DNA from: Spirochaetia bacterium
GTDB taxonomy: Bacteria > Spirochaetota > Spirochaetia > CADAEX01
Reading direction: 5' to 3'
Length of the DNA stretch: 64,000 nucleotides
Assembly: GCA_963662795.1 (NCBI GenBank)
Contig: OY759746.1
Span: 3,776,001 to 3,840,000, forward strand
Below the pieces are notes generated by a model, which had not been told where the DNA came from, made no database searches, and saw only the letters and a list, made by a program, of their open reading frames with translations. The stretch's first letter is position 1, and every line of letters starts with the position of its first letter. Both the position numbers and the translations under genes were made by a program. This document shows positions 1 through 64,000 of this stretch, piece by piece.

Positions 1-1826
1 ATTATCAGATTAACATTATTGACACTCCCGGGCATGTAGATTTTACGGCGGAAGTAGAAAGATCTCTCCGTGTCCTTGACGGCGGGATTTCAATTTTCTG
101 CGCTGTCGGCGGTGTTGAACCTCAGTCGGAAACAGTGTGGCACCAGGCAGACAAGTATCATGTCCCGCGTATCGGATTTATCAATAAAATGGACAGGATA
201 GGTGCTGATTATTTTGAGGTTCTTGATGAAATAAAGGAAAAACTTGGAGGGAATCCTGTACCGCTCAATATACCGATCGGCAGCGAAAGCGATTTTGAAG
301 GGGTTGTCGATATTCTCGGAAAAAGGGAGCTCAGATGGGACAGGGATACCAACGGTACTGCAATAATTGAATCTGAAATACATGAAACAAGGATAGGCCT
401 CTATGAATACTGGAAAGAAAACCTTCTTGACAGGCTTTCATCGCATTCCGATGAAATAACAGAGCTCTATATAAGCGGAGAGGAAGTCCCTCTGGAGCTT
501 CTCAAGTCAGTGATAAGAAAGGCGACGATAGAAAGGAAAATACTTCCTGTTTTAACCGGCTCATCACTTAAAAACGCAGGAGTCCAGAGTCTTCTTGATG
601 CAGTTATCGACTACCTTCCCGCACCGGATGATCTGCCGCCGGTGAAAGGACACCATGCAAAAAAAGAAGAAGAAATATCAGTCCCGTGTAAAAAAGAGGG
701 AAATCCTCTCGGTTATGTTTTCAAAATCCAGGCTGACAGGGATGCGGGAGTTTACAGTTATGTAAGAATCTACTCCGGTACTTTCAGGAACGGATCAAGC
801 GTTATCAATCTGGATAAAGGGAAAAAGGAAAGGATAAACAGGATCCTGAGGATGCATTCAAACAGATCTGAAAATATGGATTCACTTTCAGCAGGGGACA
901 TAGGCGTATTTATAGGGCTCAAATTTTCCCAGACCGGTGACACCCTCGGACTTGACAGTTTTCCTGTAATTCTTGAAAAAATGGAATTTCCCGAACCTGT
1001 AATATCAATCGCGATAGAACCAAAAACAATTTCAGACAGGGACAGACTGAGGGAAGTGCTTGAAATACTTGCAAAGGAAGATCCTACTTTTACTGTCAGG
1101 GATAACGATGACACAGGACAGCTTGTTATTTCCGGAATGGGGGAACTTCACCTTGATGTTCTTGTAACCAGAATAATCGATGATTTCAAGGTAGAAGCCA
1201 ATATCGGAAACCCCCAGGTTTCATACAAGGAGTCAATAACAAAAGAAATTACACATGTGGAAAACTTTCAAAAAGTTATTGCCGGAAATGAAAACAGGGC
1301 AGAACTGACAATTGAGGTAAAACCTGCCAAAAGGGGTAAAGGCAATTCACTTAATACAGAAGCGATAAAGAAAAAACTCCCGAAAGATATACTTGATGCA
1401 ATTCACAGGGGTATAGAAGGCAGTTTTTCTGCAGGCATCAGTTTCGGTTATCCTATTGTTGATGTTGAGGTAACGGTAAAAGACGCGCAGTACAGTGAGA
1501 CCTTTTCATCTCCTTTTGCCTTTGAGGCAGCTTCTGCCATGGGTTTTGACTCAGCCTGCAATAAAGCCGCCCCTGTGCTGCTTGAACCTGTCATGACTGT
1601 TGACATAATGACACCCAAAGAATATGTAGGGGAAGTTATAAGCCAGGTTACAATGCGCGGAGGACTGATTGAAAGTCTTGAAAGCAGGCCCAGCATAGAA
1701 CATATAAGGGCACATTCCCCTCTTTCAAAAATGTTCGGCTACTCAACATCGCTCAGGAGTTCCACCCAGGGCCGGGGAACTTTCACAATGGAATTTTCCC
1801 ATTTTGCGAAAAAAGAGGAAAAATAA
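1..1826 (+). CDS. fusA: Elongation factor G paralog (spirochaete EF-G2/recycling-like), 5' end outside the window
   Basis: Frame is open from base 3 (YQINIIDTPGHVDFTAEVERSLRVLDG). NKMD and GMGELHL motifs and domain V LLEPVM...LRSSTQGRG are present. Domain IV tip motifs are degenerate. Confidence 0.93.
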   Translation, partial: YQINIIDTPGHVDFTAEVERSLRVLDGGISIFCAVGGVEPQSETVWHQADKYHVPRIGFINKMDRIGADYFEVLDEIKEKLGGNPVPLNIPIGSESDFEGVVDILGKRELRWDRDTNGTAIIESEIHETRIGLYEYWKENLLDRLSSHSDEITELYISGEEVPLELLKSVIRKATIERKILPVLTGSSLKNAGVQSLLDAVIDYLPAPDDLPPVKGHHAKKEEEISVPCKKEGNPLGYVFKIQADRDAGVYSYVRIYSGTFRNGSSVINLDKGKKERINRILRMHSNRSENMDSLSAGDIGVFIGLKFSQTGDTLGLDSFPVILEKMEFPEPVISIAIEPKTISDRDRLREVLEILAKEDPTFTVRDNDDTGQLVISGMGELHLDVLVTRIIDDFKVEANIGNPQVSYKESITKEITHVENFQKVIAGNENRAELTIEVKPAKRGKGNSLNTEAIKKKLPKDILDAIHRGIEGSFSAGISFGYPIVDVEVTVKDAQYSETFSSPFAFEAASAMGFDSACNKAAPVLLEPVMTVDIMTPKEYVGEVISQVTMRGGLIESLESRPSIEHIRAHSPLSKMFGYSTSLRSSTQGRGTFTMEFSHFAKKEEK

Positions 1827-1880
1827 TTCAAAACCATATTGCGCTGTATTTGCATAATGTTGTAAAGTAGCTGTTTTTTG

Positions 1881-1909
1881 TTGACAACCTCAATAGTCAA
1901 AGTTATCAT
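1881..1909 (+). promoter_or_regulatory. Sigma70-type promoter upstream of the second EF-G-like gene
   Basis: TTGACA-17 nt-TATCAT. Confidence 0.7.
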
Positions 1910-2112
1910 GGGAAGATTAAGAAAGGGCATCTTTGAGATATCAGTGATTTTCCGGCTTACAGGCCAGACAAAGACCTTTATTACACTGCCGGAAGTATCT
2001 GTTAAAGTAACAGGAGCTCAATTGCCTGCCCTTTATTGGGAAAGTTTTAGCCACTAACTGCTAAAAGCGCAGATTATGGATATTACCCAAATACTGAAAA
2101 CAGGAGTCTTGT

Positions 2113-4197
2113 ATGAGTTTCGCAACAGATGCTATTAAGAACACAGTCATTGCCGGGCATGTAAGCACAGGGAAAACAACCCTTATCGAAAACATCCTCC
2201 TCACCGGAGGGAAAATTACCAGGGCAGAAACTATTGAGAGCGGGAAAACAGTAAACGATTACACCGAAGAAGAAATTGAGAAAAAGATTTCGGTTCATTC
2301 GTCCCTATCCCACATGGAATGGAATAATAAAAAACTTAATTTCATAGACACACCGGGTTCTTCAGACTTTATCGGAGAGGTAATTGCAGGTTTCAGATCA
2401 TGTGAAACAGCCCTGATACTTGCCGGCTGCGATACCGGTGTCCAGATTGAGACTTTAAAACTCTGGAGAAATCTTGAGGAAAGGAACAAACCAAGATTTG
2501 TCTTCATAAATAAGTGCGACAAGGAAAGGGCGGATTTTACAGCTGCCATGCAGGATTTAAAGGATAAATTCCAGAAAACTTTTGTTCCGATATCAATCCC
2601 GATTGGAACAGGCGCAGCATACAAGGGGATTATCAACCTGCTCGAAGGAAAGGCATACCTTATACCGGAACCCGGGAAAAAAGAGAGTGCGTCCCCCATT
2701 CCTGCCGATATGCAGGAAGCTGCTGACGAATATAAAAACATGATGATAGAAGCTGCCGCCGAAGGTGATGATGCCATTACAGAAAAATACCTTGAAAACG
2801 GCACCCTGACACCTGAAGATATCAAAACAGGACTTATTGCAGGTCTTCGTGATAATAAAATTGTTCCTGTCCTCTGCGGCTGTGCACTCATGAATTCAGG
2901 AGTTACTGCACTTATCAACTTTATTGAAGCTGTTTCTCCATCTCCTTTGGGGCTAACGGAACTGGGCAGAGATAAAAACGAAGAAGAGACAGGGGTAAAA
3001 ATCGATCCCGCTGCCCCGATTTCCTTTCTTATATTCAAGACCAGTATAGACCAGTTTTCAGGCAAGCTTTCATTTCTTAAAGTTATTACCGGGATACTTA
3101 AACCGGATACCGAGCTTTACAATACACGGGAAGGAAAGAAAGAAAAAATCGGTAAACTCTATACAGCAAACGGGAAAAAAATTGAGGAAGTCAAGGAATT
3201 ACATGCCGGTGATTTAGGCATAGCCATAAAGCTTCCTTCTGCTATTACCAACGACACGCTCTGCACGCATGAGCACATTATATCCTATATACCGCTCAGG
3301 CTTCCGCATCCTGTTTATTCCACATGTGTATCAGCTGAAAGCAAGAAAGAGGAAGACAAATTAAACCAGTTTCTCCACAGGGTTGCGGAAGAAGACCTTA
3401 CATTCCAGATCAGGTTCAATACTGAAACAAAAGAATCAATAATTTCAGGAATGGGAGAGCTCCATATAAACATGATTCTTGACAAGATCAAGGACAAACA
3501 GAAAATCGCAATTCTAACCAAATTGCCCCAGGTTGCATACAGGGAAACAATAACAAAGAAAGCTTCAGGCAGCTACAGGCACAAGAAACAGTCGGGCGGA
3601 CACGGACAGTTCGGCGAAGTGCATTTTGAGCTTTCTCCAATTGAAAGAGGAAAATATCTTAGTTTTATAAACACTATCAAGGGCGGCTCTGTTTCCAAAG
3701 GCTATATACCGGGCATTGAAAAAGGTATTGCGGAAGGGATGCAGGAAGGAGTTCTTGCACATTACCCTGTTGTAGATATTGAAGTAAACCTTTTTGACGG
3801 AAAAGAACACCCGGTTGATTCATCAGAAATGTCATTCAAACTGGCGGCAAAGGGGTGCCTGAAGGCAGTACTTGAAAAAGCAGGTCCGACAATACTTGAG
3901 CCGGTCATGAAGCTTACTGTATATGTTGAAGATCAGTATCTCGGAGATGTGCTTTCAGATTTAAGCTCACGCCGCGGAAGGGTACTTGGACAGGAGCCTA
4001 TAGGAGGAGGACTTCAGGAGGTTAAAGCCGAAGTACCTGAAGCAGAACTTTTAAAATACGCTATAGATCTCAGATCCATCACATCAGGCACCGGCTCTTT
4101 TGAGGTCGAGTTTGACCATTATAATCCGATATCCGGAAAAATTGCGGAAACTGTAATGGCTGAAGCCAGGGCAAGAAAGGAAGCGGAGGCAGAATAA
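2113..4197 (+). CDS. fusA: Elongation factor G-like protein (EF-G2 class)
   Basis: GHVSTGKTT, DTPGSSDF, NKCD, GMGELH, KKQSGGHGQFG and HPVDSSE motifs; AGGAG RBS. Confidence 0.92.
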   Translation: MSFATDAIKNTVIAGHVSTGKTTLIENILLTGGKITRAETIESGKTVNDYTEEEIEKKISVHSSLSHMEWNNKKLNFIDTPGSSDFIGEVIAGFRSCETALILAGCDTGVQIETLKLWRNLEERNKPRFVFINKCDKERADFTAAMQDLKDKFQKTFVPISIPIGTGAAYKGIINLLEGKAYLIPEPGKKESASPIPADMQEAADEYKNMMIEAAAEGDDAITEKYLENGTLTPEDIKTGLIAGLRDNKIVPVLCGCALMNSGVTALINFIEAVSPSPLGLTELGRDKNEEETGVKIDPAAPISFLIFKTSIDQFSGKLSFLKVITGILKPDTELYNTREGKKEKIGKLYTANGKKIEEVKELHAGDLGIAIKLPSAITNDTLCTHEHIISYIPLRLPHPVYSTCVSAESKKEEDKLNQFLHRVAEEDLTFQIRFNTETKESIISGMGELHINMILDKIKDKQKIAILTKLPQVAYRETITKKASGSYRHKKQSGGHGQFGEVHFELSPIERGKYLSFINTIKGGSVSKGYIPGIEKGIAEGMQEGVLAHYPVVDIEVNLFDGKEHPVDSSEMSFKLAAKGCLKAVLEKAGPTILEPVMKLTVYVEDQYLGDVLSDLSSRRGRVLGQEPIGGGLQEVKAEVPEAELLKYAIDLRSITSGTGSFEVEFDHYNPISGKIAETVMAEARARKEAEAE

Positions 4198-4229
4198 TAT
4201 TTTTATCAGTTTAAAAGCTGAACTATAAT

Positions 4230-4268
4230 AACCCGGCAGGCTTTAAAGAGGCTTTCCGGGTTTTTTTA
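4230..4268. terminator. Likely intrinsic terminator between the convergent EF-G-like and trmB genes
   Basis: AACCCGG...CCGGGTT stem followed by a T run; overlaps the trmB stop. Confidence 0.5.
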
Positions 4269-4989
4269 TGAAGAACGATTCATAGATGCTGTGGTTTTTC
4301 CTGTAGCCCTTGGTTTCAAATCTGGTTTCAGGCCGCCATGGCAGGATGGAACTTCCATCACCGCGAGGGGCAAAACCGGGGAATGGGGATTCGAGTGAAG
4401 TGAACGAGGAAAAAACTTTCTGCATCTGATTGCCGTAATCCTCCCAGTCAGTTACCGCATAGATGTATCCGCCGGGTGATAAAACATCAATAAGCGAAGA
4501 GGTAAAATCAGGATTTATAATTCTTCTCTTATTGTGCTTTTTTTTATGCCACGGGTCAGGGAAAAAGATATGGAACCCGTTAAAACAGAACTTTCCCTTT
4601 AAAGCTGCTTCTATTACCTCAACAGCGTCATGGTTCACAATCCTGATATTTTCAAGTTTTTTTTCATCGATCAGCTTCAATAAATTGCCGACTCCCGGCG
4701 GATAGACTTCGATACCGATATATGTAATGTCCCTGTTTTTCCCTGCCATCATCGCAAGGGCATCCCCGTTTCCGAATCCTATCTCCGCAATAATCTTCCG
4801 GTTTTTTTTTAAGGCGCCGGAAATAAAATCAGAGCCCTCACTTCCGCTGTCAAACATGTTCTGCGAGTATTTCAGCATATAACTGGGGCCTTTATTCAAA
4901 AGCGCATTCCGCTGACCCTTTGTCAGTCTTCCGGCCCTCATGACAAAGCTCCTGATCGTTCTTATGCTTTTTATTGTTTGTTCCTGCAT
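4243..4989 (-). CDS. trmB: tRNA (guanine-N7)-methyltransferase
   Basis: IRSFVMRAGRLT, EIGFGNG, GIEVY, FFPDPWHKKKHNKRR and TDWEDY motifs. Start placed at the ATG at 4989. Confidence 0.95.
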   Translation of the reverse strand: MQEQTIKSIRTIRSFVMRAGRLTKGQRNALLNKGPSYMLKYSQNMFDSGSEGSDFISGALKKNRKIIAEIGFGNGDALAMMAGKNRDITYIGIEVYPPGVGNLLKLIDEKKLENIRIVNHDAVEVIEAALKGKFCFNGFHIFFPDPWHKKKHNKRRIINPDFTSSLIDVLSPGGYIYAVTDWEDYGNQMQKVFSSFTSLESPFPGFAPRGDGSSILPWRPETRFETKGYRKNHSIYESFFIKKPGKPL

Positions 4990-5035
4990 TGGTGGAATAA
5001 TAATAAAACAGAGTGAATATTGCAATCGGGATATT

Positions 5036-8000
5036 TCAAAGAAACCTTACAAGCTTTTCCCTTATAAAGGTGGATTTCTCCTTGAGGCCGATGATATCTG
5101 TTTCAAGAACAAGGATATTGGGCCTGTAGGGATCAAGCCTGACCTTTCCCTTGCCTTCCCTTATCAGAATTATTACTTTATCTGCAGATATCATTGAAAC
5201 TCTTGCAAATTCGATCTCAAGAAATCCCTTCCTCTCTTTCATGGAACTGATATAAAGCTTTCTGCATATTATCCGTATCTCCGCAAGCGACATCAGGCTT
5301 TCCACTTCATCAGGGAGCGGGCCGAACCTGTCTTCAAGTTCGCTGTAGAGCCTGTCAAGTTCTTCCTGCGAATTGATGGCGGCTATTGATTTGTAGATTT
5401 CCATTTTCTCAAGCTGATCCCTGATGTAGCTGTCCGGTATATAACCGCTGTATTCAAGGTCAAGATAAACCTCGGGGGGCTCATCCCCACTTTCCTTCTT
5501 GTCAAGTTCCCTTACCGCCTCATCAATAAGCCTCAGGTACATATCAAAGCCGACAGATGCAATCTCGCCGCTCTGCTCCCGTCCAAGCAGATTGCCGGCG
5601 CCGCGCACCTCAAGGTCTTTGAGGGCAATCTTGAAACCGGAACCCAGCTCTGTGTTATCCGATATAATCTGAAGCCGTTTCATCGCAAGCTCCGAAAGCG
5701 CCCTCTGCTCGGGATAAAGAAGATATGCGTAAGCAAGCCGGTCAGACCGTCCGACCCTTCCCCTCAGCTGATAAAGCTGTGAGATACCGTACATGTCTGC
5801 CCTGTCTATAATGATTGTATTTACATTGGGAATATCAATGCCGTTTTCAATGATTGTTGTTGAAACCAGGACATGGATGCCGTGGTGCACAAAACGCTTC
5901 ATGACATCCTCAATCTCCAGAGGATTAAGCCTCCCGTGCGCTGTTTCAACAAGTATTTCCGGCATCAGTTTCTGAAGAAACAGCTTAATGCTCTCAAGGC
6001 TTTCAATCCTGTTATGCAGGTAATAAACCTGCCCTCCCCTTTCAACTTCCCTCCTGATAGCATTAACTACAGCCTCTTCGCTGAATTCCTGGACAAATGT
6101 TTCTATCGGTCTTCTGTTGTGGGGAGGAGTTTTAAGGACAGACATATCCCTTATTTTCAGCAGAGACATGTGAAGCGTTCTTGGAATGGGAGTTGCGGAG
6201 AGGGTAAGGCAGTCAACCGAGGATTTCATATCTTTCATCCTCTCCTTGGCTTTTACTCCGAATCTCTGTTCCTCATCAATTATCATGAGTCCGAGATTTT
6301 TAAAATTGATATCTTTCTGGAGCATCCTGTGGGTTCCGATGACAATATCAACTTCTCCGCTGCTTATTTTTTTTACTGTCTCTTTCTGATCATGTTTTGT
6401 TACAAATCTTGACAGCATTCCGATGTTGATCGGATAATTGGCAAATCTTTCCTTGAAATTATCATAATGCTGTTCTACAAGGATAGTTGTGGGGGCAAGG
6501 TATGCGACCTGTTTGCCTCCGGATGCTGCCTTGAATGCTGCCCGCATCGCAACCTCAGTCTTGCCGTAGCCTACATCTCCGCATAAAAGCCGGTCCATCG
6601 GAGATGGGCTTTCCATATCGTTTTTAATCTCTTCGATTGAGGTCAACTGATCTTCCGTCTCTTCAAACGGAAATGATGCTTCAAACTCATTCTGCCAGTC
6701 TGTATCCCGCTGAAAGGCATACCCTCTTGCGTGCTTTCGTCTTGAATAGATTTCAATAAGTTTATGGGCAATCTCCTCGGCAGCTTTTTTAACTTTGTTT
6801 TTTCTGGTTTCCCATGATTTCCCGCCGAGCCTGTCAAGGCGGGGCGCGCCCCCCTCGCTTCCGATATACCTCTGGATAAGATTTACCTGTTCAATCGGGA
6901 TAAAGATATTTTCCTCATCAGCATATTCAATCTGAATGTAATCCCGCTCTGTATTGGCTGCCTTTATACGGTCTATCCCCAGGTATTTCCCGATTCCGTA
7001 GCTTACATGGACAACAAAGTCTCCGGGATTGAGTTCCACAAATGAATCTATCGGCTGACTTTTTGTTTTTTTAATTGACGAGGGGACCCGCTTTTTGCGT
7101 CCGAAAATTTCATTCTCATGAATGGCTATTATTTTCTGCATCGGCAGAACAAATCCTGAGGAGACAGATGCCGTAACAACTATGACATCCATATCCTTTA
7201 AAACATTTTCAATTCTTGTCCGCTGGGATTCTGATGAAGAAAAGATAAAAACCGTATATCCGCTGTCAATTAGTTTACCAAGTTCATCTTTAAGATAATT
7301 GAAATTACCGAAAAAGGACCTTCCGGATTCATATGCAAACCGTATGAATTTTGATGCATCCCTTGCTGCATCCTTCTTCCTGTCACTGCTGCCGAGGACA
7401 GGAAGAAGTACTTTCCTTTTTATTTTTCCGACAAGGGTTGAATATTCCGCATATAGATTATCAGGAGCAATTGAATCAGGAATATTTTTAATTTTCCTTC
7501 CCCTGTACAGCTCCTTAAGCTCTCTTGTAATTACATCGCTGTTTGAATACAGCAGCTCGCTTTCAGCAAGAAAAACCGTCCCCTCATCACCTATGTAATC
7601 AGTTATAAGAGACTGATTTTTAAAAGTTCCCGGAAAAAGATATTCCTCTCCGGGTAGTCTTCTGAACTCAAGCAGTTCAGCCTTCTCATCATCCGTAATA
7701 ATTCCTCTGTCATAAGCGCTTTTAATGGCATTGTCAGTCCAGATTATTTCCCTGTTGGGATAGATAATGATCTCATCTGTCTGTCCGGTTGACTGCTGCC
7801 CGACAGGGTCAAAATATTTAATGTTTTCAATCTCATCAAAACCGAAAACAATCCTTACAGCATCCTCCGTCCCCGGCATGAATATATCAAGGACTTCTCC
7901 GCGTAGGGCAAATTCGCCGTGAATACTTACACGCGGCACCCTGAGGTATCCTGCCTGCTCAAGTTTATTACCGATATCGGTGGAATTAATGGATTTTCCT

Positions 8001-8440
8001 TTTTTAAGATGAATAAAAAATGAGGTAAGAAATTCTTTTTCCGGCAGATGCGTGAGAAAAGCCTTCTGAGACATGGATACAGCTGTTTTTTTCCCGGACA
8101 TAATTCTGCTTAAAGCGCTTACCCTTGACCCTGAAACATAAGCTGAAGGGTTGTCGCCGCTGTAGGGAATGGTTTCCCAGGAAGGGAAAAAGAGCATTTC
8201 ATCTTCAAACAGGTTATAATCGCTGCAGAAATCTCTGGCTTCCCTGTCTGTCGGAAAAACAAACAGAAACGGGGCTTTTGAATATTTAAGCAGCTCATGA
8301 GTAAGGCATGCCAGTACAACACCGCGCAAACCCCCTAAAAAGAGGGGAAACTGACGCTCTGTAAAGTATTTAAGGAGCTCTTTATACTCTTTTGTCTTTG
8401 TAAGACTATCCAATGTTTTATTTAAGAATAATGTTATCAT
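5036..8440 (-). CDS. mfd: Transcription-repair coupling factor
   Basis: UvrB-like N-terminus, CarD/RID domain (GDFVVHVSYGIGKY), GDVGYGKT, DEEQRFGV, QLRGRVGRS, TRCF C-terminus; 1134 aa. Confidence 0.97.
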   Translation of the reverse strand: MITLFLNKTLDSLTKTKEYKELLKYFTERQFPLFLGGLRGVVLACLTHELLKYSKAPFLFVFPTDREARDFCSDYNLFEDEMLFFPSWETIPYSGDNPSAYVSGSRVSALSRIMSGKKTAVSMSQKAFLTHLPEKEFLTSFFIHLKKGKSINSTDIGNKLEQAGYLRVPRVSIHGEFALRGEVLDIFMPGTEDAVRIVFGFDEIENIKYFDPVGQQSTGQTDEIIIYPNREIIWTDNAIKSAYDRGIITDDEKAELLEFRRLPGEEYLFPGTFKNQSLITDYIGDEGTVFLAESELLYSNSDVITRELKELYRGRKIKNIPDSIAPDNLYAEYSTLVGKIKRKVLLPVLGSSDRKKDAARDASKFIRFAYESGRSFFGNFNYLKDELGKLIDSGYTVFIFSSSESQRTRIENVLKDMDVIVVTASVSSGFVLPMQKIIAIHENEIFGRKKRVPSSIKKTKSQPIDSFVELNPGDFVVHVSYGIGKYLGIDRIKAANTERDYIQIEYADEENIFIPIEQVNLIQRYIGSEGGAPRLDRLGGKSWETRKNKVKKAAEEIAHKLIEIYSRRKHARGYAFQRDTDWQNEFEASFPFEETEDQLTSIEEIKNDMESPSPMDRLLCGDVGYGKTEVAMRAAFKAASGGKQVAYLAPTTILVEQHYDNFKERFANYPINIGMLSRFVTKHDQKETVKKISSGEVDIVIGTHRMLQKDINFKNLGLMIIDEEQRFGVKAKERMKDMKSSVDCLTLSATPIPRTLHMSLLKIRDMSVLKTPPHNRRPIETFVQEFSEEAVVNAIRREVERGGQVYYLHNRIESLESIKLFLQKLMPEILVETAHGRLNPLEIEDVMKRFVHHGIHVLVSTTIIENGIDIPNVNTIIIDRADMYGISQLYQLRGRVGRSDRLAYAYLLYPEQRALSELAMKRLQIISDNTELGSGFKIALKDLEVRGAGNLLGREQSGEIASVGFDMYLRLIDEAVRELDKKESGDEPPEVYLDLEYSGYIPDSYIRDQLEKMEIYKSIAAINSQEELDRLYSELEDRFGPLPDEVESLMSLAEIRIICRKLYISSMKERKGFLEIEFARVSMISADKVIILIREGKGKVRLDPYRPNILVLETDIIGLKEKSTFIREKLVRFL

Positions 8441-8480
8441 TTTTTTTTCCGAAAATTATAATAGTATCAGGAGTAATATT

Positions 8481-9443
8481 TTGAAAAAACATTCAGTATG
8501 CCTTTATTTTTTACTCTTACTGTTTTCCGCACCTCTTTTTGCGACTTCAGGGGATGTAAGTTGTTCCATCAGGTTTTTTAACAAAAAAATCTATTATGCA
8601 GGCGACAATGTTGAGCTGCGCGTTGAACTTTTCAATAACAGCGCTGATAATTTCTCATTTCAGACAACAGACCCCAAACATTTTAACACAAAAATCATAA
8701 TAAAAGACCTTACCGGACGTGAACTTAAGGACAGGTACAAATTTACCAGAGAGATTAACTCTGTTCAACATGTTTATTACAGGAATATGATAATTCAGCC
8801 GGGAGAAGTTTTCGCTTTTAATATATACCTTAACGACCTCGCCGATGTTGCAGAACCCGGTCTTTATTTTATTCAGCTTGAATTCTTTCCGGAATTATCA
8901 GATGGAGAGAATAAATCGATAAAATCAAATATAATTGATTTTTCCCTTAAGCCGAACCTCGGTGTAAGTGAAGTGCAAAAGATTATTGACTATGAAACAG
9001 GTGAAATACTCAGGAAAGAGAAGAAAGCTCCGGATGAGGTTGTTGAATATACGATAAAAGCGCTTCAAAAAAGCGAATTCGACAAATATTTTTTATATAT
9101 TGATCTTGAAAGCATAATGCTTAAATCCCAGGACAGAAGAGAAAGATATATAAGACTTCCTGATATGGAGCGGAAAAAACTGACAGATGAATACAGAATG
9201 ATGCTTGTTAAAAACCTTCAGGCTGATTACAGGACAGCGGATGCAGAAGCAATAATTTACCGCCCCTTTTATTACGAAATAATAAAAACATGGTATACTG
9301 ATAAAAATGCGGAAGTTATTGTAAAACAGAAATTTAAATATGAGCAGCTTACTGAAATCAAGGAATATACATATAAATTGAAAAAGGTTGACAGTATCTG
9401 GCTTATTTATGATTATATTGTAATCAACAAAGGTACGGAATGA
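8481..9443 (+). CDS. Exported hypothetical protein
   Basis: 320-aa ORF with TTG start, AGGAG RBS and N-terminal signal peptide; overlaps the next gene (ATGA). Confidence 0.75.
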   Translation: MKKHSVCLYFLLLLFSAPLFATSGDVSCSIRFFNKKIYYAGDNVELRVELFNNSADNFSFQTTDPKHFNTKIIIKDLTGRELKDRYKFTREINSVQHVYYRNMIIQPGEVFAFNIYLNDLADVAEPGLYFIQLEFFPELSDGENKSIKSNIIDFSLKPNLGVSEVQKIIDYETGEILRKEKKAPDEVVEYTIKALQKSEFDKYFLYIDLESIMLKSQDRRERYIRLPDMERKKLTDEYRMMLVKNLQADYRTADAEAIIYRPFYYEIIKTWYTDKNAEVIVKQKFKYEQLTEIKEYTYKLKKVDSIWLIYDYIVINKGTE

Positions 9444-10165
9444 AGATTCTGGTAATAGCTGAAAAAGAAAAAACAACTGATATTATAAAAAAACATCTCC
9501 CCCCGCTTGGATTTGATTTTATTTTTTATTCAAATCCTGTAAAGGCGATGGATAATATTTCAGAAATCAAACCGGAACTTGTTCTCTTCAGCGCAGAAGA
9601 TTACCCGAGACACTGGAAAATATTCCTGAAAGTTCTGAGGGTTTTTTACTCACACGAAGAAAGTGTCTTCATACTTCTTAAAACATCATTTTTTTCAGAG
9701 GAAGATGCGGGAAAAGCCGCTTTTCTGGGTGTTAACGGCCTTATAGATGAAGATCTTGAGGAATATATGCTTGTCGACCGGCTTAAGGCAATTTTTTCGC
9801 GCTATCTTCTTCCAAGGGAATCAAGACGTTACAGACGGTATTTTGTATCCCCTTCCGACAAGGTTGATTTTATTTTCAATCATCCCGAAACCATGGAGCT
9901 TGCATCAGGCAAAGTAGTAGAAATATCTCCGCGCGGAACAACAATACTTATACCGGAAAAATTATCTTCCGCGCTAATAAAGGGAAGTAAAATCAACTAC
10001 TGCTCCGTAAAAATAAATGAACGTATCATTACAACAGACTGCACAGTCTACAGAAGCGAATTTTATACAACACTTTTATTTGATGATATAAGTGATGATG
10101 ATATAGATTTTCTTAAAAATTATTTCGATGAAAGGGCTGTAAGAGAACTTAAAAAAAATGCCTGA
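9440..10165 (+). CDS. Atypical receiver-like plus PilZ-like domain protein
   Basis: REC-like N-terminus (MKILVIAE...PELVLFS) with no phospho-acceptor Asp. C-terminal RRYRR and EISPRG resemble PilZ RxxxR and DxSxxG. Confidence 0.6.
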   Translation: MKILVIAEKEKTTDIIKKHLPPLGFDFIFYSNPVKAMDNISEIKPELVLFSAEDYPRHWKIFLKVLRVFYSHEESVFILLKTSFFSEEDAGKAAFLGVNGLIDEDLEEYMLVDRLKAIFSRYLLPRESRRYRRYFVSPSDKVDFIFNHPETMELASGKVVEISPRGTTILIPEKLSSALIKGSKINYCSVKINERIITTDCTVYRSEFYTTLLFDDISDDDIDFLKNYFDERAVRELKKNA

Positions 10166-11192
10166 CACAGAGTACTGCAACAATTTTCCGGATCCGCTCT
10201 ATTTCAGCTCACTTAAAGAAAACAGCAAATCAATCCAGTGTAATCTTTGTCCCAACAACTGTATCATCGCGCCCGGGAAATTCGGAATCTGCGGGGTAAG
10301 GGGTAATTCCATCGAAGGGGGAAGAGGGATAATTCCATTCGCCGGTAAACTTTCAGCCCTTGCTGTCGACCCGATAGAGAAAAAACCACTCTACCATTTC
10401 TTTCCGGGCTCTAAAATTCTCTCTGCAGGATTTTACGGATGCAGCTTCAGATGCCCGTACTGCCAGAATCATTCAATTTCAACACGGACGGATTCTTCGG
10501 CTGAAACTGTCTCCCCGGAAGAAGCTGTTAAAATTACTGAAAAAACAGGGACTATAGGTCTTGCATATACATATTCCGAGCCTCTTGTCCATATTGAATG
10601 GGTAATGAAGACAGCCTCCCTTTTAAGAAAGAAAAATCTTAAAAATGTGCTTGTTACAAACGGGTATATAAACCCGGAAGCAGGAAAAGCTGTCCTTGAA
10701 AATATGGATGCTCTTAATATTGATCTTAAATCCTTCAATAAAGATTTTTACAGTTCAGAATTAAAGGGAAAACTTGACCCTGTGAAGGAATTCATAGGCC
10801 TTGCAGCAGCCGAAACACATGTTGAAGTTACTACCCTTGTAATTCCCGGAAAAAATGATACACGGCAGGAAATTGAGGATATTGCCCGCTTTCTCGCGTC
10901 TTTAAAAAAGAGTATCCCCCTTCACCTTTCCTGTTATTATCCTTCATATAGATATACAACTGAACCGACCAGACCTGAAACAGTTATCAGCCTTGCCGGG
11001 GCAGCTTCAAAATACCTTGATTATGTTTACCCCGGAAATATTGGAATGCTGGGTTCGGATACAAAATGTCCCTCATGCGGAGCGACAATTATAAGCCGAA
11101 GCGGACAATTCCTGCGGTCTGTTAAAGCAACAGGAATTGATAAAAAAAAGTGCATTAATTGCGGCCAAAAGCTTGAAATCATTACAGAGTGA
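10158..11192 (+). CDS. amrS: AmmeMemoRadiSam system radical SAM enzyme
   Basis: CNLCPNNC, CGVR, DPIEKKPLYHF, CSFRCPYCQN (CxxxCxxC), YTYSEP and C-terminal CxxC pairs. Confidence 0.9.
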   Translation: MPDTEYCNNFPDPLYFSSLKENSKSIQCNLCPNNCIIAPGKFGICGVRGNSIEGGRGIIPFAGKLSALAVDPIEKKPLYHFFPGSKILSAGFYGCSFRCPYCQNHSISTRTDSSAETVSPEEAVKITEKTGTIGLAYTYSEPLVHIEWVMKTASLLRKKNLKNVLVTNGYINPEAGKAVLENMDALNIDLKSFNKDFYSSELKGKLDPVKEFIGLAAAETHVEVTTLVIPGKNDTRQEIEDIARFLASLKKSIPLHLSCYYPSYRYTTEPTRPETVISLAGAASKYLDYVYPGNIGMLGSDTKCPSCGATIISRSGQFLRSVKATGIDKKKCINCGQKLEIITE

Positions 11193-11206
11193 TTTACCGA
11201 TAACAG

Positions 11207-11235
11207 TTGACAATATTTTTTTAATTTTGTATTGT
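11207..11235 (+). promoter_or_regulatory. Sigma70-type promoter of tRNA-Asn
   Basis: TTGACA-17 nt-TATTGT just upstream of the tRNA. Confidence 0.6.
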
Positions 11236-11253
11236 AAGTCATTATTTGAGCAT

Positions 11254-11326
11254 TCCTCTGTAGCTCAGTCGGTAGAGCGGGTGGCTGTTAACCACTAGGT
11301 CGGCAGTTCGAGTCTGTCCGGAGGAG
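11254..11326 (+). tRNA. tRNA-Asn(GTT)
   Basis: Cloverleaf: acceptor TCCTCTG/CGGAGGA, D arm GCTCAGTCGGTAGAGC, anticodon loop CTGTTAA, T loop GTTCGAG; CCA not encoded. Confidence 0.97.
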
Positions 11327-11327
11327 T

Positions 11328-11367
11328 AAAAAAAACCTTCCATTTTTTGGAGGGTTTTTTTATTTTT
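11328..11367 (+). terminator. Intrinsic terminator after tRNA-Asn
   Basis: AAAAACCTTCCA-loop-TGGAGGGTTTTT stem plus T tract. Confidence 0.8.
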
Positions 11368-11395
11368 AATGTATATAAAGTTTACGGCGGGGAAT

Positions 11396-11836
11396 ATGAA
11401 ACTCTTAATTTTTATGATGGCAGGGATTGCGGCAGGAATAACAACTACACTTCAGGGAGTAATTAATACAGGACTTGAAAGCAGAACCGGGTTTGCCGGT
11501 TCGGTATTTATAGTAACCTGGGTAAGCGCACTGGTTATGCTTGTTCTATTAATTATTTTTCCATCATATTCAAATTTCAAGGACCTTCCGGGGCTTAAGC
11601 AGTGGTATCTTTATGCCGGAGGGCTCTGCGGTATAATTATCATATCGACACCGGTATTTCTTATACCAAGGATTGGAGTTACACTTACAATAGTAACAAT
11701 GATTGCCGGACAGCTTCTGATTTCAACAATTATTGATCATTTCGGCCTGTTTAATTTTCCCGCCATCAGAATGAATTTTGCCAGGTTTTCAGGAATAATC
11801 CTTCTAATCGCAGGCGTTTTTCTTGTAAAAAAATAA
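11396..11836 (+). CDS. DMT family (YdcZ/DUF606-like) transporter
   Basis: Hydrophobic; LQGVINTGL, WYLYAGGLCG, GQLLISTIIDHFGLF motifs. Start placed at MKLLIF. Confidence 0.85.
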   Translation: MKLLIFMMAGIAAGITTTLQGVINTGLESRTGFAGSVFIVTWVSALVMLVLLIIFPSYSNFKDLPGLKQWYLYAGGLCGIIIISTPVFLIPRIGVTLTIVTMIAGQLLISTIIDHFGLFNFPAIRMNFARFSGIILLIAGVFLVKK

Positions 11837-12241
11837 TACTTATTATTTGTTTAGAATTAACATGATTTATCAATAAGAAAACAAAAATTCATCATTGATT
11901 TTACTTTTAATACTTGCGGGAATTCGAATTCAGGTTGTAAAATCAAAAGTACATATTTTATTAATCAACCAATATCAACTCCCTGTTTGTTATTGGCTGG
12001 ATTTAGAGGCCTCCCGGTGTGATTACCCATATCCCGGCCGGCCTCTTTTTTTATTTATATGCTTCACAATGACACACATGCCCCAGAGATTATTTTTTTT
12101 AATTTGTTTCATATTGACTCACTTGAAAGTTTAACTTATTAAAAATTGAGTTTCATTTACACAAAACTACAAACACTTAATATATGAGCTACATATCTCT
12201 TTATATTATAAGGATTTATAATTTATATTTTGCGGCATAAT

Positions 12242-12258
12242 TTGGCATAATAATTGCT
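12242..12258 (+). promoter_or_regulatory. Sigma54 (RpoN) promoter of the Hsp20 pair
   Basis: TTGGCATAATAATTGCT has the exact GG-N10-GC (-24/-12) spacing. Confidence 0.75.
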
Positions 12259-12295
12259 ATGATATTTATATAAAACATTCAAGGAGGACAAAACC

Positions 12296-12754
12296 ATGGC
12301 ACTTATTAAATGGAAAAACAAGGATCTTTATGATCCGTGGGATGATTTCAGGAATCTTCAGAATGAAATCAATGATTTGTTTAATACTGACAGAAGTCAA
12401 GGCTACACAGGTTTATTCGACAGGAATTTTTCTCCGGCGATTGATGTTATTGAAAGTGAAAATGATTATTCAGTTGTATGTGAGCTTCCAGGCATTGACA
12501 GGAAAGACATTGATCTGACACTTGCTTCAAATGTATTGACTATCAAGGGAAGCAAAAAAGACGATTCTGAAGAAAAAAACGGCAAATACTTTAAAAAAGA
12601 AACATGGACAGGCAGTTTCCAGAGAACACTGCCTCTTCCGGCAGCTGTTAACGCTGACATGATCTCAGCCGATCTTAAAGACGGCATACTAACTGTCAAA
12701 CTGCCGAAAAAGGAAGAAGCGAAACCAAGAAGTATTGAAGTTAAAATCAAGTAG
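12296..12754 (+). CDS. Small heat shock protein (Hsp20)
   Basis: PAIDVIE, ELPGID, GSFQRTLPLP, ADLKDGILTVKLPK, IEV tail; AAGGAGG RBS. Confidence 0.95.
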   Translation: MALIKWKNKDLYDPWDDFRNLQNEINDLFNTDRSQGYTGLFDRNFSPAIDVIESENDYSVVCELPGIDRKDIDLTLASNVLTIKGSKKDDSEEKNGKYFKKETWTGSFQRTLPLPAAVNADMISADLKDGILTVKLPKKEEAKPRSIEVKIK

Positions 12755-12766
12755 GAGAGGTTTATT

Positions 12767-13120
12767 ATGAAAACTGAAAATTCAGAATACAGAAAACATT
12801 TTAAAGCCTGCTGTAATATCTTTGAAAAAAACGGGCAGGTATTTCTGGAACTTGAAATGCCCGGGGTTTCAAAAGAAAATCTGGAAATGAAAATTGAAAA
12901 TGATATACTTTATATTCATGGAAAAAAGACTGCAAATATTGAAAAAGGACATTTCCTGCTGAAAGAAGTGAGAGACGGAGATTTTTATCATGAATTCACT
13001 CTTGACAATACTATAGACAGGAACAAAATTGAAGCTATTCTTAGCAAAGGTGTTGCAACTATTGTAATGGGCATAAAAGAGTCGGAAAAACCCAGAAAAA
13101 TTGAAATAACCAGTAAATAA
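12767..13120 (+). CDS. Small heat shock protein (Hsp20), short form
   Basis: EMPGVSKENL, IDRNKIEA..KGV, KPRKIEI. Confidence 0.9.
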   Translation: MKTENSEYRKHFKACCNIFEKNGQVFLELEMPGVSKENLEMKIENDILYIHGKKTANIEKGHFLLKEVRDGDFYHEFTLDNTIDRNKIEAILSKGVATIVMGIKESEKPRKIEITSK

Positions 13121-13131
13121 CAAATCCTGCT

Positions 13132-13164
13132 TTACCGGAGATATTTTATTTCCGGTAATTTTTT
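13132..13164 (+). terminator. Intrinsic terminator after the Hsp20 operon
   Basis: TTACCGGA...TCCGGTAA stem plus T run. Confidence 0.7.
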
Positions 13165-13271
13165 ATAAATAAAAATTTTACGTGTCTGGAATATTATTGA
13201 TTAACAGTAAAATGGATATTAAACTCAAGGATAAAGCTTACAGGATATCCATCTTTTCAGGAGATTTAAAA

Positions 13272-14105
13272 ATGAGAGAATCAGTACTTGCTTTCTGGCA
13301 GTCAAACTCTACAGTAATTCTAAGTGTCATTTATAAACTGGTTCTTACAATAATCACTCTGTTTGCAGGTAATACTTTTGTAAGGATAATTAAAAAAATT
13401 ATAAAGGGAACATATTCTTCAGTTAAAACATTTGATAAAACTCTGGCCCCGGTTATTTCTACTTTAGCAGCTTATTCAATATACGCTATATGTGCTGTAA
13501 TCATTCTTGACCTTTTCGGAGTTAATACGGCAAGCATAATAACTATTCTAGGTGCTGCAGGTATTGCTGTTGGACTTGCCCTTAAGGATACACTTGCCAA
13601 TATTGCTTCCGGCATAATGCTTCTCATTTTACGTCCTTTTAACAAGGGTGATTATATAGAATTCGGTTCAACATCAGGCACTGTCATTGAAATCGGGCTT
13701 TTTTCAACAATCCTTGAAACACCTGACGGATTATTTATTTCTGCTCCGAATACAAGCCTGTGGGGAGTCCCGTTAAAGAATTACACTAAAAATGGAAGAA
13801 GACGCCTCGATATTGTTATAGGTATATCATATTCGGATTCCATTGAGACAGCATATAATGTAATGAAGGAAATAAGTGAAAGCGAAAAAAGATTTCTACC
13901 GGACCCTGCCCCGCAGATTATGGTGCATTCCCTTTCAGACAGCGCGGTTAACATACAGCTGAGGGCATGGACAACAGCGGATGATTTCTGGAATGTAAAA
14001 TGGGAACAGAACAGGAACGTAAAGGAAAAGATTGAAGCAGCCGGCCTCACAATACCTTTTCCGCAGCAGGATGTTCATATAAAAAAACGGAGAATTAATG
14101 TATAA
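13272..14105 (+). CDS. mscS: Small-conductance mechanosensitive channel
   Basis: LGAAGIAVGLALKDTLANIASG, RPFNKGDYIE, IPFPQQDVH. Start at the ATG 13272 after AGGAG. Confidence 0.92.
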   Translation: MRESVLAFWQSNSTVILSVIYKLVLTIITLFAGNTFVRIIKKIIKGTYSSVKTFDKTLAPVISTLAAYSIYAICAVIILDLFGVNTASIITILGAAGIAVGLALKDTLANIASGIMLLILRPFNKGDYIEFGSTSGTVIEIGLFSTILETPDGLFISAPNTSLWGVPLKNYTKNGRRRLDIVIGISYSDSIETAYNVMKEISESEKRFLPDPAPQIMVHSLSDSAVNIQLRAWTTADDFWNVKWEQNRNVKEKIEAAGLTIPFPQQDVHIKKRRINV

Positions 14106-14192
14106 ATGCAACCCTCCGCTTTACTTCAAAACATCTGCCTTTTTTCAGCCATATGAATGCTTTACTTTTTTCTTTTCTAAACCGTCAGAAGG

Positions 14193-14594
14193 TCAGTCGC
14201 CCTGCCTGATAATCCCCCAAAGCCCGGCAAGAATTATCATCTGCAGAGACAGATCCTTCATCCAGACAAGAAAGCTGGGTTTCATAAAGTCGTCTAAAAA
14301 ATAAAGAACTGCAATATTAATCCCCCAAAGAACAAGGATAGCAAAACCTGCGAAAAACATTGACCTCTGGTGCATTGAAATAAAAAGCCCGAGGATAAGA
14401 ATTATTCCGGCTATAAGCTGGATAATGGCTATTGCCAGACCCCAGTAATTATTCTTCCCGAAGAGTTTTCCAACACCCCGCATAAACTGGTTTCCTGCGG
14501 AATTATATCCCGAAAGTATAATTACAGCAGATACTGCAAAAAATATACCGATAAAAAGCTGCAAAAAAAACATTCCAGAAATTCTGTTTCTCAT
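14193..14594 (-). CDS. Hypothetical membrane protein (about 4 TM)
   Basis: 133-aa hydrophobic ORF with GGAGG RBS. Confidence 0.75.
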   Translation of the reverse strand: MRNRISGMFFLQLFIGIFFAVSAVIILSGYNSAGNQFMRGVGKLFGKNNYWGLAIAIIQLIAGIILILGLFISMHQRSMFFAGFAILVLWGINIAVLYFLDDFMKPSFLVWMKDLSLQMIILAGLWGIIRQGD

Positions 14595-14768
14595 ATTTCC
14601 TCCAAATTTTTTAATAATATAATATCTGTGTAAAAATAAATATAGTCAATATTCCTGACATACCGCAAATACGGCAGACTGGTTTTTATTTGAATATTCA
14701 TGTTATAAAGAATTACAATGAAGAATAAAGGTATAAGAGCCGAAAATATATTCGGGGAAGTATAATAA

Positions 14769-17543
14769 ATGCAGACAATTTTAAAAAATCAGATAACAGT
14801 TTTTAAAGAAGAAATAAAAACTACAATTAAATCCATTTTGAATATTCTTGGTAAAAACAGGGTATTTGGGATAAACAAGCTGGAAGAGATAGAAAACCAT
14901 CTCACTTTTATCAGTTATAAGGCGTCTGTCCTGTCTCTCCCTGAAATTTCAGAGCTTGTAAACCCTTCTTCCTTCTACGTAAGGGAATTAAAAACATCCG
15001 GTGGAAAAGTAACCCTGGAATCACTTGCCTTTATCAAACTGGTGCTTAAAAAGCTCCATTCATATATGAAATCCATACAGCTTCCTGATGATGACGGGGT
15101 TTATATTGACGGGTCTACTGTCCTTGTTAACTCTTTTTTACACAATCCTCCGTCCCCCGAGGAGATATTCTCCGCTTACAGGAAACGGCAGATAAATATC
15201 AGTAAAATCAACAAATTTAAAAAATTATCCTTTAAAAAGGATGCAGATTTTGCCTATGCCATAAATATTCCTGCTTCAATAGTAAGAGAGAACAGAGGCA
15301 ATTATTATATTTCACTGCTTTACACTGATGCTTCTGATTATAAAAATATGAAAGATTTTATTAATATCCTTAAAAGAATCGATGACAGCGGTTATTCAAT
15401 AATTCACGGGCCTCTTTCAGTACCTCTTAAATCCGCCCTTGAAAAGGAAAACGCACTCCACTACTACATTCTCCTTAAAACTCCGCAGGAACCGGAGAAA
15501 TTCCTTAAAACAAGCAACCTGAAAGGAAAATTGATAAGAACGCTTCACCGTCCCGAAGATTTCAAGGAAGAAAAAGCAGCCAGAGCTGTTTCTGCTGAAA
15601 ACACAGAAGCATCTAAAAAAAGCGCATTGCCTGCAGGGCCGGAGGGCTTTGCAAAGAGTGCAGAGAGTGAAAAACAGACCAAATTCACTTCCGACCAGTA
15701 CAGAAACGCAATGAAAACAGGTGATATCAGGTTTTCAATCGGTTTCAAGATGATTTCAATAATTTCAATGGTAATAATCATGGCTCTTTCAGGGATGATA
15801 TTTCTCGCGACATGGTTTTTTCTGCAGGACAGCCGCATAAGGGTTGAGGAGAACAACCTCAAGGTTTCGGAAATTGTTTCCATGAAAATTGAGGAAGATA
15901 TAGGTTCATTCGGCAATGCGGCGTCGCTCCTCATGCTTGGTGCAAATCAGGCGGAAGAGGAGAATGAAGATTTTATCCGGTATTTTTTCAGAAACGAACC
16001 TGGAGTTATATTTGCCGGAGTACCGGAAATTGGTGCAAATTTCTATAACAAGGACATTCTTCTTGACTATAACATTGATGAAAACTTCATCAACAATATT
16101 ATCAGCGAGAATGCAGAAGAGGTAGGCCAGGCAAAACAGGGTATAACATCTGTTATAAATGTTTCCCCTTACCTGGGAGTCCCTGTAATGGCACTTTCCA
16201 TCCCGTACCGGCAGGGACGGGACCTCCTTTCAATGGTTATGCTTATTGACGTAAGAAAAAGTTTTATGAAGCTGATTGAAACAAAAGGGATAACACTGAC
16301 ATATATTGTAAACGAAAAAGGGGAGATTATTGCTCATCCGGAAGAAAGCTTTATAATAAATGCTGAAAATTTAAGCTCTCTCAAAGTTGTAAAGGATATG
16401 CTGGCAAGCCCTGTAAGCTCAGGCCAGATAAGGTTTTCAGACGATAATAACAAAACATATCTTGGCTCTTACCGGAAAATACCGACCGGAAGGCTTGGCA
16501 TTATTACGCAGGTAGATGAAAATGTTGCTTTTGAAGCAGTTTATAATATCCAGAGACGTAATATCTACCTTATGATAATGGTATTATCAATAACTGTCCT
16601 TATTGTCTATTTTTTCTCGAAAACACTTACCTCCCCTGTCAAAAACCTTGTAGTTGCCACCAAAATGATTGAAGCAGGAGACTTCAGGATAAACCTCAAA
16701 TCGAAAACAAAAGATGAAATCGGGGTGCTTACAAACGCGTTTGTTGAAATGGGAAAGGGACTCGAAGAAAAGGAAAGGATGAAGGACGCTTTCGGCAGGT
16801 TTGTAAACCAGGAAATTGCGGAGCTTGCAATGAAAGGAGAAATACAGCTGGGCGGTGAAATAAAGCCGGCTACAATCTTCTTTTCAGACATAAGGTCTTT
16901 TACAGCAATTTCAGAAAAGCTGACACCGTCTGAAGTGGTAGAGTTTTTAAATGAATACATGACTCTTATGGTAAACTGTGTGAATGATACACACGGGGTA
17001 GTTGATAAGTATATCGGAGATGCGATTATGGCTGTCTGGGGTACTCCCATATCACACGGAAATGATGCTGAAAACGCGATCAACGGCGCTCTTAAAATGA
17101 GATCTTCCCTTATGAGGTTCAATCTTGACAGGGGCAGCGACAAAAAACCGGTTATAAGGATTGGATGCGGGATTAACAGCGGCGACGTTCTTGTCGGACA
17201 GATCGGCTCAAATGAGAGAATGGAATATACCGTTATCGGAGACCCTGTCAATCTTGCTTCCCGTATTGAAGGGCTTAACAAACCAATGGGTACAGATATA
17301 CTGATATCAGAAAATGCCGCTAATGCTGTGAAAGGGATATTTCACCTTGTGCCAATGAACAAGATCAGGGTGAAAGGTAAAAGCGAACCTCAGCAGATTT
17401 ACGCTGTTCTCGGCAGACTTGATGATGATTCAAGGCCGGCGAACCTTAAGGAACTCAGACGGAGAGTCGGCATAACCGGTAATTTTGATACAATTGCAGA
17501 TGTAGAGGAAAAAGAAGAAGTAAAATATGAGATCATTAGGTAA
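14769..17543 (+). CDS. Membrane class III adenylate cyclase (long N-terminal extension, Cache-like sensor, HAMP, cyclase)
   Basis: Two TM segments, HAMP (DEIGVLTNAF), FSDIRSFT, DKYIGDAIM, EYTVIGDPVNLASRIEG. Confidence 0.92.
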   Translation: MQTILKNQITVFKEEIKTTIKSILNILGKNRVFGINKLEEIENHLTFISYKASVLSLPEISELVNPSSFYVRELKTSGGKVTLESLAFIKLVLKKLHSYMKSIQLPDDDGVYIDGSTVLVNSFLHNPPSPEEIFSAYRKRQINISKINKFKKLSFKKDADFAYAINIPASIVRENRGNYYISLLYTDASDYKNMKDFINILKRIDDSGYSIIHGPLSVPLKSALEKENALHYYILLKTPQEPEKFLKTSNLKGKLIRTLHRPEDFKEEKAARAVSAENTEASKKSALPAGPEGFAKSAESEKQTKFTSDQYRNAMKTGDIRFSIGFKMISIISMVIIMALSGMIFLATWFFLQDSRIRVEENNLKVSEIVSMKIEEDIGSFGNAASLLMLGANQAEEENEDFIRYFFRNEPGVIFAGVPEIGANFYNKDILLDYNIDENFINNIISENAEEVGQAKQGITSVINVSPYLGVPVMALSIPYRQGRDLLSMVMLIDVRKSFMKLIETKGITLTYIVNEKGEIIAHPEESFIINAENLSSLKVVKDMLASPVSSGQIRFSDDNNKTYLGSYRKIPTGRLGIITQVDENVAFEAVYNIQRRNIYLMIMVLSITVLIVYFFSKTLTSPVKNLVVATKMIEAGDFRINLKSKTKDEIGVLTNAFVEMGKGLEEKERMKDAFGRFVNQEIAELAMKGEIQLGGEIKPATIFFSDIRSFTAISEKLTPSEVVEFLNEYMTLMVNCVNDTHGVVDKYIGDAIMAVWGTPISHGNDAENAINGALKMRSSLMRFNLDRGSDKKPVIRIGCGINSGDVLVGQIGSNERMEYTVIGDPVNLASRIEGLNKPMGTDILISENAANAVKGIFHLVPMNKIRVKGKSEPQQIYAVLGRLDDDSRPANLKELRRRVGITGNFDTIADVEEKEEVKYEIIR

Positions 17544-20265
17544 GGATTTACTGGCTGTTCTTGCAGCAGGGACAATTTTCCTTGCATCAGGATGGCTTTT
17601 TTACAGCGATATAAACTCAACTCTCAAAAATGTTGAAGGAGAGGAAATCGGTGTTATTACATTCAAGAAGAATAACGCTCAGAGAAAATATACAGGCCGT
17701 ACTGTTTGGGAAAACGTTGAATCAACATCCATCCTCTACAATAACGATACAATAAGGACAAGCACTGATTCGGAAGCTGTGCTTCTCATGAATGACGGCA
17801 CTGAAATAGTTCTCCAGGACAGTTCTCTTATAGTACTGGAATGGGGAGAAGAGGAAAAAAACATTGAATTTTTAGGCGGGAATATTTCCGCAAAAAACAG
17901 CGCAGCTGACAACAGGGCTGTTCAGATAAAATCATCCGATACAGTGATATCGTTATCAGACGCAACAGTAAAACTTGAACAGGGACTTGAAGGGAAACTC
18001 GGCCTTTCCGTCGTTGACGGAAACATAGGGGTAAGTAAAGGCAATATAAGACAGGAAGTCAAGGCAAACCAGAAAGCCTTAATAGACAGGAATCTTGACA
18101 GCTTTACAATTGACGACTTTTCGATACAACCGAACAGACCGGATGACAACAGCTATTTCCTGACCTTCAATAACTCTAATGACATTCTTTTCTCATGGGA
18201 AGTTATAAAGTCTTTCGCTGATCCGATTTTCCAGATTTCAAATGATCTTGATTTTAAAAGAATTATAGACACGACTCCGGCAGGAAATGAAAAAAATATG
18301 ATAAAAACACTGCCTGAGGGAACATATTACTGGAGAATAATATCAGGGACTACAGGAGAGGCGGAAAGCCAGTCAAGAAGATTTGTAGTCATAAACGACA
18401 ACTACCCCAACCCTGTAAGCCCGGCTGCAGGACTTGAGATAAAATACAGGAATCAGCTGCCAAAGATTCGATTCCTCTGGAATCAGGGTTTATTCGCTGA
18501 TTTTTATCTTCTTGAAATATCAAAATCCGAAAGACTTGATTCTCCCATCGCATCAGAAAAGGTCCGGGGGAATTTTCAGATAATAAACAATCTTGAAGAA
18601 GGCAATTATTTCTGGAGAGTAACGCCGCACTATTCACTCGGAGGAATAGGTTATGCACAGAAAGGGAAGATTCAGAATTTCAGGGTTACACGCAATACAG
18701 CGCTTTATCCGGTATCGCTTATCTATCCCCCGGACAAAATAGTGCTTACAACGATAGAAACGGCAAAGGGGATGAATTTTAAATGGAAGGAAGACGCTGA
18801 AATTGCCTCCTATCAGTTTTATTTTTCAGACAGTCCTGCTTTCTCGAGTACCCTTTATAATGAACCTGTCTCTGCTGCCTCATTTTCAATCGGCGAAGAG
18901 ATCAAACCGGGAACATATTACTGGAAGATCGGCGGTGTAACAACTGATAACGAAGTACTGCCTCACTCTGAATATAGAACGGTAACAGTAAAACAGGCTA
19001 CAGGCGAAATAGCGCTTACTAATCCGCCGTTTGACGAGCATTTTGAAATTCCCCAGTTCGGCAGCAGGACTTTCACATGGGACAGTACAGTAGGTGAGAA
19101 TTTCAAATTCCTGCTTTATAAAGATTCCTTATCCTCCACACCAATTATTGAAGACAACGTTAAAGGTAAATCCCGTAAAACCCTTATTCCGGCATCAGGG
19201 GATTATTTCTGGCAGGTATCGGTGATTGATGATAACAACCGCCCTGTTATTGAAAGTCCTGTCTCCCGCTTCAGCACAAGGATACCTCTTGAAAATCCTG
19301 TATTTGTATCTCCGGTTGAAAACAGTGAATTGCAGATTATAGGAGATACTCCTCTTGAGATAAAATGGGATAAAGTTTACGGAGCAGACAGTTATTCAAT
19401 TGAAATAATAAATGAATCAACAGGTAAAACAGTTCTGCCGGAAACTCAAACATCTGACAACACTTTATCTTTTACAAGAACAAAAGAGCTTTCAGAAGGA
19501 ATCCATACTGTTAAATTAAAAGCTGTTAAAAAATCCTCTGACAAATGGGATATTTCCCAAAGCGGAGAAACAGTACTCAGATTCAGAATAACTGACGTTA
19601 TCGTATATGATCCACCGGTTCTTGTATCGCCATCAGATAAAAAAATAGCAGGCATGGAAGAAATTCTTAACGGAAACCTGGTCTTTGAATGGCAGCACAA
19701 ACCGATGCTCAGCCGGTATGAAATAAGTATCTCGGATTCAATTAATTTTGACAGGAACCTTTCAATTTATTCGGCAGAAGGATCCGGATTCAGACTTACA
19801 GAGATAAAACCTGGAAAATACTTCTGGAAAGTCAAAGGTTACGATGAAAAGGGCCATGATTCCCCTCCTTCCAGGGTTAATACATTGACTGTTGAACCCA
19901 TAAAGCCCCTGCTCCAGCCGGCCATTATCTCTCCGGGTAACGGCGAAAATATTAATATGGATAACAGGAATTCTTTACTGCTTAAATGGAAAGAATCGCC
20001 GGAAGCTGAATATTATTCATATAAACTCATTCAGAATGAGGGAACCGGACGAATTCTCGCTTCTGATGATAAATTCCGGGGAACAGAAATTACATTCAAG
20101 GATCTTGATAAACTTGATATCGGGACATTCCGTTTTGAAGTACAGGCATGGAAAGACCTGCCCGGTAATGAAAAAAGGAAAAGTCAGACGGCATCGTCCG
20201 GTTTTACAATCTCACTCAGCCAGCCGGACCCTGATAACGTCGAGATAATAATCCTTGGAGAATGA
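17527..20265 (+). CDS. FecR-domain protein with repeated FnIII/Ig-like modules
   Basis: N-terminal anchor, FecR-like LYNNDTIRT..DGTEIVL, repeated GxYYWRI/GxYFWKV strands; overlaps the cyclase stop. Confidence 0.8.
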   Translation: MRSLGKDLLAVLAAGTIFLASGWLFYSDINSTLKNVEGEEIGVITFKKNNAQRKYTGRTVWENVESTSILYNNDTIRTSTDSEAVLLMNDGTEIVLQDSSLIVLEWGEEEKNIEFLGGNISAKNSAADNRAVQIKSSDTVISLSDATVKLEQGLEGKLGLSVVDGNIGVSKGNIRQEVKANQKALIDRNLDSFTIDDFSIQPNRPDDNSYFLTFNNSNDILFSWEVIKSFADPIFQISNDLDFKRIIDTTPAGNEKNMIKTLPEGTYYWRIISGTTGEAESQSRRFVVINDNYPNPVSPAAGLEIKYRNQLPKIRFLWNQGLFADFYLLEISKSERLDSPIASEKVRGNFQIINNLEEGNYFWRVTPHYSLGGIGYAQKGKIQNFRVTRNTALYPVSLIYPPDKIVLTTIETAKGMNFKWKEDAEIASYQFYFSDSPAFSSTLYNEPVSAASFSIGEEIKPGTYYWKIGGVTTDNEVLPHSEYRTVTVKQATGEIALTNPPFDEHFEIPQFGSRTFTWDSTVGENFKFLLYKDSLSSTPIIEDNVKGKSRKTLIPASGDYFWQVSVIDDNNRPVIESPVSRFSTRIPLENPVFVSPVENSELQIIGDTPLEIKWDKVYGADSYSIEIINESTGKTVLPETQTSDNTLSFTRTKELSEGIHTVKLKAVKKSSDKWDISQSGETVLRFRITDVIVYDPPVLVSPSDKKIAGMEEILNGNLVFEWQHKPMLSRYEISISDSINFDRNLSIYSAEGSGFRLTEIKPGKYFWKVKGYDEKGHDSPPSRVNTLTVEPIKPLLQPAIISPGNGENINMDNRNSLLLKWKESPEAEYYSYKLIQNEGTGRILASDDKFRGTEITFKDLDKLDIGTFRFEVQAWKDLPGNEKRKSQTASSGFTISLSQPDPDNVEIIILGE

Positions 20266-20294
20266 AGTCCTTTGAAATTCATTTAAAATATATT

Positions 20295-22559
20295 CTAAAA
20301 ACTGAAACCGAAGTTAAAATAGAAAACAGGATATTTTCTGCTGTCGGCTTTTGAAAGTGATATCTCAACCGGCCCGAAAAAAGTATTGACAAGGGCAAGG
20401 GTGCCGCCATAGCTGTTTATAACTTCCCCGTTTGAACCGTTTTCATCAAAATTAAAGTATAGCCTTCCGTAAAAAGGGGTAAAAATAAAATAATCAAGAA
20501 ACCTTATATTTGCCCCGATTTTTCCTATTGCAAGATTATCCGCAATAATATCTCCAGGCATCAAACCTTCGAAACCGAATATTTCTTTTTCTATTCTGCT
20601 GTTATAGCCTCCGGCCAGAAACCCTATTCCCTTATCGTAATCAGGTATATCTATTCCACAGTAAACAAAAGAAGGAGCCAATGTCAGGAACGGGAATACA
20701 GGTAAATAAAACGCAGACTCTGCTTTTATCTGGTTATAGTTTTCAAAACCAGATTTTTGCGTAACAATCCCGGAGGAAAAGGAATCTTCAGTGAAAATTC
20801 TTTCGGCAGAACTCCATATCCTTATCCCTCTCGAAGGATATACAGATGAATCAAGTGTATCAAGCAGAAAATAGAGCCTCAGTTTGTAGTAGTCAAGCGA
20901 TCCTTCAATATCATAAACAGAAATATCATCCTTATAAGTGATATAATCTTTTTCCCCCGCAATACCGACAAACATGCTGTTAAATATTGTTTTTTCCATA
21001 AACAGGGATGAATCAAAAAAATCTGAATATACTTTACTTTCCTTCTCACCCTTCTCGTCATAGAGATAAAAATCCCTCCTTGAAAACCCAAGACCGACAC
21101 CTGCGTCAATATTGCCGAACCGGTAGACCGGTAGATAATATTTAAAAGTGTATTGAAAATTTTCGCCGAATTTCCCCTTGAGATCAAGTCTTGAATTATC
21201 TATAATAAAATCCTTGTATGCAGTCCCAAGGAAAAGGCTTGCATTATCGTTTGTATTATAGTTAGCTGAAATAAAAAGTTCCTGATCTGCAGCCTCTTCT
21301 GCCAATACAGTAAGGATGTTTTTCCCTTCAACAGAATCAACTGAATAACGTATAAGGTAAAAATCCCTTGTTCCGTACAATCTGCCTATTGCGCTGCTAA
21401 GTTTCTCCGAGGACAGGATGGCCCCTTCCCTGATCCCCATAGTATTTATTATCTTGCTGTCTGATATTTTTTTATTATCCTCAATAATGATTTTATCAAT
21501 AACCATGGATTCATACATCATTGCGTTCCAGGCCGGACTGTGACCTGTAACATCCTTTTCAGTCCTGTCTGATTTTATATTCAGGTTCATTGAAAGCTCT
21601 GCAAAGTAATTTTCTTCAAGAGTGGCAGCTGCTTCTCCTGCTTCGATAATGGCGCTGCTCTCATCAAAATCAAAAACATTGAAATTCTTTAAATCCGGCG
21701 TTATTACTTTATCTGCAAGCTTTCTTTCTTCAAGGGTAGTACCTGAAACAACAAGTCTGGTTACCTGGTCAATAACCTTGGTAAAATTGTTAAGCTCTTC
21801 CTTTTTATAAAGCGGTGTTCCTGCATCAATTGCTATTACAATATCAGCACCCATTGCCCTTATATCGGATACCGGCAGATTTCTGGTAAAACCGCCGTCA
21901 ACAAGGAGCTTTCCATCAATCTCAATTGCGGAAAAGATGGAAGGGATAGCCATGCTGGCTCTTACCGCATCTGCTATACTTCCCTTATCAAGCACAACAG
22001 CTTCTCCGGTCTGAATATCAGTCGCGATACATTTGAAAGGGATCGGCAGTTTTGAAAAATCACGGACATATCTTTGACTCCAGGTGAGTTTTGAAAGCAT
22101 GCTGCATGCATTTTGTCCGTATGAAAGGCCCTCCGGCAGTTTGATCTTTCTTTTTTCAACTTCAAGCCTTATAAAACTTTTTTCGTAAATATCCCTGTCT
22201 CTATGGTTTATGTCCTTCCTGTTGATTCTGTCATATAAAAGGGCATCCCAGTCAATTTCCTTTACTATTGTCTCAATCTCGGAGGCGCTGTATCCGCATG
22301 AATAAAGGATCCCGATTATTGCGCCCATACTGGTTCCGGTTATGTAATCAACAGGAATATTATACTTCTCTATTGCCTTAAGGACACCTATGTGGGCAAT
22401 TCCGCAGGCGCCCCCCCCGCTTAATACAAGTCCGACCGCAGGCCTTGTCTGTGATGCAGATGAAATATCCGGCTGATTATCTGTTCCATAAATATCCGCT
22501 GAAAAAAGTATCAGAAGAAGCAAGGGCAGTGCTTCTTTCCGCAAATAATCATATAACAT
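20295..22559 (-). CDS. Patatin-like phospholipase with POTRA and beta-barrel (PlpD/type Vd-like)
   Basis: Signal peptide, GGGACG, GTSMG and DGG motifs, POTRA-like segment, C-terminal FNFGFSF. Confidence 0.88.
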   Translation of the reverse strand: MLYDYLRKEALPLLLLILFSADIYGTDNQPDISSASQTRPAVGLVLSGGGACGIAHIGVLKAIEKYNIPVDYITGTSMGAIIGILYSCGYSASEIETIVKEIDWDALLYDRINRKDINHRDRDIYEKSFIRLEVEKRKIKLPEGLSYGQNACSMLSKLTWSQRYVRDFSKLPIPFKCIATDIQTGEAVVLDKGSIADAVRASMAIPSIFSAIEIDGKLLVDGGFTRNLPVSDIRAMGADIVIAIDAGTPLYKKEELNNFTKVIDQVTRLVVSGTTLEERKLADKVITPDLKNFNVFDFDESSAIIEAGEAAATLEENYFAELSMNLNIKSDRTEKDVTGHSPAWNAMMYESMVIDKIIIEDNKKISDSKIINTMGIREGAILSSEKLSSAIGRLYGTRDFYLIRYSVDSVEGKNILTVLAEEAADQELFISANYNTNDNASLFLGTAYKDFIIDNSRLDLKGKFGENFQYTFKYYLPVYRFGNIDAGVGLGFSRRDFYLYDEKGEKESKVYSDFFDSSLFMEKTIFNSMFVGIAGEKDYITYKDDISVYDIEGSLDYYKLRLYFLLDTLDSSVYPSRGIRIWSSAERIFTEDSFSSGIVTQKSGFENYNQIKAESAFYLPVFPFLTLAPSFVYCGIDIPDYDKGIGFLAGGYNSRIEKEIFGFEGLMPGDIIADNLAIGKIGANIRFLDYFIFTPFYGRLYFNFDENGSNGEVINSYGGTLALVNTFFGPVEISLSKADSRKYPVFYFNFGFSF

Positions 22560-22752
22560 GATTAGATTATATGCATATTTGGAATTGAACTCAAGACAGG
22601 ACAATCTTTACCGCGGGAATTTGGAATTACTCAATAAAATTATATTGTATATATGCAAATAGATGTTTAAAATATTTATATAAAAATTATTCTTTAAAAA
22701 GTATTATCTGCTGATAATAAAGTATATTGATATTTTTTTAAAACAAGGGGGC

Positions 22753-25700
22753 ATGTTGATTAGGAGTAATCCGTTTATTATCCTGGCCATGGTGTTTTCA
22801 CTTTTTTCAGCTCAGCTCTTTGCAGAAGAAAATGACATTATTACATCAGCTGCGGAAATTAATTATCCCCCGTTCAGCATAACAAACCCGGCAGGAGAGG
22901 CGGACGGGTTTTCAGTAGAACTCCTAAGGGCATCCCTGTCAGCCTTGAACAGGGATGTTTCATTCCGCACCGGAACCTGGGCAGAGGTAAAAAATCTTCT
23001 TGAAAAAGGTGAAATAAAAGCTCTGCCTCTTGTCGGCAGAACTCCTGAAAGGGAGAAAGTTCTTGACTTTACTATTCCATATATGACCCTGCACGGCGCA
23101 ATTGTTGTCCGCGATGAAACTGAAAATATCACTTCATTAAACGACCTTCAAGGAAAAAAAGTAGCAGTAATGAAGATGGATAACACGGAAGAATTTCTGA
23201 AACGGAAAAAACTTGACATAGAGCTTATATCAACCCCGACCTTTGATGATGCGCTTAAAGGGCTATCAAAGGGGGTATATGATGCTGTTGTAATACAGCG
23301 GCTTGTAGCCATACGGCTTATAAAAGAGAATAACCTTACAAACCTCAAAATAATAAAAAATCCGATTATGGAGTTCAATCAGGATTTCTGCTTTGCGGTA
23401 AAGGAAGGGGACAGGGAAACACTCTCTCTGCTGAATGAAGGTCTTTCCATAGTAATCGCTGACGGCACATACAGATACCTCCATTCAAAGTGGTTCGCGT
23501 CGCTTGAAATTCCGGATGACAGAAAAATTGTTATTGGCGGAGACTACAACTTCCCTCCATTTGAATTTCTCGATAAAAACGGCCGTCCCGCGGGATTTAA
23601 TGTCGATATAACCAGAGCAATAGCGGAAGAGACAGGGCTTAATATCGAAATAAAGCTTGCACCCTGGACTGAAATAACAGAGGATCTCAAACAGGGAAGA
23701 ATTGATGTAATTCAGGGGATGTTTTACTCCCCTTTCAGAGATTTAAAATATGACTTCTCGCTGCCTCACTCAAACGTACATCACATCAGTGTTGTACGGA
23801 AAGGAGAAAGTGTTCCTCCCTCAACAATTGGTGAACTTGAAGGTAAAAATATTGCTGTTCAGAACGGCGACATTATGCACGATTTTTTACTCTCACAAGG
23901 ACTCAGGAAAAATATTACGGCATTTGAGACCCCTGAGGATGCATTAAAAGAGCTTTCTCTGGGAAAAGCTGACTGTGCACTTTTAACCAGAGTTACCGCT
24001 ATCTACCTGATAAAGAAAAACGGATGGAGTAATCTTGAGATAGCTAAAAAGCCAATCCTTACTACCGAATACTGCTATGCGACGCTTAAAGGGCACAGAC
24101 CGTTATTGACAGTATTCACAGAAGGGCTTAAAAGCATAGAGGAGAACGGGGAATACCGCCGGATTCATGAAAAATGGATGGGAATTTACAGTGAAGGATC
24201 ACTCCCTTTTTCATTAATCAAGCGCTATGCGGTTATTGTTTTTCTTCCTCTTTTAATAATACTTTTTATATCATTTTTCTGGACATGGTCTCTAAGGCGC
24301 CTTGTTGCCCGGAAAACAGCGGAACTCAGGCAAAGCGAGTCCCAGTTCCGTTCTATTGTTGAGGCAGTTCCGGATTCAGTATTCGTCCATTCCAATTACC
24401 TTTTCAGCTACCTGAATGCCAGCGCATGCAGGCTGTTCGGAATATACTCACCCAAACAGCTCATCGGGAAGCCGGTAATGGATCGTTTTCATCCTTCTAC
24501 TTATGAAATTGCAAAAAAACGGATTAAAGCCATTTATGAGCAGAAAGAATATATGCCTCTCCTTGAGCAGAAATACCTGCGGACAGACGGAAGTGAAGTT
24601 CCTGTTGAAGTATCAGCAGTTCCCATAATCTACGAAGGGAAGGAAAGCGCTCTGGTTTTTGTAAGGGACATAACCAGCCTTAAGGAAATTGAACAGGAAC
24701 AGGCTGTGGCGGCAAAAAAAAGGGAAGCCCTCGAAAGCCAGCTGAGGCAGGCGCAGAAGATTGAATCGGTGGGCCGCCTTGCCGGCGGTGTCGCGCACGA
24801 TTACAACAACATGCTGAGCGTTATAAACGGATATACAGAACTTGCCATGGACAAAGTAGGGCCCTCAGACCCGATATTCGCATATCTTAAGGAAATTTAT
24901 TCAGCAGGGACAAGATCTGCCGATATCACAAAACAGCTGCTGGCTTTCGCACGAAAGCAGACTATAAACCCGAGAGTAATCAATCTTAATATTGCTGTAG
25001 AAAGCATGCTCAATACAATAAGGCGGCTTATCGGTGAGAGTATTGTTCTTGACTGGTATCCTTCATCAGATATATGGATGATTAAAATGGACAGTTCCCA
25101 AATTGACCAGATACTTGTAAACCTGTGCATAAATGCCAGGGATGCAATAACTGATATTGGCAGAATTACAATAGAAACCAGTAATATAGTTATTGATGAT
25201 GAGTACTGCGCTGACCACAGGGGTTTTATACCCGGAAAGTTTGTACTGCTGACGGTAAGTGACAACGGTAACGGTATGGATAAAAAAACACTGGAATTTA
25301 TTTTTGAGCCCTTTTTTACAACAAAAACTCTGGGACTCGGGACAGGACTTGGCCTTTCAACAGTATACGGTATAGTCAAACAAAACAACGGATTTATAAA
25401 TGTTTACAGTGAATCTGAAAAAGGCTCAACCTTTAAAATTTATATACCCCGGTATACTGACCAGCTTATTAAAAATGAATCTGATGATATTCATGAGGCG
25501 CCAACCGGGACAGGGGAAACTGTGCTCATAGTTGAAGATGAACTCTCAATTCTCAATTTGACCGGCAAAATGATCGAAAAGCTCGGTTATAATGTACTTA
25601 CATCGGCGAGCCCGTACGATGCATTAAAACTTGCGGAAAGCCACAAAGACAGAATAAACCTTCTGATAACTGATGTAGTTATGCCGGAGATGAACGGCAG

Positions 25701-25881
25701 GAATATGGCGGAAAAAATCCAGGAAATTTTCCCTGACATAAAGGTGCTTTATATGTCAGGCTACACTGCGAATGTTATTGCCCACCAGGGAGTCCTTGAG
25801 GAAGGTGTATCGTTTATCCAGAAACCCTTCTCAATAAATGAACTGGGGATCAAGATCATGGAAGCCCTGCAGAAAGATTAA
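22753..25881 (+). CDS. Hybrid sensor histidine kinase (two family-3 solute-binding domains, PAS, HisKA, HATPase, REC)
   Basis: NYPPF/NFPPF repeats, GGVAHDYNN, NLCINARDA, GTGLGL, LLITDVVMP. Confidence 0.93.
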   Translation: MLIRSNPFIILAMVFSLFSAQLFAEENDIITSAAEINYPPFSITNPAGEADGFSVELLRASLSALNRDVSFRTGTWAEVKNLLEKGEIKALPLVGRTPEREKVLDFTIPYMTLHGAIVVRDETENITSLNDLQGKKVAVMKMDNTEEFLKRKKLDIELISTPTFDDALKGLSKGVYDAVVIQRLVAIRLIKENNLTNLKIIKNPIMEFNQDFCFAVKEGDRETLSLLNEGLSIVIADGTYRYLHSKWFASLEIPDDRKIVIGGDYNFPPFEFLDKNGRPAGFNVDITRAIAEETGLNIEIKLAPWTEITEDLKQGRIDVIQGMFYSPFRDLKYDFSLPHSNVHHISVVRKGESVPPSTIGELEGKNIAVQNGDIMHDFLLSQGLRKNITAFETPEDALKELSLGKADCALLTRVTAIYLIKKNGWSNLEIAKKPILTTEYCYATLKGHRPLLTVFTEGLKSIEENGEYRRIHEKWMGIYSEGSLPFSLIKRYAVIVFLPLLIILFISFFWTWSLRRLVARKTAELRQSESQFRSIVEAVPDSVFVHSNYLFSYLNASACRLFGIYSPKQLIGKPVMDRFHPSTYEIAKKRIKAIYEQKEYMPLLEQKYLRTDGSEVPVEVSAVPIIYEGKESALVFVRDITSLKEIEQEQAVAAKKREALESQLRQAQKIESVGRLAGGVAHDYNNMLSVINGYTELAMDKVGPSDPIFAYLKEIYSAGTRSADITKQLLAFARKQTINPRVINLNIAVESMLNTIRRLIGESIVLDWYPSSDIWMIKMDSSQIDQILVNLCINARDAITDIGRITIETSNIVIDDEYCADHRGFIPGKFVLLTVSDNGNGMDKKTLEFIFEPFFTTKTLGLGTGLGLSTVYGIVKQNNGFINVYSESEKGSTFKIYIPRYTDQLIKNESDDIHEAPTGTGETVLIVEDELSILNLTGKMIEKLGYNVLTSASPYDALKLAESHKDRINLLITDVVMPEMNGRNMAEKIQEIFPDIKVLYMSGYTANVIAHQGVLEEGVSFIQKPFSINELGIKIMEALQKD

Positions 25882-25932
25882 AATTGTAATTTACAACTTA
25901 TACAGAAATACATGTTATAATAACTTACTTAT

Positions 25933-26886
25933 ATGATAAACCTTGTACTTTTGCTGCTCGGATTTATTCCGCTTATTTATGGGGCCGATCTCCTTGTAGA
26001 CAGCGCTTCAGCACTTGCCAAAAAATTGAACATTCCCAACATTGTAATCGGCCTTACTATTATTGCTTTCGGAACTTCCGCTCCTGAACTGGTGGTAAAC
26101 ACCTTCGCATCGATGGCGGGGAATTCAGATATCGTAATCGGAAACATTATAGGCAGCAATATTTTTAATATACTGGGAATTCTTGGAATATCAGCTATTA
26201 TCTATCCGCTTACAGTTAAAACAAACACAACATGGATTGAAATCCCTCTCTGCCTGTTATCGGCAGTAATAGTCTTTTTTGTCGCAAACGACAGAATAAT
26301 TGATAAATCCTCATACTCCCTGATAACAAGAATCGACGGTATTCTGTTGTTGTGTTTTTTTCTTATTTTCCTTAGCTATAATTTTCAGCTTATGAAGTCA
26401 GGCATTCTTGAAGAGAAAATAGCAACAAAAGAATATTCCATACTTAAATCGGTATTTTTAATTTTAGCCGGCATTATACTGCTTGCAGCTGGCGGAAAAA
26501 TTATTGTTGAGTTTGCTGTAAAATTTGCCCGGATTATTGAAATTCCTGAGAGAATAATCGCCCTTACCATAGTATCCATAGGAACGTCCCTGCCCGAACT
26601 TGCAACATCAGCGGTAGCGGCTAAAAAACGGAATGTGGATATCGCAATCGGGAATATTGTCGGATCCAATATTTTTAATGCATTTTTTATTCTGGGTGTT
26701 TCTGCAGTAATAAATCCAGTCCGCCTGCAGAAAATGTCCAATATGGATTTAACAGTTAATATACTCGCAAGTACTTTGCTGTTTATTTTTATATTTACAG
26801 GCAGAGGGCGCAGAATTGAGCGCCTCGAAGGAATAATCTTTACTGTCCTATATCTGATTTATCTGACCGGCCTTTTGCTGCTGTAA
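25933..26886 (+). CDS. Ca2+/Na+ antiporter (YrbG family)
   Basis: Two alpha repeats GTSAPE/GTSLPE and GNIIGSNIFN/GNIVGSNIFN. Confidence 0.93.
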   Translation: MINLVLLLLGFIPLIYGADLLVDSASALAKKLNIPNIVIGLTIIAFGTSAPELVVNTFASMAGNSDIVIGNIIGSNIFNILGILGISAIIYPLTVKTNTTWIEIPLCLLSAVIVFFVANDRIIDKSSYSLITRIDGILLLCFFLIFLSYNFQLMKSGILEEKIATKEYSILKSVFLILAGIILLAAGGKIIVEFAVKFARIIEIPERIIALTIVSIGTSLPELATSAVAAKKRNVDIAIGNIVGSNIFNAFFILGVSAVINPVRLQKMSNMDLTVNILASTLLFIFIFTGRGRRIERLEGIIFTVLYLIYLTGLLLL

Positions 26887-26969
26887 CTGATTATTTTTAA
26901 TCATAAACCAGAATATATATTGAGTGAACAGGATATTTCATATTAAGTTTCGATACTGCTGTAAATGGG

Positions 26970-27785
26970 TTACCGTTTTGCAATACCCTCATTATATATT
27001 TCCTTCGCGATTTTTTCACATCCCGCAGAAGTCAGGTGTATTTCATCTTTCCAGTCATTTTCCTGGATTAAACGCTGTGTCTCGATGACTTTAAAATTGC
27101 CGGAATATTTTTTCTGCAAGTTAATCAGCCCTTTGCCTAGATGTATAAAAATATATTTAAACACGTCTCTTTGAGTCTTCTCATCAGTTATATGTTTTTC
27201 AGCGAAACAGCTTTCAATCCAGCTGCCCCCCACAGGTATGCCGAGCATTCTTGTCCCTTTTTTCAAATATGCCGCGACACCGTAGTTGTGGGTAATTATT
27301 TTTGCTTCACTGTTGATTTTAATCAGTTTAGATATAATTTTCTCATAAAGGGTAATAATTGATTTTATCTTGCTGTTTAATGCTGCTTCATCAACAAACT
27401 GTTCACTGCCCTGACTCCCGTCCTTGATATCATTTTTATCTATAAGCAGCTTTTTAAATTCATTTTTCTCAATTATATCGCTGCCTCCGGCAGAAACAAG
27501 GACAACATCAAATTTCTGTCTCTCATCCCTGTTGTGTTTTTCATATTTTTTTAATAATGCCTCAAGACCTCCCTTGGTTAAAGACTGGGCAGTTTCCTTC
27601 CCTGCCATAGTAAGGCTGTAAATAACTACATCAAAATTACCCGCAATTGATTTTGCAATGCTGAATGAACTGTTTGAACCGGGATTTGACAGCCATGAAT
27701 CCCCAAATGCCAAAATCTTTACAGCTTTTTTGTTACCTAAAACAGCCGTTTCATAATCACCTTCCGACCTGACACTGAGTCCCAT
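26970..27785 (-). CDS. SGNH/GDSL hydrolase family protein
   Basis: FGDSW, SAGGSD, DEIH blocks; GGAGG RBS. Confidence 0.75.
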   Translation of the reverse strand: MGLSVRSEGDYETAVLGNKKAVKILAFGDSWLSNPGSNSSFSIAKSIAGNFDVVIYSLTMAGKETAQSLTKGGLEALLKKYEKHNRDERQKFDVVLVSAGGSDIIEKNEFKKLLIDKNDIKDGSQGSEQFVDEAALNSKIKSIITLYEKIISKLIKINSEAKIITHNYGVAAYLKKGTRMLGIPVGGSWIESCFAEKHITDEKTQRDVFKYIFIHLGKGLINLQKKYSGNFKVIETQRLIQENDWKDEIHLTSAGCEKIAKEIYNEGIAKR

Positions 27786-27990
27786 TGAATTTACCTCCTA
27801 TGATAAATATAAAGATATTATATCACTGCCAATATTGCGCAGCAATCGGCATTTGGAAAAAGAGATTCATTCACATAATCTTCACAATCAAGACAAGAAC
27901 TCTCCTTTTAAAAGTAGTAAATAATTATCTGATGCCGCACAACTGCTTGTATTATAAAAAATGTGGATACCGCTTAAAAAGGAGAAATCA

Positions 27991-29319
27991 ATGAAAATCA
28001 GGAAAGCTCAACTGTCTATGGCAATACTTATCATTCTAACACTGGTTCTTGGTGTTTTTGCATATCCATACGCCAGATCAAAATTATCCATTAAAAAAGA
28101 TAAACAGTCCTATGAGTTTACTGCAATCGAAAAAAGAGATATGGAAAACAGTATTTCAAGTTCCGGAACAATACAGCCTGTAGGAGAAATCAATGTTCTC
28201 GCGCAGATGAGCGGTACGGTTGAAAAGATTTATGCGGGTTTTAATGATAATGTGAAAAAAAATCAGCCCCTTGCGGACCTTAATACCGATATTCTTAAAA
28301 TTCAGGAAAAAGCCGCTGAAGCCTCACTTTTGAAGGCAAAAGCAACATATGAGCATTCACTTCTTGAATACAATAACAGCAAAAAGCTGTTTGAGAACAA
28401 TATGATATCTGATTTCGATTTTCATACCGCGAAGACATCGCTGGAAACAGCAAAAGCGGATGTCATGAACGCGGAAGCGGCAATGCAGGAGATTCAGATA
28501 AAATTAAAACAGTATGCCCTCATAATATCACCGATAGACGGCATTGTATTAAGCAGGAACGTAGAGGCGGGAGATACTGTAGTTGCCGGCGGCAGCAGCA
28601 CAACAACACTATTTACTCTCGCCGAAGGTCTTTCTGTAATGGAAGTTGAAGCTGCGGTTGATGAACTTGACATAAGCAGGATTGAGAAAAATCAGAAAGT
28701 CCGTTTTACAGTCGATGCTTATTCAAAAACAATTTTCTACGGAACAGTCAGCGAAATACGACTGGTACCGGAAACATCAGACAATGTAGTAACCTACACC
28801 GTAATAGTAGAGGCGGATAACAGCGAAGGAAAACTTCTGCCTGGAATGACAGCATCACTTGATTTCATTTCCGATGAAAAGAAGGACGTCCTTGCCGTTA
28901 TGACCCAGGCTTTCCGGTTCAAACCGTCAGAAGAAGAAATCAAAACTGCAAAAAGAAAATTATTTATGGAAAACCTGAAAGGGCTTCCTGAAAAGGAACA
29001 GGCAGACGCAATAGAAACATATGACAAGGCAGTCAAGGCAAAAGCCGGTGCCGCAACAGGCAATACAGGCAGTCTCCTCACCGGGACAATGAGAATACCG
29101 GGCGGTCCGCCTCCCGGGGATAAAAACGGCAGCAACGGAGTTAAAAAAACGGATGGAAGCAATCCTGATATCAAGACTTTGTGGTATCTGGAAGAAGACG
29201 GGTCAATTGCCGCCTTACCTGTAACTGCAGGAATCAGTGATGAAACTTTCACTGAAATACTGGATCCGGATGATTCATTAAATGGAAAACAGATAATTCT
29301 CAGGATAAGGGTGAATTAG
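27991..29319 (+). CDS. MacA-type efflux periplasmic adaptor
   Basis: N-terminal TM, ISSSGTIQP, ISPIDGIVL, VDELDI, LLPGMTA; AAGGAG RBS before 27991. Confidence 0.9.
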   Translation: MKIRKAQLSMAILIILTLVLGVFAYPYARSKLSIKKDKQSYEFTAIEKRDMENSISSSGTIQPVGEINVLAQMSGTVEKIYAGFNDNVKKNQPLADLNTDILKIQEKAAEASLLKAKATYEHSLLEYNNSKKLFENNMISDFDFHTAKTSLETAKADVMNAEAAMQEIQIKLKQYALIISPIDGIVLSRNVEAGDTVVAGGSSTTTLFTLAEGLSVMEVEAAVDELDISRIEKNQKVRFTVDAYSKTIFYGTVSEIRLVPETSDNVVTYTVIVEADNSEGKLLPGMTASLDFISDEKKDVLAVMTQAFRFKPSEEEIKTAKRKLFMENLKGLPEKEQADAIETYDKAVKAKAGAATGNTGSLLTGTMRIPGGPPPGDKNGSNGVKKTDGSNPDIKTLWYLEEDGSIAALPVTAGISDETFTEILDPDDSLNGKQIILRIRVN

Positions 29320-29321
29320 GA

Positions 29322-30092
29322 ATGGCACTGATAGAAATGAACGGAATCAGGCGTTTTTATGTAATGGGCGACATTACTGTCAAAGCAATAAGAAATGCCG
29401 ACCTCTCAGTTGAAAAAGGCGAATTCATCGCAGTCATGGGACCATCCGGTTCGGGGAAATCAACACTTATGAACATACTCGGCTGTCTTGATAAACCGAC
29501 AGACGGCACATATATACTTGACTCAACCGACACATCATCCGCGGGCCAGGATGAATTCGCGGATATCCGCAACCGTAAAATAGGATTTGTATTTCAGGGA
29601 TTTAATCTGCTTGCAAAAACAAGCGCCCTTGAAAATGTGGAGCTTCCGCTCCTTTATAACAGAAGCGGAAACATCCGGGATCCTGCACTTTTAGCCAGAA
29701 AAGCGCTTGAGACGGTAGGGCTCGGCAGCAGGTTAACCCATCTGCCTTCACAGCTCTCGGGAGGCCAGCAGCAGCGGGTTGCAATCGCAAGAGCGCTTGT
29801 GACAGATCCGGTTTTCATACTTGCGGACGAACCTACGGGAAACCTTGACACAGAAACAACGCTTGAAATAATGATGCTTTTTCAGCGGCTGAACAGAAAT
29901 GGAATAACCATCATTATGGTAACACACGAACCCGAGGTAGCCTGCTACGTCAGGAGAATAATAACAATGCGGGACGGAGAAATAGTTGCAGATAAAGCGG
30001 TAGAAGATATCAGGGATGCGGGTAAAGATCTTGAGGACTGGCGAAAGCGGAATAATCATCTCTATATATCTTCCGGGGAGGCGGTAAAGTGA
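29322..30092 (+). CDS. MacB-type ABC transporter ATP-binding subunit
   Basis: [27 protein letters not shown]. Confidence 0.95.
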
Positions 30093-31282
30093 CTGTAAAA
30101 GGTTTACTTAAATTATCATTCAGAAGTATTTTACGGAACAAGATGAGGAGCCTTTTAACATCTCTCGGGATTATAATCGGCGTTGGTTCAGTCATAATAA
30201 TGGTTGCAGTAGGTGAAGGCTCCCAGCAGCAGATAGAAAAACAAATCCAGTCTTTAGGGTCAAATCTTATTATGGTATTTCCTGAACGGGGACCTGACAA
30301 GGCCAACAGGATGACAACTGCTGACACAAAAAAACTTAGAAACGAAGCCAGTTATCTCAAGGCAGTTTCAGGTACGACCCGAAAAAGCTTTACAGTCATA
30401 GGCGGAAGCGGAGACTGGGAAACAACAGTTTACGGGGTTGAAAGTGATTACCTTGATATAAAACAGAGAACAATAAAGGATGGAAGTTTTTTCTCGGAAA
30501 GGGATATATCATCAAAAAACAAAATTGCGGTCATCGGCGCTACTATTGCGGATAATCTCTTTGAATACAGCAATCCCATCGGGATGCAGATAAGGATCAA
30601 CAAGGTACCTTTTACCATAACAGGTATTCTTGACAGCAAGGGAAATACAGGAACGGGTACGGACCAGGACGATATGATCCTTGTGCCTCTTGACACCGCC
30701 CTTACAAGGCTCCAGAACAGCCGCTACATAGATACTATTGAAATGAGTGTAGTTTCTGAAAATCTTATGGATCAGGCCGAATCTGAAATTGAAGAGATCC
30801 TCAGGGAATCGCACAGGCTCGCAGACAGCCGTGAAAACGATTTCAGGATCATGAACCAGGCGGAAATAATAAGCACTGTTTCTTCTACTGCCAAAACACT
30901 GACTGTTCTGCTTGGTGCGATTGCGGGAGTTTCCCTGATTGTCGGAGGAATCGGAATCATGAACATTATGCTGGTTTCAGTTACTGAAAGGACCAGGGAA
31001 ATAGGAATCAGGATGTCGGTCGGCGCAAGGAAAAAAGACATACTGCTTCAGTTCCTGTCAGAATCTATTATATTGAGCCTGCTTGGAGGTTTCATGGGAA
31101 TTGTATCAGCAGCTGCAATTGCACTTTCCCTTGATAGTTTTTTCAATATTCCAGCAGTCATCAAGCCTGAAATAATATTCCTGTCCGCGGGATTTGCGGC
31201 CGCAGTCGGGATATTTTTCGGATATTATCCCGCAAAAAGCGCATCTAACCTATATCCGATTGATGCGCTGAGACACGAATAG
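30089..31282 (+). CDS. MacB/FtsX-type ABC permease
   Basis: RSLLTSLGIIIGV, GGIGIMNIMLVSVTERTREIG, PIDALRHE. Confidence 0.95.
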   Translation: MTVKGLLKLSFRSILRNKMRSLLTSLGIIIGVGSVIIMVAVGEGSQQQIEKQIQSLGSNLIMVFPERGPDKANRMTTADTKKLRNEASYLKAVSGTTRKSFTVIGGSGDWETTVYGVESDYLDIKQRTIKDGSFFSERDISSKNKIAVIGATIADNLFEYSNPIGMQIRINKVPFTITGILDSKGNTGTGTDQDDMILVPLDTALTRLQNSRYIDTIEMSVVSENLMDQAESEIEEILRESHRLADSRENDFRIMNQAEIISTVSSTAKTLTVLLGAIAGVSLIVGGIGIMNIMLVSVTERTREIGIRMSVGARKKDILLQFLSESIILSLLGGFMGIVSAAAIALSLDSFFNIPAVIKPEIIFLSAGFAAAVGIFFGYYPAKSASNLYPIDALRHE

Positions 31283-31319
31283 TCACTACTAATAAAAGGT
31301 TAACTGTAAAGGAAAAAGC

Positions 31320-32636
31320 ATGAAATCCAGAATCATATTTATTATCACTTTATTTGCAATAACACTTGTTCCTGTTTTCTCCGGAGAAGTTATAACACTT
31401 GATGCGGCAAGAAAAATAGCAATATCAAACTCAAATGCCTTGAAAAGTGCAGCCTCCGCCATGGATAAGGCGCAGCTTGAAAAAGCGGCAGTTAAATACA
31501 GCTGGTATCCTGACATTTCAGTAAATGCCGGCTATGAATCTTCCGCAAAAGCCTCGGGCAGCGTATCAGCAACCGATAATACACCGTCAGCCGGTATTTC
31601 TCTTAGTCAGCAGATTTGGGACGGAGGAGTAACCGCAGTCAACAGGAAAATAACCAGCGCTTTATTTGACGGAACGGTTTATGAATGGGAAAATACGCTT
31701 CTCGGGGTTATCAGGGAGTGCGATAATCTTTATTACAGTTATATTGAGGCGATGTCCCAGGCAGATTCGGCAAGAGCCTCCTTCCATACCGCAGAAATAC
31801 TTAAGGCATCAGCTCTTGCAAGATATGAATCAGGAATTATTTCAAAAGTATCATACCTTGAGGTTAAATCCGGTGCGGCGATAAAAGAAACAGAACTTAT
31901 ACAGACAGAAAGCGCTGTCAAAACCGCGGGAAGAGAGCTTGCGTCATACCTCTCTCTTGAAAAAGCGCCTGAAACCGGAGAGAGCAGCCTTTCAGCATTT
32001 GAGAGTTATCTTGAAACCGTTAACCTTTACAGGTCAGCAAACGGGGATGATATTCCTGAAAATCTTCTTCTTACCGGAATTAAAAACTCCCCTGCCCTAA
32101 AAATCAAAACTCTCGCGGTCAGTCAGGCAGAGCTCGAAAAATCGTTAAAAATAAGAGAATACAACCCTGTTGTAAACCTAACAGCAGGCAGCACAGTTTC
32201 AGATATCAGTGATACTACCCGAAACACAAGCATATCACTTTCCGCCTCTTTTCCCATTTCCCGATGGGACAGAAAAAACACTCTTAAACAATCAGATATT
32301 TCTATTACATCTGCAAAAACGTCTGAAGATGAGGCATTAAGGGAATATACGGTTGAAACAGCAAACGCATGGGTTGAACTTGTATCTTCCGCCCAGGCTG
32401 TTTCTTCTGCCGGTATAGCGTTGGAATATGCAGAAGAATATTATAACGAGATTAATGCCCGCTTCATGCTCTCGGCGGAGAGCATATCAACACTGATGGA
32501 TGCGGAAGCTGACAAGATAGACGCACAAAGCTCCTATACAACAGCCAAATTTGATTTTTTAAAAAATATATCTGAGCTGATCTATCTCACAGGACTTGAA
32601 AGCAGCAACAGGCTGATTGATATTTTAAAGGAGTAA
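31320..32636 (+). CDS. TolC-family outer membrane protein
   Basis: Signal peptide, two helical/beta repeats (YPDISV..SQQIWDGG; ARYESGIIS), operon context. Confidence 0.85.
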   Translation: MKSRIIFIITLFAITLVPVFSGEVITLDAARKIAISNSNALKSAASAMDKAQLEKAAVKYSWYPDISVNAGYESSAKASGSVSATDNTPSAGISLSQQIWDGGVTAVNRKITSALFDGTVYEWENTLLGVIRECDNLYYSYIEAMSQADSARASFHTAEILKASALARYESGIISKVSYLEVKSGAAIKETELIQTESAVKTAGRELASYLSLEKAPETGESSLSAFESYLETVNLYRSANGDDIPENLLLTGIKNSPALKIKTLAVSQAELEKSLKIREYNPVVNLTAGSTVSDISDTTRNTSISLSASFPISRWDRKNTLKQSDISITSAKTSEDEALREYTVETANAWVELVSSAQAVSSAGIALEYAEEYYNEINARFMLSAESISTLMDAEADKIDAQSSYTTAKFDFLKNISELIYLTGLESSNRLIDILKE

Positions 32637-32758
32637 TTGCAGTTTAAGATTTATCGGGAGAATACCGGAATAATTTTTTTCAGGATAAAGCAGCTTTATA
32701 ACCAATATCATTGATAATTTATCAAAAAATAATTATAAAGGCGGCCATAAATTCCTGG

Positions 32759-32949
32759 TGCAATAAGCCAATATTGTGACAGGAGTTTTAAGTGAGTTAC
32801 AAAAGAATGAATCTTAATGAAAGAATGGCCATTTTACAGATGATTTATACCAAAGATCAGGGCAAGAAAAACTCTTGACTTCATAACACCTAAAGAAGCT
32901 ATTGCCAATTTGCGCCAGGAATTTCTGTGCACAAAATTATATAATTGCA
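32759..32949 (+). mobile_element. Internally deleted IS30-family relic (MITE-like)
   Basis: Imperfect terminal IRs (TGCAAT..TTGTG-ACA / TGTGCACAA..ATTGCA). RBS plus GTG gives SYKRMNLNERMAI, joined to RARKTLDFITPKEA; these match the IS30 transposase N- and C-termini. Confidence 0.7.
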
Positions 32950-32978
32950 TTTCTATACCGTTCAACTTATAATAATTA

Positions 32979-35393
32979 TTGCTTATGTATTTAAAAAATA
33001 ATTATTATTTAAACAAATTGGTAAATTATTTTTTCATTATTTTCCTGCCGATATGCATTTCCATCATTGCGGCATCATATGCCGGATACTACCTGCAGCA
33101 TGTAGTTAAGCATAAAATGAACATTAAAATTCAGGAATACAACACAGTCAAGACACAGAAAGAAATTGCATACTTCATCATTCAGTCAGTAATTTCTGAT
33201 ATCAAAATAATTTCTTCCAATTATGAGCTCAAATTATTAATTGATAAAAATTATGATAAAAATCAGCTGACATTACCCCGTAATTTCCTGTCAATTTCAA
33301 AGTATAAGGGCACATATGACCAGATCCGGGTACTTGATACCACGGGAATGGAAAGACTAAGAATCGACTTAAAAGAAGAAAACCCGGTATTTATCGAAGA
33401 AAGCCGATTGCAGTTTAAGGGGGACCGGTATTATTTTCAGGATACATTTGAATTAAATGAGGAGGAAATTTATTTTTCACCATTTGACCTCAACATAGAG
33501 CATGGAAGTTTAGAAATACCCTATAAGCCGATGATACGGGTCGGTACCCCGATTTTCGGCAGTCAGCACGAAAAAAAGGGAATAATACTTCTGAACTATC
33601 TTGGTGACAGATTAATTGAAAAAATGGTAAGTCTTAAATCACCGAAAAGCCGTTTTTTTATATTAAATGCCGAAAGCTATTATCTGTATTCAGAGGATAA
33701 GGAGAAGACCTGGGGTTTTATGTTTGAAGAGAAAAAAGGTGTTAATTTCTCAAACGACTTTAATAATGAATGGAATATAATGAAGAAAGAGGATTGCGGC
33801 CAGTATTTTAATGACAAAGGGTTGTTTACATTTGAGAAAATCTATCCGTTAAAATCCGTCAGTGACAAAATAAAGTCTTCAACCGGGTCAGCTGATGCCT
33901 ATGATAAAAGTACAGGCTATATACCGGCTGAAGATTTCCACTGGATATTATTATCATTCATTCCAGATAAAGATATTCATGCGACTGAGGAAAACCTCGA
34001 ACTGTTTATTATTGCAGCTGATATCCTTCTGATTATTTTTTCAGGCATCATGGCCTTCGCGTTGGCAAGGCAAAAGGTTAAGAGGAAAATTGCGGAAGAA
34101 GATTTATTAAACCTCAATAATGAACTGGAAGCAAGAATAAAGGACAGGACAAAAAAACTCTCTGAAGCCAATAAAAAAATAAAAGCGGAAATAGCAAAAT
34201 ATAAATTATTAGTTAAGGAAAAGCTTGAACTGGAAAAACATGTAACCCGGATGCAGAAACTGGAGGCGATAGGGACAATGGCAAACGGAATAGCACATGA
34301 TTTTAACAACATCCTGACTCCAATTGTAGGGTATGCCCAGGTTATGACGGAATCTTCGGATTATTCAAAATTCCCGCATTACAGTCAAAAAATATTAACG
34401 GCAAGCAACAGGGCCAAGGAACTTGTCAAACAGATACTGACCTTTTCAAGAGCGGAAGATGAGAAATATAAGTTAATAAGGATTAATGATGTGGCTAAGG
34501 ATGCCCTGGATATGGTTTCCACCTCTATTCCCTCGACAATTGAATTTAAAATAGATCTAAGTGAAGACTGCGGCACCATCTATGCAGATCCACTGCAGAT
34601 ACATCAGATAATAATCAACCTCTGCACTAACGCCTATCATGCAATGAGAAGCATGGAATATGGCGTGATTACAGTCGACCTAAAGGTCATTTATATCTCT
34701 AGAGGAAATATTATTAATAAAGTTGAGCTGAAAACAGGAAATTATGTGTGTTTGGCAATAAGCGATACCGGAACCGGCATAGCTGATGAAGATAAAGATA
34801 AAATATTTGATCCCTATTTTACGACCAAAGGCAATGAAGGAGGCACCGGACTGGGACTGGCCATTGTTAACAGAATTATTAAAAACATGGAAGGCGAAAT
34901 ATATGTTTACAGTCAAAAAGGAGAAGGAACAACCTTTAAATTATACATACCTCAGAAATCCGGTAATATAACGGCAAATAAAAATATAAATCTCACCGGG
35001 AAAAAACATCAATTCTCCGACTTGAGAATATTGCTTGTCGATGATGAAAAGGAAATTCTCGCGATAGAAGAACTGGTACTAAAAAACATGGGGTTCAGGA
35101 TAACTAAATTCAATCTGCCGGAAGAAGCCCTTGGATACTTTACCGGCAATTATAACGAAATCGATCTGGTAATAACAGATTCTTCAATGCCCAAAATCAA
35201 TGGATTAAAGTTATCAGAAGAATTGCTGAAAATAAAAAAAGATATTCCTGTCATACTCACAACAGGATTTATAAATAATAAAAATGAGCTCAGAGCTTAT
35301 AATATCGGGATAAAGAAAATTATTGTAAAACCATTACTAAGAGGAGAATTGATTAAGGCCATAAGCGAATGCATAAACCCGGAAAAAGAATAA
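32979..35393 (+). CDS. Hybrid sensor histidine kinase (Cache-like sensor, HisKA, HATPase, REC)
   Basis: YDQIRVLD..G.E, GIAHDFNN, NLCTNA, GTGLGL, VITDSSMP. Confidence 0.92.
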   Translation: MLMYLKNNYYLNKLVNYFFIIFLPICISIIAASYAGYYLQHVVKHKMNIKIQEYNTVKTQKEIAYFIIQSVISDIKIISSNYELKLLIDKNYDKNQLTLPRNFLSISKYKGTYDQIRVLDTTGMERLRIDLKEENPVFIEESRLQFKGDRYYFQDTFELNEEEIYFSPFDLNIEHGSLEIPYKPMIRVGTPIFGSQHEKKGIILLNYLGDRLIEKMVSLKSPKSRFFILNAESYYLYSEDKEKTWGFMFEEKKGVNFSNDFNNEWNIMKKEDCGQYFNDKGLFTFEKIYPLKSVSDKIKSSTGSADAYDKSTGYIPAEDFHWILLSFIPDKDIHATEENLELFIIAADILLIIFSGIMAFALARQKVKRKIAEEDLLNLNNELEARIKDRTKKLSEANKKIKAEIAKYKLLVKEKLELEKHVTRMQKLEAIGTMANGIAHDFNNILTPIVGYAQVMTESSDYSKFPHYSQKILTASNRAKELVKQILTFSRAEDEKYKLIRINDVAKDALDMVSTSIPSTIEFKIDLSEDCGTIYADPLQIHQIIINLCTNAYHAMRSMEYGVITVDLKVIYISRGNIINKVELKTGNYVCLAISDTGTGIADEDKDKIFDPYFTTKGNEGGTGLGLAIVNRIIKNMEGEIYVYSQKGEGTTFKLYIPQKSGNITANKNINLTGKKHQFSDLRILLVDDEKEILAIEELVLKNMGFRITKFNLPEEALGYFTGNYNEIDLVITDSSMPKINGLKLSEELLKIKKDIPVILTTGFINNKNELRAYNIGIKKIIVKPLLRGELIKAISECINPEKE

Positions 35394-35537
35394 TAAAAGA
35401 ACAAGAAAAATACAGATGTATGTAATATTTTCATATAAAATGATTTTATACAGCCAATAAAATCTCATTCCTTTCATACAGCCAATATAGATAGCAAAAA
35501 ATGAAATGCAATTTTGATGTTTACATGGAGGTTTTGA

Positions 35538-36728
35538 ATGATTGAAAAAATTGATAAACCTTTACTTATGGTAATTGATGATGAAAAAGAGGTGGGAGAA
35601 TTTATAAAGGATATAGCAGAGTCTATCGGATATGACTGCTATGCCACAACAAGCGTTAATGATTTTTTAGAATCCGTTAAACCCGGCATACATTGCATCA
35701 TAATAGACCTGATGATGCCGGAGCTGGATGGGATTGAATTGCTGAGAAAATTAAGCGCGCAAAAATGTGTTACCAAAATAATTTTAATAAGCGGGTTTGA
35801 TAAAAAAGTATTGAAAACCGCGGAAAACCTGGCGAAGTCATTAGGTCTTGAAACTGTCGGTATTTTAGAAAAGCCGTTTAATCTTGACGATTTGCAGACA
35901 TTATTAGCCAAAGCTAAAAATCAACTGCCTGTAACTAAATATCAAAATACAGGCAGACAATTTGTACAGCTGACAGAAGATGAAATTAAAGAGTCGCTGA
36001 AAGAAGGCTATATTTTCATGAATTATCAGCCTCAAATAAAATTACCGTCGCGCCAGGTTACCGGAATAGAAGCCCTTGTCAGGATCAGGCACCCTGTTAA
36101 AGGATTGATCCCGCCGGATATGTTTATTCCGGGAACTGAAAAGTACGGATTGATCAATGAGCTGACATTTCAGGTCATTGAAAATACTATTAGGGATTAT
36201 AAGAAATTATCCCCAGATCATGTTATAAGCATTTCCATTAACATTTCATCGAAATCACTTACAGACCTCTCCATTCCTGATAGACTGGTTAGATTAGCAA
36301 ATCAATACGATGTCAGCCTTGATCATTTTATTCTTGAAATAACAGAAAGCGGATTGATAAAGGAATATCAGAAAGCACTGGATATCCTGGTCAGATTGAG
36401 AATGAAAAATATGCATCTATCAATTGATGATTTCGGTACCGGATATTCTTCAATGTCCCAAATAAGGAAAATCCCCGCTTCGGAACTCAAGATAGACAAG
36501 AGTTTTATTAATGATCTTTTAACAGATGAGGGAGCCCGTTCCCTCATAATCAAAACTATAGAAATCGGCCACATTCTTGATATGATCGTCGTGGCAGAGG
36601 GAGTTGAGACGAAAGAACAGGAACTGGAACTGGAAAAGCTGGGATGTGATATAATTCAGGGTTATCTTTACAGCAAACCTCTTGATATTACTTGCCTTAT
36701 TGAGTGGATCAATAATTACAATAGATGA
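35538..36728 (+). CDS. Response regulator with EAL c-di-GMP phosphodiesterase domain
   Basis: REC (VIDDE, IDLMMP, EKPF) plus intact EAL, DDFGTGYSS, KIDKSF and AEGVET. Confidence 0.94.
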   Translation: MIEKIDKPLLMVIDDEKEVGEFIKDIAESIGYDCYATTSVNDFLESVKPGIHCIIIDLMMPELDGIELLRKLSAQKCVTKIILISGFDKKVLKTAENLAKSLGLETVGILEKPFNLDDLQTLLAKAKNQLPVTKYQNTGRQFVQLTEDEIKESLKEGYIFMNYQPQIKLPSRQVTGIEALVRIRHPVKGLIPPDMFIPGTEKYGLINELTFQVIENTIRDYKKLSPDHVISISINISSKSLTDLSIPDRLVRLANQYDVSLDHFILEITESGLIKEYQKALDILVRLRMKNMHLSIDDFGTGYSSMSQIRKIPASELKIDKSFINDLLTDEGARSLIIKTIEIGHILDMIVVAEGVETKEQELELEKLGCDIIQGYLYSKPLDITCLIEWINNYNR

Positions 36729-36987
36729 TCAGAAATTCCTATCGTAATAAACTGATATTGTGTCGCGGGTGCGGGAAACCTGGAAAACAATTCTCTGTAG
36801 ATTGTTTTCACTTCAAGAGATATTAGCTTCCTGCTGATTTTTCTTTTTTTCTGAAATTCGAATTCAGATTACAACAATCCGGTTTACCATTCCCATATAA
36901 GTTTTTATTCACTTTTTCCATACGTTCAAGATAATTCATAAAACTGTCTTTTATCTTTATAAAAAAGTTTTTCATTATACTTTCTCC

Positions 36988-37212
36988 TTATTTGAGTTTT
37001 TCTTTAAGCTGCTCAAATTCCTCAATACTTATTTCACCTTTTGCCAGGCGGTTTTTCAAAATAGCAAGAGCCTCATCATCATTAACACTTTTCCTGTTTT
37101 TTCTCGGAATAAAAACAACTGCAAGTACAATAATAAGTATTATTAATCCTAAAAACATATATCCTCCTCCATAAAAAGGAAATCTGCAGAACTGATTAAA
37201 ATAGTAACCCAT
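36988..37212 (-). CDS. Small membrane protein with SHOCT domain
   Basis: TM helix plus ALAILKNRLAKGEISIEEFE; GGAGG RBS. Confidence 0.85.
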   Translation of the reverse strand: MGYYFNQFCRFPFYGGGYMFLGLIILIIVLAVVFIPRKNRKSVNDDEALAILKNRLAKGEISIEEFEQLKEKLK

Positions 37213-37501
37213 GTTTCTCCTCCATAATTGTTAAACAATCTATATACATATAATATACTAATTCCTATGTATTTTATATGATATAAATGTGAAGATTTGA
37301 TGAATTGCAAGAATTATATGCAGGATTTGCCCGGCAGAACCCATCCCGTCAATGACATTTTCAAAATACCTGAACGAGAAAATCTGCTTTCCATATCCCC
37401 GTGGAGGGTGTAGGATACTGCCAAAGAAGCATTATTACGAAGAAGAAAAACACTATATACTCCTCTATACCAAAAAAAATATTCTCGAAGGAATAATATG
37501 T

Positions 37502-37939
37502 ATGCTTGAAATCAAAAGAATAGAAAATACAGACCTTAAGGATTTATCATTATTATTCAAAGAACTATCAGGCAAAAAGAGCATTTGGGAAAATATGATT
37601 AAAAACTTTGAATTGATCAATAAAAATGGAGATTATATTCTCCTTGGTGCCAAATATTATGGGGAACTGGTTGGTTCTTTAATGGGTATCCTCTGTCTCG
37701 ATCTTGTTGGAGAATGCAAACCATTTATGGTAATTGAAAACGTAATAGTGTTAAGTAAAGCAAGAGGTAAAGGTATCGGGAAAAAACTAATGATAGAGAT
37801 AGAAAGAATCGGAAAGAAAAAAAACTGTCATTACATAATATTTGTATCTGGGGCTAATCGAAAGGATGCTCATAAATTCTATGAATCTTTAGGCTATAAA
37901 CTTGATAAAGTACAAGGATTTAAAAAAATATTGGGATAA
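37502..37939 (+). CDS. GNAT family N-acetyltransferase
   Basis: IENVIV..ARGKGIGKKL, AHKFYESLGY. Start placed at the ATG 37502. Confidence 0.88.
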   Translation: MLEIKRIENTDLKDLSLLFKELSGKKSIWENMIKNFELINKNGDYILLGAKYYGELVGSLMGILCLDLVGECKPFMVIENVIVLSKARGKGIGKKLMIEIERIGKKKNCHYIIFVSGANRKDAHKFYESLGYKLDKVQGFKKILG

Positions 37940-38439
37940 AAAATTTTATCTAAAATGTACAGGGAAAGTAATTACCTGAAAGTCATCCTTATCCTGCGAT
38001 AAATTACACTTTTCATATCCCAATGATTGATGCAGAAAATCCGATAGCAAATTATTGGAATATAAACAGAGTGTGCACAGGTGAGTAATTACCCCTCAGG
38101 CGTCCACCCCCGGACATTCACCATGGCCTCCACAGCAAGCGCCTCCAGCTTTTTGAACTGCAGAACAAAGCCGGTTATAAGACTTTTTTATTATTTGTTC
38201 TTGTTTTAATACCAAAAACACATTATAACATTCTTCAGTTGAAGATAACAGAAAAAACTGGAGGGTTTCACGGGAATTGAAATGTATAATAATACTGATG
38301 AGCAAAGTATATATTATATCAGAAAAAATTTAATGACTTATAATCTGAAGCATCTGGAAGTAAGGGACAGGAATAAATATTTGCGAGACATAGACTTGAA
38401 TGCTGAAAAATTAATTTTAAAGAAATATTGAGGCAGATA

Positions 38440-38991
38440 ATGAATGATAAAAACAGGAAATTATCAAATCCCTTAAGGGTAGCGGAATTATCCCCGGCAG
38501 AAACGCTTAAAAAAATCGGATTTAATAAAAATGACGTTCTGTGCGATATTGGCGCCGGCACAGGTGTTTTTACTTTTCCGGCAGCTCTAATAACCGGGAA
38601 CTTTGTATATGCCCTTGATATAGACAAGGATTCACTAGATATAATAAAAGACACAGCTTATAAAGAAAACCTGACAAACATCAAGACACAGCTTATATCA
38701 GGTTACCCGTATGAATTAAATGCTGAATCCATGGATTTAGTTCTGCTTTGTACGGTTTTTCATGAAATAGAAGCCAAAGAAAATCTGTTAAATGAAATAA
38801 GAAGAGTGATGAAAAAGGGAGGAAAACTTGCGTTTATTGAATTTCACAAGCGGCAGACTCCCATGGGACCTTCCATATCTCACCGCATCTCTAAGGAAGA
38901 AGTAATGCAATCTGCGTTAAGTATGGGCTTCATTAAAGCAGAGGATTTTGTTCTCGGAGAGAATTTTTATTGTATTGTATTTAAAAAATAA
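38440..38991 (+). CDS. Class I SAM-dependent methyltransferase
   Basis: DIGAGTG, YALDI, VFHEI, EIRRVMKKGG. Confidence 0.88.
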   Translation: MNDKNRKLSNPLRVAELSPAETLKKIGFNKNDVLCDIGAGTGVFTFPAALITGNFVYALDIDKDSLDIIKDTAYKENLTNIKTQLISGYPYELNAESMDLVLLCTVFHEIEAKENLLNEIRRVMKKGGKLAFIEFHKRQTPMGPSISHRISKEEVMQSALSMGFIKAEDFVLGENFYCIVFKK

Positions 38992-39088
38992 TATCTTTTA
39001 GAATGTCTAGACTGTTATTAATATAACCTGCCAGGTACAATTACCTTAAAACAGTTATTTACAATTCAGCTTACCGCGAAAAAACAAT

Positions 39089-39134
39089 CCGCTGACTGGG
39101 ATCGGACCCGTGGCAAGATCATTACGGGTGATCC
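39089..39134 (-). repeat. Degenerate copy of the tRNA-Thr(CGT) 3' part (old att site)
   Basis: 39 of 46 nt identical to 47394-47439, same orientation. Confidence 0.85.
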
Positions 39135-39311
39135 TCTAGCTTCAGTTATACATGTGGTTCGGCGATGTAAGCTTTCACTTGACCGGAAGACCGCCCCGCT
39201 GTATGATTTTATCAGATGTCCGGTGATCCTGATGCGTATCCGGCCCAAGGGGTTCCGGGAGCAAAAAATATTTCCGGCTTCATATCCTGCGGAATGAGGT
39301 CTGTTATAATA

Positions 39312-41263
39312 ATGAGTATGTACCCGTTTACAGCCATTGTCGGTCAGGAGGCCATGAAAACAGCCCTGGTTCTTCACGCAATTGACCCTTCAATAGGCGG
39401 AGTGCTGATCCGGGGGCAAAAAGGAACTGCCAAGAGTACGGCAGTACGGGCGCTTGCCGGTCTTCTCCCTCCGATTCAGGCAGTTGAGGGATGTCCCTAC
39501 CACTGTCCGCCGAATGCAGATTTCTATATACATGAAGACTGCCGGAAGAAATCACAAAGCGGTGTTTCTTTTACTTCAATTGAGTGTCCGGTCCCGCTGG
39601 TCGAGCTGCCTCTTGGGGCTACCGAGGACAGACTTGCAGGGGCGCTGAATGTGGAGCGCGCCATTCGCGCAGGAGAGACAGTATTCGAACCAGGTTTGCT
39701 TGCAGCAGCCAACCGCGGCATACTCTATGTTGATGAAGTAAATCTTCTTGACGATCATCTGGTAGATCTTCTTCTTGATACAGCTGCATCCGGTATAAAC
39801 CATGTGGAACGGGAGGGGCGTTCTGTACTTCACCCGTCCAGGTTTATACTAATCGGCACCATGAACCCGGAAGAGGGGGAACTCCGCCCTCAGTTTCTCG
39901 ACCGTTTCGGCCTCTGCATCGGTGTTGCAGGAGAACAGGATATAAAAAAGCGCAGCGAGCTTGTCCGGCGGCGTCTTGCTTTTGAAAGAGACCCAATTGC
40001 ATTCTGTAATTCATGGAATGAAGCCCAGAGCGTTCTCCGCCGGCAGATAGTAAAAGCCCGCAGGAATCTATCCAGTGTATCCATCCCGGATGAAGCAATC
40101 GATGCAGCATCAGAACTGGCAATTAAAGTCGGTTCCCAGGGACACCGCGCAGAGATAACAATAGCAAAGGCTGCATCAGCCCTTGCAGCCTTTCAGGAGC
40201 GCGAGTCTGTAACACATGCAGATATAATTGAAGCAGCAACCATGGCACTGCCTCACCGCATAGACCGTTTTATCGAGCATGGCGGAGCAGACATTCCGAA
40301 AGAATTAAATGAGGCGTTATCTGCCGTTTTCGGCGAAATACCGTTTGTTCATAACGGGGATAAAACAGATGCTGACGGCAAATTTCCTGAGTTCGGCCTT
40401 GACGAAGATATTTTCCCTGGTTCCCACGCGGGCGGCATGCCCATCTTCGTATACTTAAAAAAAAAGCATCCAGCATTGTCCTTTTAGCAGACGAAACACC
40501 GCTTCGCCTCTCCTTTGAGGAGCACAACAGTCTGCCGAGACGCAAGGAGGTCCGCCCTTCCATCTGCGGCCGCCATATCGCGTCAATTCCACTTCAATCC
40601 GGAGAACATATAAATGAAATTGATCCCATTGCGACCTGTCTGGCAGCCGTTCTGCGCAAGAAACAGGGAAACAATGTTTTTGAAGATCACAGTGTTAAGG
40701 CACAGGATCTCAGGCGGCGGCTCCGGGTACAGCCTGTCAGAAAGACAATTATCTTCCTGATTGACGCATCAGAATCCATGCTGGTAAGTGAACAGATAAG
40801 ATTAGCAAAAGGAGCTGTTTTAGGTCTTCTTACCAGGGCTTATCAAGAGAGACACAGGGTCGGTGTAATTGTTTTTCGCGATTTGCGTGCAGAGGTAGTT
40901 CTGCCGCCTACATCAAGCATTACCCTTGCCCGAAACGCCCTTCAGGCCGTAGCTGCCGGAGGAGGAACTCCCTTTGCAGGCGGATTACAGGCTGTACTCA
41001 GGGTGGTCCGTTCTGAGCGCATCCGCCATCCGAATGACATTCAGCAGATGGTTCTGGTAACAGACGGGAGGCCGTCTATTACCATGCAGCCCGGGGCAAA
41101 CATGAGACAGGAAGTTTTATATATAGCGCATCAGTTTCCTGCCAGGAACATTCCGGCAATTGTTCTGGTTACGGAAGATACCTGCGATCTTATCAGGGAG
41201 GTTTCGGTTGAAATGAAAGCGCCTCTCCGTAAAATATCTGAGGTGGTTCAGAATAATTTTTGA
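39312..41263 (+). CDS. chlD: Mg/Co-chelatase chlD/cobT-like gene: AAA+ ORF (39312-40487) fused by a -1 frameshift to a linker plus VWA domain
   Basis: [49 protein letters not shown]. The -1 frame is open from the A9G run (40457-40466) through [23 protein letters not shown] and VTDG to the TGA at 41263. Confidence 0.88.
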
Positions 41264-41318
41264 TTGACAAAAGCTGCTTATAACCTGCAGGTTTCCTTAA
41301 AATAATCATAATATCAGG

Positions 41319-41343
41319 ATCCTGCCGCTTAATAAGGCAGGAT
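41319..41343 (+). terminator. Hairpin after chlD (possible terminator)
   Basis: ATCCTGCC-loop-GGCAGGAT. Confidence 0.5.
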
Positions 41344-41365
41344 TACTTATGCATTTCAAATAATA

Positions 41366-41380
41366 AAAGCCGATGACGGG
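41366..41380 (-). repeat. 15-bp direct repeat of the tRNA-Thr 3' end (att core)
   Basis: AAAGCCGATGACGGG is identical to 47390-47404. Confidence 0.8.
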
Positions 41381-41602
41381 AATTTTATTTTAAAAATCAA
41401 TAAAATAAAGACTTTTTTAAATTGATATATTGCAGAAGAAACCAACAATGTTATTAATAAAAATATTATCCCAGCTTCTAAGGTTGGATCCATTTTGGGA
41501 CACAAAAAAAAAGGACATAATCCTCTATGGCTTTGTCTATCACGGAATAATCAATATATTTATATATTGATTAAGTATCAATTCTATTTATAATAATTTC
41601 AC

Positions 41603-42007
41603 ATGAACTTGAAGATATCAGATGGTAATTTACCAGATTATATACATATAAGCATTGATGAATATCCAACTCCCGCTAATTTTGAATTATTGGTTGAGGA
41701 GATTTTTTCTTTACCGTTATGAAAATCAGGATTAAATGTAATAATTAACATTATAGAAGAGAATAACCAAACCTTTTCACTGGATGATGTGTATTTATAT
41801 GAAAGAATAATATCCAGACATCTGGATAAACTAAAAAAATCACATTGCGCTGTAGTTTTAATAGATTTATGCAACCCTGATATTCACGAAATTTTCAAAT
41901 TGATAATTCAGCATAAGTCCAACAAAAGAATCCGTTTATTTTGCACTGAAAATGAAGCTGTTGCCTGGATAAAAGAAATTATCAGTAAAACAGTTGTTAC
42001 AGACTGA
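41603..42007 (+). pseudogene. SpoIIAA-like (STAS/SEC14-type) small protein interrupted by an in-frame TGA
   Basis: The ATG at 41603 is in frame with the 41789 ORF; single TGA at 41720 (LPL*KSG); C-terminus IRLFCTENEAVAWI. Confidence 0.6.
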
Positions 42008-42152
42008 TTAAATATTTAAAGATAAAAAAGGGGAAAACCCTTATGTGTCAACAGAAGGAAACTGCTTTTCATATCCGCGAGGCGGTGATAAACATAACAA
42101 TATTTCCACCCCTGAAATCAGGGTTCAACTAATGTGTCTTATTATCTGATCA

Positions 42153-44228
42153 TTATTCAACCTTGAATTTGACAACCTCTGATGTTAACTCCTGAAGATT
42201 AGTTTTTGTATCCTGAGTAATTTTATTTACATTCTGGACTGCAATATTAATTTGTGCAGCACCGGATGCCATTTCATCCATGCCATTACTCATTTCTACA
42301 GTTATATTTGTTAGATTATTCATCTCATTGAGTACTTCTTTACTTCCTGATCGCATTTGTGATGAGCCATTTTGAACTTGTGTTGTTATATTATTTATTT
42401 CCTCAAGGGCCTGAAGAATCTGTACACTACCAGTACTTTGTTCATCCATTGCGTTTTTAATCTCCGTTTCCTGATTTTTAACCATATTCAAGTTCTCTAC
42501 TATCTTTGAAAATTGCAACTGAGATTTATCTGACAAAACGGCAGCCGAATTTATCTGAGTTTTTAAATTCTTCAGGACATTCGAAATAGCTTTTCCTTGA
42601 GATGAAGAATTTTCTGCCAATTTTCTTATTTCATCCGCTACAACAGCAAATCCTCTCCCAGAATCCCCGGCATGTGCAGCCTCTATTGCAGCATTCATTG
42701 CCAGAAGGTTTGTCTGACTTGCTATGCTTTGAATAATATTACTGGCATCAATTAAACCATCTGAATCATTTTCTATTACCTGCATTATTTCAACAACTTC
42801 ATGAATACCAATTTTCCCTGATTCTGAAGCCGTAAGTAATTCTTCCATGGAAATTGCGTTTTTATTTAATATTCCTGCAACAGATTTTATATTTGCAACC
42901 ATTTCTTCTATTGATGATGAAGACTCTGTAATTGCTGAGGTTTGACTGCTAATTAATGTATCGAGATTTATAATATGTTTTTCTATTTCTTCAACTGTTG
43001 AATGAGTTTCAGTAACTGATGCTGACTGATTTACTATCTGCTGTTTCAAACTGGAAATATTTGCAGAAATCTGATTCATGGAGGATGCTGTTTCAGTCAT
43101 ATTTGAAGATAAATCGTTAACAACTTCTGCTAATCTGCCGGTCGATTCTTTTGTTGTCAAAACCATTTGTGCAAGACTATTCATTGATAGATTATAATAT
43201 TTGGCAACCTGCCCTATTTCATCACCTGAAGAATCTTCAAGTCTACGGGTAAGGTCTCCATTTCCTTCTGAGATTTCCTTGAATATATTAGCCATTTTTC
43301 TAATTGTTCCAGATATTCTAAAACTCAAATAAATACCAATTGCTATTATAAGCAGAGTTGCAATGCTAATAATGGCCCCAATTGTAGCATAAGAGGAAAT
43401 AATTGTTTTTAATGTATTACTTTGAATGTTACTTGTTGATTTAACAAATTCTTTATCCAGGTTATCGAGCAATATTCCAATGTCATTTTCAAGATTCTTT
43501 ACCTTATTTATATTACTTACATATTCTGTACAAATTCTGCTAATTTCCATATTAGATTTTTGGGCGACAATTGGCATTTCCCGAAATGGAGTATTCGATA
43601 ATTTCTCGATATCCACTTCTGTATTTTGAATAAGTCCTTCAATAAATGATAAAAGATCTTCTGCTGCATTATTATCATATGAGATTTGATAGAACAAAGA
43701 GTGTATATTTAAATTGTTAACTGTATTTATATGTGCACCAATAATTACTTGTTTTTCCAGAGCTGATACAGGAATACCTTTTATCAAATTCGCTACTACA
43801 AGTTTTATATAGTTATCAGATTGCAACATGGAGGATTTTGTTAATTCCATTACCATTTTTTCTATTTCTATATTTTGATATTTTATAGTTTTAACTTGAT
43901 TAAAATAGTTTTCGAGATTATTAAAATCGTTTAGTAAAGTTGAGTCATTTGAAATAGATTGTTTTATCTCTGTCAAATCAGCAAAAAATTTATTTTCTTT
44001 GTCTATTGTTGGTATTGATTCTTTAATATATAAAGTGCCTTGTTCCTTTAACATTTTCACATTAAATGAAAGATTTAGAATATCATCAACTTTTTTCATA
44101 TTTTGTTTTGAATTAGAAATAGCGCTAAATAACTGACTTGAAAATATTAAAATAACAAAAACCTGAATTAGTGCGGGAATTAATAATTTTGTTCGTAAAT
44201 TTAGTGATTTTTTTGAGTATTTACGCAT
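42153..44228 (-). CDS. Methyl-accepting chemotaxis protein
   Basis: Two TMs, HAMP (GDLTRRL..DEIG), [35 protein letters not shown]. Confidence 0.95.
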
Positions 44229-44803
44229 AACTTTCTCCACTTTCAATATTAATATAATTTTTAATTTCAAATACAATTTTTGATAAACTTTATTTATTAC
44301 TTACATATAAGAATTTGTCAATATAGTAGCTATATTATTTATCATTAAACACTATCCATGTTAATCATTACTTTTTAGGATAACAATAGAATCTCTTGAA
44401 GGAACAATTCAAGAAATTACTTATGGACGGTATCGATATGAAAGGCTTAAACCTCCATTCAAATAGATTCGCATTTATATATTTTACATTGTAAGTTAGA
44501 TTTACCCGTAAGTAGTAGAAAAACAATGGTAATATTCTGCATCACTCAACAATATCCAACAAATTCCCAAGCAGTCGACAATAATTGAAAATACCTTACA
44601 CTTATAAAGCCCGCCCTTAGCTTCCAGCCGTACAGTCTGGACAAGATCAAAACTCTTGCTGCTTTAAAATCTCCTCCCACACCAGCGCCTCCTGCTCTGT
44701 CAGCAGCAGATCAAAACCGGCATTAAGATTGTACTGAAAAAAATTTGATTTTTATACGTTACATAACTATACTTATTTAAGTTCACATCAAAAGAAGGTA
44801 ACA

Positions 44804-45193
44804 ATGTCGTGCCAGTTTTTAAAATCAGCCGATGATGATTATTTAACCTTATTTTATACTGGAAAAGTTAATCGTGAAATAATATTTGATAATACGATAA
44901 AGGCTCACAAATTTGGCAGAAAGAATGGAATAAAAAAGTATTTTACCGATTTAACAAAAGCAATTAATACTGACGATAAGAAAACTGTCACTGACTTTAT
45001 TGCAATTGATATGAAAAAATCAGCTTTTATTGATAAGGAAGCTGTTGTTGCAATTTTTGTTGCCCCCGATGATAATTCTCATGATTTTATTGAAGCTGTT
45101 TCTGAAAAAAATGGTTATAATGTAAAGCTTTTTAGGGACCGGGAAAAGGCTATTAAATACCTTCAGGAAACTAAAAATCCGGCTATCTCCTGA
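44804..45193 (+). CDS. Hypothetical SpoIIAA-like (STAS/SEC14-type) protein
   Basis: 129 aa; YFTDLTKA and C-terminal VKLFRDREKAIKYL pattern. Confidence 0.6.
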   Translation: MSCQFLKSADDDYLTLFYTGKVNREIIFDNTIKAHKFGRKNGIKKYFTDLTKAINTDDKKTVTDFIAIDMKKSAFIDKEAVVAIFVAPDDNSHDFIEAVSEKNGYNVKLFRDREKAIKYLQETKNPAIS

Positions 45194-45283
45194 TATGTCG
45201 AAGTAAGTATTTCACTTAAATCTCATTCAATTCAGCCTCAGTCTCCATTTTTAACAGGTAAAACGGGCGGGATGATTCAACTT

Positions 45284-46417
45284 TTATCTGAATAGTTTTA
45301 AATAATCATCAAAAATAAACAATCTATTTCTTTGATTTTTAGTTGCTTCTTTCAGAATTGATTTTTCAACAAATATTTGGACCAAGGCATTAGCAGCCTT
45401 TGGTGACAAATCCGTTATCATTTGTACTTCTTTTATATTTACTAATGGTTTTGAGAACAATTTGTGTAATAAAATTGATGCTTGACTGGTTCGCTTTCCC
45501 ATAAAATGTATTTTTTCTCTTGTAATAATATCTTTAAGTTCAATTATTTTTTGCAAGGTTAAAACAGCTGTTTTTGAAGTTTGAATTATTCCTGTGAGGA
45601 AAAATTTTATCCACTGCTTGAGATCGTTTTTTTCTCTAACTAATGTTAAATTATCATAATATATTGATTTATTCTTTTCAAAAAAATCTGATAAATATAA
45701 TAATGGTTCTCCCAGAATGCCATTACTTACGAGATATAATGTTATTAGCAATCTTCCAACACGTCCGTTTCCATCAAGAAATGGATGAATTGTTTCAAAT
45801 TGGTAATGTGCAATAGCTATTCGTATTAAATGGGGAATCTTTATTTCCTTATTATTTAGAAATTTTTCAAAATCTGATAATAATTCAGGTAATTCAGTAT
45901 GTATTGGAGGAATAAAAATAGCATCTTTTAACGATGCTCCGCCAATCCAGTTTTGTGAATTTCTAAATTCCCCAGGTGTTTTATGTTCACCGCGTACACT
46001 AGATAACAATACTTTGTGAGCATTTTTAATCAATCTGTTGGATATTGGAAGTTTTTTTAACTCTTCAATAGCAGTATTCATCGCCCGAACATAATTATTT
46101 ACTTCCTTCCAATCATCTTTTTTCTCTGGATCAATATTTTCCTCTTCTATTAGTGCTTCGTCAATATTAGTCTTCGTTCCCTCTATCCTGCTTGATGTAA
46201 CAGCTTCTTTTAAAATATGCATTACGATAAAAACATCTTTATCAGGAATAAACCGTGAAAATGAATTCAACTCTCCTAAATTAAAAGAAGATTCTTCTAA
46301 TAATTCATTTATAACTTCATCGTCCCATGTTAAAGAATGATTAATTTTTTCCAGAAGAAAATACTCATATTGATGGCCTTTTTCCCAATGCCCAGCAACA
46401 AAATCTCTTAAATTCAT
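45284..46417 (-). CDS. Fic family protein with C-terminal HTH
   Basis: EAVTSSRIEGT, HYQFETIHPFLDGNGRVGR canonical Fic motif. Confidence 0.93.
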   Translation of the reverse strand: MNLRDFVAGHWEKGHQYEYFLLEKINHSLTWDDEVINELLEESSFNLGELNSFSRFIPDKDVFIVMHILKEAVTSSRIEGTKTNIDEALIEEENIDPEKKDDWKEVNNYVRAMNTAIEELKKLPISNRLIKNAHKVLLSSVRGEHKTPGEFRNSQNWIGGASLKDAIFIPPIHTELPELLSDFEKFLNNKEIKIPHLIRIAIAHYQFETIHPFLDGNGRVGRLLITLYLVSNGILGEPLLYLSDFFEKNKSIYYDNLTLVREKNDLKQWIKFFLTGIIQTSKTAVLTLQKIIELKDIITREKIHFMGKRTSQASILLHKLFSKPLVNIKEVQMITDLSPKAANALVQIFVEKSILKEATKNQRNRLFIFDDYLKLFR

Positions 46418-46524
46418 ATCTTTTCCTCTTAATAAAATATAAATATCCTTATTTTACTTTACGGCATTAAAGTAAAATAAGAAATATCTTGTTTTACTTT
46501 TTTTTAAATTTAAGCACCTTATTT

Positions 46525-47258
46525 TTATCCTGTTTTGAAATTCCGGTCTATTTGATCCCTGACTTCCTTATACTGCTGCAGCAGGGTTTCCGGATCCCTG
46601 TGATCATATTCTTTCCTGTAATTTGTATGTCCCATCAGTGCATTAACCGTGTCCTTGTCCGGATACTGCAGTATTTTAGTATCAAAGGTGTGCCGGAGAA
46701 GGAATATTGTGTCCGATCTCCCAGGATAACACCTGGCCCTCACGCAGGATGCCTTAAAATGTTTATTTGAAACATCCTGTTATAATCCGGTATTCCGGGG
46801 AGAAGTAAACAGTAAATCATTTATATTTTGCTGCTTTTCATCAAGGTATTTCTCTGGTTGAATAATAATGCAATATTTTTATAAATTGGGGTCAAGTCAA
46901 CAAATCGCTCATCAATCACTGGAGCATTTATAGCTGATAGAATTAAACCTCCGAATTTCGGTATCCAGTAATTTTGAAGAAGCCCCTCTCCTGAGCGCCA
47001 GTAATCTTCTGAGAAAAACTTTTCTTTTTCTCAAGACTTTTGCGATAACCATATTTATTATTTATAAAAAAACTGTAGAGAAATAGCGGAAAGTCTTAAC
47101 TTTAATGTTTTTATTATCAAAATTACTTAAATATTTTTCAGCAAACCCTACAGTTTCTTCAATATTAGTAGTATCTGTAGAGATTTCTTTACCGGGTAAT
47201 ATTTTAAAAAGAACCTGCATACTTGCCTTTCGTTTTTAAACCGGCAATCATCACTCAT
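46525..47258 (-). pseudogene. Decayed tyrosine integrase next to tRNA-Thr
   Basis: C-terminal fragment LRHTF...LMGH...Y (46525-46743). Frameshifted N-terminal fragments (ISTDTTNIEETVGFAEKYL; LLQNYWIPKFGGLILSAINAPVID). The middle of the gene is missing. Confidence 0.75.
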
Positions 47259-47391
47259 AGTATTACCAGTACAAACGACTATTTTAAGGCATCAAGACAG
47301 CAAATAGGGACATTTTCACATCTTAAAGCATTTATGTATAAATAAATATTTATACTATAAAGACTTATAATTATTTATGGCTTAAAACGAA

Positions 47392-47464
47392 AGCCGATGA
47401 CGGGGATCGAACCCATGGCCTGATCATTACGAGTGATCCGCTCTGCCAACTGAGCTACATCGGC
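47392..47464 (-). tRNA. tRNA-Thr(CGT)
   Basis: Reverse complement GCCGATGTAGCTCAGTTGGCAGAGCGGATCACTCGTAATGATCAGGCCATGGGTTCGATCCCCGTCATCGGCT; anticodon loop CTCGTAA. Confidence 0.97.
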
Positions 47465-47618
47465 GGTTGACCCGGTCAGTCCGCATCAGTTAAAAATAAA
47501 AGCTGCGTCTGTAACTGCAATCAGCAGTTTACCAGGTAGTAATCCTGCGCTATTTTATTATTTTTACACCTTAATTTTCAAGCCTAAATAATAATTTAAT
47601 CTCTCCATGCAGCAGTTA

Positions 47619-47645
47619 TTAAGTATTTTTTCCCCTCTCCGATAA
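47619..47645 (+). promoter_or_regulatory. Sigma28 (FliA) promoter of the flagellar rod operon
   Basis: TTAAGTAT-N11-TCCGATAA versus consensus TAAAGTTT-N11-GCCGATAA. Confidence 0.7.
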
Positions 47646-47675
47646 TTAAATCAGGGAATTATTTACGGAGGTTAT

Positions 47676-48524
47676 ATGATAAGAGGATTATATACAGGAG
47701 CATCAGGAATGGTTGCACAGATGCACAGGATGGATGCCCTTACAAATAACCTGGCAAATGTAGACCTTAACGGCTATAAAATGGACACATCCATACATAA
47801 GGCTTTTCCGGAAATGCTTATCAGAAGAATGAGCGACGACGGTGTATATAAATTCCCGATGGGCTCTGCCGATATATCCCCGATTGTCGGAAAACTTGGA
47901 ACAGGGGTCGAGCAGAACGAGGTATATACAGTCTTTACCCAAGGGGCACTCAAGCAGACAGACGGTCCTTTCGACCTTGCAATGGACGGGAAAGGCTTTT
48001 TTGCAGTTCAGACTCCCCTTGGCGAACGCTACACAAGAAATGGGGCTTTTACCCTCGGAAAGGAAGGGCTGCTTCTCACAAAAGAAGGCTATCCTGTCCT
48101 TGGGAAAAACGGGCCTATCAGCATAAAGGAAAATAATTTTGTTATAGACCAGAAAGGGCGTATTTTTGTCAACAAGGCACTGCCGGATGACCCTGACAGA
48201 CTTATTTCAATGATAGAAAATGAATGGCAGCAGACAGAGCAGATTGATTCGCTGAAACTTGTTGAGTTTGAAAGGGAAAGATTTATTAAAAAACAGGGAA
48301 GCTCTCTCTGGATAGACACGCCTGAATCAGGCCCCGCAACAGCAATTGCGGAAGAAAATCTTCCCAAGATAAGACAGGGATTTATTGAGGGTTCAAATGT
48401 AAATCCGGTTGTCGAAATGGTAAAAATGATAGAAGTAAACCGCGCCTATGAAGCTAACCAGAGAGCTGTAAGCAATCATGACGCAATAACCGGCAAGCTG
48501 ATAAACGAAGGCGTAAGGGTCTGA
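47676..48524 (+). CDS. flgF: Flagellar basal-body rod protein (FlgF/FlhO type)
   Basis: MIRGLYTGASGM, NNLAN, YTRNG, EGSNVNPVVEMVKMI. Confidence 0.88.
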   Translation: MIRGLYTGASGMVAQMHRMDALTNNLANVDLNGYKMDTSIHKAFPEMLIRRMSDDGVYKFPMGSADISPIVGKLGTGVEQNEVYTVFTQGALKQTDGPFDLAMDGKGFFAVQTPLGERYTRNGAFTLGKEGLLLTKEGYPVLGKNGPISIKENNFVIDQKGRIFVNKALPDDPDRLISMIENEWQQTEQIDSLKLVEFERERFIKKQGSSLWIDTPESGPATAIAEENLPKIRQGFIEGSNVNPVVEMVKMIEVNRAYEANQRAVSNHDAITGKLINEGVRV

Positions 48525-48542
48525 TATAAAGGAGAATAGATT

Positions 48543-49337
48543 ATGATGAGATCACTGTGGACTGCGGCATCCGGAATGATTGGGCAGCAGTTCAATATAG
48601 ATACAATTTCCAATAACCTGTCAAACGTAAATACGACAGGATTCAAGCAGACAAGGGCGGAATTTGAGGACCTGCTGTATCAGACAGCAAGGACTGCAGG
48701 GACACCAGCGACCGAGCTTACTGTTGTACCTACCGGTATACAGGTAGGCCATGGCGTAAAAACCGCAGCAACGCAGAAAATCTTTACTCAAGGGTCTCTT
48801 CAGGCAACAGGCAATGTCTCAGACATGGCAATTCAGGGCGAAGGGTTTTTCCGGGTTATGCTTATTGACGGAACATTCGGCTACACAAGGGACGGATCAT
48901 TCAAGATTGACTCAAACGGACAGATACTGAATTCAAACGGCTACAGGCTGATGCCTGAGATAACCCTTCCGGAAGGATTTGTAAGGGAATCGCTTACAGT
49001 AACCCAGGACGGCCGTGTTACCGTAAAGGTAGCCGGAAACGATGATCCGATACTTGTAGGACAGCTTGAAATATACAGGTTTGTAAACCCGGCCGGATTA
49101 AGCTCTATCGGTGAAAACCTTTTTAAAATGACAAATGCTTCCGGCGACCCGATCGGGGGAAGGCCGGCCTATGACGGAATGGGAAGCATAATACATCAGT
49201 TCCTTGAAATGTCGAATGTATCTGTGGTAAAGGAAATGGTTAACATGATTGTTGCCCAGAGGGCATACGAGATCAACTCAAAGGCAATACAGACAAGCGA
49301 TACAATGCTGGGTATTGCGACAGGGCTTAAACGTTAA
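48543..49337 (+). CDS. flgG: Flagellar basal-body distal rod protein
   Basis: MRSLWTAASGM, FEDLLYQ, YTRDGSF, LEMSNV..EMVNMIVAQRAYEINSK. Confidence 0.95.
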   Translation: MMRSLWTAASGMIGQQFNIDTISNNLSNVNTTGFKQTRAEFEDLLYQTARTAGTPATELTVVPTGIQVGHGVKTAATQKIFTQGSLQATGNVSDMAIQGEGFFRVMLIDGTFGYTRDGSFKIDSNGQILNSNGYRLMPEITLPEGFVRESLTVTQDGRVTVKVAGNDDPILVGQLEIYRFVNPAGLSSIGENLFKMTNASGDPIGGRPAYDGMGSIIHQFLEMSNVSVVKEMVNMIVAQRAYEINSKAIQTSDTMLGIATGLKR

Positions 49338-49363
49338 TAAATAAACAGAGGGAAAAAAGATAG

Positions 49364-49708
49364 ATGAATACTGTAAATGAGAGCATGATGTTTTATGATA
49401 ACAGCAAAATTGAGCAGTTAAAGGCAGCAGCAGCCGGAAAGAAGTTTACTCCGGAAAACAAGGAACTTTACAACGCCTGCTCCGAATTTGAGACAATCTT
49501 CATAAAACAAATGCTTGACTCCATGAGAAAAACAGTGGAAAAAACCACTCTTTCCGAATCTTCAACAGATACAACAGGGATGAATTATTTTGAGGATATG
49601 CTTTATGATGATTACGCTAAAAAAATGGCAAAAACAGCTAACCTCGGGATAGCCAAAATGATGTACCTGCAGCTATACAAATCAACTTCCAGGCAGGGTG
49701 ATTTTTGA
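49364..49708 (+). CDS. flgJ: Short FlgJ (rod-binding domain only)
   Basis: ACSEFETIFIKQMLDSMRKT, FEDMLYDDYA, LGIAKMMYLQL. Confidence 0.85.
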   Translation: MNTVNESMMFYDNSKIEQLKAAAAGKKFTPENKELYNACSEFETIFIKQMLDSMRKTVEKTTLSESSTDTTGMNYFEDMLYDDYAKKMAKTANLGIAKMMYLQLYKSTSRQGDF

Positions 49709-50637
49709 GCAGATTTGAGTTTAAGATAAAACTTCTAATATCAGGGCTGTTATTATTAACAGCCCTTTTAATTGCAATACTGATCTTTTTCAGGCCCGTG
49801 GATTCACCTGAAATTACGGGTGAGTACCCCGTGGAAACTAATAAAAGTGTTCAGCAAGAAGAAGATGCCGCTATCAGTGAAAATGCTTCCGGCGGCAGTA
49901 ATATTGCATTAAAAACTATTCCGGCTCCGGATAAAAGTGAATACAGGGCTGCGACTGTTAAAAAAAAAGAGAAAGCTCTTTATTTCATAATTGATGATGC
50001 AGGATACAGCCTTGAGAAACTTAAACCCTTCCTTGATTTTCCGGGCAATCTTACTATCGCGGTCCTTCCCGGTCTTGAGTATTCAAGGCAGTCGGCAGAA
50101 CTGGCCCTTGAAAAGGGGAAAAAAGTAATACTTCATCAGCCGATGGATGCAATAAACGGGAACAATACCGGCCCCTTTGCGATAAAAACAGGCATGGATG
50201 AAAAAACAATAACCGCTATTCTGGAAAAAAATATCAACGCCCTTCCCGGGATAACAGGGGTCAACAATCATATGGGATCCGCTGTTACTTCTGATGAAAG
50301 AATGATGGACATAATACTTAAATTTCTGCAAAAGAAGTCTCTTGTATTTATTGACAGCCTAACCACTGCGGAATCGGTCAGTAAAAAATCAGGCGCAAAG
50401 ATCGGCTTCGCTATTGAACAAAGAGATATATTTCTGGATAATGTCGACACTAGGGAAGGGATAATGGAGTCATTAAATACAGGACGCCTGGAAGCGGAAA
50501 ACAAGGGATACGCAATAATGATCGGTCATGTCTGGTCATCAGAACTTGCAGACACGATGATGCAGATATATCCGAATCTGATTGAGGAAGGATTCACCTT
50601 AAAGGATGCAAGCGAATTCCTTTTGGGGGAAGAATAG
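49705..50637 (+). CDS. Divergent polysaccharide deacetylase family protein
   Basis: N-terminal TM, IIDDAG, LHQPMD, NNHMGS, DSLT, RDIFLDN, IGH. Confidence 0.9.
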   Translation: MSRFEFKIKLLISGLLLLTALLIAILIFFRPVDSPEITGEYPVETNKSVQQEEDAAISENASGGSNIALKTIPAPDKSEYRAATVKKKEKALYFIIDDAGYSLEKLKPFLDFPGNLTIAVLPGLEYSRQSAELALEKGKKVILHQPMDAINGNNTGPFAIKTGMDEKTITAILEKNINALPGITGVNNHMGSAVTSDERMMDIILKFLQKKSLVFIDSLTTAESVSKKSGAKIGFAIEQRDIFLDNVDTREGIMESLNTGRLEAENKGYAIMIGHVWSSELADTMMQIYPNLIEEGFTLKDASEFLLGEE

Positions 50638-50638
50638 A

Positions 50639-51661
50639 TTGCTTGTTCTGGGAATTGAAACATCCTGTGATGAATCTTCCGCCGCTGTAGTTGAAAACGG
50701 GAATACCCTTCTTTCCAATGTTGTCGCCACACAGATAGAAATCCACAAACCCTATATGGGCGTAGTGCCTGAAATTGCTTCCCGCACTCATGTTGAATGG
50801 ATCAACGGTGTTGTTAAAAAATCACTTTCCGATGCCAGTGTAACGCTTGATAAAATTGATGGTATTGCAGTAACAAACAGGCCCGGCCTTTCAGGCTCAC
50901 TGCTTGTAGGCCTTTCATTCGCCAAAGGGCTTTCATTTGCATCCGGCAAACCGTTTATTGCAGTTGACCATATCCTTGCCCATATTTATTCAGCACATAT
51001 TGAAAATGACATCACCTATCCGTATCTTGCACTTCTAGTATCCGGCGGCCATACGCTTATCGCAGTAGTTAAGGATTATGAGGAAATTGAGGTACTGGGA
51101 ACCACTATTGATGACGCGTGCGGGGAAGCGTTTGACAAGGTCGCAAAATACTATAACCTTGGCTATCCCGGCGGGGTGATAATAGACAAACTTTCAGCCG
51201 CAGGAGATGACAGGGCATTTTCATTCCCCGACCCTTCCCTTCACAAGGGTAATCACCGCTATGATGTTTCATACTCAGGACTTAAAACAGCAGTGATTAA
51301 TCAGCTGGATCACTTTCACAACAGCGGGTATGAAAAATCACATGAAAATATTGCAGCCTCTTTCCAGAAAGCGGCCATAGACATGCTTATCAAGCGGCTG
51401 CTTAAAGCTTCGAAAGATACCGGGATAAAAACCGTTGTCACAGGCGGAGGGGTCGCTGCGAACTCGTACTTAAGAAAATCGCTATCCTCCCTTTCAGAGC
51501 TTAAAGAGTTAACAGTATTCAGCCCTTCACTTAAACTCTGCGGTGACAACGGCGCCATGATAGCAGGGCTTGGATACCATTATCTTAAAAAAGGGATATC
51601 TTCACCTTTTTCCGTTACTGTGTCGCCCCGGGTAACGGGACTCAGAAAGACATATCCATAG
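50639..51661 (+). CDS. tsaD: tRNA N6-threonylcarbamoyltransferase
   Basis: LGIETSCDE, GVVPEIASR, HILAH, LVSGGHT, DDACGEAFDK, GGVAAN, DNGAMI; TTG start. Confidence 0.96.
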   Translation: MLVLGIETSCDESSAAVVENGNTLLSNVVATQIEIHKPYMGVVPEIASRTHVEWINGVVKKSLSDASVTLDKIDGIAVTNRPGLSGSLLVGLSFAKGLSFASGKPFIAVDHILAHIYSAHIENDITYPYLALLVSGGHTLIAVVKDYEEIEVLGTTIDDACGEAFDKVAKYYNLGYPGGVIIDKLSAAGDDRAFSFPDPSLHKGNHRYDVSYSGLKTAVINQLDHFHNSGYEKSHENIAASFQKAAIDMLIKRLLKASKDTGIKTVVTGGGVAANSYLRKSLSSLSELKELTVFSPSLKLCGDNGAMIAGLGYHYLKKGISSPFSVTVSPRVTGLRKTYP

Positions 51662-51680
51662 TATTTAAAGGAGAAATAAA

Positions 51681-51857
51681 ATGGAAAACAAGGACAAGCT
51701 TTTATCAGCCATGAAAAAAGCGGGAAAACCGCTTAAAGCAGGAGAAGCAGCAGAGATTTCGGGACTTTCCAAAACCGACGGTGACAAAGCGTTTAAAATT
51801 CTTAAAGACGAAGGTCTTATCGTATCCCCGAAAAGATGCTATTGGGAACCGAAATAA
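51681..51857 (+). CDS. Small winged-HTH protein (58 aa; below the ORF-track cutoff)
   Basis: AAGGAG RBS; MENKDKLLSAMKKAGKPLKAGEAAEISGLSKTDGDKAFKILKDEGLIVSPKRCYWEPK. Confidence 0.8.
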   Translation: MENKDKLLSAMKKAGKPLKAGEAAEISGLSKTDGDKAFKILKDEGLIVSPKRCYWEPK

Positions 51858-52115
51858 CTGAATAATTTTCTTTAGCCCTCAATCGGCTTTCCAGAAATCA
51901 TGAATAATTGCAAAATTTTACTTCAAGATGCATAAATTTATTTGTTAATGGTTTTTCCAAATAAAGTCATTAATATATCGGGTGGAGTCGAAGGTGTTAA
52001 CAGTATATTCCTTGTTTTAACTGTACTGTTCCCTTTTGGTTTCAGGTTATTCCCCCCCCGCGTCCCCGGTCCAAGTTAAGGATGTTTTTGGGAGGTTCTT
52101 CCCCTTACCACTTCA

Positions 52116-55025
52116 CTATGCACACTCATCAACAGTGACATGGATAACAGTATGCGACATGATATCAAAAATAGAGCCGGGATCTATATATTTTTCATCG
52201 GTAAGGCACTCGTACAAGGATCTTTCGGAATAACTGTTCTCGATAGATCTTCTTATTTCCTTTTTATAAATATTATCCAGAAAATCAATATCATCGACAT
52301 GCGTCGAAATAATGCTTCGTATCGAATCATCCTGAATTTTCTCTTCACATACATCCTTAATCACAAGTGCTTCATCATCAGATATTTTATATTTTTCACG
52401 GATACCATCAATAACTTCTTTAACTGTTACTTTTTGCGGCTTTCTGTTTCCTTCGCCTGAACAGCCATTTTTTTTCTTTTGTTTCCCTTCAAGTCTCTTC
52501 TCGCCAATATAAGAAACAGCAGCCTTGATTACATAAATTCCCTTCATTATTTTCTTCAGCTCAGATTCTGACCCCGCTTTCAGCATCTGTGGTACCATAA
52601 ACTCGGCAAAAATACCAAAAATCAAAAGATCTTTCTTAATCTCAAAAAAATTGCTCATAAAAATGCAGTCGGAACTGTATTTAGCCAAAATCCCGATATA
52701 TTCTTTTTGCCGCTCACTATCCTGTATTTTACTTTTGAAAAGTTTTCTTAGGTTATTTGCATGAGCCTGTAAGGCGGCATCTGAGCCAGCCTGGATTATT
52801 TCAACTGCTTTTTTTGCTGTAGCCAGGCTGTAAACATTCCAGGAAAGTATTTCATCATATAGCTTCTCAAGCTTTCTTAAATCCGGTTCAATGGGTTCAA
52901 AAGGCGTTCCTTCACGGTATTTTTTAAAAGCCTTGATTATCTCATCCGCATTATTTGTGAAATCCACAACTACAACCCGATCTTTATTCTCATGACAACG
53001 ATTTAAACGTGATACTGTCTGAACAGCATTCCGGCCGCCGACAGGTTTATCAAGAAACATTCCAGCCAAAAGCGGCTGGTCAAAACCTGTCTGGAATTTA
53101 TTGGCAACAATGAGAAGGCGATATTTATCTGTATCAAATAAATCTTCTATAAGCTCACCACTTCTCATTCCGTTTATTTGCTGTTCTGTAATTTCTTTCC
53201 CAGTCTCCGGATTTGTAAAATCTGAAAATGCATATAGGACATCATACTGATAACTATTCGAATCTGCTTTTCTTTTTTCCCTTAATTTTTCCCTGAAAAC
53301 CTTATAATACTCAAGACCTGCTATCCGCGAAGCTGTAACAATCATTGCCTTTGCCTTACCGCCTATCAGGTAAGAAATATTTTCTTCGAATATTCTCAAG
53401 ATAAGTTCTGCTTTGTACTGGATCAGTCCCTTATCCTGATAAGCTATGTTTTTCAGCATTTTACTGATAATTCCGGGAGGAAAGGTCTTGTCATCCTTGA
53501 AAGGAATAATCCGGCTCTCAAGATTATACAGCGTCTCATATGAAATAATGCTTGAAGCGACATCAATAATATAACCTTCCTGAATCGCTTCTGATTCTGA
53601 ATATACATCAAAGGGCGCTCCAAACAACTGGACTGTCGATTGACCTGGAGTTGCAGTAAACGCGACTGTCATTAAATTGGGAAATTCTGCTTTCTTGAGT
53701 TCTTCGTTTATTGCCTCTTCCTCATCAAATGCCTCCTCAACGACAACCGGATCATCTTTTTTGAATAAGTTGCGAATATTTGTGCCTGATTTGCCTTCCT
53801 GAGACCTGTGCGCCTCATCGATCAGTAAAGCAATGTTCAAGGATTTCAAATAAGGATCATTTTTCAGTTTATCAATAATCCAGTTTATTTTCTGTTGGGT
53901 TGTAACAATGATTTGTTCCCGGTTTTTAATGTATCTGGGTAAATCGTCTGCTTTTCTGGCAAATTTCATTTTGTAACTTAAATGCGTGAAATTACCCAGT
54001 TCATCACGGACATTTTTATCCAGTACTTTCCTGTCTGTAAGGATAAATACAATATCTATAATTTTTGTACTTGTTCCCGGAACATAAAGACTGTTCAATC
54101 TGTCTGCCAGCCAGGATATTGTCAGGGTTTTACCTGAACCTGCAGAATGATTTACTAAATATCTCTTGCCGCAATTCTTATTCTCGACAAAAAATCTGCT
54201 CAGGTCACCTGTTAAAGCTGTGACTACACGAGATTGATGATAGCGAGGGAAAATGGTAAAAGCCGTTTTTTCCTGAGTATCTTCAGATGCGGGAGTTTTA
54301 GGCACATATATTAAAAAAAAGCTAAGCATTTCCAGTATGGATTCCCTGCCCAGCACATAACGGTATAAATATTCCACAGGATACTCATTCGGGTTTTGCG
54401 GTTGATTGACAAGACCGGTATTATACCAGCGGAAATTTTCTTCACGGGATGGGTTTGTGGCAGCTTTTACTTCGCTGGTGTCGGAAGCAATATAGAGAAA
54501 TGGGAGCTGAAATATTTTATCTTCATGATTCCGGCCTGCAAACTGGGTAACCGCATCATGTACATTTTGATTTCGCTCATGTTTCAATTCAATAACTATT
54601 ATGGGTAACCCATTCAGGAAAAGAACAATATCAGGACGTTTTTCTTCACCTATTTCCATCTGTGGAATAAATGCAATTATATTATTTTCAGGATTTTCTG
54701 ATGATTCCTGCGATCTTGGTATGCGGTCAAACAGTTTAAAGTGAACTCCCCTGACAGTTATCCCGTTGCGAAAAATTATCCAGAGGGGTTTATGGTTTGT
54801 TTCATCTTTTATAGCCCTGATAATTTCATCGTCAGTATCGGTCCCGTAATTCTTTTCAAGCTCATAATATCTGTAAAGCTGTGTTTTTCTGAGATAAGAG
54901 ATCAGATCATTTTCGGCCAGATACCATTCTTTATCTGTCAAACTGGAATTTCCATACTTTTTATATCCATGAATACTGGATAATGCGTTCTCAAAGTGTT
55001 TTTGAAAATCCAGTTCTGTTCCCAT
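52116..55025 (-). CDS. hsdR: Type I restriction enzyme R subunit
   Basis: RPDIVLFLNGLPIIVIELK nuclease motif, HSAGSGKT, DEAH, FTATP, KFQTGFDQP, QTVSRLNR. Confidence 0.95.
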   Translation of the reverse strand: MGTELDFQKHFENALSSIHGYKKYGNSSLTDKEWYLAENDLISYLRKTQLYRYYELEKNYGTDTDDEIIRAIKDETNHKPLWIIFRNGITVRGVHFKLFDRIPRSQESSENPENNIIAFIPQMEIGEEKRPDIVLFLNGLPIIVIELKHERNQNVHDAVTQFAGRNHEDKIFQLPFLYIASDTSEVKAATNPSREENFRWYNTGLVNQPQNPNEYPVEYLYRYVLGRESILEMLSFFLIYVPKTPASEDTQEKTAFTIFPRYHQSRVVTALTGDLSRFFVENKNCGKRYLVNHSAGSGKTLTISWLADRLNSLYVPGTSTKIIDIVFILTDRKVLDKNVRDELGNFTHLSYKMKFARKADDLPRYIKNREQIIVTTQQKINWIIDKLKNDPYLKSLNIALLIDEAHRSQEGKSGTNIRNLFKKDDPVVVEEAFDEEEAINEELKKAEFPNLMTVAFTATPGQSTVQLFGAPFDVYSESEAIQEGYIIDVASSIISYETLYNLESRIIPFKDDKTFPPGIISKMLKNIAYQDKGLIQYKAELILRIFEENISYLIGGKAKAMIVTASRIAGLEYYKVFREKLREKRKADSNSYQYDVLYAFSDFTNPETGKEITEQQINGMRSGELIEDLFDTDKYRLLIVANKFQTGFDQPLLAGMFLDKPVGGRNAVQTVSRLNRCHENKDRVVVVDFTNNADEIIKAFKKYREGTPFEPIEPDLRKLEKLYDEILSWNVYSLATAKKAVEIIQAGSDAALQAHANNLRKLFKSKIQDSERQKEYIGILAKYSSDCIFMSNFFEIKKDLLIFGIFAEFMVPQMLKAGSESELKKIMKGIYVIKAAVSYIGEKRLEGKQKKKNGCSGEGNRKPQKVTVKEVIDGIREKYKISDDEALVIKDVCEEKIQDDSIRSIISTHVDDIDFLDNIYKKEIRRSIENSYSERSLYECLTDEKYIDPGSIFDIMSHTVIHVTVDECA

Positions 55026-55468
55026 TATACTTCCCTGCTGATTGCTTCAAATATTTTCAGCTTTAATTCTTCATCATCCATATTATCGTCTATTACGGCC
55101 TGAATAATATCACGCAGCAGTTGCTTTTCAATTTTACCTGCTGCCAGATGATAACTGATATTCTCCATTTCCCGGATAAAACGGGAAACAACAAAAATAT
55201 ACCCGTTTAGAAGTAAAAACTGTGCACCTAACGATATTGCTATCCGTTTATTGCCGTCTTCAAAACAATGAAACTTGTTTGCACAGAAAAAAAGATGGGT
55301 TAATTTGTCTGTGAAATCAGGATAATAAAGATCATTCTGAATATGAGTCAAGACACTTTCGAGCCGGCCCATATCCAGAACTCCATCAGAACCGCCGCCG
55401 CTGACCTCAATTGTCCTGTGATATACTTCGAGAGCATTTTCGATGGTGATATAAACAGTCCGGCTCAA
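55025..55468 (-). CDS. Doc/Fic family protein
   Basis: GVLDMGRLESVL and HCFEDGNKR (Doc-type Fic motif); 147 aa. Confidence 0.88.
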   Translation of the reverse strand: MSRTVYITIENALEVYHRTIEVSGGGSDGVLDMGRLESVLTHIQNDLYYPDFTDKLTHLFFCANKFHCFEDGNKRIAISLGAQFLLLNGYIFVVSRFIREMENISYHLAAGKIEKQLLRDIIQAVIDDNMDDEELKLKIFEAISREV

Positions 55469-56490
55469 TCTCGCTCCTTCAGACGTTTAAACACATCCTT
55501 GGCTTCTTCCAGACGCTCAGCCAGTTCCCTGCTTTTCTGCCCGATGAAGCGTTCGAATTCATCAGCCTGCACCGGTGAAATATAATCTTTAAGCTGCAAA
55601 TGCAAAGCATCCCGGAAAGCCAAATCACGGCTTGCCATTTTGGTGCGGGCACGTTCCACAAGGGGTTTCCAATGAGGCTGTTTTTCAAATTCGGAGAATA
55701 AGGCATCAACTTCAAAGCCTGTAAGCATGGAACCTTTCTTCCTATATGCTTCTTCCAGGGTTTTGGCAAAACCGTATTCATAGGAGGCTACCAGATCCAG
55801 TATTTCCGAATAAAACGTATCCCGAACCTTATCTTTCTCATGCAGCTTTAATATCTTTCGGTATTCCCGGGAATTCTCCCTGAAAATGCTTACATATATC
55901 TTATCTGTATAAAGCGGATATTTGAATTTTCCCATATCGAGACAGTTTTGCAGGGCATCGGTAAATTCTTTTCTATAGTTCTCTTCCTGAAAATAGGAGA
56001 TGATGAAGTCTTCGTCGCGCTGGTTTATATATTTGGTTGAGCCGCCGGTTTTCCTGTTTATGGTGTCAATTACAATATCCAGAATCATCTGTCGGAGGAT
56101 TTTAGCTTTCCCGCTTTCTGTAATGAGCATTCCCAGGTTTAAAAAGGAGCGGAAGTCAAAAACAGCAAGGCTGGGAGCCTTCTTGATGTCCCCGAAATAC
56201 ATTTCGGGGACATCTGCCTCCGATATGGCTAATTTCAGTTCCTGCAAGGCTTTACCCCGCAGTACCTCGTAACCGTTTTGCTTTAGTTCCTTTTCATTTT
56301 TTGATAGATAAAGCTCAATAGTACGAAGACTTACCTCAAAGAAATCAGCAGCCTGTTCTTTTGTCAGAACAGCTTTCCCTTTATAGCTTATGGTATGGAT
56401 CCCGACATTTTTCTGAATTTCTTCCAGAGCATAGGGATTGTTGAGGATATTCTGCCGTTCTACTCCTGATACAGTGAGGTCTTTTGCCAT
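55465..56490 (-). CDS. Putative DNA-binding protein (N-terminal RhuM-like HTH)
   Basis: LTKEQAADFFEVSLRTIELYL HTH-like segment; coupled to both neighbours. Confidence 0.7.
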   Translation of the reverse strand: MAKDLTVSGVERQNILNNPYALEEIQKNVGIHTISYKGKAVLTKEQAADFFEVSLRTIELYLSKNEKELKQNGYEVLRGKALQELKLAISEADVPEMYFGDIKKAPSLAVFDFRSFLNLGMLITESGKAKILRQMILDIVIDTINRKTGGSTKYINQRDEDFIISYFQEENYRKEFTDALQNCLDMGKFKYPLYTDKIYVSIFRENSREYRKILKLHEKDKVRDTFYSEILDLVASYEYGFAKTLEEAYRKKGSMLTGFEVDALFSEFEKQPHWKPLVERARTKMASRDLAFRDALHLQLKDYISPVQADEFERFIGQKSRELAERLEEAKDVFKRLKERD

Positions 56491-57836
56491 TATACAGCCT
56501 CCGGTATATCAGTTTCGGTTATCCGCCTTTTTCCGGTAACGCATTCATGGATCAGGGATTTTTTGTAACCTTCCAGTTTTTCTATCTGGAGGGTGATTTT
56601 TTCTTCACTACTAAATATTGTTTTTATTTTCAAACTTAGAAATGAGGAAATCTCTTTTTGAATTTTTAGTGGAGGGAGCGCAATATGTAGATAACCAAAT
56701 TTTTCTTGATCCATAATTGGTAATGTTGTATATTGAGCAATTCTTGGTATTTCCTCTTTCATGTGCAATAAAAAATAATAAATATATTCAGTGCAAACAG
56801 AATTCATTAGTTCCAATCCTATAATTTGTTGATTACATGAACTGTCTACATCAATAATACCCACTTTCCCTATTGTTGCACCTATTCCAACCCAGAATAT
56901 GGACTCCTTTTTGAAGATTCTTAATTTGTTTTCATAATAAGCAGATTCGTTTATTAATTTTTGGGGGATTTCTAAAATCATATTTTTATCATAACATGCG
57001 GGTGCATACCATGGGATTGTGCCATCAATATAAAAATCCGTTCGTTCCGTTGGTGGGGTTGTCCCAGTCTGGACTCTATAAGCTGTTCGCTTTAATCGTT
57101 TAACTTCCCATGTATTAGGAAATTCTCCTATCCACCCAATTCCAGAATCTTTCATCTCTACCGAATCATCCAGCCCTTTTGTCACAGCTTTGTAGATGAT
57201 GGATTTCTTAAGCTCTTCCAGTTTTTTCAGCTGTTCCTTTTTTACAGAAATCGCTTTGTTAATTATAGCGGTGGTTTTATCCAAGTAAGCGGAAATCATT
57301 TTTTGTTCAGGGAGGGGAGGTAGAAATATTTTTGTATGCTTGATAAATCTGGATGAAATCCTTTTTTGACCAGCTGCACCAGTCATGTTGACTTCTGCAT
57401 ATTTTCTAAAAATCGGATTCCAGGTATAATAATAAAGAAAAGTAGCTATTATTTTACTTGTCGGTCTATATACGTGAAACTCTGTACTGCCAAAAGCGTA
57501 TTTTGTTGGCAAAGATTCTATAAATGCGCCTTTCCCATTTTCCATACACGGTGTAATTTTAGCTATTATGACATCCCCGTTTTCAATCAGATTAAGACCG
57601 GAAGAAATGTCTATAAATGGTTGTAATAGTTCCGTATCGTATGTTCCATCATCATTTACTTTTTCCATAGGCAATAGGGTGCATTCATCAAAATCTGAGG
57701 GCTTATTAGAGCTAAATGAAGGACCTAAGTACGCGACATCTTTTAGTCGCCAATATTTCCAGTTACCTGGAGTATCACCAATCCAGATCAGTGAATCTTT
57801 TCTAAGTAATTCTGGTACATTTACTGTCTGCATCAC
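56490..57836 (-). CDS. hsdS: Type I restriction enzyme S subunit
   Basis: Two TRDs with conserved repeats (PPLPEQ, MKDSGIGWIGEFPNTWEV, KKSLIHECVTGK). Confidence 0.95.
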   Translation of the reverse strand: MMQTVNVPELLRKDSLIWIGDTPGNWKYWRLKDVAYLGPSFSSNKPSDFDECTLLPMEKVNDDGTYDTELLQPFIDISSGLNLIENGDVIIAKITPCMENGKGAFIESLPTKYAFGSTEFHVYRPTSKIIATFLYYYTWNPIFRKYAEVNMTGAAGQKRISSRFIKHTKIFLPPLPEQKMISAYLDKTTAIINKAISVKKEQLKKLEELKKSIIYKAVTKGLDDSVEMKDSGIGWIGEFPNTWEVKRLKRTAYRVQTGTTPPTERTDFYIDGTIPWYAPACYDKNMILEIPQKLINESAYYENKLRIFKKESIFWVGIGATIGKVGIIDVDSSCNQQIIGLELMNSVCTEYIYYFLLHMKEEIPRIAQYTTLPIMDQEKFGYLHIALPPLKIQKEISSFLSLKIKTIFSSEEKITLQIEKLEGYKKSLIHECVTGKRRITETDIPEAV

Positions 57837-59854
57837 TTCAGTCCCTTCAGAATCTCTTCTGCTTCTTTTTCCAGTCTCCAGAATTCGTTAAGTATTTCAT
57901 CCGCCGGTTTGGGCGGCTTGTATTTATAGAAATACTTGTTGGGCAGTATTTCATACCCCACCTGCGGGCGGTCTTCCCATTTTATAATGGGTTTGGCAAT
58001 CTCCCTTTCCAGAAAAGCTTCTATGTCTTCGCCATAGGGGATGTACTCATCATCCTGAATATAATGCCTGTGAGTGTATTTTGCCGAAAGATCCCAGTTT
58101 TTTATCACTGTCATGATTTTTGCCGCTGTTTTTTGCTCTTCCAGTACCGGAAAATCAACCTTTGCCAAATCTGATAACTGGGCTTCAAATGATTTTGAAT
58201 CAGCATTAATTTGTAAAGGATATTCCTTCTTTTCTCCTTCGGGAGAAATAAGATTAACCACAAAATCCAGATCTCCGTAGAGTTCAAATTTCTTTTTTAC
58301 ATTAGAGTTGGATAGCTGAACGTCAAAATCTTCTGTTATCATCATGGGCCGGTCATTTTCATCGGTCTGCCAGAATGTTACGGCAACCTTATGATAGGCA
58401 AAATCAGTGGTTTTGAATATTTTGACATTTTCATTATCATATCCGTCATCCCATCCATGATTGTACTGTTTTTCAATCCATGCCCTGTGATCATCTGTAA
58501 TACGGTTCCGCTTATATCCAAAAGATTTCGGTTCTTTCTCGAATTGATTTCGCGCGTCAATAATCATGACTTTTTCTTTATGCTCTTTGGGCTTATTGTT
58601 GGAAAGCAGCCAGATATAAGTAAATATTCCTGTATTGTAAAACATCTGATCAGGAAGCATAACGATGGCGTCCAGCCAGTCATTTTCCAGAATCCAGCGT
58701 CGTATTTCGCTTTCTCCGGATCCGCAATCCCCATTGCTTAAGGGGGAACCGTTAAAAATGATAGCTACTTTACTCCCGCCCCCGGTTGCCGGTTTCATTT
58801 TGGAAATAATAGTCTGTAAGAATAACAGGGCTCCGTCATTTGTCCGTGGCATTCCGGCTTTATATCGAGTCTTTTCCAGTTTCTTCGCTTCTTTCTCATA
58901 GCCGTCTTCTCCTCCCCAGGTTACGCCGAAAGGGGGATTTGACAGCATATAGTCAAACCTGTCAGAAACACCTGCAAGCTGATCTCCGGGGTCATCACTT
59001 TCAGGATCATGAGGAATCAGCGAGTTTCCGTAATAGATATAGGCGTTGGTATCATTTTTTATAAGCATATCTGCTTTGCAGATCGCATAATTCTGAGGCT
59101 GAATTTCATGCCCGTGAAGGGTGATCAAAGTTTCTGTTCTTGATTTAAGGTTTTCATCCTTAATCCTTTCCAGAACATGAGCCTTGGCAACGGAAAGCAT
59201 CCCGCCTGTTCCGCAGGCTGGATCATAAATGGAAACATGTTTATCTTTTACAGTAATATCAAGGAGTTCAACCATTAACCGTATAACTTCCCTGGGAGTA
59301 AAATGTTCTCCTGCTTCTTCGCCGCTTTGTTCAGAAAAACGACGGAGCAATTCTTCGTAGATATATCCCATTTCAATATTACTGATTCTGTCAGGGCTTA
59401 AATCCTCATTTCTGTATTGATTAATGAGAGGGGCAAGCCGCCCATTCTTTTTCATTTGCCCGATAACGGCCCGATAGTTAAAATGATCGATGATCTCCTG
59501 AATGTTTTCCGAGAATCCATTAATGTAATCCCGGAAGTTTTTCTCCATGATTGTGTGGTCTTCCTGGTATATTGAATCGAGAGTCCAGTTTGTTGAATTG
59601 GAAAAATGATATGTGGACAATTCCATTTTTTTGACCATTTCTTCCAGATTATTAGCTGCAATATCCGGCCTCTTGGACTGTATTTCATTTTTCGTCGCTT
59701 CACGCATTTCAATAAGGACACATTCAATACGCCTTATAACAATTATAGGAAGAATAACACTTTGGTATTCATAGGCTTTAAATTTCCCCCGGAGTCGTTC
59801 TGCTGATTTCCAGATTTCATTTGCAAAATTGTTCAGTGTTTCTTTTGTTGCCAT
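57833..59854 (-). CDS. hsdM: Type I restriction-modification m6A methyltransferase
   Basis: GEHFTPREV, YDPACGTGG, NPPF, FYNTGI. Confidence 0.96.
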   Translation of the reverse strand: MATKETLNNFANEIWKSAERLRGKFKAYEYQSVILPIIVIRRIECVLIEMREATKNEIQSKRPDIAANNLEEMVKKMELSTYHFSNSTNWTLDSIYQEDHTIMEKNFRDYINGFSENIQEIIDHFNYRAVIGQMKKNGRLAPLINQYRNEDLSPDRISNIEMGYIYEELLRRFSEQSGEEAGEHFTPREVIRLMVELLDITVKDKHVSIYDPACGTGGMLSVAKAHVLERIKDENLKSRTETLITLHGHEIQPQNYAICKADMLIKNDTNAYIYYGNSLIPHDPESDDPGDQLAGVSDRFDYMLSNPPFGVTWGGEDGYEKEAKKLEKTRYKAGMPRTNDGALLFLQTIISKMKPATGGGSKVAIIFNGSPLSNGDCGSGESEIRRWILENDWLDAIVMLPDQMFYNTGIFTYIWLLSNNKPKEHKEKVMIIDARNQFEKEPKSFGYKRNRITDDHRAWIEKQYNHGWDDGYDNENVKIFKTTDFAYHKVAVTFWQTDENDRPMMITEDFDVQLSNSNVKKKFELYGDLDFVVNLISPEGEKKEYPLQINADSKSFEAQLSDLAKVDFPVLEEQKTAAKIMTVIKNWDLSAKYTHRHYIQDDEYIPYGEDIEAFLEREIAKPIIKWEDRPQVGYEILPNKYFYKYKPPKPADEILNEFWRLEKEAEEILKGLK

Positions 59855-59960
59855 TTATTCCTCTTTCTTATTAGCCCTCCATGGATGGCGGGCTTCCTGG
59901 GGCGGGATAATTATATCATATTAATTTTTAATTTTAAAAACTTATTTCTACGTGTCTTAC

Positions 59961-60042
59961 ACATAACGTCCTGTGAATATGGGAAGCCGGCCGCAGGCCA
60001 ATTTAGGTGTAACTAAATGGAACCGCATATTCGCTGTTACAG
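59961..60042 (-). repeat. attC-like integron cassette recombination site
   Basis: Minus strand CTGTAAC-AGC-GAATATG...ATTTAG/CTAAAT hairpin...CATATTC-ACAGGAC-GTTATGT shows R''/L''/L'/R' symmetry downstream of the GFA gene. Confidence 0.65.
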
Positions 60043-60129
60043 GAAGTAAGCGCTAAGGAGTACAAAGTAGTGAGCCGTGACGGCTGAAGGTGATCGATTT
60101 TGCAAAAGATCGAGTTTTCTCGGCAAATT

Positions 60130-60534
60130 TTATTCAGCCGGCAGATTCTCATAATGGGGTACTTCTTCAAGATTATTATCCCAATTTGCTTTTTCGTTTA
60201 AATAAATATGGCCAGTTGGAATAGTCTCTATGTCAGTATCCAGACTTCCAGCAGGAACTACCAGTAGTTTTCCATTCATTTGAATATTTGGCAATGCAGA
60301 ACTGCAGTTAGGACAAAAACTTTTTATATGACCCGAATTATTATAGTTATAGGTTTTTACTTCCTTTTCTCCTTTTAGCCATTTTAATTTTGCAGTTGAT
60401 GAAAAAAGATTTGAAGCATGAGCAGAACCAGTATCTTTACGACAGGATTTGCAATGACAGAAAAAGAAGTTTTCAAAATTTCCAGTAATTTCATATTTAA
60501 TATTTCCGCAAAGACAAGAACCCAAATGTTTCAT
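60130..60534 (-). CDS. GFA/CENP-V family protein
   Basis: GSCLCG, CHCKSCRK, FCPNCSS; GGAGG RBS before the ATG 60534. Confidence 0.9.
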   Translation of the reverse strand: MKHLGSCLCGNIKYEITGNFENFFFCHCKSCRKDTGSAHASNLFSSTAKLKWLKGEKEVKTYNYNNSGHIKSFCPNCSSALPNIQMNGKLLVVPAGSLDTDIETIPTGHIYLNEKANWDNNLEEVPHYENLPAE

Positions 60535-60622
60535 TTTCCCTCCAATTTTTTTACTTTGCTGGCAATTACTATAGCGCTTATTGCCTTTAACTATTGTTAC
60601 GGGTAATAACAAAAGCAGGGGC

Positions 60623-61903
60623 TTAACGATTATTGACAATCCCTTCCGCGGCACGGATACCGCTTGCCCATGCGCCTGTTATACCGCGGCTTGTACCGGC
60701 ACCGTCGCCTATCAGGTAAATATTCTTTTTAGCCTGAAAATGGTTATCAAGGAATTCAGGTTTGTTGGCGTACATTTTTATTTCAGGATAATACATGATC
60801 GTGCTCGGATGGAGTATTCCAGGTGTTATCGTATCCAGGAGTTTCATGGAGGTCCAGATTGACTTCATGATTTTATACGGCATGATTAGTGAAATGTCCC
60901 CCGGCGTGCAGCCGCTTAATGTAGGGGCAAAATTGTATAAATCGCTGTTAAATGTATCCTTAACCGACCTTTTTCCCATACGGAAATCCCCTACCCGCTG
61001 CATGATGGGTTTACCTCCTCCGCAGAGGTTTGCCTGAAGCCCGAGGATTTCAGCGAATTTCTGTCCGCTCGCGACAGGTTTGGTAAGCTTAATTGTTTTA
61101 AGCAGGGCGAAATTGACAAGGTTATTTATTTTTTCAGGATTTGACCAGGCATGACCGTTTACAGAAAAGTATTCTACTCCGTCCTGTGAAGAATATTTCT
61201 CCTGCACAACATAAGCGGCGTTGCTGTTGGTGCAGAAAGTCCTTACCTTCTCCGGAAACATGAATTTGGGGTCATAATAGTCTTTTACTATCGGATACAG
61301 TTCCTCCCTGGTTTCAACCCTTATCCCTATATCCACAATATTATCATTATATAAAATTCCAAGCCGGTTCATTATATCCTGAAGGAATTTAAATCCTTTT
61401 CTGCCGGGAGCAACTATAAGGTCGCCGTACTCCATTTCCCGTTTTTTTGATACAAGAACTTTCCTGTCATAATCAATATCTGTCACTTCCTCGCCGAGAG
61501 AAAACTCAACTCCCCTCTTTTCAAGTTCCGCGATGAGCTGTTTTATCAGTATCAGTCCGCCGTCAGTACCAAGATGGGCCTGGCTTACCGTAAGAAGCCT
61601 TGCATGGAGCTTTAGAGCCCTTTTCTCGTATATGTCAAGGTTGTATTTATCCATGACAGGGGGCTTTAAAATTTTCATAACTTTTTGAAGATAGTATTCC
61701 GCGTTTTCCTGTTCCCAGTATTCAAGAGGGAAGCCGATTGGAAAAGTAAAATTCATCTTACAGTCGTTACGCAGCCCGCCTGTAGAAAAATTTTCCCTGT
61801 CTATTATGAGTATTTTACTGTCCGGTTTTAAATCTGTAAGAGTAAACGCTGCGCCAAGGCCGGCCGGCCCGCTGCCCACAATAATACAATCCCATCTGCC
61901 CAT
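60623..61903 (-). CDS. FAD-dependent oxidoreductase
   Basis: IVGSGPAG, HLGTD, VDIGIRVE, RTFC, VNGH, GDGAGTSRG. Confidence 0.88.
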   Translation of the reverse strand: MGRWDCIIVGSGPAGLGAAFTLTDLKPDSKILIIDRENFSTGGLRNDCKMNFTFPIGFPLEYWEQENAEYYLQKVMKILKPPVMDKYNLDIYEKRALKLHARLLTVSQAHLGTDGGLILIKQLIAELEKRGVEFSLGEEVTDIDYDRKVLVSKKREMEYGDLIVAPGRKGFKFLQDIMNRLGILYNDNIVDIGIRVETREELYPIVKDYYDPKFMFPEKVRTFCTNSNAAYVVQEKYSSQDGVEYFSVNGHAWSNPEKINNLVNFALLKTIKLTKPVASGQKFAEILGLQANLCGGGKPIMQRVGDFRMGKRSVKDTFNSDLYNFAPTLSGCTPGDISLIMPYKIMKSIWTSMKLLDTITPGILHPSTIMYYPEIKMYANKPEFLDNHFQAKKNIYLIGDGAGTSRGITGAWASGIRAAEGIVNNR

Positions 61904-61948
61904 AACATCTCCTGAAATCAAGCTGGTATCAAGACTACAATGTTATAA

Positions 61949-62797
61949 CTAATTCCGGAGAGAGTAAAGAAGCCTTATTTCCTCTTCCCATAGATCAGGA
62001 TCCGGTGTTTCAAGTATCAGAGGGATATTGTCGAACATACTCTGGTTCATAATATATCTGAAAGGTTCAATTCCGAGTGTCCCCTGTCCAAGCGGCGCGT
62101 GCCTGTCAACGTTTGACCCGAAATCCTTCTTTGAATCATTCAGGTGAAAAGCGCTTAAGAATTTAAGCCCAATTATCCGGTCAAACTCATTCATAACCTC
62201 GTCAAATTTATCCGGTGTCGAGAGATCATATCCTGCACTGTAGGCATGACATGTGTCGATGCAGACGCCTACCCGGTCTTTATTACTGAAGTTATCTATC
62301 AGTCTTTTAATGTGCTCAAATTTGTAGCCGACATTGGTTCCCTGGCCCGCTGTTATTTCTATTACCTGAGTTACACCGTAATCAGCTGTTTTGGAATATG
62401 CCGTGTTCATTGAATCCGATATCAGGTCAAGACATTCCTCTTCTGATATTTCCTTAAGATGGCTGCCTGGATGGAAGTTTACATATTTAAGACCAAGCTG
62501 TCCTGCACGTGTAATTTCGTCTGTAAATGCGGCTGCCGATTTTGCCCTTTTTTCAGGATCAGCATTTCCGAGATTAATAAGATAGCTGTCATGGGGAAGG
62601 ACATAAGCTGGGTCGATACCCGAATCTTTGAGATTTGTTTTAAAGAGTTCTATATCCTCATCTGTAAGCGGTTTTGCGTTCCACTGTTTCTGATTTTTGG
62701 TAAAAAGGGCAAAAGCCTTTGCCTTTATCTTCTGAGCTGACAAAGGGGCGTTATAAACGCCCCCTGCTGCGCTTACATGCGCGCCTACAAATTTCAT
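61949..62797 (-). CDS. nfo: Endonuclease IV
   Basis: [43 protein letters not shown]. Confidence 0.96.
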
Positions 62798-62831
62798 TCT
62801 TCCCCCGTTTGCACTTTAAAAAACCTATTGG

Positions 62832-63188
62832 CTATTCAACTTTCAGGACATCTTTTATAAGCTGCTTGAAAGTTTCTTTTGGAAGAGCACCCGCTGCCAT
62901 CTGCGGTTTTTCATCTTTCGGAATAAAAAGAATTGACGGAATACTGGAAATACCAAATGCCGCGGAAATATCCTGCTCCTGTTCAGTATTTACCTTGTAT
63001 ATATTCAGTTTACCTTCAAATTCCTCTGATAGTTTCTCAAGAACCGGCGCTACCATCTTACAGGGTCCGCACCAGTCTGCGTAAAAATCCACTATTGCAG
63101 GAAGTTCTCCTTTGAATTTCCATTCTTTTTCGTTTTCATAATCAAAAATCTTATCCACAAAATCCTGTTTCGTTATCTGTACTGCCAT
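62832..63188 (-). CDS. trxA: Thioredoxin
   Basis: DFYADWCGPCK, SIP. Confidence 0.93.
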   Translation of the reverse strand: MAVQITKQDFVDKIFDYENEKEWKFKGELPAIVDFYADWCGPCKMVAPVLEKLSEEFEGKLNIYKVNTEQEQDISAAFGISSIPSILFIPKDEKPQMAAGALPKETFKQLIKDVLKVE

Positions 63189-63239
63189 ATTAATAACCCC
63201 TTTATTTTTATTTTAATATATATATATTTATATATATAG

Positions 63240-64000
63240 TCAAGGAGTTCTCTGCATTTTTTTCAGTTCATCAATCCTTGATCTGTCTTCTTTAATCAGG
63301 GTTTCAAGGTCAGATATCTCTTTTTGCATGGCACTGATTTTTTGAACTTTTTTTGAGATACTCTTCTGTCTTTCAGCCGTATCAATTTCAATTTTTTCTA
63401 TCTCGAGTTCAATTTCAAGCTGCCCTTTTTTCATTTCAAGCTTTTCAATTTCACTGTTTCGATTTTTTATTCCTTCAAAAATGCCGGCAGCTTCACTCTC
63501 CGGATTTATAAGATATTCCGTTTTATCCGGGGTTCCCGGGGATTTTTCATAATCAAAAATTATCCGGTAAATCTTTTTTCCAAATTCCTTAAGGAGTTCC
63601 TCTCTTTCCTTAAGCCTGTATTTAAGAAACTGTTCGGGATCGTTCTCAAAATAAATCAATAATTCATCAATTTCATGTTCAAAATTATTTTTTTCAGCCT
63701 CAAGCGTTTCGAGCTTGATTTCAAGGTCCTCCTGAATTTTCCTGTTGCTTCTGTATGCTGCAAACATACCTGCTATTTCCTGACTGGGATTGTTTTCATA
63801 GACCCTGTTCAGGCACATCTCTTTCCCTGCTTTTTTTTTGGCAGCATTAAGCTGCGCTTCATTCATTTTTTTCCGTGAAGCCAGAATGGCTTTTTCTCCC
63901 GCTCCTGCCATTCTGGATAGAACAGACTGGTTTTTTTTAGCGTTTATATCTTCAATTTTTCTATCAAGTTCCCTCTTTTTTTTATCCAGATCAATTATCC
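63240..64000 (-). CDS. Coiled-coil hypothetical protein, 5' end outside the window
   Basis: Frame stays open from the window edge through the 63911 ATG; E/K-rich heptads. Confidence 0.65.
   Translation of the reverse strand, partial: IIDLDKKKRELDRKIEDINAKKNQSVLSRMAGAGEKAILASRKKMNEAQLNAAKKKAGKEMCLNRVYENNPSQEIAGMFAAYRSNRKIQEDLEIKLETLEAEKNNFEHEIDELLIYFENDPEQFLKYRLKEREELLKEFGKKIYRIIFDYEKSPGTPDKTEYLINPESEAAGIFEGIKNRNSEIEKLEMKKGQLEIELEIEKIEIDTAERQKSISKKVQKISAMQKEISDLETLIKEDRSRIDELKKMQRTP

Follow-up and report, generated by a model that had tools for sequence, protein, structure and literature searches.

A chlD-type gene of a spirochaete with a conserved slippery site, very probably encoding both a ChlI-like and a ChlD-like product

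Frameshifting in chlD genes has been described by Antonov 2013 (PMC3711429, in the part available) and Kuznetsov 2022 (PMC9227772), as the original prediction for the present locus had noted. The available part of Antonov 2013 describes and tests a magnesium chelatase frameshift cluster with members from Pseudomonas, Burkholderia, Delftia, Herpetosiphon, Methanocaldococcus and Methanococcus. Reporter cassettes of this gene family with 11, 9 and 7 A residues shifted at 63, 40 and 10%, respectively (PMC3711429), and the accessible text of PMC8211752 repeats the 2013 frameshift result only. The products of frameshifted chlD (fs-chlD) genes fall into size classes that include small (250–500 aa) and medium (500–800 aa) proteins, and a downstream stimulator is usual in these genes but not obligatory (PMC9227772). 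The Pseudomonas and Methanocaldococcus members are proposed to serve CobN, and the fs-chlD genes of Spirochaeta thermophila and Brevefilum fermentans occur without cobN or chlH ("stage 1", partnerless) and have a function that was stated to be unknown (PMC9227772).

The gene analyzed here belongs to the published fs-chlD kind, and its recoding is in itself already known. It resides in a 64-kb stretch of DNA from a Spirochaetia bacterium, referred to as the window, and displays the following features.

39312..40487, plus strand: 0-frame open reading frame (391 aa, 42.4 kDa) with a ChlI-like AAA+ module, a helix, an acidic linker and a conserved C-terminal motif
39414..39437, plus strand: presumed Walker A motif (GQKGTAKS), from alignment to BchI 1G8P
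39492..39542, plus strand: C-x3-C-x8-H-x2-C motif (C61, C65, H74 and C77)
39720..39737, plus strand: presumed Walker B motif (ILYVDE), intact, from alignments
39900..39911, plus strand: DRFG, from alignment
40413..40466, plus strand: conserved peptide motif (F)PG-x2-A-x-G-x3-F-x2-LKKK that runs into the slip site
40455..40466, plus strand: slippery site TTA AAA AAA AAG (A9G), read from the sequence, with A9G identical in the two close loci L001 and L002
40467..40487, plus strand: dual-coding overlap of HPALSF-stop (0 frame) and the first seven −1-frame codons
40466..41263, plus strand: −1 frame of 265 codons, with a ChlD-type linker and a VWA domain, that completes the 650-aa product
40763..40777, plus strand: MIDAS DxSxS motif (DASES), with the MIDAS T at 40967 and D at 41063
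41319..41343, plus strand: hairpin of 8 bp with a 9-nt loop after the stop, seen in the sequence, with no U run and absent from the terminator scan

The slippery sequence and the AAA+ ORF stop at 40487 read exactly as originally predicted. The A run consists of nine residues (40457–40465) followed by G at 40466, and the site contains both A_AAA_AAA and A_AAA_AAG in phase, with the 0-frame TAG stop (40485–40487) close behind. The −1 frame is devoid of stops from 40403 to the TGA at 41261–41263; frame reading and Pfam agree with the earlier description of this frame as a ChlD linker and a VWA domain with an intact MIDAS, open to 41263. Pfam assigns Mg_chelatase, AAA_5 and AAA_lid_2 to the 5′ part and VWA_2/VWA to the 3′ part. 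TIGR02442 is the best NCBIfam match for both halves, at profile positions 1–312 and 409–618, and the N- and C-terminal parts of ChlD are adjacent and in order with one frameshift between them. The long product would comprise 385 + 265 = 650 residues, and the lengths of 391 and 650 aa fit the small and medium fs-chlD classes. The ATG at 39312 is consistent with the alignment of relatives as the start, and translation probably does not begin at the in-frame ATG at 39216. An A9 run alone is unremarkable, since A9 and T9 each occur three times in the 64-kb window; it is the conservation, phase and position of this run that are not due to chance. A second A9G run is located at 49960–49968 inside a 310-aa ORF (49705–50637), in which the ORF list shows no break. 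The hairpin at 41319–41343 is a possible transcript end.

The AAA+ module (residues about 3–320 of the 391-aa product) matches BchI 1G8P by sequence (E 1e-98) and by fold (TM-score of 0.73 by query and 0.89 by target), and the AlphaFold model of the short product has a mean pLDDT of 82. We take DRFG to be the arginine-finger motif and GHR at 40140–40148 to be sensor-2-like. At the level of sequence, the Walker A and B motifs, arginine finger and MIDAS of a class I chelatase motor are all intact. The profile scores of the gene fall below the curated cut-offs: TIGR02030 (BchI/ChlI) gives 422 bits against 467, the two halves, scored separately, reach 472 and 158 with TIGR02442 (sum of about 630 against 779), and the score for TIGR02031 is also under its cut-off. 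The C-terminal 70 residues are predicted by AlphaFold with a confidence below 50 except for a weak helix at residues 377–385, and they yielded one weak Atlas lead (0.77).

Three sequence motifs characterize the gene and its relatives. The C-x3-C-x8-H-x2-C motif is invariant across 32 aligned close sequences and occurs in this C3H form in 108 of the 120 listed protein matches, while other loci mostly display a four-Cys form. It is absent from the two PDB BchI/ChlI alignments compared and is a possible metal site. A literature search on the Cys motif found nothing relevant among the matches listed, which is not proof that the motif is unpublished. The four-Cys form was also found in most fused and cobN-linked relatives. 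The second motif, PG...[FL]..KK, is observed near the end of 114 of the 116 short proteins among the 120 listed matches; P369 and G370 are invariant in 111 sequences, and the codons of PG...LKKK differ at synonymous positions. The PG...LKKK peptide marks a subfamily. Its retention in in-frame fusions favors a structural role over that of a pure nascent-peptide stimulator, although the peptide possibly acts as such a stimulator. The third motif, the HPxLxF tail, is conserved in the close clade only, and dual coding may explain this conservation.

The window gene resembles the partnerless fs-chlD genes (PMC9227772) in that a single chlD-like gene contains a −1 shift at an A-rich site with an in-frame stop nearby, has a short and a long predicted product, resides in a spirochaete or Chloroflexi host and has no large subunit (here, within the window). 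The two clades recovered in this study, the PG...LKKK clade and the Chloroflexi clade, mirror the hosts S. thermophila and B. fermentans of that study. The window gene differs, with S. thermophila compared by description, in its lack of a significant downstream stimulator, and the available PMC9227772 text contains no mention of the PG...LKKK peptide, the HPxLxF tail or the C3H motif. Like the Antonov 2013 cluster, as presented in the accessible part of that paper (PMC3711429), the gene has a predicted −1 shift at a poly-A site (A_AAA_AAR) between two roughly 1-kb annotated ORFs and has homologues that occur fused elsewhere; its run has the nine-residue length that was measured at 40% in a cassette. 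In contrast to that cluster, no cobN is found nearby, and the clade is separate from the cobN-linked genes in the tree.

BchI/ChlI, ChlD and CobS/CobT likewise exhibit the AAA+ fold, intact ATPase motifs and a VWA domain with a MIDAS, but here a single gene would supply both subunits, with the same intact AAA+ module in each. Compared with BchI/ChlI, the gene also encodes an additional Cys/His insert and extends the C-terminus by 70 aa. In dnaX, the E. coli ribosome shifts at A_AAA_AAG, and the Thermus shift is transcriptional, on a run of nine; by either mechanism, one gene gives two subunits of an AAA+ ring, as proposed for the window gene. The dnaX shift leads to the short product, whereas the shift in the window gene leads to the long product, and unlike in dnaX, no SD-like or hairpin stimulator was identified in the window gene. 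The MoxR AAA+/VWA chaperones NorQD and CbbQO, in which an AAA+ ring works with a VWA adaptor on a client according to the available part of the source (bioRxiv 10.64898/2026.10.09.757910), provide a model for a partnerless motor. However, NorQD and CbbQO are each encoded by two genes, and the window sequence is ChlI-like and not MoxR-proper.

A genome scan, of which the best 80 of 619 stretches represent 78 loci, placed the break in a wider context. Two of these loci belong to the close clade, L001 and L002, both from Oceanispirochaeta MAGs. Both read (C/T)TA AAA AAA AAG, then six codons, TAG and a VWA domain in the −1 frame, and they align with the window without gaps over 341 nt. Exactly A9G is therefore present in three of three close-clade DNA sequences (window, L001 and L002). 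Downstream of the 0-frame stop (40488–40660), 35 of 70 mismatches to one of the two loci (p=0.003) and 37 of 63 to the other (p=3e-5) occupy third codon positions of the −1 frame. The −1 frame retains 31 and 35 of 56 residues over this interval with zero stops, whereas the other frames retain 14–20 of 57 residues and contain 3–7 stops. The −1 frame after the stop is, by this codon-position pattern, under purifying selection. The only ATG, GTG or TTG in this frame between 40403 and 40780 is that at 40778, five codons past the MIDAS D at 40763. The ORF listed from 40778 begins past DxSxS, as the original prediction had pointed out, with no earlier start of these types in its frame from 40403 on. 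The third-position bias lies ahead of any such start in the window and thereby indicates protein-level selection on the sequence before it.

Among the 78 loci, 21 contain an A run just ahead of the AAA stop (A9 in 13 loci, A10 in four, A8 in three and A7 in one). The in-phase A_AAA_AAA heptamer is found in all 21, and 20 of them encode the VWA domain in the −1 frame. The remaining one, L005, combines an A10 site with a second frame break in the linker (11100–11500), which is either an error or decay. A Methanomicrobium chlD-like gene in L040 (2600–2900) adjoins cobN and is split in the −1 direction with no A run, through either an error or a different shift site; it was grouped with the "other" loci in the cobN counts given below.

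Protein relatives display the same break. The 391-aa query was scored against 8000 candidates, with fused forms of up to 685 aa eligible, and 120 matches were listed. Of these, 32 are 68–93% identical to the query, all are 336–409 aa long, and none is fused. The tail KKK[HL]PxLx[FS] ends 30 of the 32 close relatives; the other two are a partial protein and a protein from a 1.4-kb contig (P0033) whose frame past the run differs. In total, 116 of the 120 listed matches are short, and four are in-frame fusions of 673–682 aa at 53–56% identity, which carry the PG...KK motif followed by the linker and VWA domain. These four relatives indicate that the long product occurs naturally. The −1-frame query gave 71 matches among 3077 candidates, and 37 of them are short pieces with 55–89% identity. 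The annotated starts of the 37 pieces are spread over −1-frame positions 38–126, with seven past DxSxS, and this scatter argues against a conserved independent start. For 18 of the 32 N-terminal halves, the longest contig is identical in size to that of a C-terminal half, as expected if both halves lie on one contig. No protein of 502–2000 aa with a close-clade VWA domain was found, the best identity being 46% (120 listed of 133 matches, 5272 candidates). A 306-aa protein (P0128) joins roughly its first 58 residues straight to the linker-VWA part, which suggests an internal deletion or a faulty assembly. In this clade, annotation routinely and wrongly turns the VWA half into a gene of its own, often a truncated one.

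The conserved break, the conserved phase of A9G and the selection on the −1 frame together point to one gene with two products, very probably of 391 and 650 aa. These data agree with the earlier proposal of a single gene that gives a ~391-aa I-like and a ~650-aa D-like subunit. The alignment of homologues that had been suggested as a check revealed a slip site conserved in both close DNA loci, and the two outcomes named as contrary evidence, an A10 error or homologues all in frame, are contradicted by the 32 unfused close relatives and by A9G in both close DNA loci. That the frameshift happens in vivo seems nearly certain from this conservation, and the fuller description, an fs-chlD gene whose single mRNA yields two proteins by a −1 shift at A9G, is highly probable on the same grounds. 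The locus adds a well-supported fs-chlD member and a sizeable clade to the known set.

In the proposed mechanism, ribosomes that remain in frame would stop at 40485 and release the 391-aa ChlI-like AAA+ ATPase. At the three lysine codons, a fraction of ribosomes would slip into the −1 frame and go on to complete the 650-aa ChlD-like protein, composed of the AAA+ module, linker and VWA domain. The most likely route is tRNA-Lys slippage on A_AAA_AAA/A_AAA_AAG, possibly with a contribution from RNA polymerase slipping on the A9 run. How often the shift occurs would determine the proportion of motor and adaptor subunits in the AAA+ ring, and the VWA MIDAS of the long product would grip a client protein. 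The assignment of the short product as the ring and the long product as the adaptor is an analogy drawn from CobST and further AAA+/VWA pairs, as described in the accessible portions of two preprints (bioRxiv 10.64898/2026.10.09.757910; 10.64898/2026.07.21.739949). By the same analogy, the two products are likely to co-assemble.

The remaining value of the locus lies in the client of this motor, which touches a question posed in PMC9227772, the role of an I/D-type motor without a large subunit. No CobN or ChlH was detected among 33 Pfam-scanned proteins of the window, and tblastn with three CobN-cluster proteins gave no match, in line with the original prediction; a second chlI was also absent from the 33 proteins. 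Across the scan, cobN (PF02514) occurs in the available flanks of 0 of 21 frameshifted loci versus 38 of 57 others and, among loci with flanks of 8 kb or more on both sides, of 0 of 13 versus 22 of 31; these counts are not independent because the frameshifted loci represent two clades and two singletons. In a midpoint-rooted FastTree phylogeny of 121 AAA domains (78 loci, the window and 42 of the 120 matches), the PG...LKKK clade comprises six frameshifted loci and the window (support 0.98), and the Chloroflexi clade comprises 13 frameshifted loci (0.99); the other two are singletons. All cobN-linked genes are located in a separate clade (0.96), which includes one of the frameshifted singletons. 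All-against-all clustering of 990 ORFs from the 78 loci and the window did not identify a specific partner gene. A Pfam search of the 75 nearest neighbors of the 21 frameshifted loci detected generic families only (MFS transporters, sugar kinases and peptidases). Some neighbor synteny exists among the close Chloroflexi; as neighbors vary from locus to locus, the context does not indicate a function.

One alternative concerns this function: the products may form an ordinary class I chelatase motor that serves a large subunit of the CobN (or HmuS/ChlH-like) type from another part of the genome. Both halves match TIGR02442, a putative cobaltochelatase profile, best, the fold is like that of BchI/ChlI, CobN is the proposed partner of stage-8 fs-chlD genes (PMC9227772), and the large-subunit search covered the 64-kb window of this genome. 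The lack of cobN near the 21 frameshifted loci, compared with 38 of 57 others, nonetheless makes a chelatase role doubtful, with flanks as the scope of these non-independent counts. Moreover, no cobalamin or FecCD-type neighbors appear among the 75 flanking ORFs, the scores lie below the curated cut-offs, and S. thermophila, which contains an fs-chlD gene, is reported to be without cobN and chlH (PMC9227772). The ordinary chelatase is accordingly a plausible reading that we place below even standing. The earlier designation as a chelatase stands as a family name; as a function, it is called into question by the frameshifted loci without nearby cobN.

Whether the client is something other than a CobN/ChlH subunit is evenly balanced. 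We tentatively suggest a more specific reading, in which the anaerobe subfamily defined by C3H and PG...F..LKKK would be a chelatase-independent AAA+/VWA remodelling motor with a non-CobN/ChlH client and a subunit ratio set by the frameshift. In such a motor, the nascent PG...LKKK peptide would possibly tune the shift in place of RNA structure, and the conserved HPxLxF C-terminus might set the short subunit apart. The hosts of the subfamily, named from the labels attached to the search matches, are Oceanispirochaeta-type spirochaetes and Desulfuromonas-type deltaproteobacteria, and the subfamily is widespread. Pull-down and knockout work could start from the named isolate Oceanispirochaeta crateris, which carries a close orthologue (P0025).

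The second alternative concerns the mechanism: the two products could arise mainly through RNA-polymerase slippage, with ordinary translation of those transcripts that have acquired an extra A (A10). A ribosomal −1 slip and a transcript with an added A should both place three lysines at the junction. A run of nine A residues is the stated threshold for efficient bacterial slippage in the accessible part of PMC5009743, runs of at least nine are present in 17 of the 21 loci and fit either mechanism equally well, and reporter efficiency climbs with run length (PMC3711429, available part). No clear 3′ stimulator is evident in the window either: single-strand folds downstream of the site are not significant (z = −0.6 to −1.1). 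Only L002 folds well (z = −2.6). The consensus hairpin of the three sequences begins about 20 nt past the site; part of its pairing is lost in the window, and its covariation term is close to 0. An internal SD-like stimulator was rejected; the G-rich codons are located about 20 nt upstream and are synonymously variable. The excess of long runs and the lack of significant 3′ structure in the window keep polymerase slippage under consideration. However, four of the 21 loci have fewer than nine A residues, and all four are in the −1 heptamer phase (chance of about 0.10, weak), the 7-A cassette still shifted at 10% in the accessible data of PMC3711429, and the close clade retains exactly A9G. The four short in-phase runs tilt the balance weakly toward the ribosome, and a mainly ribosomal shift is modestly favored, with polymerase slippage the less likely main source of the long product.

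Two separate genes, the second begun by re-initiation or at a rare start codon, are a very improbable arrangement. Databases annotate the 3′ part as its own ORF, and ATT and CTG codons occur in the −1 frame. Yet the window has no ATG, GTG or TTG ahead of DxSxS, the relatives have no common start, the post-stop ATG of L001 and L002 is in the 0 frame, and the selection on the −1 frame reaches back toward the slip site. Homopolymers are error-prone, and in-frame relatives exist (four of the 120 listed matches, 53–56% identity), but an assembly error or pseudogene in place of an in-frame chlD gene with A10 is exceedingly unlikely in view of the 32 unfused close relatives from several sources, including the named isolate P0025, the identical A9G in two other genomes and the conserved 0-frame tail and stop.

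The setting of the frameshifted gene is distinctive in composition. Its GC content of 0.50–0.51 is the highest of 41 coding segments measured; the two ORFs upstream have 0.32–0.37 and the first ORF downstream has 0.31. In L001 and L002, too, the orthologue exceeds its surrounding locus in GC content. The "mini-island" of the original prediction is nevertheless not established: the GC3 of 0.46–0.47 is within the range of housekeeping genes, no integrase was found among the Pfam-scanned window ORFs, and no tRNA gene is adjacent. An exact 10-bp direct repeat lies in near-palindromes at both edges of the GC-rich stretch (39022–39036 and 41279–41292), with weak further similarity downstream. The palindrome pattern, which was chosen after being seen, is found nowhere else in the window, and the repeat was not found around L001 or L002. 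Among 780 pairwise comparisons of post-stop regions, nine, counting this one, show a common 10-mer. Given the post hoc choice of pattern and these nine pairs, the repeat is only a lead; it may be the scar of an insertion or a repeat that follows genes.

A 240-nt leader (39075–39311) with a GC content of about 50% precedes the gene and contains a long imperfect hairpin at about 39091–39140. A riboswitch or other ncRNA was rejected, with no credible Rfam match at 38950–39400 and fold z values of 0.1 and 0.7; the leader is not conserved in L001 or L002, and its frames have no Pfam match. Across the window, Rfam detects two tRNAs only.

The region at 36700–47400 is AT-rich and contains small unrelated genes (a GNAT protein, a methyltransferase, an MCP, a 129-aa unknown protein and a Fic protein), and it looks like a variable region. 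The AT-rich stretch ends at tRNA-Thr(CGT) (47392–47464). A type I restriction-modification cluster occupies 52116–59854 and comprises hsdM, hsdS, a 341-aa ORF with no Pfam match and hsdR. The window also contains flagellar, chemotaxis and housekeeping genes, which together with the names attached to the nearest relatives suggest a spirochaete host, and tandem elongation factor G genes are located at 135–1826 and 2113–4197, the first of which is probably cut by the start of the window.
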